Shown: positions 1 through 64,000, counted from the stretch's first letter. The stretch: DNA of 64,000 nucleotides from Owenia fusiformis (GCA_903813345.2 CAIIXF020000001.1:26412001-26476000), one strand, 5' to 3'. The notes: a model not told the origin generated them from the letters alone. Numbers and translations: made by a program.

Positions 1-298
1 TCATCTGTCATTTCATGAAGAGTATACAGCATAAAGAACATTATTAGTACATTACTTCAAATTCAGGCCTCCTAGACTTCAACTCACATGGTTGTCAGTC
101 CCAACCTCGCTGACCTCATTCCTCCACCCACAATGCGAATATCAGTTTTTAAGTCCTGAATGACCAGTTCTTTTCTCTCGAACTTATTTCTCCACTCGCG
201 CATCGAGTCCCCACATTATGAAAACTGGTGATCATGTGAGTCGAACTCTAGGAGGGCTGAAGCTCACCTCACCCAATCTCCCAACATTGCCAAAAATC

Positions 299-1483
299 CA
301 CTACGGGCAAATTATTGATATGACGCGCCAATTTCGTCTTATGCTTTTCACTCTAAAACCTACCGCTAGGTGTTCACGCGCTCCCGGTCTATACTTCTTG
401 TAAAACCCGCTTTCTTGGTGAGCAGAATAGAATTGCTTAAAATTAACAGATTTTTCTGATTTTTTCAATGGTGGTACTAGGGGGTCTCTACTGCATGTTT
501 ATCTAAATTATAAGTTGCTATGGTGTCAAATGTTTTCGTCATCTTTCTGTAAATAACCTTGAAAACATCGTGAGTGCAAAATTGTTGCGTCAAACAGACA
601 TGTTTAGGTTGGTCGCAGGAGAAGCCGTTTTACACCACTGTTCTTGGACGGATTCCGAAAATAATTTCACGACAGTAATCATTATGAATGTAAGTATTAA
701 AGTAATTAAATTCACATCCATACTATGAGTGTAAGTTATGTTTTCTTATGTCTAAATATCGAGGAATGAACTGCGCTGGCAGTCAGAAATAAACTTTTGA
801 TGATTGAACCGTTCAATGTATAGCGTAAACTTTAGACGGACAATTCAATAACTTAATGTGAATGGATTTTTAAATAGATTTCAGATTCATGATCATATTA
901 ATATGTAGATTAGAGGGTCTTTATTTTATAATTCTATGATCTAAATGTACTGAGTAGTGGGTGCATCAACATTACGCATTGGCAACGCTTTTCTCAAGTG
1001 AAATCAGACGAAGCTCACGCGTAAACATTGACCAACGTTTGTGTTTACACAGTCGTATTTCAAAAGTAAAGCATTATTTTAAAAATCTAAAACGATACGA
1101 TTGCGATTTAGAGTTTCTAGTTTTTGAATATGTGAATTTAAATTAATTTTATTTATAAATGAAAAAAATGAACCAAGGGTGAAAGTATGACTATCCATAG
1201 ACGTCCTTGGACTATCAAATCGTTCGTTTTAATGACTTGACCAAATGTAGCAAAATGTAGCAAACTGGGAAGTACATTATAAACATACGACTTTTACACA
1301 CGCACGGACGTATAAGAGCCAGATAAGTACAGCTGTGCACGTTCTCCAAATAAAAGGTCTCAATCTTTCTCCATTGACGGTAACATAATAATTCTGCACC
1401 TGGAGATGCAACATTTCGTCCAGTGCGATCGTGATCAGCGCACCTAGCGGATGGCGCGTCATATCAATAATTTGCCCGTAGTG
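299..1483. mobile_element. Non-autonomous CACTA/CMC-type DNA transposon in an SMC2 intron
   Basis: 32-bp TIR CACTACGGGCAAATTATTGATATGACGCGCCA at 299-330 and its reverse complement at 1452-1483. 3-bp TSD ATC on both sides. No transposase ORF. Confidence 0.85.
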
Positions 1484-1507
1484 ATCAAAGGAGACAAAAG
1501 AACTTAC

Positions 1508-4500
1508 CTCCAGTAAGAGTTCCAGCAGGATCAAATGAGTCTCCTTCAAGAGTGACACATTTCTTCATGACATCCTTGTCATATGCAACCTTCTTGGCAG
1601 AGTTCATATCTTTGCAGATCAGGGCATTCCCAAAGACATACTCCATGGCAGATCTTAGCTCAGGTTTATACTCCACCAAGCTCAGGGCTGTGTGTACATC
1701 ATTTTTGCCAACCTGGAGATTATTTAACATTAAAGCAGGGTGCAATGTAAGTGCCGACCCAGAGGCTTCTAACACTTGAACCAATTTGCAACATGACAAA
1801 TTGTGATACTATTTCATTTACACATACGATTGTATTAGATATTTTAGAAGAAAAATTGAAATGTAAGCGTACTGATGTCCTGAATAAATAAGATTTTGCT
1901 TTATTTTCTGAAGACAATCATGTAATGTGCTTAAATGATACATACCAAGGATTCTGCCTTTCTGGCTACATTGTCTGGTATTGGTCTGGATGAAATCTTG
2001 TTGAGTGGTATGAATGTATATCGTCTCTTCAGTCCACCATTTTGTAACAGTTTCTTACCAGTCACTTCAGAATCAACCACAACATTGTAGAGCTAAAAAT
2101 CAATAATAAAATAGGTTTCATAATTCAATTTTGCTGTACATTCTAAAATTGCTCTTTATCATAACAGCAGAGGGTGATTGGATTTTACTTGCATACCAAA
2201 AATACAAGTTCACACCTATGCCTTACCTTGCCTCCGGCTGCTACCTCCAGGGCAGTGGCGTACTTAGGGTCCTTCACTTTGATGAGGTTAGCCACCAGTC
2301 CATACACCTTACTGCGATCAAAGTTCTTCTCTGGATCTCTGTATTCAAACTGAAGCTGGGGAAACCTGAAAATAGTAAGTGCAAATGGGATATGCTGACA
2401 TCTACCCCAAAAACATGCAAATACATATTCCGTGTTATATCAATATGAAAATGGTTGATAAAATTAATTAAGGAAACTTTTAAATAATCTCAGCTGGATT
2501 TACATTTAAACTCAAAAAATATAATTATCCTATCGAAATAATCTTTCCACAAATAGGGCCACTCAAAGGTGATCAACTAAGACAGATTTGACCACATTAG
2601 TGTAATGTTCTACCTTGCTTCAATGCCATCAATTTTCTCTTGAAGCTCCTGTACATCATGAAGTAGACCTCGTCTTGTTGATGTCAAATTTTCCTCTTTC
2701 CCATCTTCGTATCCAAGCTTACTCATCTCTGCCTAAATGAAAAATGACAAATTGATGGTTCATCAATTGATAAAATTGAGATGATGAAAGTTGACTTTTG
2801 TGCTTAAATGTTACCCCTTGTTCTTTTTTGAAGAAAAGATAGGATTGGTACAAGACAAACACAGTAGAGATCTTCACTGTTTCTCCAATAAATTTTTTAG
2901 GCACCAACCCAATACTGTAAAACGGGTAATTTTGACACCGGGAAATTTTAGCGATTTTTCAATTTTAGGGGGTTTTAGCGCGGGAAATCTTAGCTAAATG
3001 ATGATTAATCTTTAAAAATCAAATTAGCGAAATGCATTAGAAATTTTATCATTTATGGCAGAAGAATGAATAACGGACATGACAGAGGAATTATCAAAAT
3101 GTAAGACTTCTAACGCACATGGTATTGGTCCAAACTACTGTATTTCACTGATGGATGGCTATTTATCCTTCAGATATTGAAAGAAACATATACGATTTAA
3201 AAATATTTACCTTTTTCAAATTACAAACCGGAAGTCGAGCACTGAACGAAAAGCTCCTTAAATACTAGTATTCATGTAGTTTCCCGGGAATTTGCAAATT
3301 TTACCGCCCGGTTTATTTTAACCCCGGTTTATTTTAGCGAATTGAATTTTTAGCGAAACTATAGCGATCGCTAACAATCGCTAACAATTACCCCTCGCTA
3401 ACAATACCCGTTTTACAGTATACAAAAACACTGTCGATTTATTTGTACCTCCAGTTTCTGTGAATTCTTTTTGACAGCATCTAATGTTGCTTTATCTTTC
3501 TTGTAAGCCTGATCAGTTTTCTTTAAATCTGCTTGTTTCTTCTTGATCTCCTGTTGATGATGTTTCAACCTCATTGTGGCCTGTTTGGTCTCAGTGGAGC
3601 AGTTGCTGATCTCATTCCTGGCAGCTAAATATGTAAAAATAATATAAAAGAATGAGCACTAGCATACAAAGCCTTCAAGTTAATCTTTGAAAAGGAATGC
3701 TACATAAAGCATAATAAATAATATATGATGTACACTGTATATGTTTTTCCAAATTGCCTGAAATTGGTGGACATTTCTAAATGAAAGTAATTTTCTTTGG
3801 GAGATAACAAGAATTCTTATGTTAGTTTAATATCGATAAACATTAGCCAAAAGATGGATGAGGGGGAAGACTTAATACTTCGATAAATGACTTTCACCTA
3901 AAAGAGAACTCACCTAGGAGCTGGTCATTAAGTGAGGCATCCTCTCCATCTGCATTACTAGAGAGACCAGCACTGACAGCATGGAAATGTTTCTGTGCAG
4001 CCTCATGTGCCTTCTTATCTGCCTCACTAGTCTCTTGAAGCTTCTCATAGCCACTCACTATTTTATCAACTTCTTTCTCTTTTGTCTTCATGGCAGCTTT
4101 GTCCTGAAGGAATACATTACAAACGTTTTCCATGATCAAGTAGATTTTTAAGAGGGAGTATCCGAGGATTAGCTCTCTGTAGCTATTTACTATGGTGAAA
4201 AAATAAATCAACACCTTTTTGATATTTAAATCCTAAAATGTTTGGGAGAGCTTGTTATAAGATTTCTAAGATATGAATTCATTTCAAACACTTCTTTTTT
4301 GCAAAATTTTCTCTATATGACCAATTACTGTTTCTCTTTTAATTAGATGGTGACATTTTAAATAAGGCCACAACCTAGACAAATATTCTTATGCACTTAC
4401 ATCTTGACACTGTTTAGTCAAAGATTTATGTTTCTTCTGCTCAGTTTTAAGGTTCTCTTTTTTAAGGTCCACAGCACTCTGAGATTTTGTGTGAGCTTTT

Positions 4501-7500
4501 TTCTTCTCATTTAGATCTGCTTCTATCTGTTCCATAACACCCCCAGCCTCCTGAAAATAAAAATTACAAATTATATTATTCAAATGAACTGCAATATGAG
4601 AACTTTACAGTGGCTTAGGTCATCTGAAAAATCGGGTGCCTGAACTCAGATGCACCGGGATATTTATTACTTCTAGTGAAACTGATTACATCGGTTTCAG
4701 TTGAGTGAAAATCTATAAATAGTATCATAGGGAATAACAAACCAGGTGTTTATGCAGGTCAAATGGCTAGTTTTGAATCAATGTTGATCGAGTTAAGAAG
4801 TTTGAAGAAGTTTCCTTGCAAAAAATCCCTCTGTTAAGTGCTACTGTATAAAATCTGTTGCAGTGTGTGCAAAGAATTTAAGTACATAGTTGAATGAATT
4901 ATGAATGATTTAATCCACCCGTGCATTGTTTCCTTGACTTTGTGCTACCACACTCATGCAAAGGTCTGGAAACAACACATTAGTGGATTAAATCATCCGC
5001 AATGCATTGAGTCCTGGACTTAAATTCTTAAATTGAATAAGAGATTATTTTCATTCGAGCTTACCTGATCTCTTTTCTTCTCTAGCTCAGCTATATCTTT
5101 ATCAAGTTGGTTGAGTTTGTCCTTTACTTGCTGCATGGTGCCATTCAGTTTGTCAACAGTCTCCTGCATCTTCTTCAGATCATCTGCAGACCTCTTGCAG
5201 GTCTCCTGTTAGAATACCAATTTAGAAATGAAATGTAGGGAATTACATGCTCACTAATGGGAGATGATTATCAACACCTCCATGCTGAACAGCTAATTAA
5301 TAGTATTGGCCATATGAGAATCCTTTAAATGATTTTCATAACAAGACAGAGTGACAGACACCCAGACTATGGAGACATTTTTCGACTATTTGCAGCAAGG
5401 AGGAGGAGGGACAAATACCTTAACTGACATTTCAAGCATATTTTGTCATATAGCTATGTCTTGACTTGTGAAGCAGGGTTGATATTTATGAGGTAACGGG
5501 CACCTATAACTTTGATTATAGAATATCTCACTGAATGTGTTTTCTCTGAAACAGTTACTAACAGATTGACAAAACAATTGAACAGAAAAATGAACTTTCC
5601 ATACCACTTACCTCAGCACATACAAACTGGTATGCAATGTAGAGTTTATTAAGATGCTCTAACTCCCTGATTACTTTCTGGTATTCTAGATATGACGACC
5701 TCTCAGCCTGCAGTTTTGTCAATGTGGGGGAAATCTCTTCTTTCAAGATCTGAAACATGAAAAGTAATTCATGTCATGCATGTTCTTTATTCAGTAAACT
5801 TCATAATAATCTATGGCTTATAATATACAAAGGATGAAAAATTATGGTTTTATGAAATTCATGATTTTATAAATCTTGAAACAAAATATACTTTTACAAT
5901 GATAATTTGTACTAACAGTATCAATTTCTCTCAGTTTTGTATCTTTCTTCTCTATAGTTTTTTGGGCAGCTTCCTTTTTGCTTTCATATAGTCGAGTTCC
6001 AGCGGCCTCCTCTATCATGGACAAAATCTGAAGGGAAATATGCAACACATTAATAGAAATAGGATATACACAAAGAAAGGACCAGGTTATACCAGTAGAT
6101 ATAACTTTTATTAAAATAATTGAATATAGAAAAATATGAACTGAACGGTGGCCAAGGAGAAGGAAAATGCATGGTATGTATGAAGTGCATGTTTTTGTCC
6201 AAACATATTACTGTATTTATATCATATTACTATTATTTTTAAGTTTTTTTTTTTTTATTTAAGCAATTGTTCTTGTCAAAATATCTATTCTCTTAAAATT
6301 CCTACTGTGAATACTTTATACCAGGAAAACTAAAGAATTTCACATTTATGTGTTCAATCCATTTACATTTATTTATTAATTTGGAAGATTTTTGCATTTT
6401 TCCATAAATATGTCAACTGTACACTTTACAAGCAATTTTGTCTCCCGTCTTATTCTATCATTTGGGAGATTACTGGAGAAAACACTGGTATATTTCAGTG
6501 TACATGTAATTACCTCTGGAGGCTTCATATTGAGTACTTTAGTGATGCGTCCCTGCATGATGAGAAAGTGAGGGTTGTTGATGTTCAGTTGGACAGACCG
6601 GAAAAGATCCTGGACACGATTGTTGTTTGCGTTACTTCCATTGATCAGATATTTGTTCCTTCCTCCTATTACAACCTGGAGAAGAAAAACAAATGATAAA
6701 GATTCATCAAACCCCACATATCAATTATCATTAAATATGTACTCAAACAACACATGAAACTTCAACATTTGAAACTTTATACAAGTCATTAACATGCAAA
6801 ATGTCACTACCTGCCATTTGTTACAGACCCTCAACTCCAAATGCTAGATGACGAACACCATCCACAAAAACAGAGACTATAACAATATGTTAGACTAACA
6901 TCAATAATCGGCATTGTTTTATAAAGAGTGAGACACAAGTTTATAAAGGTACACTTGTTAAAGAATATATTATAAGCGCAGTACCTGTCTCGTGACTGTG
7001 ATTTCTTCATATTGTTCATATCCAAGAGGACTCTGCTTCTTATCCATGTTATCAAAGGTAATGCTGACAGTTGCTTTGGTGACGCCAGCTTGCCCACTCT
7101 TGTAGACGAGTTCTTGAAGATTGCTTGCTCTTACCTAAATAGAAGAAATATTCAGAGTGTAGAAGTGAGAAGAAACAATCATCAGTTTGAAACATAAAAC
7201 ATCATTGTCCTTTTTCAAACATGGTCAACCATTTACACACTGCACAGTGCAAAAGGTAATAAATTTATGAAGATGAGTTTTAAATAATCAAAAACAAGAA
7301 AATGCAGTGACCCTATCATTGTTGAGATCTTAATTGTATCATGATACACATCAAAATACTGTGGATAATTAAGGCAATGAACAAAACCACACACTTGTTT
7401 ATGGTGGTGACAATTTATGAGTAATGTCACAGATGATGGTATCATATTGCAAGAATTCATTACCAAGAATGTTATATGACATCATAATTTGGAGTCTGTA

Positions 7501-8539
7501 TCATGCCATTTTACAACATTGCATTTAGCTCCATGATTTGACATGTACGTGGAGATTTAAAAATATAATAATGATTTAATTTCTATATAAAAATATTTAA
7601 TAATTTTGATGTTAAATTCAGTATTTGATTGATTGATATAATTTAGGTAGGGCAAAGGTTTGCAACGTCGACATTTGGGGTAATGTTGACATGAGAAAAG
7701 GGGTAACTTCGACACTTAGGCTACTTGTATAATAGAAAAAATAAGAATTTCCTTATTCTGCTGTTTGATTTCGAAAAAATAAAAACCTTATAAGATCTCG
7801 ATTCATGCAAAAAAAGAAAACATGGTCTAAACCTACAGATCAGAAATTTAGAGCAAATAAACAAGGTGTCAAAGTTACCCCATATGTCAAAGTTGCCCAA
7901 ATTAAATTGAGACAAAATAGCCTACCCCTTCGCACTAGAATTAGGTGATGAATTGAATAATTATAGGCATATGTATGTATGTATAACATGTATAAAAAAG
8001 ATTAAGTTGAATACATCAAGTAAAGAGGTTCTACGTGGTATATTCGACTCAATCTTTTTTAGACATTCCTGAGCCGATAATTATATTTAGCAAAGCTGAC
8101 CAAAAATCGAGATCTCCAATCAGGTAGCTAAGCAACATCGGAGAATCAACCACATGCTATCTATTGCAAGACTTACGGCTGGTGTAACCATCACCAATGG
8201 CAGGCATTGCAATATAATACAACATTGTCGCGGTTATACCAGGCTTTCACGATAACACTATCACAGTCATGGCAGGATCCTTGCGCTACTTAAAGACGCT
8301 GAATAACATGGTGACGGTTACGCCAGGCGTAAGTCTTGCAACAGATAGGGTCTCGAATCAACAACACTTACCTGGCTGAGATTTGAGATCCCAAGAAGAA
8401 AACAAATGGAGTCCAAAATATTTGATTTTCCACTTCCATTCAAACCTGTGATGGCATTGAACATGGGATCAAAACCATTTACCTCAGTCCTTTGGGCATA
8501 GGATTTAAATCCATCGATTATTATGGATTTGATATACAT
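1508..8539 (-). CDS. SMC2: Structural maintenance of chromosomes protein 2 (condensin subunit), 5' 13 exons; gene continues past the window start
   Basis: N-terminus [20 protein letters not shown]...[20 protein letters not shown] (Walker A), Q-loop [19 protein letters not shown], hinge end [20 protein letters not shown] exons with consistent phase: 8372-8539, 6985-7134, 6514-6675, 5917-6027, 5612-5749, 5065-5205, 4401-4550, 3914-4103, 3449-3624, 2614-2732, 2227-2365, 1946-2092, 1508-1712. Confidence 0.97.
2915..3418. mobile_element. MITE with TA flanks (Tc1/mariner-like)
   Basis: TA|CTGTAAAACGGGTA ... TACCCGTTTTACAG|TA; subterminal TTAGCG/CGCTAA motifs in inverted orientation. Confidence 0.75.
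4872..5029. repeat. Degenerate ~155-bp palindrome (hairpin element remnant)
   Basis: AAGAATTTAAGT...ATGATTTAATCCAC...TGTTTCC pairs with GGAAACA...GTGGATTAAATCAT...ACTTAAATTCTT. Confidence 0.6.
7646..7927. mobile_element. Probable short MITE remnant
   Basis: GGGGTAATGTTGACA and GGGGTAACTTCGACA (7677-7714) are inverted to TGTCAAAGTTACCCC and TGTCAAAGTTGCCC (7868-7898). Ends are approximate. Confidence 0.5.
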
Positions 8540-8891
8540 AGTGCTTATTTAAAATAGCCTAATCACAACAAGAATATTGTCTATTCCATCAAAATATTGA
8601 CAGAAAATCAAAAACCGCTTAAATTTGGCGGTCGTTCAGTGCGCATGCGTAAGGCTGGTGTCTCAAAAATGTTCTTTAAAACATATCATAAAGCGTCCAG
8701 AAAGACATTTTGCAAGAGCTTTATACCTTTATTTACCCTTTAATCGCTTATCTAGAATTTATTATATTTGTGAAAATGCAAATAATTAATTATTCTGTTG
8801 AAATGAAATAGGACTTTCATAAATATTCAGTCCTTATATTTGTTTATACTTCCGGTTTGAACTTTTCAAAAATTGATTTTTCTTCCTCATC
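8540..8891. promoter_or_regulatory. Bidirectional promoter region SMC2/CFAP410
   Basis: 352 bp between divergent ATGs. E2F-like TTTGGCGG (8624), NRF1-like TGCGCATGCG (8640), ETS-like ACTTCCGGT (~8848). Motif function is inferred. Confidence 0.65.
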
Positions 8892-11800
8892 ATGGTAAAA
8901 CTAAATGAAGGACTGGTTCTTGCAAGATCAAGAGCTGCCGATCTAGAAAGTGTCATAAAACTTAACTGCTGGTGAGTATTTCTCTGATCTAAACTGATGA
9001 TATATTACTGCTTTTATATATGAAAATGAAAATGATGGCTCTAAAATCTTGTCAACTTTGGATGGAAACCATATGTCTAAGGGGGCTGCCCATTGGTCCC
9101 AATCTTAATCATCTGAATCCCATTGGCCCAAATCCCAATTGCCCAAATCCCAATCTTTTGAGTCCCAATCGTCGGAAATCCCATAGGTCCAAATCCAATT
9201 GGTCCGAAACCGAATTATCAAAATCCCAATGGTCCAAATCCTGTTCGTCTGAATCCAATTCGTCCAAAACCTAATGATCTGATGGTGACATAATTAAAAT
9301 GCGAAGCTTTTATCAAGATGTCCAAAAATAATCTCCACAATCTAATGAGTGGGTTTTATATAATGTTTTGCTTCAAGTTCAATGGTCATTTCTTTCAAAC
9401 AAGGATTAAATTAAGGTCTCATGGAAGTTAACAGGAAGTGACAAAACAAAAAATGACAAAGCCATGCTGGATTTTGAAAATTTTTTGAACCAAGATAACA
9501 GAGTTCTGTTTGGACCTCCAGTCAGTTTAACTAGTTCCACATATCATTTACATGACCAGGAACACAGTTGAAATGGTCAGAATGACCATAAACATGATAG
9601 AATAACCTTTTCAGCCCTCTGAAAATGTGACTAAAAATAGCTAAGAGTAGGTGCTCAGGAAAGGTCACTGAACAGAATCTTTTGACTTTTTCAGAAAATG
9701 TGCCCAATATATTGCTCTAAATGATACAATTCGAAAAAATTTGATATCATTCTTAGAAAAAGAAAAAATTGAAAAAAACTGAATTGAAAATCGATCTATT
9801 TTCCTTTTTACTACAGCCATTATTGTTTCAGACGATTTTTTAAAATTTCAAAGATTGTGTCATTTAGAGCAATATATTGGACACATATTCTGAAAAAATC
9901 AAAAGATTCTGTTCATTGACCTTTCCTGAGCACCTACTTTTAGCTATTTTTCAGTCACATTTTCAGAGGGCTAAAAAGGTTATTTTATCATGTTTATGGT
10001 CATTCTGACCCTTTCAATTGTGTTCCTGGTCATGTAGATGATAATTGGAACTAGTTAAACTGACTGGAGGTCCAAACAGAACTCTGTTATCTTGGTTCAA
10101 AAAATTTTCAAAATCCAGCATGGCTTTGTCATTTTTTGTTTTGTCATTTCCTGTTAACTTCCATGAGACCTTAAGTCACTGGGTGTTTCAGTTTCATACT
10201 CATATTTCACAAAGTGTAAAATGCTAAACGTAGTATTTCCAATAAACATGGCTGGTTAAACCATGGGCTTTCAACTAGAAGGGTAGGCAACTTCCCATAT
10301 TTCATACATGAGCATTGCCTTGGTTTTCAATATTGGAGAATGTACACATTCCAAGAAAATCTTATTTTGCACTTTTTATTCATGATTTAAAGAAATAACT
10401 CAAAAATAAAAACATGAGTTTCTACATACATGTTGATAATTTAATAAGAAATGAAATTCATCAGGCTTTGTATAAAAAACCTCCTACCCACGTACCCTCG
10501 TACCCACGTACGTGGGTCCTGACCCAGTCTTTAAAGAGTTAAATCTTTAACATTTTTTAAACATTATTCTATCTCAATGTATGCTTAATTATGGATGAAT
10601 TTATGTACCCATATGCCTTTATTTCTAGATCGGACATCTGTCTCGTCATAAAATAAAGCCGGCATTGCATAATGTTCATTTGAGCTATTTGAGTGTTGTT
10701 TTTGATATATCGAAGCGATTTTTTGTTGATCGGGCAGTCTTACAGTGTACAACCAATCTATTGCTTGGCGCAAATTGGCCACATGGGGCATGTGTTGTAA
10801 AGTGCTGTAGTTTTTGACTCCTGAGCAGAATATGGTCAAACTTTCACAACAAAATTCACATTGAATGACCTGAATGATTCTGGATTGACGAAGTTATTCA
10901 ACTTTTCATCGGTCCTGTTTTTTAACACCCTGTAGTTTCGATTTTTATCACATATACTTTTTATTCTTTCAAACGATATTACAAGTATTCATTGTTTGCA
11001 CGACAGATTTGAACTATACGTGTAATTTGTCTTATGTCTTTTATTTAATTTAACATCAGAATTGGAGATACAAAGTGATAGAGTGATCAATTCACACGAT
11101 CTCAAGGAATAATAAAGGCTGCATTTCTGTTTAACCGTGGCGCAATTGAATAACGAAATATTTGAAAAGTAGAAGGATTCGCTATATTCGTTTTTAATCG
11201 CTTTTTGGCACAATTTAAGGATAATTGTGCGCACTAGTTCAGTGAATCATTTAGATGGAATTAAAAGTTAGAGTTGCCAAGCTTATGCAGGGGAGTGTAA
11301 GTTTGGTTTTGTAAACTTCGACATTATTCATGGCCGTTTGATCCATAATTAGGTAATATGAAGAGTAGAGTTTTATTTTGACAATGATTTGATGTAAAAC
11401 TGGTTTGAATGATAAAAGTTCAGCTTTGTAGTTTCTAGCTTTTTGCGCGTAAAACGTGAATACAATGGACAACAACGACACCAAATCTTTGACTAACATA
11501 CGTTAATAACGTATAATATTCGTAAGAATGAATTCTAATAACATTTGAAATAAACATCTAATAAAATGTGGTGAATTTAATTGGTTGGAAACTCTAAGAA
11601 ATATATTTTTAAAAAGATGTCAACTTTTGGACAAGGGTAAACTTCCCGGGACATTTACAATCTGCATGAGGTAACATGAGGCACGGATTGCACTGAACGA
11701 AGGCTAGGAGATTGCTAATCAGCACTGATGTGTTATACAGGTAAGACTGCCCGATCAACAAAAAACATTTCGACATATCAAAAACATAAATCAAATAGCT

Positions 11801-14800
11801 CAAAAATAATTCAAACATTTATGCAATTCCGGCTTTATTTTATTTTACTAGAGAGATGTCAGACCTATAAATAAAGGCATATGGATGCATAAATTCATCT
11901 ATAATTCAGGATAAACTGAGATTGAATAATGTTTTAAACATTTAAAAATTTAACTCTTTAAAGACTGGGTCAGGACCCACGTACGTGGGTACGAGGGTAC
12001 GTGGGTAGGAGGTTTTTTATACAAAGCCAATTCATCATAATTATGACAATACAGAAAGTGAACATTCTCCCACAAATTACGTTTTTATTGGAATGTGTTC
12101 TTGAATAATTACCCACAATGCAATACTCCAAGAGAACATCTTGATACCTCTTATTCTTATTGGTCTTTTTTGTTTACTTTAACATGATATTGAATATATG
12201 TTATGCTTCAATCATATTGAAAATTGATTTTTACTCAAAATAATACTAAAACATATACATTTTATCTAATACTTTTTGAAATATTACCTTAAAAGGGAAG
12301 CATGGCATTGCTCATTTTGAAGGTCTCATGTTATTACACAGAGTTGCATACCCTTCTAATTGAAAGCCCATGGTTAAACATGGAATCACTTTTATTCAAT
12401 AATCACAAATCAACCTTATGTTTTATTCCACGTCGTTCACACATTTCTTGCATCTTTATGTTGATATCAAAATTAAGTGTTACTAGGCGGGATTATGACC
12501 TATGGGATACGGACCATTGGGATTTGGTCCAATGGAATTGGGACGGTTGAGATTCAGACCATTGGGATTCAGACCAATAGAATTCAGATAATTGGGAATA
12601 GGACCGACCATTGGAATTCTGACAATTGGGATTCAGACACTTGGGATTTAGACCAATCGGGATTTGGATGATTGGGGTGACCTCATGTCTGTTTACCAGT
12701 TTCTGATCGGTCCTTTGACAACCCATAGGTTTCTTCAAATCTCTAGCCAATAACTTGGCTAAACATCATTTGAGGTTTCCTTAAGTGTCTATCTAACCAA
12801 TAACTTGCCTAAACATCATAAATTGTTTATTTTTCAGTGCCAAAGGTCTTGTTTTGTCTTAGTTCTAATTTAAGCTATCTAGATTTGATATGCTTAGAAA
12901 ATCTTATATAAGAAAATCAATGCAAGTTGGGAATGTCAAACATATGGGCAGCTGTTAAAGTTCTGGCTTGTGTAAAAATATTGGTGGCTGGGTTACTTGT
13001 TGACATGAAAGCTTGGTACTTAACATTTCTGGTAGGGTAAATGGGTCCATGCTATTCTGCAATATCCAAAAAGGACAAGAGGGGGATTAACCCCAGAGTT
13101 CAAAGATGACATACGCTTATAATGTAAACCTGTATTCAATGTCATGCAATAGAAATCATAAACAGAAAATCTTCTTTTGAGTAAAAACGTTCAACATTTT
13201 GGAAAAAATGTTTTCATATGGGTCCCTATTCATAATTTTTTGAATTGTTCGATTTGATTAATATCACGGCCACTTGAAAGAAAACATACTGTTTTTTTAT
13301 AAAAACACTGTATTTGTGACCAGAAAGTTCTCCTGACTCTGATTGAAGCTAAATGGTGCAGGGGTTCTTGGTCAATATGTCTGCTTGATAATGTATATGG
13401 ATATTATGGAGAAAAATTGAACATTTTATATGTATACTGTACATTTACGTTGAAATATTTTTTGTAGGGGTTCAGAACTGACAGATATTAGTATCCTGAA
13501 AGAAACACCCAATGTTGAAGTTGTTAGTCTCAGGTATGTAATGTTATAGTGTACATGTTCATGTGATAAGTACAGACAATTAGACACATCACTCACTAAT
13601 GATACATTTATTGAATTCAAATCATTTGCAATATGGCATTCGAGATACACATACTTTCTTCAGAGGAGCAAAATTTAAGTTCTTACATAATTGGCTGCTT
13701 GGCTCAAGGCATGTGCCCAGTTTGCTGATGCTTATGTATTCGTGTCACTTGACAGGGGTCGATATATCAGCAATACTATACCCATATGATAAGTCGGTCT
13801 CAATATATAATATCTAAGGTACGTAAGATATTATATAAGTAATTATAATGAAACATCACTGCATCTTTTAATTCTTGTTAAATCTTTCAGTGTGAACCAC
13901 ATTTCCTCACTAGCGGACCTAGCATCCTGCAAGAATCTTCAGGAGCTTTACATAAGAAGAAATGACATTAAAAACTTAGCAGAGATATGTTATCTGAAAA
14001 ATCTGCCAAAATTGCGAATTTTATGGTTGGCTGATAATCCATGTGCAGTGGGGGATAGGTACAGAATGACAGTCTTGAAAACACTACCTAACTTACAGAA
14101 ATTTGATAATGTGTGTAAGTACATAGAAACATCGTCGTGTTGATTTTTAATTTATCCATTAAATTAAATGTGTTACTTGCGGTTGATCTAGTATTTTTCA
14201 AATCCTTTTTGAAATCTTGCTGATTTTCATTTAAGAAAATTTGTAATCTGCAGGCATTTGAATACCATTTTGGCATCAGTTTGTTTCATTTTGGTGCCAA
14301 ACGGGCCTGAACTTTCAAGCAGCATCAGAATTTTCATGATAAACAGTTGTTTAACATGTCTTATGTCACCCCCAGAAGTGCTGCAGATTATTATAGTCTC
14401 CAGCTTTTTTTGTGGATGATGTTCTGCGGTTGATGTTTGGTGTCTGTAACAAATGGCAGGTTGTGACATTTTACATGTTATGCCTTGTATTTGTCTCAGA
14501 CTATGTTGATATCATATTTTCAGTGGTCCAACAAGAAGAAATAAATGATGCTATTGAACAAGGCCAAGAGCTGACACCACCCAAAGGATGCTCAAGTTCC
14601 AGTTCTGCCCCTTCTAGACCCAAAACACCAAAGAAAACTGAAAAATCATTTATAAAACTTGAAGATGACACTAGTACTTTGTCATTAGAGGAAACTAAGT
14701 AAGTACAAAATGCCTGTTACAAAGTCATCAGGTTGTAGCCAGGGTCAAAAATTTGGCAAGGCAAATAAAAATAGGTGAGGCAAAGGAGTGCTATCGATAT

Positions 14801-16296
14801 GGTGAACTTTTTTAACACCTGTTTTTCTTTAACCAGTCATCAAAACATTCTGAAAATTTTACACATTGTCAATTTAATGGTCATCTTTTGGATGGTAACA
14901 TATATTTATATACTTTTCTCTATATTGTTTTAGAAAACACATCAGACACTTCTTTTGTTCTATATAATAACATATATATAGAGATTATCCTATATGAGGT
15001 TCAGGATATTGGGATCATCCCGAGGCAAATATAATATATTTGCCCGAGGGCCACAGGTCCCGAGGGAAAATATATTATATTGGCCGAGGGATAATCCCAA
15101 TATCCTGAACCGACTATAGGATAATATGTTTATCCCATACCAATCTTGGTCATCTGGTTCACATTGTTCAATCGTGGAAATATTTTAGAATATTCATGTG
15201 CAGTTTTGTTTTCTTGGCCGTGGGCGGATTTTCCGGTTCTCTCAAATATTCCCACATTTATTTTATTGATTTTTTGAATGATTAAGTGGATGCTCCTTCC
15301 CTTTTTTAAACCATCAAACAGATCCCGCTTGTCTGTGTTTTCTCCATTGTCGTTTACAGTCATTACGCGAACGTTACAAATTATGAACAAATATGCGAGC
15401 GGCGATTATGACGTAGCATATCTGCCCGCTCGGAGCGGGACATAAAGCTATATCTGCCCGCTGATGAAAATATAAGTTTTAATAAACTGGCTTTATGTAC
15501 CTGTAACACGTCCAAGTATGGGATAAATATATATATATATCAGTTCACCATATCGATACCTATCCTTTAGGCTTATACTCCTGCATTTGGACTTTACTTC
15601 CAGTTTTAGTTGAAAAACGTCTGATTAGATATACATTTATTTCTGTAGAATTTTGGTGAGGCACCCCACATGCCTCATGTCTGCCTATGACCATGATTGA
15701 TATCATATATTCAAGCTTAAAAACTGTACTATGCATTAATGTATTCAATATATAAAGAACTAAATGCTTTATGTCCTTTAATGTTGCAGTAAGATCAGGG
15801 AGAATCTCGGCCTGAAGGCCTTACCAGCTGAGAAAGTGACCCCACAGAAGACACGGCACACTGGGGGTGCTAAAGCTAGGGTATGTTGTCTTTATATCAA
15901 ACATAATACTTCATACAATAGCACAAAGTTTTCAGAATTTTTTGTATAGTGATGTTTATATTCAATTTTACTTTTGATTTGTCTCGTGAGTCGTGAATTA
16001 TCATTTCAGCTGCCATAATACTTCATTGCTTTCAAAGATCATTGTATTCTGTGATCATTTATTCATTTCATCTGTAAAAATTGCAATTGCACACTATTTC
16101 ACTATGTAATAGATACAATAGTAAAGTTTGACAAGGTTGAATAACATTATTGATTGTCAAATTATTAAATTGTTTCTCATTTTGTTTTCAGAATGCAAAC
16201 ATACTTCAGGCTGTATTATCTTTGGTGAAAGAACTTGATGCAGACAGCCTAGAAACCATAGGGAATGCTGTAAAAAACAGACTAGAATCATTCTGA
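8892..16296 (+). CDS. CFAP410: Cilia- and flagella-associated protein 410 (C21orf2-like LRR protein)
   Basis: [37 protein letters not shown]...[11 protein letters not shown]...[11 protein letters not shown]...[18 protein letters not shown]-terminal helix [32 protein letters not shown]. Exons 8892-8971, 13468-13533, 13891-14114, 14524-14698, 15790-15880, 16192-16296. Confidence 0.93.
9415..10170. mobile_element. Long-TIR palindromic element with TTAA TSD (Kolobok-like GG termini)
   Basis: TTAA|GGTCTCATGGAAGTTAACAGGAA ... TTCCTGTTAACTTCCATGAGACC|TTAA; arms of about 330 bp nearly perfectly inverted around a spacer of about 95 bp. Confidence 0.85.
10464..12028. mobile_element. Non-autonomous Mutator-like element (MULE)
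   Basis: Long TIRs starting GGCTTTGTATAAAAAACCTCCTACCCACGTACCCTCG, with similarity extending about 250-300 bp. Exact 9-bp TSD AATTCATCA at 10455-10463 and 12029-12037. Confidence 0.9.
14985..15526. mobile_element. Four-arm hairpin element, family 1 (full copy)
   Basis: TTATCCTATA...TATAGGATAA hairpin (14985-15124), spacer TATGT, then TTATCCCATAC...GTATGGGATAA. Sits in (TA)n. Second copy at 52638. Confidence 0.85.
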
Positions 16297-17910
16297 TAAT
16301 CCTAATTCTTGAGAATTCATAATAAACTGTGTCATAAGACAACACAACAATTAAACACTATTCAGGACAGTGTTATCCAGTGAAGGTTGAGGAACAATGG
16401 GCATTTAAATCCTCTCAAGAGTGTTGTTTTATATGAGCTTGATTTGGATTGAAGTGTAAGCCTTTTATTGAGTGCTTGACAAAGAGTTTTGGGCATAAGC
16501 AGTTTGATTGGACTGAATATTAATTGAGGTTGTATTTTAGATAAAAGGCTTCATTTCTCCAATTCAACAATAAATTGATTGATTATCCATACAGCTAAAC
16601 AAATGGTGCTTTGGGTTTGAGCATTAAGTAAATTTCACTCAGCACTATGAACATGTTTATTGTCTATTCACTGTTTAGCAACATTTTCTCTCACTTTTGA
16701 ACCTAGAAATGGGATTTCTGGGTAGAATGTATTATTTGAGGTTTATCAGTTTGAGACTTCTTTATTTTGATAATTGAATTAATATTTGATTGGGCATTAT
16801 GTAAAAAATATGCATTTCCATATGCTCATGACTGAAAACATCAGGATACTACCTATTGCCTGCTGCGAATAGACCCCTACTCTGGTGCGGTAAACAAGTA
16901 ACCATTATAAAGTATAGAGATGAGTTGTCAGGTCTATGTATGCATGCAAATCAATTGTTATCATTGTACTGTACAAGTGATATGATGTCACATTCCGTCC
17001 AAGCAGTTGTATATAGCCTACTGTTGTCTAAACATCTTTTGCAGATGACATATGGCAATTTTATTTGAGTATAAATATAAATAAACTATCTATCTAAAGA
17101 CTTTGTTATCATTTACTTTCCAATGGTTTGTCATTGGAAGGTTGTGTAAAATCAACACTTATTCTACAGAATTACAAATACTGTATATCTTTTTCACGAC
17201 TTTATGTATTTATTAAATGTGTTAACAATATATCAAGATATAAAATAAATATTAAAATAAACAAGTTCAAGTATTTTTATACATTTACCATTTCATACAT
17301 TTACCTAATATCAGTCTAGTGCACAAATTTTGCATTGAATTTTTCAGTTCAAAACAATAGCTTTTTTCAAGTTTATCAAAGAGCTCGTCTCAAACAACTC
17401 TTATTTATAACAGCCTGCAATTGGCACCATTAACAGACTTTGACACAAAGCTTCTTTCCTGAAAATATCAAGACCTGAAAAAGTAAGCAGCATGTTAAGT
17501 GCAAATTACAGTGTGCACCCGACCTGTCAAAATTTATAACTAATAATTCCTTACACAAAAGATTCATGACAAAGTTTGAACATGCAAGGTGCAGGTTTAA
17601 GATTTATTTTCAGTTTTGGTTCAGAAATCGGCACTGTCACCCTTTAATGAAATAAGCCCGGATCATTTCAGTATAAATATCACAAATCTTGTTTCTCATT
17701 GTGTGCTGGCTACATATTGGAGCTTGACATGAGACAATTCTCCAAACAGCCATATTCATGAAATAAATCTTGTTGAATATCAATCAAATTCAATGAATCA
17801 AATATTGCAATACATGTACTTTTGAGAAACAAGTACCAGTGTAAACTTTCAGTAAGAAAAGCTGTGTTGACCGCATCTGGTAACTTCACTAAAACTTCCA
17901 TTTTGCTGTG

Positions 17911-20900
17911 TCAAGTTGAAATAACTGGCATAAAGTACTGTAATGAAACATCCTCGTGTAAAACAAAGAAATGGATAATCCTATTATCTACAATATTACA
18001 AATCACTTTCTGGGGATTCACTTGTTGACCCGACAAAAATTGTGAAAATTTTCTAATGTCAATTCTGGCTTGAATGAACTGGTTACTGTCCGTCTGTATG
18101 TTCCTGTTTTGTGACTGATCTTGGTCTTTGCCTGGAAGAAAGAACATAATTATTATAACATTATAGCATCCTGCCAGAGCCTGTGCTTCATCTTTTTTTG
18201 CAAATTGGTTTATTACAATTTTTGAATGCTTTCAAAATATAGAATTGATATTATGAGGTTATATAATGGTTCTTTCTGTATATCGTGTTTATACTCGAGT
18301 GAGTATATGATATATTCACAAGTGAGCGTAGCGAACGAGTGAATATATTATATTCTCACGAGAGTATAAAATGCACGATATACAGAATGAACCATTATAT
18401 AATCTTATTATGCCACTCTAAGTTCAATTACAGTTGATTTGAACACAATCATAACAATTAGAAACCATAAAAATATCCCATAGCCAACTCAATAATACTG
18501 ATGTTGATCTCGAACCATTTATGACGTCACTTGATTCTAGCAAATCATGCCGAACCATTTATGACGTCACTTGATTCTAGGAAATCATGAAAATTTCCAT
18601 GATTTTTTTTATTCAACACACGTGTTCAATAGTTCCCAGAATGCACTTCTACAGTGGTATACGCTGGAGTGTATACGGAGGAGTTGTATACGATGACGAT
18701 ATACTACTCTCCACTGTATATCGTTGTTATAGACCCATGTTATACAACTGTAATCGGACTTAGAGTGGTATAAACTTTTTTATTTCATTCATAAATATTA
18801 AATAATGACCCAATATTGGGCAATAATAGATATTGATTGTGCTCTAACTTATTGAGGTAGATATACTGTAGAACATTTTTGAGTGACATTATCCCATGGC
18901 GAATTATAACCACTTGTCAAACAGACAATATTAGAGTGACTAAACCTTCCAGATGACCTACCCCTACACCCAAAAGTAAAATACCTGCAGCAATCGTTAA
19001 CATTCACTGTAATCCAATGATGCATTCATTTCTCTAAAAAATTCCAAGCTTGAGAAGAAATCTATTATGAGGTGAGAGGTTTGTAAGGTTCGTAAGTCTA
19101 AATACGGTGTAAACTACTGGTTGTTATAAATTTGAGGTATTTAGTATCACAGTAAAAGGTTGAGTCACTTTAACATTGATCAAGTTTCTCTTACTCCAAT
19201 CTGGATTTGTAAGATCTTTGAAATGTGTGGAGACACTGGCCATATCTGTTTCTATCTTCAGTGTCATCTCTCCATTCTGATTTGCTCTGATTACCTGCAT
19301 AATTACAAAAATTCAGTCAGCAAATATTTATTCTGAGATTATATAACTGAAATTCAATAAACAGCAATTTAAAACCAACAGGTTAAAATACAGTACAAAT
19401 ATGGGCCGTATCCAGTTCTGCTAAATTACATTAGCTCTCCAGAAGTGCATGACATTTTGTCCACCTTTGTGATTCTTCTTGCGAAAGGAATTATGTGAGG
19501 GTGACACATATTATTTGATTTTCGTACAACCCGCATATTTCTAGTTGACATAATCTTTTAAAAATTAGAAAAGCTTATTCGAAGATTTATGAGTTTTTAA
19601 AAATTGGAAAAGCTTACCACAAAATTACTAAGATTCTTCATGCGATCTACAACATGCCTTAGAGTCTTTAGATGAGGCATGTAGATGCTCACCTACAATG
19701 TGAGAAATGAACATATACTGTAAAGATATCATGTAATAAAAGGCCCAACGGACGGACGGACCAACGGACGGACAGACGCCTGGTCGATCCCATAGACTCA
19801 CTGTGTGAGCCAATAATGAGATTCAAGCAGAGGCCATTCAGTGGGGTTCAGGGGGGCTGCACGAATTATTTGTTTTATCTGTGCAGACTTCCCCCCTGTA
19901 CTTTTATTCCTCACAGAAAGGCCAGTCGGTTCAGGATACCGGAACTATCTATAGCAACACATACATTCACAAAGCACTGTTACTTGTTCAATTTTAATGG
20001 CATACCTTATTTGATAAAACGTTAAGATTTAAAAATTATAGTAGATGTATTCTAATATGTTTTCTTAATAAAGGTAAGATACAATATTATATGAAGGTGA
20101 TCTGATGACAAAGGATATCTGAAATAAAGCAGGTAACTGCATTATTAATACATAACAGAGTTTGAACTTTGAAACACAGCTGCCTGATTGCCAATGGTAA
20201 TCACTTTTCACTCTGGGCAATGAACTTGGAAAATGAAAATATTAAATTGTGACAATAATATTTTGAACCTTAGTCGTCGAACTCCAACTGCACATATACA
20301 GTGAGTGTATGTATGTCAGTATGTGTGTTTGTGATATATACTCTACTACTCACATCAAAATCAGGCATTTCTGGCTCTTCAAAATCATCCCACAGCCTCC
20401 TTGGAATCACATTTACAGGAATATCGTGGGTAACAAATCTAGAATGATTGCTCAGTGATGGCTAAAAACAGATATCATGTCATTAAATACTAACAAAAGA
20501 TGCATAGGTTTTATCAGATGTTGTTTTTTAAAGATAACTTTTAAAGGAGTCACAAAGAAAGCAGCCAACTTTTTGCCTCATTCCTAACAAGCATTTTTAT
20601 AAAAATCTGAGGCAGAGAAATAATAGCTTTTTAAAACAAATTACTTGTATATTTTCCTACAAATGTGGAAATAAACATTTTTATTTTGAAGAATTGTCTT
20701 AATGTTCATCTAACTCTACAATTTCTCAATCGCAAATGACTTGACTATCTGATAAAGACAAAATGGACCTTTTCTGAAATATGATATGTGGAATAGTAAA
20801 GAGCACATTAGATGGTCCATTGAAATTATTGTTTGCAATTTATATACACAATTGGCCAGCTGAAAATCTGAAAAACTTATAGTATATATCATCGATGCTG

Positions 20901-22859
20901 CCAGGAGAGGCATGGCATTGTTGTTTTTCCAGATTAGCACAGAATTTCCCTTTATTTTAAGGGGTTTCACCCCAAAAATGGCACAAATCCATAAAATAAT
21001 GAGATTGCCAGCTAAAGCATGCTTAGCTTACGTAAATAGCACCAAATAATACCAAATTTTTCACTACAGTACTCACCAATTCCACTTCAACTGTAAGGCA
21101 AGGTGTATGTTTCTTTGTAAGTTTAATCTTCACAGATTTAGCCTGTTGTCCAGTTTTCAAGGCTCTCAGTAAATTATCAGGAATTACATCTAAGTAGATC
21201 TCATTGAACTCCTCACTAAGGCCCTCAATCTGATACTCATTGAAGAAATGTCCCTAAAGTATAGACAATAGACATATGTGTATGATTTCAAGAATACCTG
21301 TGTATCCTATCCTCCTTTTGCCGCACAATTCAATATCAAGCTAATTTATCTAAAAATTCCAAAATATACCTGAGTTAATTCACACCAAATACTAATGCCT
21401 CCATTGGCGACTCTTTCAGAGAGGATGAAGTAAATCTTGTTGCTTGTAAGCCTCAAGGTGCATCCTTTTACAAGCTTTGCGATTGTGCTCACCACTCCTA
21501 AAATCATGAGACAATAAGCATGATAAGAAACTTATAGCAAACAATAATCCACTCCCCTACCCATCTTATTAAATTTATATAATTTGGAAATTGAAATGTC
21601 TATTTAATTTCCCTGCGTGGCAATTAGTTTCTGGAATTAACAAACAATTGTTATTGTTGAGAAGGGCTTCTCACAGCTGGGGACCAAAATGCTGCTAAAA
21701 CAAGGGACTCTTTACAATAAATCAATGCACTTTTGCAATTTTGTTTTGCTTTCAATGGAGCAATTTTGAAGAAAAATGGTGCACATAGGCGTAGGGCTAT
21801 ATTTTGAGTTGGTACGCACACTCGGGGATGCCTGATTGCGTGGTCGAAGGCCGTGCATCGCGGGGGGGGAATCTTTTTCAAGTATGTTGTTTGATGGAAT
21901 CTTAGCATTTTTATCAACTTTAAATGTTGACAATGGTAAACATACAGATACAGTAGCAAGCATCAATAAATTCGCAAATAAATTAATGCATTTTAACACA
22001 TTTTTAATTTTTTCAAATACATTTGGTATGCCTGTGCATATTTTGCGTAATAGGCGCTACGCCCATGGTGACGCACAATCCTTTGCTTTCAAACATCTGG
22101 TACGTCAAAAATTCAAAATAAAGTTCGAAGTTAGTACCACATGAGAAAGCAGCACATAACAAAACGTTTGGAGATAAACAAGAGGGGGGAAAGCCCCAGA
22201 GCTTTAGCGATGACTGACTTGTTACATCTCTTGCGTACCACCTTTGATTGCACAAATTCGTCGTCGTGATGTTTTAATCGATGTAAGCATACTCCCCCGG
22301 GCATACTCCTTACATCTTTCTTTAATTTGATATGAAATAACAAGCTACGAAATTGGTTAACATGCCAGGAATTAACATAATATTATTCGAAAGCTATATT
22401 AGAAAATTTCCAATCCGCCATTTTTGTTTATCGATTTGGACCAATCAGAGGTGTACGTAATCGCAATACAGGTTTACAATTTAAGCGTACGTCATCTTTG
22501 AACTCTGGGGTTAATCCCCCTGAAGATAAACTAGGGTTCTGCGTACATAAAAATATTTCTGCATTTCGGTTGGTCAAACAAATTGTTGACTGTGATTTCA
22601 ACCTAAATCCAATTACAGTACAACAAAAAGATATTATCAAGCAATGTCACAGACATATTTGTAGGGAAGTTGACAAAGTGTAAGATGTTATGTTGATAAT
22701 AGAATTTTGGGACACACCAAAAATTAATTTTGATGGGCGATAATTGAGTAATTTGCATTAAATGTTAGCGTAGTCTACAATCAATCGATACATAAATCAT
22801 TTCTTACTTGTAAAATGTTGAATACATCCTATGTCTACAAGTTTTGCTCTGAAACGCAT
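17911..22859 (-). CDS. HUS1: Checkpoint clamp (9-1-1) subunit HUS1
   Basis: [26 protein letters not shown]...WCELTQ...[25 protein letters not shown]...[25 protein letters not shown]...[10 protein letters not shown]. Exons 22808-22859, 21370-21497, ~21077-21253, 20354-~20461, 19618-19692, 19195-19294, 17911-18131. Confidence 0.95.
18259..18773. mobile_element. Four-arm hairpin element, family 2
   Basis: TTATATAATGGTTC...GAACCATTATATAA hairpin (18259-18402), spacer TCTTA, then TTATGCCACTCTAAG...CTTAGAGTGGTATAA. Internal ~41-bp tandem duplication containing ATGACGTCA. Confidence 0.8.
19745..19815 (+). mobile_element. 3' end of a DINE-1/HINE-like (Helentron-associated) element
   Basis: (GACG/GACA)n microsatellite, then CCTGGTCGATCCCATAG, then stem-loop GACTCACTGTGTGAGCC and an A-rich end. 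Near-identical to 57010-57093. Confidence 0.6.
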
Positions 22860-23132
22860 GATGCACCATCAGGAAAAGTGAAAAAACAAGAGAACTCTAC
22901 AAATCAAATCAAATGTTTTTGATTTTCCCAGATCTCGCAAAAGGCCCTCGCAAAACCTCGCAAGTGTTAACGAGAGTTGACATACATTTAACTGATGCTT
23001 TCAGTCTCCTTCAGAGTTAATTCGTTAATTTTTACTTATGTAAGAACTTTGCCAATCTAAAATGTTCGAAAGTTGTGAAGCTTTTATCGACTATGTTTAA
23101 TGCCAAAGATTTCACCCACGTCTGATTCGAAA

Positions 23133-23205
23133 GACCCTGTGGCCTAATGGATAAGGCGCTAGCCTCCGGAGCTAGAGATTGTGGGTTCGAGTCCCACCAG
23201 GGTCG
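23133..23205 (+). tRNA. tRNA-Arg (anticodon CCG)
   Basis: GACCCTG acceptor stem pairs with CAGGGTC; D arm TGGCCTAATGGATAAGGC; anticodon stem CTAGC-CT CCG GA-GCTAG; T loop GGTTCGAGTCC; T-run terminator just downstream. Confidence 0.95.
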
Positions 23206-23328
23206 AACCTTTATTTTTATACAACCATTTTATGTGCTAAAAGTATTATGAAATCTTGTCTTCAACATACTATTTCGAGAATGAGAATGCATGGGAGTTA
23301 GAGACAGACCACCGACTTTTGGGTCCAA

Positions 23329-24362
23329 AATCCGGTGACAGGTCACTCAACCCCAATTCAACTCAACCAGTAAAACTCAACCCCAAGCCAACTCAACACC
23401 AGTAAAAAATCTTTCATGTTAGTCTCAGGTAAAACTCAACCCTAAGTCAACTCAACCCCTGTAAAACTCAAGCCCAAGTCAACTCAACCGCCCCAGTGAA
23501 ACTCAACCTCAAGTCATCTCAGGGAAGAATGAAAAACTTTTTCATGAATTTTGATGCATAATTAACCCCTGATGAGAGTCAAAATAAGTATCCTAACATT
23601 AACAGAAAACAAATAATCATTATCATAGAAAAAACATCAATGGCAACATGTTTGACATATATAGTAGAAATAACTTAAAGACCCATGAAGCCGAATTAAA
23701 AAGAAAATCATATTTTTTAAATATATTTTAGGATTTACATTTTTCAAACTTATTATGATTATCAAACTTAAACTGATTATCCAGATAAACACCAATTCAC
23801 TTATCAAGAAGTATATAATTGTATACATTATTCATTTAGTATTTGCACTTGATTTTTGTACTCTCAGAAGAAGGGTAAGATATTGAGGTTTAATAATATG
23901 TGTGATTGAGTTGATTTTTCAGACAAGTACAATTTTCAATATTTTCTAAGTCGATATCCGGACTCGTCATTCCCAGACTCATCCTTGGCCATAATATAAA
24001 AGTTTGTTGAATAAGAAAAAGTTTTAATAATTTTGTATCAATTTTTGATTTATTTTCCAAGACCGGCTTTGAATGTCCTAAGCTCCAAAATCTCCAGAAT
24101 TGTCAACATGGTCCTACTTGAGGATTAATACTGTGAAACTAATACAGTTGTTTTAACTTTTGGAATGTTATAAGTTTGTTTTGCTAGATTTTTATAGTAA
24201 ATAAGCTAGAGAACTAAATACGTTGCAAAAATATTCAAATGAATAGGGCTGAGTTTTACTTGTGTTGAGTTTTACAGGGTTCAAGTTTTACTGGGGTTGA
24301 GTTGACTTGGGGTTGAGTTTCACTGGGTTGGAGTTGACTTGGGGTTGAGATGTCATCGGATT
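23329..24362. mobile_element. Foldback-type element with inverted arrays of ACTCAACCCC repeats
   Basis: AATCCGGTGACA..(AACTCAACCCCA)n at ~23330-23520 mirrored by (TGGGGTTGAGTT)n..TGTCATCGGATT at ~24245-24362. No clear TSD. Confidence 0.7.
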
Positions 24363-27300
24363 GCTTCAAAATCAAAATCCGTAGTCGATGCTAGGTTGGT
24401 TATCGGAGGGGTCGGTCCTTTTGTCATACATCTCATTAATTTAGCATAGGGCGGCCGTGTTTAATATGGTACTGCACTAGTAATTTAAAGTTTCTGACTT
24501 CAATCAAATTAATTGGCCAGTTTTCAATGTACGTACACGTTGACATTCTTCAGCACAAGTGTTTTGACAGTGATATATCATTTTAATTAGTGAGTAATCA
24601 TGTGAAAATCACCAACATTATTTAAGTCATATCGCGTAGTATATCTTGATTGGCTAGGCTACTGATGCAGAACTAAACATAATGTGTGTTCTCCCTAAGC
24701 TGAACACGTATATACAATTTGTAGAACACCACTCTATCACCACGTAAAAGAATGATGCATGCTAATTACATGCTAATTACAATTTCATCATCCCTCATTA
24801 AAAGGGGCTTAAAACGTTCAGACTGAGACTAGCCTCATTATTAGACTATTACGCCTATTACATAACGCACAGCACTTTTAAGTAAGACGTCAACATTTTT
24901 CACAGAATAGGAATATAACGTACAGTTTTACGTTATGATCTGAAATAATTTGTCACACATTCAGCACACCATTGGAAAGTTTATCTTGCGGCATTTGATC
25001 TTTTAGATACTAAAATCAAATAAAAACGTTACTACTGAGGAATTAAGTAACGCATGACGAAATTAAGTGGAACTTATCAGTCGGCGTCACTCCCCTCCAA
25101 ATGTTTGGCAACCTTAACCCCTAACTCCTAGATCTCTAAAGTCAAAATTTTTGAAGAAACCTCCCCCGTTGACATAACATATGATAAAATTATTTCAAAA
25201 ATTTCTTTGAAGCTCTGCAACTTAAATCCTCACCACCCTTTTCAACGCATGCTCTATGGCTACCTGTGATCGGAAAGGTCAGTCTTTTACACTTTTGAAC
25301 ATACATATTTAAAAGATGATTGTAATAAATTTTCTTGATTACAACAATATCGTACTTCAAATTCAGACTGAATTGTTCTTTTACATTCATTTTGAATTAT
25401 AATATATACAGTGTTCCTCTTAGACAGGTTTTACTGTAAAACTATTTCTGACCGCAAACTTATTAGAAGTAAAGGAAGGGGTACTTTGAAAAACGACAAC
25501 TGTGTAGGACTTTTGTACCTTTTTCAATAAATTCGCATTGAATCATAAACGACACCATAAACACGCAAGTTGCTATACAGTGCACATTCGAGGTAAAATA
25601 TGGTACCGTCACAGTATTATAAATATGGGGAAACAATATTTTGTGACAATTTTATTTTTATTAGTTTTTTTTATATTGCTTTATATTGTGACAAAGATTT
25701 TAACATAGTGATAGTTTAAATGAAAAAAATCATGAGTTAATATTGAGATTGCAAATGGTAAAAGCATGGCATGGGCAGACAGTGGTGATAATAATGGTTT
25801 TAAGTGAATGATAAATGACCAAATCTGCTCTAACGTTCCAATACACCGTTGGAAAGCTGAGAGAGTCATATTAAAGGATCCGACCTCCATTTGAATTTTT
25901 GGTGATTGCAAAAATAGATATTAGGGAGGTTCAGTTACACGTTCAAAGAGAACCTGTACATGAGCCAGGACCATAATTCTACACGTTCACCTACAAGTTT
26001 TTTTTTAAAAATGTGTATCTTAGCCTCCCTTTTAACATTTTGAACTCCAATTGGTGAAGTGAACAAATCAATCATGCTTTTTCACTGAAAATGTTTTGAC
26101 AATCGGAATTGCATTGGAATCACTCCATATTAGATATGATTACTACTAGTGTGGAAATAGGACTGAACAGAGTTTTGAACAAAACACTCATGCATATAAT
26201 GATGTTATCCCATAATACTGGCCAAGTTTAACATTATTGAGGTCATACAACAATACAAGGACAATTTAATAGGTAAGAACAGTTTAAATGTTGCACTACA
26301 TGCATTTCTTAGTTACTGTGCTACTTTTTAATTCTTTCACCACAATAGTATTACAAACATCAAACAAAAATATTATTTTTGTATAAATGATGTATTTTTT
26401 ACAGGGATTTTACAAGTTACATATTCAATGCATAAATTCTCGGTTTTTCCCATGTCACCATGACCAAAGTCGATTATGCAAATAATAACTGTAATAGTTC
26501 TAAAATATTATATTTCCTCCCAAGAAAAGCTTTTGACCATTACCACTGATATAACTACAATGTAACTAAATGTATTCATTACAAATTATGTATAAAATAA
26601 TAGTTTAAAATATTAGCAGTATGATTTAGTGCAACCATATTCTAATATACCAGTATTCAGATATTAGAAAATGCTCTTTTAACATCATGCATATAATATA
26701 CAGTATGTTCCGACAGGCCATACAATGTACAAAGAATATCAATTAAGAAAAGATACAAATAAATCTCTTAGAATCGAGCTGGAAACAAAAAAAACGTGAC
26801 ATATTCTAATTGAATACAAACATTTTGTATGCATAACAATGGACTTGGAATACTTGGATGAAATGTACATACAGAATGGATTCAATGTACAAGGCCTACA
26901 TAAGCAATGTATAAGTCCATATCCAATGTATTGGCCAGTGCGATGCATTCACAATTGATCCAGGCTATTACACAACAAATGCATTAGTCCGTGACTGGTG
27001 TATTGGCCACTGGTTATTTTATAACGAACCTGTCAATTATTTCAGCTTGAATGGGAAAGTAACATTTATAATCAATGTGAAGCACCTCATTATAAATACA
27101 AATTGAAATAGCCATTTGCTTATTCATGTACAATTAACTTGGTTTCAAATATTTATCATAATAGACTATGCAAGACTATGACAATTTTGGGATAGCACTA
27201 CCAACTGCTATGCATGTATTGCAATGCTTGTTTGGTTGCTTGTAAGTATGTAATGAATATTAAAAATATATATATAGGCCGATTGTGATAGTATATTTTG

Positions 27301-27408
27301 TTAGAACTATCTACAGAACTGATACAAGTTTGTATGTTGGATATCAGTGTCTATTTGAGTACATCAATGTCAGTATGTGTATATCGTGTGAATGTATAAT
27401 CCCTGCCT

Positions 27409-30400
27409 TCAACCGTTTATCACACACTTTACAAATTCTGAAAGTACAAATTCAATAATCAGTTAAGTTAGCATTTAGAAGTAAAATTAATTAAAAACAA
27501 ATAATTAAAAACAAAAAAACTTTGTCTTTTGCCCACTTCACCCAATGGTCTATTTATAATATTTGCCGCTCTTATTGTACAAGAAAGTTATCCTTAATTT
27601 AAGGTTGTAACAGAACAAAAATAATTAAATATTATACAGCTAAATAAAACAGAGTTTCATGAAGCGGAAATTTTTTATAATGAATTTCATTTTAAGGTCA
27701 AATGCATCAAAAAGCCTATTATATCTAGAGGTATTCTACATAAACATTGGTTAATGCACACAACAAAGTAAACCGAAACCTTTCAATTAAAGATAGAATC
27801 AAAAATTATACATAGGATATCAATATTTTTTTGATAATTGTTAGTTTTGAGGTTTTCTAATACACTGTACTTCCATTTACGCTTATTCATTTTAAACAGC
27901 ATACTTTACCTTCATAATTTATATTGCCCTGTGCATCTTCATGTCCAGTAAGTAAATGTTCACATTCTTCATCTGTCAGTTTCTCGCCTATAAAGAAATA
28001 CATGGTTACGACCAGCTATAAATAAACAGTATACATCTGTCACTTAATAATATAACCCATTGTATTTTGATAATATAACCCATTAAGGTGCTGTGTACAA
28101 CATGAAGTACAAATAAAATATTGACATTAAAAATGAAATAAAAATATATGTCTTATTATCATAAATTGCATGTCATAAATTGCAAGTTTTAACTCCATTT
28201 GGCAAAGATAATCAGTAAATTTAACTCAAGAAAAGTAGGAGAATAATAAGAGAAGAAAAATAAGGTATCCAAATAATTTACAACAACGTCTATATTCTTC
28301 AGGCACTTATAGGCTACTGGGTTTTAGTTACCGCTCCTTTAAGCCCATCGAAACGTAGCAAGTAGGTTTAATATTTGGATAAGTCAAGCATAAATTATCT
28401 AGATATCATTCACAACTATCCAGGGGGAAGAAACTTCATAAAGTTAAGAATTCGTGAAGTCCATTGTTCTCTAACTGTGACGTCATTATATCTGTGACGA
28501 AGTCACAGTTGAATTCACTGGTCACTCTACTTATTCCACTGTACATCAGTTAATGTCATCATGATCTTTCCATGTATACATGTTTATGAATATTGCGTTA
28601 TTTTTATTATGGGATCTGCCAGTTTAATATTTGTATTACAACAGTTGTTTGGGTAATCTTTGAACTTAGAGTAATATTTTGTAGTACTAACCATTTAATT
28701 TCTTATATTTTAGCTTCAGATTGAAGTAGTTTTTATGTGTTACCAAATGGGATAAGATTTTTAACCAATTAAATGACAGAATTCGTGTTAAGATAAAAAT
28801 GACAGACAATGATATATGATGAGAAACTTTGCAATGTTTTCTTTCAATGTTTATATGTTTTCATAATTGTTGGCAGAACAGTGAAAAATACAAGTTTTTT
28901 ATAAATAAAGTAAAAACTCATTAGCCTTAAAGATCTTGAACATAACTAACCAAAACCTATATATTAGTGTATAAACTTTATAAATGTATATATCTATATA
29001 ATCTGTATCACATTACATTAATAACTGTGTACTTTTTAGTATGTAAATGTACATAAAAATACTTGTTTCGGACTTTAATGAACTAATAGGTTAAATGAGA
29101 TAATTGGATTGTACATCCAGAGTTCACGGGACGAGATTCAGAGGTTTTGTCTAGGCATTCCTTTCCCACCAAATTCTGCCAAATTCTCAAACTTTCAGTA
29201 AACATCCAAGATTTGTGGGCAGAAAATCATCACTATTCCTTATTGACTTTCTATAAAATTAAACATTCATTTTTCGGCCAATTTTAGTTAATGAGATTTC
29301 TTCATATTTTATTGGATAAGACCTCTTATTTCGGCTCTGCCCACCTCAAAATTAACATTATAAAAGAGGCATTTTTAGCATTGAAACCTCAGATTCTCGT
29401 TACGTGAACTCGGACCGAGCAACAACTGTAAGTAACAACTTGAATTTATATTTTGGACTTAAACTTTTTCTATAATAAATTAATATTTTAAATTACATTT
29501 GGTTTCATGTTTTGTAAAAGATAGAGAGGCTCAACTTCGCCACATATCCATGGTAACAACAATTGATTTACGAATTCGTAACTTTATGAAGTTTCTGTTA
29601 ATGACCCCCAGATGAACATATTTCATAAGAAAAATAAGGATTTCATACCTAAAGAACACAAGAGATGTCTCAATTCAGCTACACTGATGAAACCATTTTG
29701 TTCTTTGTCAAACACTTTGAAACCCTCAATGAAATCTGTTTCAGTCGGGACATCTTTGCTTTTGCTCAGAGTTTGGAAGATTGGCAGGAATTGTTCGAAA
29801 CTGATTCTGTAATCTGAAAAGTAAAAAATAGAAAGTGAACTTTCTCAGTACAAATGTACTAACATTTGCAATTGAAAAATCATAAAATGTACTTCTACAT
29901 GTACTTAATTTGGCACTTCTTATTTTCGACGGATTTGCTGTTTTGAACAGTTGGTGGACTTCTAATATTACAATGTACTAAAATTATCGGGAAATTTGGC
30001 AGCTACTTAAATTGACACTTTAACAGTTTGGCGGATCCACCAAATTAAAACGGCTGCCAAATTAAGAAGAAGTACAGTAGTTGAAATGTCAAATGAAACA
30101 CAGTATTCTATAAGCTTCAATCTATTTTCTCTCACTATAGCCAGATGGAGCTTTTTTGAACAGAAAATCAGAAACAAATTCTTAACATTTCAATCCCCTT
30201 TACTTTGGCACCATTTTGTAGTATTCAAGTAGATTATTTAAACTTCCCTAAATAGATGATAAAACCACAATGGTAGCCAAAATGAGTTGAGTTGATCATA
30301 CACCTCTAATACATATAGTCCCATGCCTAAGCTATAATTCCACCGAGCATACTCACAACTATGATGTCATGAGCTTGAATCAGTAAATAAATTATTAATT

Positions 30401-32398
30401 TCTAACTGAATGTAATTTTGGAAGCAATGGATAACAGTTTAGTATATTCTCAATCAATGTTAACTAAAGCTCTAAAATCATGCACTATAATCGTGAAACC
30501 AGGACAGTAAATTTATTTTGTAACAAAAATTATGAACTGAAACTGCAACATCAATTTAATTTACATTTTTAGCTATTTTGCAAAAGTAAATCATACACTC
30601 AAGCATTATTTTGTATTAAAACTCTAAAATGAAAATGTACACAATCAATTGCTGTGTTAAATCTGGTCCATTTATTGATCAAATATATTCAAAACCAGTC
30701 ACATGATAGCATAAGTTCACACAATATTAATTATTCAATAACAGTCACACAATAACACAATCACCAGGATCATCAGGTATTGGCTTGAAGACCCGTTTAC
30801 TGCTCCCTTGTAAATAAAACAACACAAAATACTCTTTGTGTATAACTTTATTCCCGTAGCTTGTACTATTCCATCACTTAAGCATGATAAAGAGGGATGA
30901 ATCAGAATGCTTTCTTACTGATTATAATACTTGTCCATTTCATCTCTTTAATTATAAGTTATTTTAATTTGGTGTGTTCTTAATTCACATTATCTGTAAA
31001 AGTGGCCAATTAAAATCTTTGCCTAAAACCAATGTATCATATTGTCCTATCATATGTTAATAGGACAATAAGATACATACGTTTTCTCAAAATCTGCAAA
31101 ACTAAGTATCTTTAAAATGAATGCTCTAAAAGAGATATATTCGCAATATTAAATATGACTTAATTAAACTAACTTATGATTCCATTAATAAGACCAAATA
31201 GAGCTTTTAAAAAGGCAACAAGTCAGATGACTTTACAAAAATAAAAAAAATAAAAAAAATCCAAAATTATGACAATAATTTAAAAGCTACCAAAAATTCA
31301 TCTCTACCCTTTGTTACACCCAATGTACAATATGACATTTACCTGGGTCTTGTCCATAACCACATTTCTTCACCTCTGCTTCAGTAGGATTGAGACCCAA
31401 TGATCGCAGGACATCACCAAGAGATGAGGCAAATATCTTCCCATCTCCCCTATTGTCAAACAGGGAAAATGTTTCTTGAAAGTCTGAAAATGAAGACAGA
31501 TTTAAGATTATCAGTCGTTTACAGATGTTCTTTATCCTTGTCAGTGAAATACCTTCGCATGTGTTTATAATGCAGGTATTGAACAAGTAATGTTATACTG
31601 TCCTTGTATAAGCATTCTATCGTATAGTAGACAATTCGATACTTCTACCATAAATGTAAGATAATGTTGGCTTTCTAAATGTTAATCAAGCACTTTTACA
31701 AACCCAAGCTTCAACAACTAATTGTTCCCTATGTTCAACAGTAACAAAGGTATACAGTAGAATTAATTTGAATGGTGCTTCTCCCAAATCTATGAGCATA
31801 CATGCATGGACTTTCTATTGAAAGCCCATGATACATGTAATTTCCTGACAAGATCTGGACAAGTTACAATTAAAGCTGTAAATCAAGGGGTTCCAAATTG
31901 GAAAATCTGATATGAAAATGATACGAAATGTAAACAGCATATTCAATGGAATGTCCTATTCATCAATGATTCAGTCAAGAGGAAATAAAGTACATCTTGA
32001 CATTTGAATTGAAGGGTTATTTGGGGTCAAATATTTATATGAGAAATGAAGTGAACTATAGTCTATATGCCCATACACATCATTTATCAATTTCCCAAGC
32101 TTATATTGAATTAGTGTAGACAGTCAAATTAACAGATATGGATTATAACAGGTTTTTGTTTTCAGAAGGTGTGGTTCAAATCCTAAAAATATTTGATGAA
32201 AATTTTCAACTGACATTCAAACTTCAAACCCAGTTTTATACCTTATAACACAAAATTTTCTTACCTGCTATTTGATCGTCGGCGAATCGAGACTACAATA
32301 AACAAGAAAAATATAGTTAAATTTATATAAATGGGTGATTTCAACGTTTAAATCGATAATAATTGAGAGAAATTTTCATTTCCTGGTTCACTCACCAT
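27409..32398 (-). CDS. Myosin essential light chain, non-muscle type (MYL6/Mlc-c-like), 147 aa
   Basis: [27 protein letters not shown]...[17 protein letters not shown]...[36 protein letters not shown]...[15 protein letters not shown]. Exons 32396-32398 (ATG only), 32265-32292, 31343-31483, 29649-29813, 27910-27987, 27409-27437; total 444 nt. Confidence 0.93.
29116..29414. mobile_element. Small MITE
   Basis: GAGTTCACGGGACGAGATTCAGAGGTTT is inverted to AAACCTCAGATTCTCGTTACGTGAACTC. Confidence 0.55.
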
Positions 32399-32477
32399 TT
32401 TTAGCTATTTCCGGTGAGATGCATGATGGGATAGAGTCGCTCTTTAATCTTTGGACTCGGAGGTAAAAAAGTAAAAA

Positions 32478-35400
32478 ATGTCACAAAATATTCACCCAGA
32501 TTTGCAAAAGGAGCGCAATGGGAGCTCCTTCGACAAAGAGAGACTCATAAACATAATAGATGGAGGGAAGGATAAGACAGAGAGACGCAGGGAAATAGGT
32601 AATAGAATTTTCTATTGTAAATTATGAATAAAAAAGCCTCAAAGGCAAAGTTGGAAAATTGGATAATTTCTTCAGTTCAAGTTCATTATCAATGTTTGTA
32701 ATTGTATTGAGTTGTTTGCATAATAATTATATCAGTTTTATGTCATGATCATAAGTCCATCCATATAACTCAGTGGTAGCGCATGTACCTCTTACGCAAT
32801 AGGTCCCGGATTCGATCCCCGGTTTGCTAGGTTATCACGTGCCAGGACTATGTTCTAGTCTATATATATTATAAAGGGATAACTTCAGGGTGTTTGACTG
32901 AGTGGTCCACAACTCGTACACTCGTAATGTTGGATATACCCAAAAGGTATTGCTCACCTTATTGGTGGTAAACAAAATACAATACAATACCATGGTATAT
33001 ATGATGGTCACTTTTTTTCGAAGGCAGAACTCTTTGTTCATTGTATCATATTTTGACCATTCATATTCGGCAAGTCGTCAAGGCAACTAGCCTTTAGTAA
33101 GTGTAAGTCATCATTAGATGCAATTGTAAATTGAATTAATGATTGATCATAATCCTTGAGAACATATATCCTACAGCGCTTCGACGACATATTTTTTATA
33201 ATCTATTCAATGTAAATATTGTTTCCAATAATGAATCAAGAAGTAACCTTACTCCAAGTCACTCATTTGTATTTTTCAGTGAGATTTTCACTAGATTATC
33301 TTGTTGAATTACTAAGCACCTTGATGTAACAATATTACACCTTGAAAGTCTCATTGATATAGAAATGCATATGATTCTAAACAGATATAAAGTACCTGTA
33401 CTGGACCAGCAACATTCTTAGTAAAATGCACCAACATTTTAGAGACAAATATTTTTAGACATTTGTAAACTTAAAATAGTATCACATATTAGGACTATAA
33501 CATCCTCTTTTGTAAAGTGTTACACCATGCCTATTTTTGGATCATAGCTTATGCGCCTGAGTATATTCCCAGAAATGTTAGGGTATTCTTCAACTTCAAG
33601 AATTTAAAAAGGTTTGAATTGTGGGGTTATCAAATGTTCTGTATGTCAAAATTCCCAATCAATTTGTCTCTGATCAAATATACATAGAGGTTCTTATATG
33701 AGTACCTGTGCAAGATCGTCCATTCTTGATGAGCTTTGATAATTCTTCTTTATCGAGTCGAAGACGAGATAAAGAAACATTATCAAAGCGAGTCAAGAAT
33801 GGACGATCTTGCACAGGTACGAGTACAAGAAAGTTTTTCTCATATGACTCTGTATTATGCCATATTTTCACCATTTTATCATAAAACTTAGTGAAAAATA
33901 ACTTCAAATTAATTGAACTTCATCTTTCAATTGTTATGACGTCATAACAATATTGAAGAAAATACATAGATACACGTGGCAACATAGCTCCATTGTTATG
34001 ACGTCACAGCTTAGTTTTGTAGAATTAGCATGGATACTCATAGCAACGGTGTGTCCGTTGCCATGTTGATGATGTTTATAGACCAGTGATGTCACAAGTA
34101 AATCTCATCTTGCACGTGTGACTTTTTAGGATGAAAGATGGCAATATCTTGCATGGGGTAAAGATGGCTGTATCTTTGTTAGTCATATGAGAAACTTCAA
34201 TCATGTGTATGCATACTGTAGAACAAGTAAAACAATCTCAGCTTTCTAATTCCTGCCCTGTCAACCCTCACGCATTAGGCGTGATTGTCACGCATTTGCT
34301 GGAAAAATAGAAATCATACATCAATAACGCAAATGCGAGTAGGTAGTTACCAGTTTCACCACCAGGTGGCTCGCTCGGGTCAGATAGCATGGCGGGTATA
34401 GCAGAAAGTTTCCTTTAACTTAAATTACATAGGTTTTAGTGGTTCAATTTTCATATAGCCCGTATGTATCAAATAGTTATGCAAATTAAAGTATGTCCAG
34501 TAAAAGAAAATGTTAGATGTCCAATACAAGGAAAGATATTTCACTTTTTGTGATTTTATAATATGGGGTCTATGGAGAATCAACCCGAGCTAGAAGTCAC
34601 ATTTTCAAAAAGTATTAAATTTTCAAAGTTGATAAACAATTTTCGAAACCATATTTTTAGATGTATTGTTACATGCAGATTTCAAATATGACATCACTTT
34701 GACTGAATTTTAAATATTTAATGACGTAAATCAAGATCATTTCTACTCGCATCTAGTCTATTTAGCATGTATGATCAAATATCACGCAAATCACGCATTT
34801 TGTTGAAATTTTTAAAAATCGTTTTTTGTGAAATGCCGACACGGTAAAATACCGAACGGCGAAAAAAGTGAACGCATTCCGTTCGGTCTTTGCACGTGAT
34901 TGCCGTTTATGTCACGCATTTGGTACAAAATATGTGTATATATCACGCATTTGTTTCGATCATATGTCACTCATGTTAGATGGTCCCAAGTTGACAGCCC
35001 TGTAATTCTGATCATAGCTTGCAAATCATATTATATACTGTACGTGTATGGATCTCTTCTTGTTTAGATAAGTATCCAAAATGGCACATAAGAAAATGTT
35101 GGATAATTCATGACAAGATGCTCAACATGTTTAGTTCCAGTTCTTCTTTAATAACACCCTGGGCATTAAACCAAGAGTTACTTCCTGGGATGATATTCCA
35201 AAATATGGGAAATTGTACAAAGGTATAATTCTTATTTATAGAATTTTTTTTGAAGTTTTTTATCAAAGACTGTATACACCATGATTAACCCCACACCACT
35301 TACATGTACCTCGTCTGATTTTATTTGCCATGTCAAGGTTTTTAATGCATGAGTTGAGGAAACAAGAAATAACCATAATATTATTATTACTTATTTAAAT

Positions 35401-38400
35401 GTGTTTGGTTCTTCACATGACATATAAACTCATTCTCGGGTCTTACCCACAAAATACCCACTTTTCATTGGTCCAGATTGTTGAGCATGTTAACTCTCTT
35501 AATTGATTGATAATCTCTTCTTAGGTATGCTTTTGTATACATGCCTGTTCAAATGTTCATGTTAGAGGTCAATGTACCATAGATGAGCTAACAGCTTGGT
35601 ATGACTACATGTATTTATATCTTCACTTGAATGACTATTTATATCTTCTCTTTGAAGAGAGAAGACATAAAAGACAGATCACCATACCATCTTCATGTTG
35701 ACCTAGTTCTCTATAATTATAGCTATTGTGCTATCTAATTGCTGTCTGATGATATTAATTGGTATCATCTAATGAGGTGACATACTTTCCCATAAATAAA
35801 TGTATGAAATGATCTCTCATTTATCTTTTGAGAATAAATTCACTCCATATATCTACACTACTGACTTTAAGTCCCAAACATGTATATTGTTTGACAGTGT
35901 TAAAATCTGGGGCTTGAACTTCAAAATTGACTCTTATCAAAGTGCAAGGACATAAAGTAGATACATCTGAAGAGTGCCAGTTATCACGTACTTCATGATT
36001 TTAATGAACCAGTTGTGTTTTCAATAAGTATAGCCTAATTAAATTCAAATCATGAAATAGCAATTCTAGATTAGAAATCTCTTGAATTTTGGTTGTAGAA
36101 ATTTTCTGCTAAATATTAAGTATACCCTCAATGTAAAGTTTACTCACTTTGAAACACTCAAGACAAATCTTTACTTTATGATGCCATTGCCTAAGCAAGT
36201 TGATTAGGCTATCATTTGTCTTAGAATTGTTTTGCAACTACAAACAATTTGGCCTTAGAATATTTTGATTCCTCTATATTTCATTTTGATCTTGAAATTC
36301 CTCTATTTTCAGAAAAAATAGTTCTCGATGATCCAGTTTACGACCACAAAAGCACAGCCTTTATGGGGCGTGATGAATTATATACAAATTCACTCAGAAA
36401 GGCTGCCCATATGTCACAGAAAATGCAAGAACTGAATTTACTGAATCCAGATGACTTTATGTACTATTCCAAGTAAGTTACTGCAGTAATATACATGTAC
36501 TTGTATATAGTACAGTGATGTATCCAGCATTACAAAAAGTTGAGAAATCTAAAATTACTTTGTACACAGTGAGTTGAATATCTGTTAAAAAGTTTGTATC
36601 CAAGTGTATGGAAAATGTGTTTCGACTAATTTGGGATATTCCTCAGCCAGAATTAAAAAGTTGCTCCCATTTAAAAAGAAATCTTTGTGTTAAGTAAGAA
36701 TACACAGCTTAGCAGCACGGGCCACCAAACAAGTGAGTAAGAATTGAAAAATATGATATATTTTATTATTTTCAGCATGGCAATGCCCCATGAAAGTTCA
36801 CCGATGGCACTACATACAGCCATGTTCTTGCCTACCCTGCTAAACCAATGCTCCCCTGAACAACAGGAGAAGTGGCTCTGGAAGGCTGTTGGTCATGAGA
36901 TTATAGGGACATATGCACAGACAGAAATGGGCCATGGTAAGTTTTGACAGAGTAGGCATCAATGAAATTCAAGGTTATCAAAAACATTTGAGCTGTTTTT
37001 ATGAAGTATTAAAGGCATTCTATATAATACTTATCTTTTTTACTTTTGAGCAATACTTCTTAGCATAGACATTCTATGCATTCATACACCTTTCAAAATG
37101 TTGCATTTCTTGAAATAACCATCCATCTTCAGTATTAATGCTTTTGAAAGTCAGACAATTCACTTGTCATGATTTAGGGGGGTCTTAATTCTTAACTTCA
37201 TACTGTATTCTTGCATCGTACATCACTATGTCAACCCTTTTTACCCCAAGACCACAGGTAATACAGAACAATGGTACATAAGTAATATTTCTGTCAAATA
37301 TGAAAGATTGCTTCTCTTTAGAATTCTAAAACAAAAGATTATTAAATAGTGTTGTGAGTATAATCTTGAAAATTTTCGCTTTCCTCCAGGGACTCATCTG
37401 AGAGGCCTAGAGACCACAGCTACATATGTCCCAGAGACAGATGAGTTTGATCTGCATAATCCCACCCTTACATCTACAAAATGGTGGCCTGGCAATTGTA
37501 AGTACTAAGTGCACATACATATGTAGATGTACCTTTTTGTTTGTAATTCAGGTAGATTTGTTCGCAACTTATATTTGCTTGGTTTGATCAATAGACATAC
37601 AGTAAAAATAGATATGCGCTATGTTAGAATTACAGATATATTTTCAAAATTTTTACATCTCCCATGAAGTTTTAATGCAATGGACCTTTGAAAGTTACAT
37701 GTATTATTGCTTGATTGTGTCCCAGCAATATTCACTGTTCTGGTTTTTACTGTTTTTTTTACTGTTGACAATATATTAAATATTAAACATAATGAGTAAG
37801 TGATATGTATGTATATTTATTTATTTAAGTGCCTCGTATAGATACCCAGCCTATTTTAGGCTTATGGGGCACATTGTACAATATATTTGAAAACAATATT
37901 ATAAGATTAAATCTTTAAACAAAGCTTGCTCTTTTGATAAGAGCAGCATTCAGGAATTTTCCAGTATGGCGCACTAATCTAAAATCATGTAATAAATCTT
38001 TCAAAAGTTCATCATCAATAATAAGTTCCTGTTTTTGTAAAATACGTTTAACAGACAAAAATAAGTCATCTCGTAAGTTGTTATATGATGGGCATACTAG
38101 TAAAAAGTGGAACTCGTCCTCAATAATGGATATATTATCATTCTTACAATGTAAGCAAAGTCTCTGGTCAACTGGGATGGATCTATATCTTCCAGTCTCC
38201 AGCATTAATGGTAGTGTGCCTGATCTTGCTTTTGCAAGCAATGATCTGAATGTTCTTGGCAAACAGTTTTTGACATAATCTTCTGTTCCAAATGATGTTT
38301 TAAATGTCCTATAAGTCCTTAGTTTTGGCATATTGGCGATATTAAGTTTCCATTCTTCGATGTATCATTGTAGTTCCACTGTTTTAACAGAATCGAGGAT

Positions 38401-41400
38401 GAGTGAACTATCTCCAAAGTGTCTTGTTTCATATTCTCTTAGCAAATTAGCAGATATAAATATTTCTCTGACATCCTTGCACCAACATTTGTGTCCTAAG
38501 ATAGTATTTTCATAATCAAAGTCGAAAATTCTTCTAGTTAGCCTATCTCTAGGCATTTTGCTCAGTCTAATAAAGAGTCTCACCATCTCTAATCGGTGCC
38601 TTATGTTAGGCGGTATCCATCCCATATCACCGTAAATTGCTGGAAGGGGAGCGTATTTGCCCAGGCCAAGAAATGTTCGCATTGCTCGATTTTGTACTAG
38701 CTGTGGTTTGCTAAATTCCTTATATCCCCAAACTCCTGATCCATAGTCCATGATTGGGGTAATTGCACTGTCGTATATCTTAGTATATGTACTGAAGTTT
38801 AATCCATTTATGGAAAAATGTTTGCTGATAAGTCCACCAAGTGCACGACCGCTGGATTCAGCTAATGTTGTTGCAGTTTCGGTGTAGTCCAGTGTCTCGT
38901 TTAAAATAAGACTGAGATAACGGTACGATTTTGCTATCACTAAATTAGAATTTCCAAACTTGAAGTTAAAATCAGTTTTTGACCGTGTAGCCCGTCTGAA
39001 ATGTGTTACTTGGGTTTTCTCTGTATTTACAGATAGACGCCATTTCGTTGTCCATACGTACATTGTATCTAACATTAATTGTAAATCCTGTTCCGTTGGC
39101 GCAATGAACACCATGTCGTCCGCGTAAAGCAGAGTTGAAATATATTCATCGTTAATCCAAATTCCATTATTAAGACCTTTTAAAATATGTGAAACAAACA
39201 TATTGGACATTTTGACATAGCAATTGACCTTTCCTATAAATTCTGCCACCTTTTGCATGGTCAGATTTCTGCCTACAACCAATGAGATCAATTTAGCCGA
39301 TACTGTGTGGTGTATCATAGTTTCTCTGGTATATCACATCTTCGCACGAGAACGCTCAGTCTTCACTACGTTCATCTGACAGGAGCCGAGTGATGAGTAT
39401 ATCAAAAGCTGGCAGGGTTTAATTGGAAAAGTCTATTGATAACAATTTCTTGCATTCCAGTGGGTAAGACTACCAACTTTTGTGTGCTGACAGCTCAGCT
39501 GTGGATCAAGGGTAAATGTTATGGTACACATAACTTCATGCTCCAGACCAGAAGTCTAGAAGATCACACTTCTCTGCCAGGTAAATTTTACCCTATTCAA
39601 GAGTGCATTTGTATCACACTCTCTTTTAACACTCTGAAATTGGAAAACTAATCTGAGTTGGTTGTTGCTCTGAGTCACAATTTTGGTATATTTAGATGAA
39701 TTAAATATTACATGATAAGCATTACTCTGTGGTTCTCTCTGATTCTGTTGAACGACAGAGTAATATTTGGAATTCATATTTGATCATAGTCAGAGGGGTC
39801 AGTGAATCAGCCAGTAGCTCAGGCTAGGTAAATATGAAACAGAACTTTTATAACTGATAAATGTAAGAGTGCACAAAGAGCAACATTGGAACGATACAAA
39901 AGAAATATTAGCCCCTATAAACCATGCTTCAAATATTTCTTACATGAGCTATATACGAGTATGAATAAACGTAAGTTTGAAGAAAATTGTATTAATTAAA
40001 ATACAAGTATGTGTATATAACAATCTAAATAATAAACAATGCATATTTTAATACCTTTTTTTAGGAATAACATTAGGTGACATTGGACCAAAGTTTGGCT
40101 ATTTGTCCAATGACAATGGGTTCATGAGATTGAATCATGTACGGATCCCAAGAACCAACATGCTCATGAAGCATTCCCAAGTATGTTCCCTTAATTGTCA
40201 TGTTGTAGTTATACCTTCAGGTTGATATATTTAGATACCATTCTTGTATTAATGGTTGATACAATTTATTAAACATTATAGGACACTCATTTGAATTTAA
40301 AGAAATTCCATAAAGTATTTTTAAGTTGTAATACTACTAATTTGATACTTTACTTTTGTAACACCCTGTTTTCTTGAAACTATACATTTGAATCAAATTT
40401 TGGTGACAATATACAATACAGCTTAATTTATTGTATTTACAATAGGTCTTGGCTGATGGCACCTATGTGAAACCTGCTAGTTCAAAACTATCATATGGAA
40501 CAATGGTCTTTGTTAGAACGATGATAGTTGCAGAGACATCAAGAAGCTTAGCAGAGACAGTTACCATAGCAACACGGTATAGTGCCATTAGAAGACAAAG
40601 TGAAATCAAACCTGGGTAATTATAATTTCATTTCTTTAAAGTGTAACTGTTATCATCAGTCAAATAATATTCAAGTCAATCGAAAGAACAATTTCTTCCA
40701 GAATTAGTTATTACTTGAGATTGACTTGATATTCATACAATGAACAACTATAGATATGTTATAGACATCATCAGAATACACAGATAACTTTTCACTTTCT
40801 AATATGGTGCAATGAGGTGGTAACAGTGAAATGATGTTGCAGTATAGTTTACCATAGTTGTCAGCTGTCACAAAATTCCACTAGATGCAGACATTTTCTC
40901 CATTTTAACCAGTATTTTGCTTCTATGAATCTAGTTAATTCTGTTGTTACAGTGATCCAGAGCCTCAAATCCTTGACTACCAAACCCAACAGTTCAAGTT
41001 GTTTCCACTACTTGCCACCAGCTATGCCTTTGACTTTGCTGCCAAGTTCATGAGGGCAAACGTTTCCTCCATTTTAACCAGTATTTTGCTTCTATGAATA
41101 TAGTGAATTCTGTTGTTATAGTGATCCAGAGCCTCAAATCCTTGACTACCAAACCCAACAGTTCAAGTTGTTTCCACTACTTGCCACCAGCTACGCCTTT
41201 GACTTTGCTGCCAAGTTCATGAGGGCAGACATTTTCTCCATTTTAACCAGTATTTTGCTTCTATGAATCTCGTTAATTATGTTGTTACAGTGATCCAGAG
41301 CCTCAAATACTTGACTACCAAACCCAACAGTTCAAGTTGTTTCCACTACTTGCCACCAGCTATGCCTTTGACTTTGCTGCCAAGTTCATGAGGGCCAAGT

Positions 41401-44400
41401 ACCATGAGTTAGATGCCAAAATCCAGCAGGGTCTGGTTGAGGAGATGCCACAGGTTAGTGAGGCTTGAAATCATAAATGTCAGGCTAGGGTAAAAATATG
41501 AATTGTTAAACATCCTTCCTAATTCATCTATTTCAATTTTCATGAGAAGATATGGTGCACTTATCATTTTTTTGAAATATTGAACGTGATTCTAGATATT
41601 ACACATATTTTAAAAAAGTACACTATATGTTTTATTATAAGACAGCCTTTGAGAATGTACAAAGATCAAAAACTTCATGCATACATCTTCATCTGCATAC
41701 AAAAAACCCAGATCTTACATATTAGGGTATTAAAGTATTGTATATCTATTGCTATTGTGCATTTTTCATACGTTTCATTTTTATGTGCTCACAGGCCGAA
41801 CTAAAAAACTAAAACCAAAAATTATCAAGAAATCCATATTCATTGTTCATATTTGACTTTCAGTTGCATGCATTGTCAGCAGGTCTGAAAGCTTTTACAA
41901 CTTGGGCATCAAGTTCTGGAATGGAAGTGTGCCGTATGTCTTGTGGGGGTCATGGGTATTCCCAGGCCAGTGGTTTCCCCAAGATTTACACAGATGCAAC
42001 CCCTGGGGTGACATATGAAGGCGAGAACACAGTATTGATGTTACAAGTAGCCAGGTAAGCTCAATTTGTATCAACGTATTCCTTTTTCCCTTTTTCACAC
42101 TATTTTATTTGTGCATAAAGATTATGCAGTAAATCCTTTAATCCTTTAACATTGAATACTGCTGAGACTGGTTAAAAGTGTTCGAATTAGCAGGTGTTCA
42201 CATTTGTTCGAATTAGCAGGTGTTTACATTTTAAGTTTTTTTGCCAAGAGCATGCACATGAAATTAAACATGAAATACTATTTATATTACTTAGATAACT
42301 CTTTTAAAACCAACATCACAATTTTTGCTTCAAACATGACAACGTACAGCAAAAGTGTACATCCGTATATTTTGTCACTGTACCTTGTCAATGGTTTGGC
42401 GTGTGATAGTATTCTCCGATTTTTTCTCCAATCTTATGAATTACACTACATGACTGTAAAAATGGTTTCAGTATACTTTTAACAAATCATTCAAATCTTT
42501 TAGGTATCTGGTGAAGATCTTCAAAGGTGCTAGAAAAGGGACAGAAGAAGCAACAGGATTTGTTTCATATCTGGGGCCGAACTTTTCTCAGGGGGGTCGT
42601 GTAGCAGTCCAAATGACAAGTGCATCAGGGGTGGACATAAACGCAATGGTAGCAGCCTACAGGAGCAGAGCATACAGGTTAATATCACAATTGTTGTTGT
42701 TACTATATTTTTGCTCACAATAGTCATTGTCATTCTCATTTTCTTGTAGTCCTTTGGTTTTTGACTCACACACCATGTTACTTATATTTTTATGTAGATT
42801 CAGGAATTTGTATTGACTCCAAGGTCATAGATCAAGGTGCTGTTAACAAATATTTTAAATCACCAATGCCATCTATTCCCCTTGTGAGCCCAACGAATTG
42901 ACTGCCATTTTAAAGTTATCTAGTTTTTTCATTGTTATTTTTGGACATTTTGTAATCTAAAGAAGGTTGTATATTCAGTGCTCAAAGATAAATGAACGAT
43001 AAAGTCTATATATATTTTTTATATTAAAATGACCATGTCATAATTATGCTTCACTGAATCAAACAAAAAGATTGATGTCAACAATGTTTTTGTTTAATAT
43101 TTTGCTAATCATGCACCAAAGTGCAACTAAGATACATTAAAAACAACTACATGTACCTTAATTCTTCTAACATTTTACTCTATTTCTATTCTTTACAGCC
43201 ACTTTCTGTTTTTTCTGCTATATATGTCACAAAGCTAGTTCTTCGTGATATTAGTGTTCAACCATCTCATTTTTCGAAAGTGGATGAGAAATCTATAATT
43301 TCTAATACATTTAGCTGGCAACCAAATCTTTAAGTGAAATACCAAAACAGGCTATTTAAAACAAAAAATCTATTACAACCAATTTAAGTTCCTGAAATAT
43401 GAAGCTTTGTAAGTTTACCAGGCTGTGCAGTATGAAGATTAATAATTGTTAAAATGTTAATGTCCATGATCAAAGCTCTAGAATCGATGATCTTGTACAG
43501 GTGCTTATATAACAACCTCTATAATGTGCATAACAATTATCACGACTGTGTACATTATTGATTCAGCAGAATTGTACTCTAATATGCCATTAGATTAAAT
43601 ATGACCATGTAGGATCATTTTCTACAGTCTGTAGAGAAATAAATACAACATTACTGTGCTCATAACAACTTGATAACTTTACCATATTATGTTTCAATTT
43701 TACGATTAGACAATTTTTCCAAAGGTACCATCTCATGTACCTTGCAATAGTTCTATACTTGATTTTATTTTGGGGACGCATTTTGTGGTTGGTGAAATAT
43801 TGTTTTGGTAACTAAAAATTTGATTGATAAAAATAATACTTTGGGATGGAAAGATTGATTTAATTATGATAGCCCACTTCCCAATAGAACAAAATTTGAA
43901 AATATTGATTCATCTTTTACTTGATTTTTCATAAAGAAATTTCCATTTACCCCCACCCCTTTACAAAATATAATTGGTTTTTATTTTTCCACATATTGAC
44001 ATTATCCCTGATTCCAGTTCTCATTAATATTTTAGTAGGAAATACCCCCAAAATACCATGAAAACTTATATAAAACATTCTTTAAAGAATATGTAATGTT
44101 GAAACAACAGGTAATACTTCAGAAATGGATTATATGTATAATTTGGAGGAAAAATTTGAGATGGCCCCTAATTATTCATTATACTGATAATACGACATTA
44201 TAAAATAAAATATAAACTATGTAACTAGAGGATGTATATAATGGTGTACGAAATCAATATGTGTTATATCAATCAAGCTAATGTGTATGTTTAGTATAAT
44301 GGTGATCAGATCACCTGATCACATGGATTTGTACTAATAACCACTATATTTTACATTAGTCCCTAGCAACAAACAGTGTGATACGAAACATGGCGGAATC

Positions 44401-47400
44401 AACTGAAGGATCCAATTCGGAAAAAGGTCCCATGACCTACAAATTGATTTTTATTGACTTTTTAAAAACAACTTCCATAAGAGGTCCTCCGAGGATTATT
44501 CGAACAAAGCACAAACTCTGGCGATTGCTTTACAGTTTTATTTTCATGTTTGTATTGGGAACTAATTGCTTCTGTATTTGGACAACTATAGGTGACTATT
44601 TGGCATATCCTGTCATTTCTCAGAGTTACATCATTCATAGTGATATGGTCAGTGATAGGGTGGAACATTTTCCCGATATTACCGTATGTGACATTAATGC
44701 ACCACAACCGCAATATGCTCACCCGAACGGATCTTTGACAGAGCTTGGAATCGAGGCGGAGGTTTTTCTTAGAATGATTTTGACAAACATTGACCAAATA
44801 TTAGGAGGTGAACCAGAGAAGGACTTGAATAAATTAAACATGTATGAACTTGATTTGTTAAGAATTCAGAAAAAGGAGCAATTTCTAATTGAGAACAACA
44901 CACAAGGATTGGAATTGATGGAAATGTTTTACTCAACTAGAGGCTATTTACAACAATACACAAGATCCCAACGTTATCAAATTGGACACAGAAAGGAGGA
45001 TTTTATTGTTGACTGTAAAAGCTTAGACTGGTATGTATCAGATCAGGAGACATGTAATATGACAAGGATTCTCCTCCACCAGGACCTTGGCTTTCCAAAT
45101 CTGAACTGCTACACAATCCAGCTTCAAACCCAGCCATTTGATATGGTAAAAACTAATGGAGTGTCCTTGGTGCTCTTTTTGGGACCGCCTGGGGACTTCT
45201 TACCCGAGGATCCACCTTCTCCCGTGCCACTTGATTCAGGCGCTGTTGTGTACCTACACGAGCACAACACAATGCCTTTTCAGCAGACCAGTTTCAATAT
45301 CCCCGCAGGATTCAAAACCACTGTCCATTTGGATGTATCGAAAGTAATGAAGTTAAAAAACCCCTATAGCACTTGTAGTGACTCCATTGAACTATTGTTT
45401 AAGAATTTAGATGGCGATCCTTATAAATACACACGGGATGCATGTCTTGCAGAGAACATGCAAAAATGCATGATAAAAAATTGTAAATGCATCATTGATG
45501 AGGTACCCGCTATTGAAAATGTTTCATATTGTTTGAAAACTCAGTCAGATTCGAACATAGTAAAAGAAAATATAAAATGCATGAAGAGGATGAAATCCCC
45601 AAAACACATCGCAAATTGTGCATTAGGTGAAATCTGCCTTGATCCATGTGAAAAATACATTTATAAGCCACGATTAAGCCACACTGAATGGCCCCAAGAG
45701 AACAAACAACTTCCTGTGTATAATGAATTCATTCGTGGCGGCCCCCACCAGGTGGTATATCATGAATATGAAGCCCTTCTTTATGAAAACTCACCGAATA
45801 TGACATCATCTGAAAGAATGAACGCTTTGAAACAACTGAATCTCATAAAGGAATCATTTATCAAATTGGATGTGGTTCTGAACTCTAAAGATATTGTGGC
45901 ATTCTCAGACAAACCTTTCTATACAGGGTTAAGTGTATTAAGCGTCATTGCATCTTCATTGATATTTTGGATAGGGTTTACATTTTTCTCATTGATCGAG
46001 ATATTAGAGTGTTTGTTTCACATGGTACTGAGTTGCGTATCGCAAGGTAACAAGAAACCAAGTAGTGTCCATTAAAAGCCTAATGAATAATACAATTGAT
46101 TGTCATGGAGCTTGTGTTATTATGTTTAAACAATTCCATGGAAACAAGATATCAAGAACTTGTCATATAGGCAATTCTATTAACCGAACCATTTACAGAA
46201 TGCATGACATTTAATCACTTTTATGTTCAAGTACCTTTTAACGCAATTAAAAATTTATAGAATTATATTCCATTAGTGCTACACCAATAGTATCATTGTA
46301 CAAAGCATACTCATATTGCATCATATCAGAATTTCAATATCTCCTTTGTTTTACACTCATTGCACTCTAATTTTCAAGCTCTCACAAACTTGATGATGTG
46401 GAGATGCAATGAATAAAAAACTCAGTATGTATTTTATACCAGGTTGATCAATAATTTGCATTACATTTTTACAGTTCTCTACAATTTTAATCTACAATGG
46501 TAATCATGAGTGGTAATCTCATTCTAGACACTGAAAAAACTTGGTTTGAGGAATGTTTTGTATTTTCTTTTAGTTGAGTTTATTGATCAACTTTCTGTAG
46601 GTAGGTATGATACTGTCGTACTATAAATATATGCTGTGGTATCAAGTTTTTGTACAGTTCTATTAATATAGAAATAAAAACTAATACAAATACAGATGTA
46701 CAGAACATGCAGTTATTGGTATTCTTTATTAAACCCTATAGTGTACCAACTTAGGTAGCAACACAATAAGATCAACTGAACTTTATTTTTAAGAAAGTGC
46801 AGTTGCAACAAAAGAAGAGTACATTCTCTTTCTATTGTTTTTAAAGAATGGACACTTACACCCTACTCAACCACTCATCAATTCACTTACCTTTAGTATC
46901 AAGAGTTGAATTGTCAATACAAAAGGAATCAAATTAAATGGATCATGGACCATTTACCTTTCATATGAGCCAGTGTGGGTTTTAGGTTAGGTAAACCATT
47001 CTTACTGGCTCTTAGGAGAATAATGGCCCCAGGCCATTGGCCCTCAGCCATTATTTCACCTTATAGCCAGTACGAATGGTTTATCTATCACTTCATTGTT
47101 GTTTTACATTGGCATAAAATACTGGAAGCTGGAATTTTTGCCAGATTAAAACAATCAAAGGCTTCTCCTGAAATCAAGTAAAAAGCTTTAGATTTTTAAG
47201 AAAATAGGCATAACAATTGCAATGATCGGAGCTGTTTTGTTCAGAAATAATTGGCCAGCGAATCCAAAATGATGTTTTTTGGCAGAAATGTGATGTTTGT
47301 AGCAGGTTTACATTACTATTAACTCTGTTTTGATAGCTCTGTTTTGTTTTGAATGTGATTATGCCTGTAAGTGGCTACATGAAATCATGTTTTTCAAAAT

Positions 47401-49071
47401 AGCTAGCATTTCTGCTTAGACATTTGAGATTTTCTAATGGTCACCAAAATCAAAAGTGTCTTCCTCTGTTTCAGGTTGATAGAAAGTGCATGTGCCAGAG
47501 TGGATGCTCTCACAAAGGGAGGAATGGAGTTTGTGTTTGCTTGGAACAAAACATCAGTGGATCTAGTCAAGTGTGCCACTGTAAGTAATATATCTACAGG
47601 GTGGTGCAGAAATATGGCAACTGCCCTCCCTTAAAGTCATGTTATGTGAATAACAAATATTTCCCTTGGATAAACCCTGTATCTAAAACATCTCAGCAAA
47701 TAACTTTTATAAATGCGAGCCAGAGGGTTGTTATTTGTCAAAAATCAACACTGCATACAGGTTGATTGATAAGCAATGAAATTAGTGCTCTCATTTACAT
47801 TTGTTATTGACCATTCAATCCTGTACTGTTTCTTCACAATGCTATTTGTTGGTATGCTGTACCAATGTATACAATTTGATGCTTTGTTCATTATTTCAGG
47901 CTCATTGCCATTACTTCGTAGTGGATAATTTTTTGACTGGCATAAATTCCCTGGAGTGCGCTCCAGCAATTAGGAAAGTCCTTGGAAACTTGTGTGACTT
48001 GTATGCCTGCTATGGTATTGCTGAAAATTCAGGAGATTTTCTACAGGTATTTCAACTTTGTCTCATTCCTAATATTTTACAGACTCTGGGAGACATTAAA
48101 ACTAGAATCTTGCTTTTTTCATTTTTATTTATTATATTTTTGTTTCATTTTGATGAAAAACATCTGAGTTTTTGAGAATTGTAAATAGTGAATTCTTCTA
48201 TTTTGATTTGTTTGTAATAGTATCAGACTTGTACAAGAGCTTTTAATAAATCGGGTTCAATATTCTCTTGTCAGGGTGAGCACCTATCTGCCAAGCAAAT
48301 ATCTGATGTGCGGGCCAAAATGCTTGACCTACTTGCTGTAATACGTCCTGATGCTGTCAGTCTTGTTGATGCCTTTGATTTCCATGATCGCTTACTTGGT
48401 TCTGTGCTGGGTCGTTATGATGGTCAGGTGTATGAAAACCTCTACAAATACGCTTTGGAGTCTCCACTAAACGACAATGATGTGAGTACAATAGTGTTCT
48501 ATTAAAGCCTCACTATGCAAATTTTGAATATTTTTGGCAAAATAAAGGCTTACCTTTGAACTTCATAGTATTTCCAATGGATTGACAAGTACTTTATCTT
48601 TCATTAGACATCAAAACATGATTCAGTACATGATTCATTTATTTTTATAGAAGTGTTGTCATCTTTTAAATCAAGAGTTATTTCAAAACATGCACTTTCA
48701 AAAATGTGCATGCACTACTAAAGTGCAAATTAAGCTTTGTATCTTATTTGATTGAGTGTGTAAATAACATGTTCCAATGATTGTTTACTCTTTTCCCCTT
48801 CTAAATTACGCATAGTGGGCCTTATACTTTTCTCTTTTCTCCTTCTAAATTACGCATAGTGGGCCTTATACTACTAGTATAGCAATTCTAAGAAATATTA
48901 GAAATTAATATAGAAATTCTAAGAATTATTATTCATCCATTACTTAAATCCTTTTAATGGTTTTTCATTCCAATGACATTATATCGCATAAATTATTTAT
49001 TTATTTACTTCCAGGTCCACGAGTCTTACTATAAATATCTGAAGCCCTTAGCACGAGCTTCCAAGCTTTAG
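32478..49071 (+). CDS. ACOX1: Peroxisomal acyl-CoA oxidase 1, 666 aa
   Basis: [13 protein letters not shown]...; [35 protein letters not shown]; catalytic TYEGEN; PTS1 -SKL*. 14 exons: 32478-32598, 36313-36472, 36776-36936, 37390-37497, 39461-39580, 40065-40180, 40446-40615, 41291-41453, 41864-42054, 42504-42677, 47475-47580, 47900-48046, 48275-48481, 49015-49071; total 2001 nt. Confidence 0.96.
32757..32990 (+). mobile_element. Degenerate tRNA-derived SINE
   Basis: A box TAACTCAGTGG, B box GATTCGATCCC, no proper cloverleaf, (AATAC)n-like tail at ~32975-32990. Confidence 0.55.
33691..34193. mobile_element. Four-arm hairpin element, family 3
   Basis: TTCTTATATGAGTACCTGTGCAAGATCGTCC...GGACGATCTTGCACAGGTACGAGTACAAGAA hairpin (33691-33831, centre GTCGAAGAC), spacer AGTTT, then TTCTCATATGACT...AGTCATATGAGAA. 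Confidence 0.8.
34253..35002. mobile_element. Probable hAT-like MITE
   Basis: CTGCCCTGTCAAC ... GTTGACAGCCCTG imperfect TIR; repeated TCACGCA subterminal motifs; TAATTC in both flanks. Confidence 0.5.
37805..39388 (-). mobile_element. Deleted non-LTR retrotransposon (LINE; C-terminal half of RT plus CCHC region) in ACOX1 intron 4
   Basis: [11 protein letters not shown] motif, [11 protein letters not shown]-terminal [25 protein letters not shown]. The two listed ORFs are one frame split by a single TGA at 38365-38367. AATAAATAAATATACATACAT tail. Candidate TSD AGTGAT. Confidence 0.9.
40887..41395 (+). repeat. Three tandem 169-bp copies of the ACOX1 exon 8 acceptor and exon 5' part
   Basis: AG|TGATCCAGAGCCTCAAAT starts at 40953, 41122 and 41291; only the third copy continues to a GT donor (41454). 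Confidence 0.95.
44390..46075 (+). CDS. Intronless DEG/ENaC (amiloride-sensitive sodium channel superfamily) subunit nested in ACOX1 intron 10
   Basis: 561-aa uninterrupted ORF from ATG 44390. TM1 ([19 protein letters not shown]), [31 protein letters not shown], Cys-rich thumb (CKC...CLDPC), TM2 [23 protein letters not shown]. Confidence 0.9.
   Translation: MAESTEGSNSEKGPMTYKLIFIDFLKTTSIRGPPRIIRTKHKLWRLLYSFIFMFVLGTNCFCIWTTIGDYLAYPVISQSYIIHSDMVSDRVEHFPDITVCDINAPQPQYAHPNGSLTELGIEAEVFLRMILTNIDQILGGEPEKDLNKLNMYELDLLRIQKKEQFLIENNTQGLELMEMFYSTRGYLQQYTRSQRYQIGHRKEDFIVDCKSLDWYVSDQETCNMTRILLHQDLGFPNLNCYTIQLQTQPFDMVKTNGVSLVLFLGPPGDFLPEDPPSPVPLDSGAVVYLHEHNTMPFQQTSFNIPAGFKTTVHLDVSKVMKLKNPYSTCSDSIELLFKNLDGDPYKYTRDACLAENMQKCMIKNCKCIIDEVPAIENVSYCLKTQSDSNIVKENIKCMKRMKSPKHIANCALGEICLDPCEKYIYKPRLSHTEWPQENKQLPVYNEFIRGGPHQVVYHEYEALLYENSPNMTSSERMNALKQLNLIKESFIKLDVVLNSKDIVAFSDKPFYTGLSVLSVIASSLIFWIGFTFFSLIEILECLFHMVLSCVSQGNKKPSSVH
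46988..47088. repeat. ~100-bp hairpin, possible remnant of the four-arm element class
   Basis: TAGGTAAACCATTCTTACTGGCT ... AGCCAGTACGAATGGTTTATCTA with a GC-rich centre GGCCCCAGGCCATTGGCCC. Confidence 0.55.
48784..48872 (+). repeat. Short tandem duplication in the last ACOX1 intron
   Basis: CCTTCTAAATTACGCATAGTGGGCCTTATACT occurs twice in tandem. Confidence 0.8.
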
Positions 49072-50939
49072 GACATGTTCGTCCAGAAAGACCCAAATAA
49101 ATGTGAAAGATTGTATCAAAATGCAATAGCAATGCAATGAACAGAAAACAGATCAAGAAATTACATGTTGATTGTGATGGTTTTCTTGACATGTCTCTGT
49201 ATGTGTGAAATGGAAGCCGTAATTCTCAGCTAAACACCATAAAGCAACATCTACAGATTCTGTTCCACATTGTAGTTTTTTGGGAGACATAAACAAAAGA
49301 TTTAATTTTTTGTTTTGTGGCAGAATATAATTTACATATCAGTATTGTGAGAAAGAATTATAAAATACAATGGCAGGTGAGTTTTTAAATAAAATAAATA
49401 TTTTTAGTGATTATGTAATGGCTTGATAACCATGTTATGAAAAAATCAAATAAAACTAGAAAACTCATTCCTACATGTACTACATGTACAATGGAAACAG
49501 TTAGATATAACAAGTGCGTCACTTCCATAGGAAAAGCATCAACATTTCTTGAATGCCACAGAACAATATAGTACAAGTACAGACTATATACTACCTTGTT
49601 CCTGATATTGTCCCCATCATGAATGGTATTTGGAATATTCAATATGTCAGTAGATTCCTAACTGAAGTTTTACTACCATGTATGCTATGTCAAAGTGCCA
49701 ATGATCAGAACATTCTTGGGAACAAAAAGGCGATTAATTTGCAGTTAAATTGTTAGATTTGATTATTTGTTCTGAGGTTTAGTGTATGGACTGATTATTC
49801 TGGGCCTCGAGGTATTGTGCTTCACACTGACATCTGAAATATGCATGGGACAGGGAAGTATAAAAAACACTTCAAATTTGTTTATTATATTATATAATAT
49901 CAATAGCACTAATATGGGACATTTTGCATTCCAGACAATGATTAATAATTTATCAATGGGTACAATTTATCTTGATATGTCAGGTTATGTTTCTTATGGT
50001 TTTATTATGTAGAATATGTGTAATTTTATTGAAATGTATATATTTGTTATCTATTAAACTGTACATTGTATATGTATACAATTTATATAATGATTGAATG
50101 AACTTCATCAATATTTTGTTTGTTAGCAAAATTAAATTGCCTGTTGTACTTTTAAAAAGTATTTATTGGAATGAGTAAACATTGGAATTTTACATTGTAG
50201 ACTGATTTAATTGCATAATAGGTAATAATAGTGAAGTTAGGGTTGCTATGATAAGCTTAAGATGCTACATTTTTGTGAGCCTTATAAGAGCCATATTTAC
50301 TGAAAACAAAGGAATCATAAACACAACAAGGAAAAGTTAGTTTGATTGTGCTAAAGACATAATACCCTTATACGTGTACATCATTGAAAGATGTGAGGTA
50401 TCGGTGTAACAGTGAGGTAAACGTTACAATGCAGGTCCAGAAATTCTTTCAAAATTATGCAGTTTTTCACCATTTTGAGCACTTTTTGCATGATTTTTTT
50501 TCCAAAACTGCCAAAAAGCTCCCCTCCTTGGCAAAAATACCTCCTTGATAAAACCGCTCCCCCCAGTACTAAAAGTGGGGACATATTGTTATGATCTCCA
50601 ACTTTTTTATTACGGTGGTTTACATCCAGCATGTGCTTGTTAATGCCTTGTTTATTAATTTTGACTAGTGAAATAAATTATGAAATAAAGAATTGCAGTA
50701 TGTAATTGTAAATAAATGAATATCTGTTTGGTTTTTGTTGGAAAACAATATAAATGACACATCCATTCATATATCTATATGTGATAGTATGCCTTTGTTA
50801 CTGTTGTAAACCTACTGAACTCTTAGCATGACCTTGATGTCCCATTAGCAAGCTACATCAACATGATTATTCTGAAGAACTTAAGTATGATTTCACAATT
50901 CATATAACATAGCCCTCAGGGTTTTCATATGACCTTGGC

Positions 50940-51192
50940 TTTACATTGGTATATTCCGTATTTTACACTCGAAGACAGAGCCAGAAACCCCTCATTAGAG
51001 GAGCCCTGTTTTCTTTTTTTGTGCATGGGTACATAGACATACAAGTACACAGCACAGTCTTTTATACTCAGCCAAACACCCAGAATTACATAACGCACAA
51101 ACAAACTTGTCTGAACCGGGAATCGAACCCAGGGCCAAGCAATAGTGGTAACCTTGACTCTGACTTGACTCGCCACTGAGCCATAGCGGGTG
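50940..51192 (-). mobile_element. tRNA-derived SINE
   Basis: On the minus strand: A box TGGCTCAGTGG and B box GGTTCGATTCC with non-tRNA spacing, followed by a body; 3' boundary approximate. Confidence 0.55.
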
Positions 51193-51853
51193 GACTACAA
51201 CTGGACTTCTTAATGTGGCTTTGGGTCAACCTTATATAGTTGTTTGTGTATACAACAATTATAATATGGTCAATCTACCATTTTACCCATAGAAAATACT
51301 CAACAAGCATAATTTTATGAAAATATGAAATAACAGATACTGAATTAATTTAATCCAATCCCATATACCACTGTTGATTGTGCAGGTGACCTTGACCTAT
51401 AAATATGATAGTGAACTTTTATGCACTCAATTTAGTTTTGACCTCCAAACCTAAAAATGGATTATTGTTGTGTCAATGCCAGCTTTGAGGCCAACCTGTT
51501 ATATGTTCGAACCTACCCATGGCCCCATTTCTAGATCAAGGTCACCAGAAAGATCAAAGAATGGGGATAACATATGAAAGTGAAAAAGAAACCAGTTTTT
51601 GACTTTCTAATCTGTTTATGTAATCTTTATTCTAAAAAGATATAGCAAATGTCGCTTTTCAATTCAATTCCAATTTCAACACAATAAGATGATATTGCAT
51701 TACTTCAATATGATTTCCATTACACAAAACTGTGTAAAATTTAAAGATGAGTATTAAAAGGTCCAGGATTGTGTGCCCTAAATGTTCCTCCATGTTCTAG
51801 TGTGTCATTACTATTCCTCTATGTTGCAATCTAGAACCAATATGTGTGTATCT

Positions 51854-54800
51854 TCAATTGTCCTCCATTTGTCTAGTTTGCTCTAGGATGCTGTTAAGAG
51901 ATGCCATTTGGGTCTTAATATCATTCACCTGGAAAACAATAGCAATTGATTACAATAATTTAATAAAAACCTGCTTGATATAGGGTTCTTATGACCATAA
52001 TATTAACAAAAATTTGAATTTTCAGTTTTGTACAATAATACAATACAAATATGTCATTGAAGTGATCTAGGCATCTTTCACAAATGATATTCCAAGGAAT
52101 TTTCATTAAACTGTGATTATACTGCTAAATTGTTTATGTCGCGAGACCTTTGTTTGGCCAATTATAAATGGCAAGGTTGACAGTGATTGAGCAAATCATT
52201 CAAGGCTTCGCAAAACCTATTGATAAGAAATATCCTCAAAACAAATGTCATGAAACATAGATGATTAAACACAAGGAGCACACGCGTCTCGAACTCACAA
52301 TCTCGTCATCAATATTACATACCTTTTCCTGATATTGCAAGTTTGCCTCTTCAGTATCAAGTCTCGACTTCTTTTTCCTCTTGTCATTCTGTTCTGTTAA
52401 CTTGACCACTTTCAGTTGTAGTTTATCCAGCTTCTGTGTTATAGAGTGGATGAGATCTGAAGTCTGAACCATGCCCTTAAAGGAACACAACAATGAATAC
52501 AAATGAGACTATCATGTGCTTCCATGCCCTAAAGGAACACAACAAGGAATACAAATAAGACTATCAAGTGCTTTTTGTTCTTGAATCACAATCTTGATTG
52601 AACAATCACATGGGGATACAGTGTGTATAAATAGAGATTATCCTATATGAGGTTCAGGATATTGGGATTATCCCGAGGCCAATATAATATATCTGCCCGA
52701 GGGCCGTAGGTCCCGCTGATGAATTTATAAGTTTTTACAAACCGGCTTTATGTACCTGTAACACGTCCAAGTATGGGATAAATATATCTTTGGGCACAGT
52801 TGTGTTGGTCATCCTGTGCAACAATTTCACTGAGTGTAAAACAGTCCAAAGCTTTTTCTAATTATTCAGTACAACTTTTAGGATTTAAAAATAAACCGAT
52901 AGGACAGATTATATCAACAATGACATTATAATATTTATGTGACTAACATACCCTTATTTGCATGAGTATTTTTTGTAGACAACATACTGTTAATAGCATA
53001 TGTATATGTAAGCAAATAACATGTTTTTAATTGCATATGTATTGTATGGAGACAACATACCTTTAATTGCACATTTATTGTATATTTGCCACATTCTCTG
53101 CTAACACTACCCTCATTGACTGAATCATTGTTATTCAGTTGACATTTTGTAAACTGTTGTATAAACCCTCTATATTCATCAAGGTCCCCTGAACTTTGGC
53201 TGCATGTTAAGGTAACTAGAATGGATAGATACGAAAAAGGTGTAAAACACAAAAAAAGACTGCATAAGCTTGCATCTGTTCTCTTCCATGATATTTATTT
53301 GATACAATTAGTGTAATAATTTGAACTCATTGAAAAACTTTAAATATTGATAAATCATATGTGAAATAACAAAAATACTACAGGAAAGACTTCACTTTAC
53401 ATGTATATGTATTTCTGGCATTGTTCAGTGTAGAATAGCTAGTCCAGATACTTACCATTTGGTGAGAGTTTCCAAGACACATTGAAATCCTTCCTGATGG
53501 ACATGATCGTATTCATTATTGCGCGTACATCCTCTACCTCTGACTCTACTTTTGCATTGCTCAACATGAACTACAATGGAACAACCGACATAATAAATTA
53601 AGATAGCATGTGTGTTCATGTCTATTTGCTTTTTTTCGAAATAATTCCCTTACATCTATATCTATCTATATCAATAGTTAATAGCGCACCCTCTATAACA
53701 GCATTTAGAACCATTGCACAATTTTCTTCAAAATCAAAAGAGTAACTTGTATCAACTATTATATGGCTGATTGAGGCATATTACATAATATCAAGAGGAT
53801 TGTATATTAGGTAATGTATTGGTATACAAAAGATATACCTCTTCTGGTCTAGGATAAGGCATGATACATATGCTATCAGTTGTACTGGATTGCCGTGGTA
53901 ACCTTTGGAAGAGCTCTTCAGTAATGAAGGGCATAAATGGATGAAGGACACACAGACATGTTTGAACACAGTGGTACAGGATCTTCCGTTTGGTAGCAAT
54001 CTCCACTGGGTCTTCAGACAAGAATGTTGATTTGGTATATTCCTGTAAAGATTGTTGCTGTAAAATGGTGTATTCAAGTAATAAACTTCTCTACATCTCT
54101 ACACATCTCCAAACAATAATAAGAACGAAATAACTCCGAACATTTATGGCACATTCTATATTACTAAAGCATTGTCATAAATATAAAAGTTTCACTTACT
54201 AGATAAATATCACAGAAGTCTGTCCACCAGAAAAGATAGATGGCTCTGGTAACAAGGTGAAGGTCATATGTGTTGAAACATGCCTCTGCCACATGGACAA
54301 GATTGGAGAGTCGACTCAGTACCCATAAATCCATACTAGACTCATTACCGGTGAGCTAAAAGTAAATATTTTTAATAAAAATATAACCTGAACAAAAGAA
54401 AATTCTTTTTCAATTCAGATTCCAATTTTTGGCATCCAATAATAGAGCAACCCGAGCTCTTAAATCTGATGAAATCATTTTAGTTTGTTACGGTTACAGT
54501 TTATTTCATCAGTTAAATTACGATTACTGCAATGACAAACATGAAAAGGGAGTAAAGTCTTGTATGAAACAAACCTGAAATTTATCATCAGGTTGGAATT
54601 CCAATCCCAAATTATTAGTGACATATCGGAAGGCTTGCCATATCTTGTTGTTAAACCTTTTGTAGCTCTCTGCATGTGTTACATTCATGTTGATAAAGTC
54701 ACCTGAAAAGGCAATAAGTGAGCAATACAATTCCAAAATTGGAATTTATGCAGTGGGAATATAGATGGAGTATAAAGACTCTATAGCATGGGTAATATCA

Positions 54801-55202
54801 TATTCAAATGATTGATGGCATAAAGATGGCTCTAACCATAACTTGATTTGATATGGGGAATCAGATATGAAAGCAAACCGAACAGAATAAGTCTTATGGC
54901 TTAAATTAATTTACTTGTAGGCTTACATCTTGGGTATAGAGGACTATAGGTCTATTAAAAAATTGATGTTGGTTATTCACTTCACTTAAAATTGTAACAA
55001 AAGATGCATCAGTAATAGGTGTATTAGAAAAGTGCCATGATGTTAGTTACTCACTTTTGAAATTGTAAGAACAAAGTGTGAATCTTAACACATCAGCACC
55101 ACACTCTGGTATGCCTTTGGGAAAATCAATTTGTTGACCCTTTATTGCTATGGCAACCTCATCTGGGTCAAGGTTTGAGTTCTTGATAGAAGAATTCAGG
55201 GT
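51854..55202 (-). CDS. VARS2: Valyl-tRNA synthetase, probably mitochondrial; last 8 exons (upstream exons not found in the window)
   Basis: [64 protein letters not shown]. Exons 55055-55202, 54575-54702, 54200-54355, 53839-54042, 53456-53570, 53061-53215, 52323-52475, 51854-51928. VARS2 rather than VARS1 is inferred from RFTLCS and overall divergence. Confidence 0.85.
52638..52781. mobile_element. Internally deleted copy of four-arm element family 1
   Basis: Both ends near-identical to 14985-15061 and ~15457-15526; the middle is lost. Confidence 0.9.
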
Positions 55203-56159
55203 CTAAAAGCAAAAATGTTTGAACTTCATTTTTGTAGTTAATACTGGTCATTCTACATTCTTGGAAACTCTATCTTGATATGTTTAAATAAAATCCAATT
55301 TAGGCTGAAGATTTTTTGAGGATTGGATTGCAAAGTACATGTATTTGATATTTTGTATCTGTGTATCCTTACATATTGTAAGGTGCAATGATTTTAATGG
55401 TCAGATCTTTTTTCATTTTAGGTTACAAACTCACAAATAACTCACAACTCACAAAAATACATATATATTATACATGATCAATCTTCTTTACATGAAGAAT
55501 TTCTTTTAGATCACTGTGACTAGTCGATCTATGTGGATGCTGTCATTTATATGTAATGTTTCATGGGTGCTCGCGTACATTATAGGGAATGGGATTATTG
55601 CAAAAATATGACAGCAAATCGAGGTAAGTGATCTCAGAGTTTCTACTTAACATTGTGACTTGAAATCTTGCATACATATTCAATATACATAGTATGACAA
55701 TGTGTGAAAGTTTCAGCTACCATATTCCTGTTATAGAGAAGATATTTGAAAAACATTTCGTTAACGTCAACATATATGTATAAAATGGATGCACCTATGT
55801 ATCATTTGGATTCAGAACGGTAACAAATGGATGCTTTAATAAATCATACTTTATCATGATGATTTATTTACTGATGGACAACTGGCCAGATTTTCTTTGT
55901 ATACATTGTTCGGATAAACATTCCTTATTCATTAAAGTAATTAGCCACCCCATTACAAGTAGTCTAAAGACACCCTCATGAAAAATTGAAGATACTATAT
56001 ATAAACCCATCAACTGGAAAATGCCATTACAGATGAAATAAAGGACCCACGGTCCTGCTCACACAGTGTAGAACCTTCAGAGGAATGTATATCCTGATTT
56101 TCAAACAAAAGTATTGGTAAATATGGGATCAATGAAAGATGAGTCCTTTGTTGTTGGTT

Positions 56160-57093
56160 CAGATATGATTTGTTGTAGTCAAAGGAAAAACTATGAATTT
56201 GACCTAGATTTTGACCTAGGCCTTTTAGTGTCAAAATTTTGAAGGAAAGTAGATTTTGAGGGCGGCTTCTATTGTAGATTCTTATTAAGTTGGCTGCATC
56301 CAAGCTGTATCTAGTGTTGTGTTGTTACAATTTATAATTTTCTCAAGCCCCATTGACTTAACATGGGATACCAAAATAGCGATTTTTGAGATTTCAAAAT
56401 GACATAACTTCCGAACCGGAAGTCGGATCAAAATCTGGTTTGCAGATTCGGATTCTTTGGACAATTCTACACATATTTCATAACTCATACATTGAATTCC
56501 AAGAAGTTTTTATTGTGACCTACTTTTCGGATGCCTATCTCAAAAACGGTAAGAGTGATCAAAAACAACTTGCCTGTAGGGATTAGCTTTTTCCAAGGAA
56601 CATGATTAAAAAAACGGAGCAAAAATATTGAAGGACGACTGAGAAAATCGAAAAAATGACAAAGTACTGGATTTGACCTAGTTCTTGACCTTTGACCTAG
56701 ATAAAACCTGATTAGACCTAGATCTGGACTTGGACCTGAACTGGACCTTGACTTGGACCTGGACCTGGACTTGGACCTGGAAATGGACTGGACTGGTATT
56801 TTTTCAATGTTTTCTTCACTTCCCTTGACTTTCTATAAGGCTATCATCAAATCGATTTTTCTCGAAATTTAAAAATCAGCAATTTCTCGGAAACCGGGCG
56901 AACTTGGGAAATGGCGATGATAGGTCAAATAGACATTATGGATATGCATAAAATGAATGTGGAAATGACTCAATCCGAATAGCAGTTTTAATTTGAGCAG
57001 CAAATGTTGACAGACGGACAGACCAACGGATGGACGGACGGACCAATTGAAGGATGCCTGGTCGATCCCATAGGCTTACTGTGTGAGCCAAAA
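56160..57093. mobile_element. Helentron-associated (HINE-like) material nested in the CACTGTG element
   Basis: 56160-56705 is an inverted relative of the ~476-bp repeat family at 60900-62620. (GGACCT/GGACTT)n at ~56720-56795. (GACG)n plus stem-loop GGCTTACTGTGTGAGCC-AAAA end at 57010-57093. Confidence 0.6.
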
Positions 57094-57245
57094 ACTATGG
57101 TTTTATCGCTAATACTGTTAATTTGAAAAACGGGTCCATAACATGTAATGATGACAATGAAAATGCTGAAATTAAGTACGCCAATGAAGTGAATTCAGAG
57201 CAAAAGACCCATCGACCCACTGGAATACCCACAAATCAAGTTTCA

Positions 57246-57794
57246 TAGCCTTGCCCAAGTCGGTCTCTTTTACTTATTTTGATTTCAATTATGACCGCAT
57301 TGTACCCAAGAGAAAGCCACATGCTTTACCGACCCAATGTTTTTGTCGGTAAAATTTGACAAATCAACGACGAGCCTACATTGACGGACTAGGTCTTCGT
57401 GCATTTCTTCGAGAATTCAGTTTTGATTTTGAATCAACATTGAATTGCATGATTTCATATAGACGAGTATTAATGACTGCTTACATTCCAATGTACATTT
57501 AATAGATCAGATCAGATCATTGAATTTCAAGTCCTAGACGGGTAGTTTGCTTTTTTTATGCAGGTCAACCTGATAACGTTTTGATTGGTCAATCAGCCTG
57601 AAGTCACACGTTGTGTCCATGTCCATATTGTCAATCAATATGGTTTTGCGATACCGTTAGGTAGCCTAGGTATTATGGGAATCTCGAAACCGCTGAATAA
57701 CTTAGCATAATATCAGCAATGATGCATTGGATTGTTTATGGTTGTAATAATTAAAGATCAGATAAGTAAATAAATACCGACTTGGGCAAGGCTA
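57246..57794. mobile_element. MITE with TAG...CTA termini and 9-bp TSD
   Basis: 19-bp TIR TAGCCTTGCCCAAGTCGGT / ACCGACTTGGGCAAGGCTA; CAAGTTTCA duplicated at 57237-57245 and 57795-57803. Confidence 0.88.
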
Positions 57795-59139
57795 CAAGTT
57801 TCAGAGCCATTAACATTCCTTGAAAGTGACAATGAGCAGCCAACAGATGGACCATCCGTAAATCTTGATGATTTTGTCAGCTCAGCTGAACGAGCCTCCA
57901 GATTCCTTGAAACAAATGACCATAATTCAAGAATGATATTATCTATTTACAATTTTTTGAAATCGTGGTAAGTGGAATCTTTCCAATTACTAATAAAGCA
58001 TTATTATTGTTTTTTGACACTGTGGATTAAAATATTAAAAATACACACATTCAAAATGATTCAATTGAAACCTAGCCAGTCTGTTCAATGAATCCAATCA
58101 GAACGTCTACTAATCCACATGATACATCATAATTAAATTGCTTTTTTAAAGCGGATATTTCATACCATAACCCCAAAAATATTATAGAACGCATTGTATT
58201 TGTATTTTACTTCACACAGACATATTTGTGTATATGTGAAATAATTATATTACTTGAATTTTTTATTCCCCATTACAAGGTAAACCTATAGCAAATTATA
58301 CAGCCTTCTCACAGCTGTGAGCGAGATGATAAAACTGGTCGAGTGAACTCGTTTGAGTTATCTATTCTCCGTAAAAATATCAGAGAATGTGTGTTTATAG
58401 CGTAGCTTTGGTTTTGTAAATCAATGAAGTATGATATACACGGATGAATAAATATATATTATTTAAACAGAAGAGCAAAATTCTTCCATTGAAAAGTACA
58501 GAGGCGGGTACTCACGAAACATTACATGTGCCTGACTGCATCCACATAGATCGACTAGCCACAGTGTTAGATAGTCAATTTGGTTATGAGTTTATTTACA
58601 AGAATCACTCGTATAACATAGAGAGATCATAATAGACAAGAAATCAATATTACTGAGTTACTTCATGTACACTTGTTCAATATATTGATTTGTATACTAT
58701 AATAGAATTTTGCTTACGATTAGAGTTAAGTTAATAAAAAGATGGCAGTTAACTCAATCTGATTCTTAATCATGGGAATTTATGTAAGGGGATTCCCCAA
58801 AAGCCTGCAGAAATTAGGAACAACCCTAGACGGTCTAGACAGATAGCCATAATAATTACCCCTGTAATTACTTTGATACACAGACTACACAACATTCCTA
58901 ATGCTAAGATGGCCCCAAAGACAAAAGGTGGGTAAATAAATTTGAGGTAAACCTATAATGAAAAAGTATTTCTACTAAAATCCCAAGCAATTTATATTTT
59001 CTTAACTGTTTTTTTCCTGTGAAAATTGCCATTGAATCCCTCATTGAAAGAAGTCTTTATGTGCCAAATTTGAGAGCAATCAGTTCCTCTATTTAAGAAA
59101 ACTATTGAAGAAATTGAGGGTTGCAATTTCTAGGGTCTA

Positions 59140-59352
59140 AATCTACCCCAAACTACCGTTTTTTCAAATATCTACTGTAAAATCTACCATTTTTCGAAAA
59201 TCTACAGTAAAAACGCATGTTTTTTACAATCTACCGCGAAAACTACCTTCTTTAAAATATCGATCGTAAAAACTACCATTTTTTAAAAATCGACCATAAA
59301 AACTCCTGTTTTTATCAAAATCTACCGCAATTTTCAAAAAATCTCCCGCAAA
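59140..59352 (+). repeat. Degenerate ~30-bp minisatellite
   Basis: About 6-7 units like AAACTACCATTTTTTAAAAATCTACCGTAA. Confidence 0.7.
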
Positions 59353-60899
59353 TTTTTCATTTTAAGTTGGCGGGTCTGATAAAGCAAAAACAAAGTTTTG
59401 GCGACATTTCAATTCTCATGAAAATGACCCTGCTATTAGGGAGCAATAAAACTAATAATGTGTGTCACCTTGCAGGATTGGGAAGACATGGATTGTCAAA
59501 CAATCAGAAGAGGAGGATCAAAACAAAGACAAATAAATTAAGTGCTGATTCCATACAATTAGACAATGGGAAACGTAAAGCAGGATCCCACGAAAAAGGT
59601 AGGTTAATGCTTTAAGAATTTGACACTCCTTGAGAAAGTGGATGCCTAGTGACAATTTTTTTAATTTAAAATTGTATACATACAATGTACAATGTATATA
59701 TTGTAGAGCTATAATCCATGTTTAGGTATAATTTTTTCTTTTCTGAGCCTTTAATAAAGGCTATAAATTATATATGATAAACATTTAACTTTCTTTACGC
59801 AGGGCCTCTAAAGTGAGGCTGAAAAGGACAAATCAGTCTCTGGGTACAAGTGAGTTAATATGTCTTTGAACTGTTTTCTTTAATCCAGTGGCAGCTACAC
59901 ACAATAGATGGTCTAGGTTTTTCAGATTGGCTCTTGATAATAATGTCACTACATGCACCACTGTGATAATCATAAAATGAAAAACATCCCAGCCTTAATT
60001 TCCAGACTCGGGAAATATAGTTATTATCTCAAGAAAAATTGGCAGTGATAATTTTCCAGGCAGAGTTCTGAAGAGGCAAAGACTAGAATATGTTGAAGGA
60101 GCAAGACAGAGTCTACAAGAGGAAACCAACCTTGAGGTTAAGAGATGGAAGGAAGTCTGTGAAGAGAGAGATGAGTTGAAATCAAAAATTGAAGATCTTA
60201 AGCTGAGGCTAAGTGAAAAGGACAATGATATAGATATTATTAAGGACAGTGAGGAAAAGTTGAAGAAATTAAATGTAAAATTAATGGGATTTCTGCAAAC
60301 TTCTGGTGAAGAGATTGATCAATCAAATATATGTATAGAAAAGTGTGAAGGGAAGTTAAATGACATGTTGAATGATAATCAAGTGCTTGATCAAAGGTGT
60401 GCTTTGCTTGAACAAAATAAAAAAATAAAAAAGGTTGATGAATTGAACAAAACCCTGAAAAATAAAAGCAAGAATATCTTGAATATGAGTCAAGAACACT
60501 TCCATGAAGAAACCAAATCAAAGATTTTTTCAATTTTAACATTTTTTATATGTCTATGTCTACTATTCTTCCTGCATGTTTCCAGCTTAGATAGAGGAAA
60601 ATTTACAGCATCAGCAGGATCAGAGTTCTCTACTTTGGACTTCAAATCAACTGATCACAACACAATTGAATCAAAATTAGCCTTATTTAGGAGCCTTAAT
60701 AGGAGGCCCCCCAACGATATATTATTTAATATTATTATTAGACTCCAGATGAAAATCTGGAGTCTATTGCTTTTGCCAGTTTTCTTTATTATTATTATTT
60801 TTCTTCCTCCTTCCCAGATTTCTCACTAACTAGAAGAGCTTACTTTAAGCTGCTTACATGACTAACTAGGGAATGTATCTGGGATGATGGGAAATTAGG

Positions 60900-62625
60900 T
60901 CAAATTTTTATCTAGGTCAAAGGTCAAGAACTAGGTCAAATCTTGCATTTTCAACATTCTTTCAATTATCTTCGTCGTTATTTATTGAAACAACTTTGTC
61001 TTTTTTTCATCATGTAGCTTAGAAACAGCTCTTTCAAAGATATGCCATCAGATTTTTAATTACTCGTACCGATTTTGAGATATGGCGTCCGGAAAGTAGG
61101 TCAGAACAAAAAGTTCTCCAAATTCAACATGTGAGCTATGAAATAAGTGTAGAATGATCTCAGGAACCTGAATCTGCAAACCAAATTTCGATCCGACATC
61201 TAGTACGGAAGTTTTGGTGTTTTGAAAGCTCAAAAATCGCTAAATTTGGTGCCCATGTTAAGTCAATGGGAAAAAAGATTTTTTTGAAGTGAAAAATACA
61301 AAATATAGACTGAGTTCAGCTAAATATAATGAAAGCTTTTAAAAGAAGGGGACCTCATAAGCCATCTAGCTTCAAAATTTGGACACCAAAATGCCTTGGT
61401 CAAAATCTAGGTCAAATTCAAAGTTTTTCCTTATTTTTGCGATTCTGACACTACACTTTAATTATATTCTTCGAAATTGTGTATACATGTAGCCAAGAGT
61501 GTACTAATAGTGTTAGCCTTTTGCAATCAGGAAGTATTTTGACCCACTTTTGAGATATGGTGTCCCAAAAGTAGGTCAAAATAAAAAAATCTTCAAATTT
61601 AACGTATAAGTTATGAATTAGGGGTAGAATTTTATCAGGAATCCGAATCTGCAAACCAAATTTTGATTTGACCTCCTGTTCGGAAGTTATGGCGTTTTGA
61701 AAGCTCAAAAATAGCTAAATTTGCTGCCCCATATTATGTCAATGGGAAAAAAGATTTTTTGAAGTGTAAAATACGAGATATAGACTGAGTACAGCTTAAT
61801 ATAATGAAAGCCTATTAAAGAAGGGGACCTCGAAGGCTACTTAGCTCCAAAATTTGGACACCAAAATGCCTAGGTCAAAATTTAGGTCAAATTTATAGTT
61901 TTCCCTTATTTTTGCGATTCTGACACTATATATAAATGATTTGCTTTAAAATTTTGTATACAGATAGCAAAGAGTATGCTAATAGTGTTAGCGTTTTGCC
62001 GTCAAAAAGTAGTATTTTGACCCAATTTTGAGATATGGTGTCTGAAAAGTAGGCCAAAATAAAAAGTTTTCCAAATTTAACGTATGAGTTATGAATTAAG
62101 GGTAGAATCTTCTCAGGAATCCAGATCTGCCAACCAAATTTAGATCCGACTACTTGTTCTGAAGTTATGGCATTTTGAAATCTCAAAAATCGCTAAATTT
62201 GGTGCCCCATGTTAAATCAATAGGACCGAATAATTTTTTGAAGTGAAAAAATACAAGATATACATGTAGAATGAGTACAGCTAAACATAATGAAAGCCCA
62301 TAGAAGAAGGGGACCTTAAAAGCTACTTTCCTTCAAAATTTGGACACCAAAATACCTAGCTCAAAATCTAGGTCAAATTCATAGTTTTTTCTTATTTTGC
62401 GATTCTGACACTACACTATGATATTCTCCGAAATTGTGTATACTTGTAGCAAAGAGTGTGCTAATAATGTTAACATTTTGCCGTAAAGTTTTTTGACCCA
62501 CTTTTGAGATATGGTGTCCGAAATGTAGGTCAAAAAAAAAAGTTCTCCAAATTTAACGTATGAGTTATGAATTAGGGGTAGAATTTCCTCAGGAATCCGG
62601 ATCTGAAATTAAAATTGCAATCCGA
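60900..62625 (+). repeat. Tandem array of ~476-bp units (about 3.5 copies)
   Basis: TTGAGATATGG(C/T)GTC recurs at about 61075, 61550, 62028 and 62503; CAAAATCTAGGTCAAATT recurs with the same period. Confidence 0.9.
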
Positions 62626-62736
62626 TCCCCGGTTAAGATTCTACGCCATTTTGAAGTTTGAAATTCGCACTTGCCAGTATTCACGATGCTGATTGATCAA
62701 ATATACTTTCAAAAATTCCTGCATACCCTACTTTAC

Positions 62737-62955
62737 CTCCCTACCTACTCAGCTACTTATTTGCTTACTTACTCAATTACTTAATTAGTTATTACTTACT
62801 TAGCAACTTACTCAGCTACTAACTCAGGTACTTATTCAGCTACTTACTCAGCTACCTACTCAGCTTTTTACTCAGTTACTTACTCAGCTACTTACTCAAC
62901 TACTACTAAGGTACTTACTCAGCTAATTACTCAGTTACTTACTCAGCTCTTTACT
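62737..62955 (+). repeat. 12-bp minisatellite (TACTCAGCTACT)n
   Basis: Directly visible degenerate tandem units. Confidence 0.85.
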
Positions 62956-63289
62956 GATCTATCTAGGTCAAATAAATCTGGAGTCTTAAATTGAACTTGT
63001 TCAATTTCACAAATCTAGTTATTATTATTATTTATTCTTCTCTGCACACCTACTTCTAACTAGATTTCAACTATCTACTATATGAACCTACTAGGGACCT
63101 AGGTTGAACTTACCGGGAAAGGAATTTTTATCTAGGTCAAGGTCAAAGGTCAAAATCTAGGTCAAATTAAAGTTTTTTCTAAGTTTCTCAGATTTCATCC
63201 TCATACTTCATTATTTCTTGCGATGAATTAAAATGTAACTAGATATAAGCATTCCCTACAAATTACTCACTATATGAGATAATTGACGT

Positions 63290-64000
63290 CAAAAAACGGT
63301 AAAAATTGGTCATTTTTCAACTTGCTTCAAATTGACCAAATTTTTTTTTAAAAATCATCTACAAGTTCTCAGGAACTCAAATCTGACCTTAGTTTTGACC
63401 TTTGACCTTTGGTTGACCTTCAGTGACCTTCGAAAGGTCAAAAAAGTTGATTTTTCAAATTGATTTTCTGGATTCGAATTTAGGTACATTTGATCACAAA
63501 AGACCCACTGAGGTCTAAAAAAGTAAAATTTGCAAGGTCAAAGGTCAAGGTCATCAAACTAAATCACAAACTGTGTTTTCTAAGTTTGTAAGTTTTGGTG
63601 ACTACAAATCAATATTTTATCATGAAAGTCAGGATATATATTCCTCTATAGGTTCTACACATATTAGCAATTGACTATTCATTAAAATTGTGTACCAGTT
63701 TTGAGATATTAGAACTCAAAAACTGAAAAAAGGTCAAATTTCGAAACTTTTCAAGACTAAATTTCAACTTGCTTCAAATTGACCAAATTTTTTTTAAAAC
63801 TCATCTACAAGTTCTCAGGATTCCAAATCTGACCTCACTTTTGACCTTTGACCTTTCGTTGACCTTCAGTGACCTCCGAAAGGTCAAAAAAGTTGATTTT
63901 TCAAATCGATTTTCTGGATTCAAATTTAGGTATATTTATTCACAAAAGACCTTCTAAGGTCTAAAAAAGTAAAATTTGCAAGGTCAAAGGTCAAGGTCAT
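63290..64000 (+). repeat. Second tandem family, ~447-bp period, running off the window end
   Basis: CAACTTGCTTCAAATTGACCAAATTTT at about 63318 and 63766; downstream TGACCTT/AAGGTCA-rich segments are duplicated. Confidence 0.85.

Follow-up and report, generated by a model that had tools for sequence, protein, structure and literature searches.

Here, we describe three elements in one strand of a 64,000-nucleotide stretch of Owenia fusiformis DNA (GCA_903813345.2 CAIIXF020000001.1:26412001-26476000; hereafter the window), located at 14985-15526 (E1), 18259-18773 (E2) and 33691-34193 (E3). Each consists of an imperfect palindrome of 140 to 144 nt, exactly 5 nt and a body of 357 to 397 bp bounded by inverted repeats, and hairpin and body behave as a single unit. 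We give a somewhat better than even chance to the reading that the three elements and a fourth, deleted copy represent three families of non-autonomous rolling-circle transposons of the Helitron2/Helentron type (HLE2; HINE/DINE-1-like). The layout itself has already been published for Helitron2/Helentron; what is unusual here is the ~140-nt stem-loop, with a base that repeats the inverted-repeat sequence and with G-A mismatch sites. To our knowledge, little is known about end recognition in Helitron2/Helentron elements, even though they are abundant in invertebrates. Three dissimilar families with one geometry (inverted repeat, 5 nt, long hairpin and tail) and strand-specific G-A mismatches represent a natural experiment on the features that are selected, and the conserved pattern predicts, testably, which strand and which structure the transposase reads. 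In annotation, such elements would pass wrongly as MITE pairs or recombinase sites.

Layout and unit character of the elements

The stem-loops span 14985-15124 (140 nt), 18259-18402 (144 nt) and 33691-33831 (141 nt). By direct reading of the + strand, they are followed by the 5-nt spacers tatgt (15125-15129), tctta (18403-18407) and agttt (33832-33836). Both the hairpin lengths and the exact spacing thereby agree with a first-pass annotation of this DNA, as do the lengths of the bodies and the short inverted repeats that bound them. On the + strand, the E1 body covers 397 bp (15130-15526; repeats at 15130-15140 and 15516-15526), the E2 body 366 bp (18408-18773; repeats of 29 nt with 90% identity at 18408-18436 and 18745-18773) and the E3 body 357 bp (33837-34193; perfect repeats at 33837-33849 and 34181-34193). 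Scored from an offset of 5, the inverted repeats match at 11 of 11 positions in E1, at 10 of 11 in E2, where they extend to the 29 nt, and at 11 of 11 in E3, where 13 to 14 nt are perfect; under a first-order Markov null with 2000 resamples per element, a score of at least 10 of 11 was reached in ~0.75 to 1.05%. No comparable inverted repeat was found on the other flank of the hairpins in E1 to E3. The arm tips within each element share TTAT or TTCT, as had been noted, and by eye the likeness between hairpin base and body repeat goes further in E1 (9/10 letters) and E3 (11/13 letters). The elements had been called unrelated in sequence; this holds in that no cross-family BLAST match was obtained at E<=1e-3, but the tail motif, the CGAG motifs and the mismatch positions are common to the families.

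Each body carries ATGACGT, in line with the same annotation, and the bodies are enriched in TTATGACGT, which lies at 15406-15414 in E1. The window contains nine ATGACGT matches, six of them inside the three bodies, which cover 1.75% of the window, and all six are on the + strand; a further match, at 33939-33945, results from reading the palindromic TGACGTCA core on the minus strand. The E2 body contains a 40-bp tandem duplication (18511-18589) in which TTATGACGTCA is present twice, and TTATGACGTCA is also found at 33934-33944 and 33996-34006 in E3. Near 18741-18751, ~20 nt inside the end of E2, the repeat motif recurs in the opposite sense, with 9 of 11 letters matching by eye. A 5' hairpin or complement of the 5' terminal repeat, as described for Helitron2 and DINE-1, is evident in E2 only, in neither E1 nor E3. 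Among contigs of public runs, other copies of the E1 family have internal deletions within the body.

A second family-1 copy had been reported at 52638. A copy is present there, at 52627-52787 on the + strand; however, it is an internal-deletion derivative rather than a full copy: the tail and the tail-side arm, as far as the hairpin centre, are followed by the final 70 bp of the body. E1 positions 1-78 are joined to E1 positions 473-542, with the junction within a shared CCCG. Because this copy retains the outer hairpin end and the far body end, hairpin plus body constitute one unit. In E2, a similar depth at the hairpin (321,639 at position 18369) and the far body end (368,196 at 18705), with 17,769 to 80,139 in the centre, likewise shows that the two form one unit. 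Copy numbers are very high for each of the three families in four public runs (X1, X2, X3 and X8). In X1, word depth over the elements is 136,000 to 740,000 compared to ~50 to 190 in unique bins. Internal deletions are also found in other copies of the families in contigs from the public runs.

Mismatched hairpins, conserved tails and element ends

The arms of the three palindromes are 80 to 84% complementary, and the predicted folding of the single-stranded DNA yields −43 to −53 kcal/mol compared to −10 to −12 kcal/mol for shuffled sequences. No match to an Rfam family was obtained. The mismatches follow a pattern. Eight of the 11 multi-nucleotide mismatch sites in the three hairpins have GA opposite GA on the + strand, while this arrangement is found at none of 20 sites in seven other palindromes of the window. 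Each hairpin has two to three tandem G-A mismatch sites at approximately arm positions 11, 40 and 64, i.e., at 11-13, 38-39 and 62-63 in E1, at 42-43 and 69-70 in E2, which has AA/GA at 65-66, and at 9-11, 40-42 and 65-66 in E3. The sense is invariably GA on the + strand of both arms. The + strand of the three hairpins contains 11 CGAG and one CTCG, compared to 60 and 56 in the whole window. Because the GA mismatches are one-sided in both arms, we take the hairpin to act as a single strand, namely the + strand, that is recognized by its shape; the mismatches would have their role in this recognition.

The first-pass annotation placed the element ends at the hairpin tip. This does not hold, because a conserved tail of 7 to 12 nt, ATAGAGR-like on the + strand, lies outside the hairpin in all three families. 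In E1, the tail is ATATATAGAGA (14974-14984, + strand), with 11 of 12 positions common to E1 and the deletion derivative; in E2, it is TATGAGG (18252-18258, + strand), and a contig of run X2 has the same seven letters in front of another copy of this family. For families 1 and 2, the tail is, therefore, backed by a second copy each. The E3 tail, ATAGAGG (33684-33690, + strand), equals the E1 tail in six of seven letters. Among the loose ends listed for run X1, 78 contigs begin matching at 14974 and have unlike flanks, and the true E1 end probably lies near 14973/14974, judging from where these matches begin. E1 and its deletion derivative remain similar beyond the two modules, over 11 to 12 nt on the left, outside the hairpin, and over 6 nt on the right, past the body. 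By this comparison, the outer repeat is at most 6 nt from the element end, and the ATATAT beyond the body repeat (15527-15532, + strand), which is common to both copies, could belong to the element as a leader or to a TA-rich target. Among the best-supported loose ends listed, family 1 is represented by its left end and not by its right one, so that the element ends rest on few copies.

As first noted, no target-site duplication is evident: no combination of offsets gives a duplication of at least 2 nt in all four insertions, and none was found around the hairpin alone, the body alone or the whole element. On the minus strand, a T precedes the TTAT or TTCT end in all four insertions, while the base flanking the tail end differs between copies and is not consistently T. 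A consistent direct terminal repeat is lacking in all three families; in E1, ATATAT alone is seen, and it lies in a TA-rich site.

Probable assignment to Helitron2/Helentron-type elements

The earlier proposal that the elements are non-autonomous mobile elements of a single architectural class is supported. HLE2 elements, as characterized in the portions of the literature available to us, carry asymmetric terminal inverted repeats of 8 to 16 nt, of which one lies at a terminus or a few nt from it and the other is subterminal; a stem-loop directly adjoins the subterminal repeat and is followed by a short tail, and the target is not duplicated. They insert between T and T, and their autonomous partners encode RepHel with or without an endonuclease. 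In the available sections of PMC3627910, the 3' repeat is subterminal and directly upstream of the hairpin, and those of PMC4067079 and PMC7492417 describe HINEs with the same layout and central tandem repeats. Similarly, the inverted repeats of E1, E2 and E3 (11, 29 and 13 nt) are separated from the stem-loop by 5 nt, on one side only, all three families have a stem-loop and a tail, albeit with a deviating stem-loop size of ~140 nt, and the four insertions lack a target duplication. E1 to E3 further resemble HLE2, HINE, DINE-1 and Cg_HINE elements, as far as these sources describe them, in the asymmetry of the terminal repeats, in the short tandem repeats of the body, in a very high copy number accompanied by many deletion derivatives and in being common in invertebrates, and the inner opposite-sense copy of the terminal repeat in E2 is as described for DINE-1 and Cg_HINE. 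They differ from HLE2 elements, which in the same sources have palindromes of 5 to 10 bp, right flanks of ~60 bp and a 3' repeat 20 to 60 nt from the end, by a stem-loop of ~140 nt and a 3' repeat ~155 nt from the end. Also distinct are the hairpin base that repeats the terminal repeat and the conserved GA/GA mismatch sites, and we saw no microsatellite in these elements.

Read on the minus strand as Helitron2/Helentron-type elements, the units would begin with a short leader and the 5' terminal inverted repeat (TTAT... or TTCT...), continue with the ~350-bp body with its short duplications, and end with the 3' inverted repeat, the 5 nt, the stem-loop and the 7- to 12-nt tail YCTC(T)AT.... A RepHel (HUH) transposase encoded elsewhere would nick one strand at the element ends. 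The end of the unit would be marked in the displaced single strand by the paired inverted repeats together with the stem-loop beside them, and the strand would then be circularized and pasted without target duplication. None of the four ORFs of at least 130 aa checked in the window is RepHel-like, and a metagenome scan for an autonomous partner returned chance matches only. If the G-A mismatches mark the + strand as the acting strand, the stem-loop would lie at the 5' side, which is the rarer HLE2-reverse layout and counts against the reading above. In that case, as the G-A asymmetry suggests, the elements would resemble HLE2-reverse, proto-Helentron and FoHeli3-5 elements, in which, according to the available descriptions, the stem-loop is upstream of the left inverted repeat and absent at the other end. 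However, these elements are described from fungi and oomycetes and have other terminal sequences, and hairpin and repeat are separated by a variable distance in them and by exactly 5 nt here.

Alternative readings of the hairpin and the junction

Several other explanations account for parts of these observations. Two cut-and-paste MITEs, a foldback and a body, could share terminal repeats and a DDE transposase and tend to land next to each other; the four TTAT or TTCT arm tips per element, the close likeness of hairpin base and body repeat in E1 and E3, and the presence of ordinary foldback MITEs in the window, which are likewise small, AT-rich, palindromic and abundant, fit this idea. Nevertheless, we regard it as quite improbable: MITEs have symmetric ends and a duplication of fixed length, whereas neither the modules nor the whole elements are flanked by one, the conserved tail is one-sided, three unrelated families have the same spacer length of exactly 5 nt, the deletion derivative retains the outer ends of the composite and not those of one module, and the GA/GA asymmetry would have no role in a double-strand cut-and-paste reaction. 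The first-pass annotation instead favored a Crypton-like tyrosine recombinase that uses the inverted half-sites around the 5-nt spacer as its crossover site. A short, asymmetric spacer between inverted half-sites and the absence of a duplication agree with this, but tyrosine-recombinase core sites have spacers of 6 to 8 bp, and those of E1 to E3 are shorter and differ between families. Moreover, the tail and the G-A mismatches are left unexplained, while a terminal repeat abutting a stem-loop, the published Helitron2/HLE2 layout, accounts for the junction. In the available sections of PMC3212892, animal Cryptons and their non-autonomous derivatives have no terminal repeats at all, and fungal Cryptons have direct repeats of 4 to 6 bp. 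Thus, although both groups lack a cut-and-paste-type duplication and include non-autonomous derivatives, the Cryptons described there are without the inverted repeats and the long palindrome of E1 to E3, and mobilization by a tyrosine recombinase or descent from Cryptons is extremely improbable.

We also consider very improbable a host or RNA function in which the CRE-like TGACGTCA of the body drives the transcription of RNAs with a long hairpin fold, e.g., as a source of small RNAs. The enrichment of TTATGACGT in one orientation in all bodies, the coverage of the elements by run X3, which has intron-like skips, and the fact that tandem G-A pairs occur as a motif in RNA as well are in its favor; it is weakened by the lack of an Rfam match and by contig depth, which can show neither the strand nor the ends of an RNA, and it would be compatible with the Helitron2/Helentron explanation. 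The high copy number, the deletion derivatives and the varied flanks indicate mobile DNA and, therefore, count against it. Finally, the elements could form a separate, hairpin-dependent class outside the Helitron-like elements, moved by another single-strand-specific enzyme, e.g., a Y1 HUH transposase (IS200/IS605 or REP/RAYT kind), a Rep of the Replitron type or some unknown protein. Such an enzyme would recognize the long hairpin with its G-A mismatches together with the tail next to it. The strand-asymmetric GA/GA sites and the conserved tail at the hairpin foot point to recognition of a single strand by its shape; the hairpin exceeds the lengths given for Helitron-like elements in the available sources several times over, and our literature search yielded no Helitron paper that mentions a long hairpin or GA mismatches. 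We nonetheless deem a separate class unlikely: the inverted repeats that flank the body are an HLE2 trait and, from the available descriptions, unexpected for ends of the IS200/IS605 type, and no candidate enzyme is known. Replitrons, as covered in the available part of PMC10288648, have short direct terminal repeats and are reported from plants, algae and protists; none of the three families has consistent direct terminal repeats.

Whether in an undescribed Helitron-like lineage or with a different hairpin-reading transposase, the 140-nt stem-loop with its fixed-position, one-strand tandem G-A sites and tail might, as a tentative and rather doubtful suggestion, be a new single-strand recognition module. 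If so, the transferred DNA strand could be read directly from sequence. HUH replicon hairpin origins, e.g., parvovirus telomeres and IS200/IS605 ends, are imperfect hairpins in which mismatched bubbles and adjacent single-stranded DNA are read by an HUH nuclease; E1 to E3 have no sequence relation to them and differ in having one hairpin only together with inverted repeats. A side-hairpin ("rabbit-ear") fold was supported for one arm of E1 only.

Hairpin, spacer and body

Three elements in the window, E1 (14985-15526), E2 (18259-18773) and E3 (33691-34193), which represent families 1, 2 and 3, were recovered as the first-pass annotation had described them, with the same palindrome lengths, 5-nt gap and body lengths. 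The palindromes measure 140, 144 and 141 nt, respectively, with arms that are 80-84% complementary, and exactly 5 nt past the palindrome all three have an inverted-repeat pair, enclosing a body of 397, 366 and 357 bp in E1, E2 and E3. Folded as single-stranded DNA (+/- strand), the hairpins reach -47.9/-47.5 kcal/mol (E1), -45.7/-42.8 kcal/mol (E2) and -53.3/-52.6 kcal/mol (E3), compared with -9.6 to -12.2 kcal/mol for shuffled hairpin controls. A "rabbit-ear" fold with side hairpins in each arm was also considered and is unsupported, as five of the six arms do not fold clearly better than shuffles; the E1 left arm alone does so (-12.1 versus -5.0, sd 2.2).

The body repeat was evaluated by comparing the 11 nt that start at offset 5 with the next 200-700 nt, using 2000 Markov resamples per element as the null. 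E1 and E3 scored 11/11 and E2 scored 10/11, and scores of at least 10 arose in 0.75-1.05% of the resamples. The same 11-nt test found no comparable body repeat on the opposite side of the three palindromes. The window holds six palindromes of at least 100 nt, and only E1, E2 and E3 have a repeat partner at offset 5; for seven other palindromes of the window (4872, 7988, 9411, 31025, 43058, 46988 and 61535), scanned at 11 offsets on two sides, the flanking repeat reached at most 10/11, which is within chance.

The bodies also contain ATGACGT, as had been noted before: six of the nine sites in the window lie inside them, all on the + strand and always preceded by TT, and the remaining three (22489, 28480 and 34721) lie within unrelated repeats. 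We take the core of TTATGACGT(C)A to be CRE-like. At 15417/15418, where 50-59 contigs of X1 (one of four public sequencing runs of the same organism, X1, X2, X3 and X8, compared with the window as Logan contigs) have loose ends, most family-1 copies carry ∼12 additional letters that complete a palindrome right after the ATGACGTAGC motif and that were lost from the window copy.

Tandem G-A mismatches in the hairpins

A palindrome is expected to be strand-symmetric. When the left arm of each hairpin was aligned with the reverse-complemented right arm, 11 mismatch sites of at least two letters were found in the three hairpins, and 8 of these place GA opposite GA, both arms being written on the + strand. 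These sites lie at arm positions 11-13, 38-39 and 62-63 in E1, 42-43 and 69-70 in E2, and 9-11, 40-42 and 65-66 in E3; the other three are one AA/GA, one TC/AC and one 3-nt indel. By contrast, none of 20 sites in the seven other palindromes of the window is GA/GA, and CGAG is also absent from them; for 8/11 versus 0/20, the exact one-sided probability is ∼2e-5 by our own arithmetic. In the three hairpins, the + strand has CGAG 11 times and CTCG once, compared with 60 and 56 in the whole window. This signature is absent from the account in the first-pass annotation.

Tandem G-A pairs are stable in a pyrimidine-GA-purine context. Because the symmetry is broken at fixed places, the + strand can, as judged from the sequence, form tandem G-A pairs, while the minus strand would have T-C/C-T at the same places. 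We infer that the hairpin may act as a single strand and be recognised by its shape.

The mobile unit and its affinities

In a second family-1 copy (52638-52781), only E1 positions 1-78 and 473-542 are represented, so that the tail-side hairpin arm is fused to the final 70 bp of the body via a common CCCG. Because this deletion retains both outer ends of the composite, it argues that hairpin and body move as a single unit. Among the matches listed for the contigs of the four runs, the hairpin/body junctions have no top-ranked loose end, which hints at the same. Left of the hairpin, E1 and this copy are alike at 11 of 12 positions (ATA[T/A]ATAGAGA), and right of the body they are alike for 6 nt. 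In X1, 78 contigs start matching at 14974 with a flank agreement of only 0.38, and these unlike flanks place the family-1 end ∼11 nt outside the hairpin. The tail letters beside the hairpin are similar in all families, i.e., ATAGAGA in E1, TATGAGG in E2 and ATAGAGG in E3, and another family-2 copy in an X2 contig likewise has TATGAGG before it. As for the T-T target rule, T precedes the body end in all four insertions (E1, E2, E3 and the second family-1 copy), and the tail-side flank base is inconsistent. A scan of end offsets gave no combination with a target-site duplication in all four insertions, in agreement with the earlier impression that there is none. E1 is itself nested in another inverted-repeat element (arms 14782-14808 and 15542-15568, 27 nt, 89% complementary). 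This enclosing element is very high-copy, with 132 X1 contigs departing from the window sequence at 14961, beyond which its other copies have sequence absent from the window; an empty site for E1, sought through this flanking repeat, was not obtained in clean form.

The proposal that the elements form a class of non-autonomous mobile elements is supported. As to which class, we lean towards non-autonomous elements of the HLE2 (Helitron2/Helentron) type. PMC3627910 gives HLE2 terminal inverted repeats of 8-16 nt, with the 5' repeat 0-4 nt from the end and the 3' repeat subterminal, "immediately upstream from the hairpin". In minus-strand orientation, each of the three elements follows exactly the published order: leader, repeat, body, repeat, 5 nt, stem-loop and tail. 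If instead the + strand acts, the layout is the one called HLE2-reverse, since the stem-loop is then on the 5' side. The E2 body contains a 40-bp tandem duplication. In HINE/DINE-1 elements, the non-autonomous forms, central tandem repeats are common in the body and target-site duplications are absent (PMC4067079, PMC7492417 and PMC5148889). The match in minus-strand order also accounts for what had been called a recombinase-like junction, which is a subterminal repeat abutting the base of a stem-loop, a base that happens to resemble the repeat. A tyrosine-recombinase origin, as previously suggested, is unsupported and the least probable reading, because Cryptons differ in having no inverted repeats, and animal Cryptons lack terminal repeats of any sort (PMC3212892). 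Replitrons, which occur in plants, algae and protists, carry direct repeats at their termini (PMC10288648).

The elements also depart in some features from published HLE2 members. The stem-loop here is ∼140 nt, compared with palindromes of 5-10 bp and right flanks of ∼60 bp in the published excerpts, where 3' repeats lie 20-60 nt from the end (PMC4067079, PMC7492417, PMC5148889 and PMC3627910 together) and where neither the G-A signature nor the conserved tail is mentioned. A search of full-text literature, whose coverage excludes supplementary tables that may list longer palindromes, returned no Helitron paper with "long hairpin" or "long palindrome"; with the same coverage, no paper joined G-A mismatches with rolling-circle transposons. 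A separate class of hairpin-reading elements is rather unlikely. Paired cut-and-paste MITEs, which would have hairpin and body as two elements side by side, are improbable given the deletion copy that keeps both outer ends. A mainly RNA or regulatory role is more improbable still; the elements contain no RNA family according to Rfam and tRNA scans, whose sole match was a tRNA-Arg at 23133.

Abundance and neighbouring features

Families 1 to 3 are very abundant. Summed word depth in X1, which is not copy number, is 740,219 in the E1 bin, 157,825 in the E2 bin and 136,344 in the E3 bin, compared with ∼50-190 in unique bins, and the pattern is repeated in X2, X3 and X8. Other family-1 copies have body deletions (skips 15210-15498, 15227-15418 and 15245-15425) or an altered hairpin centre, with 15 letters in place of 15010-15070. 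E2 has conserved ends and a variable centre: depth is 321,639 at 18369, within the hairpin, and 368,196 at 18705, close to the distal end of the body, and drops to 17,769-80,139 in the central part. When an 18-nt stretch of the E1 stem was used to scan metagenomes, 57 loci matched once each; as BLAST similarity extended over at most 40 nt, these were rejected as chance, and no further copies were obtained.

The evidence base comprises the 64-kb window, Logan contigs from the four runs and published papers. The window is AT-rich animal DNA (31-37% G+C) and also contains a reverse-transcriptase fragment and acyl-CoA-oxidase exons. The interval 40887-41395 comprises 3.0 tandem copies (95% identity) of a 169-bp unit in which 34 codons match the acyl-CoA oxidase C-alpha1 domain (E=7.7e-11) and ∼67 nt are intron-like. 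This is a tandemly triplicated exon of an ACOX-like gene; the copies could serve as alternative exons, stem from a recent duplication or be an artefact of assembly. An intron-less ORF of 571 codons at 44360-46075 belongs to the amiloride-sensitive sodium channel family (Pfam ASC, E=7.8e-51); its best named relative, from the annelid Owenia fusiformis, has 29% identity, and none is closer among named relatives. X3 contigs have four CT..AC-bounded skips (27437-27910, 27986-29648, 29813-31343 and 31483-32265), which reflect spliced transcripts from a gene on the minus strand, and X3 thus behaves like an RNA run. An inverted-repeat element lies at 28420-29610, and its internal 1056 bp (28487-29544) are skipped in 14, 7, 5 and 3 contigs across the four runs, reflecting either a shorter form of the family or a presence/absence variant. 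A 764-bp foldback element at 9411-10174 has arms that are 88% complementary and TTAA at both termini. The tRNA-Arg (CCG) gene at 23133-23205 adjoins 16/32-bp tandem repeats at 23345-23521, which have an inverted counterpart at 24246-24349. Finally, a 475-bp tandem repeat (3.2 copies, 83% identity) occupies 61073-62605, and a 12-bp minisatellite comes after it, at 62741-62948.
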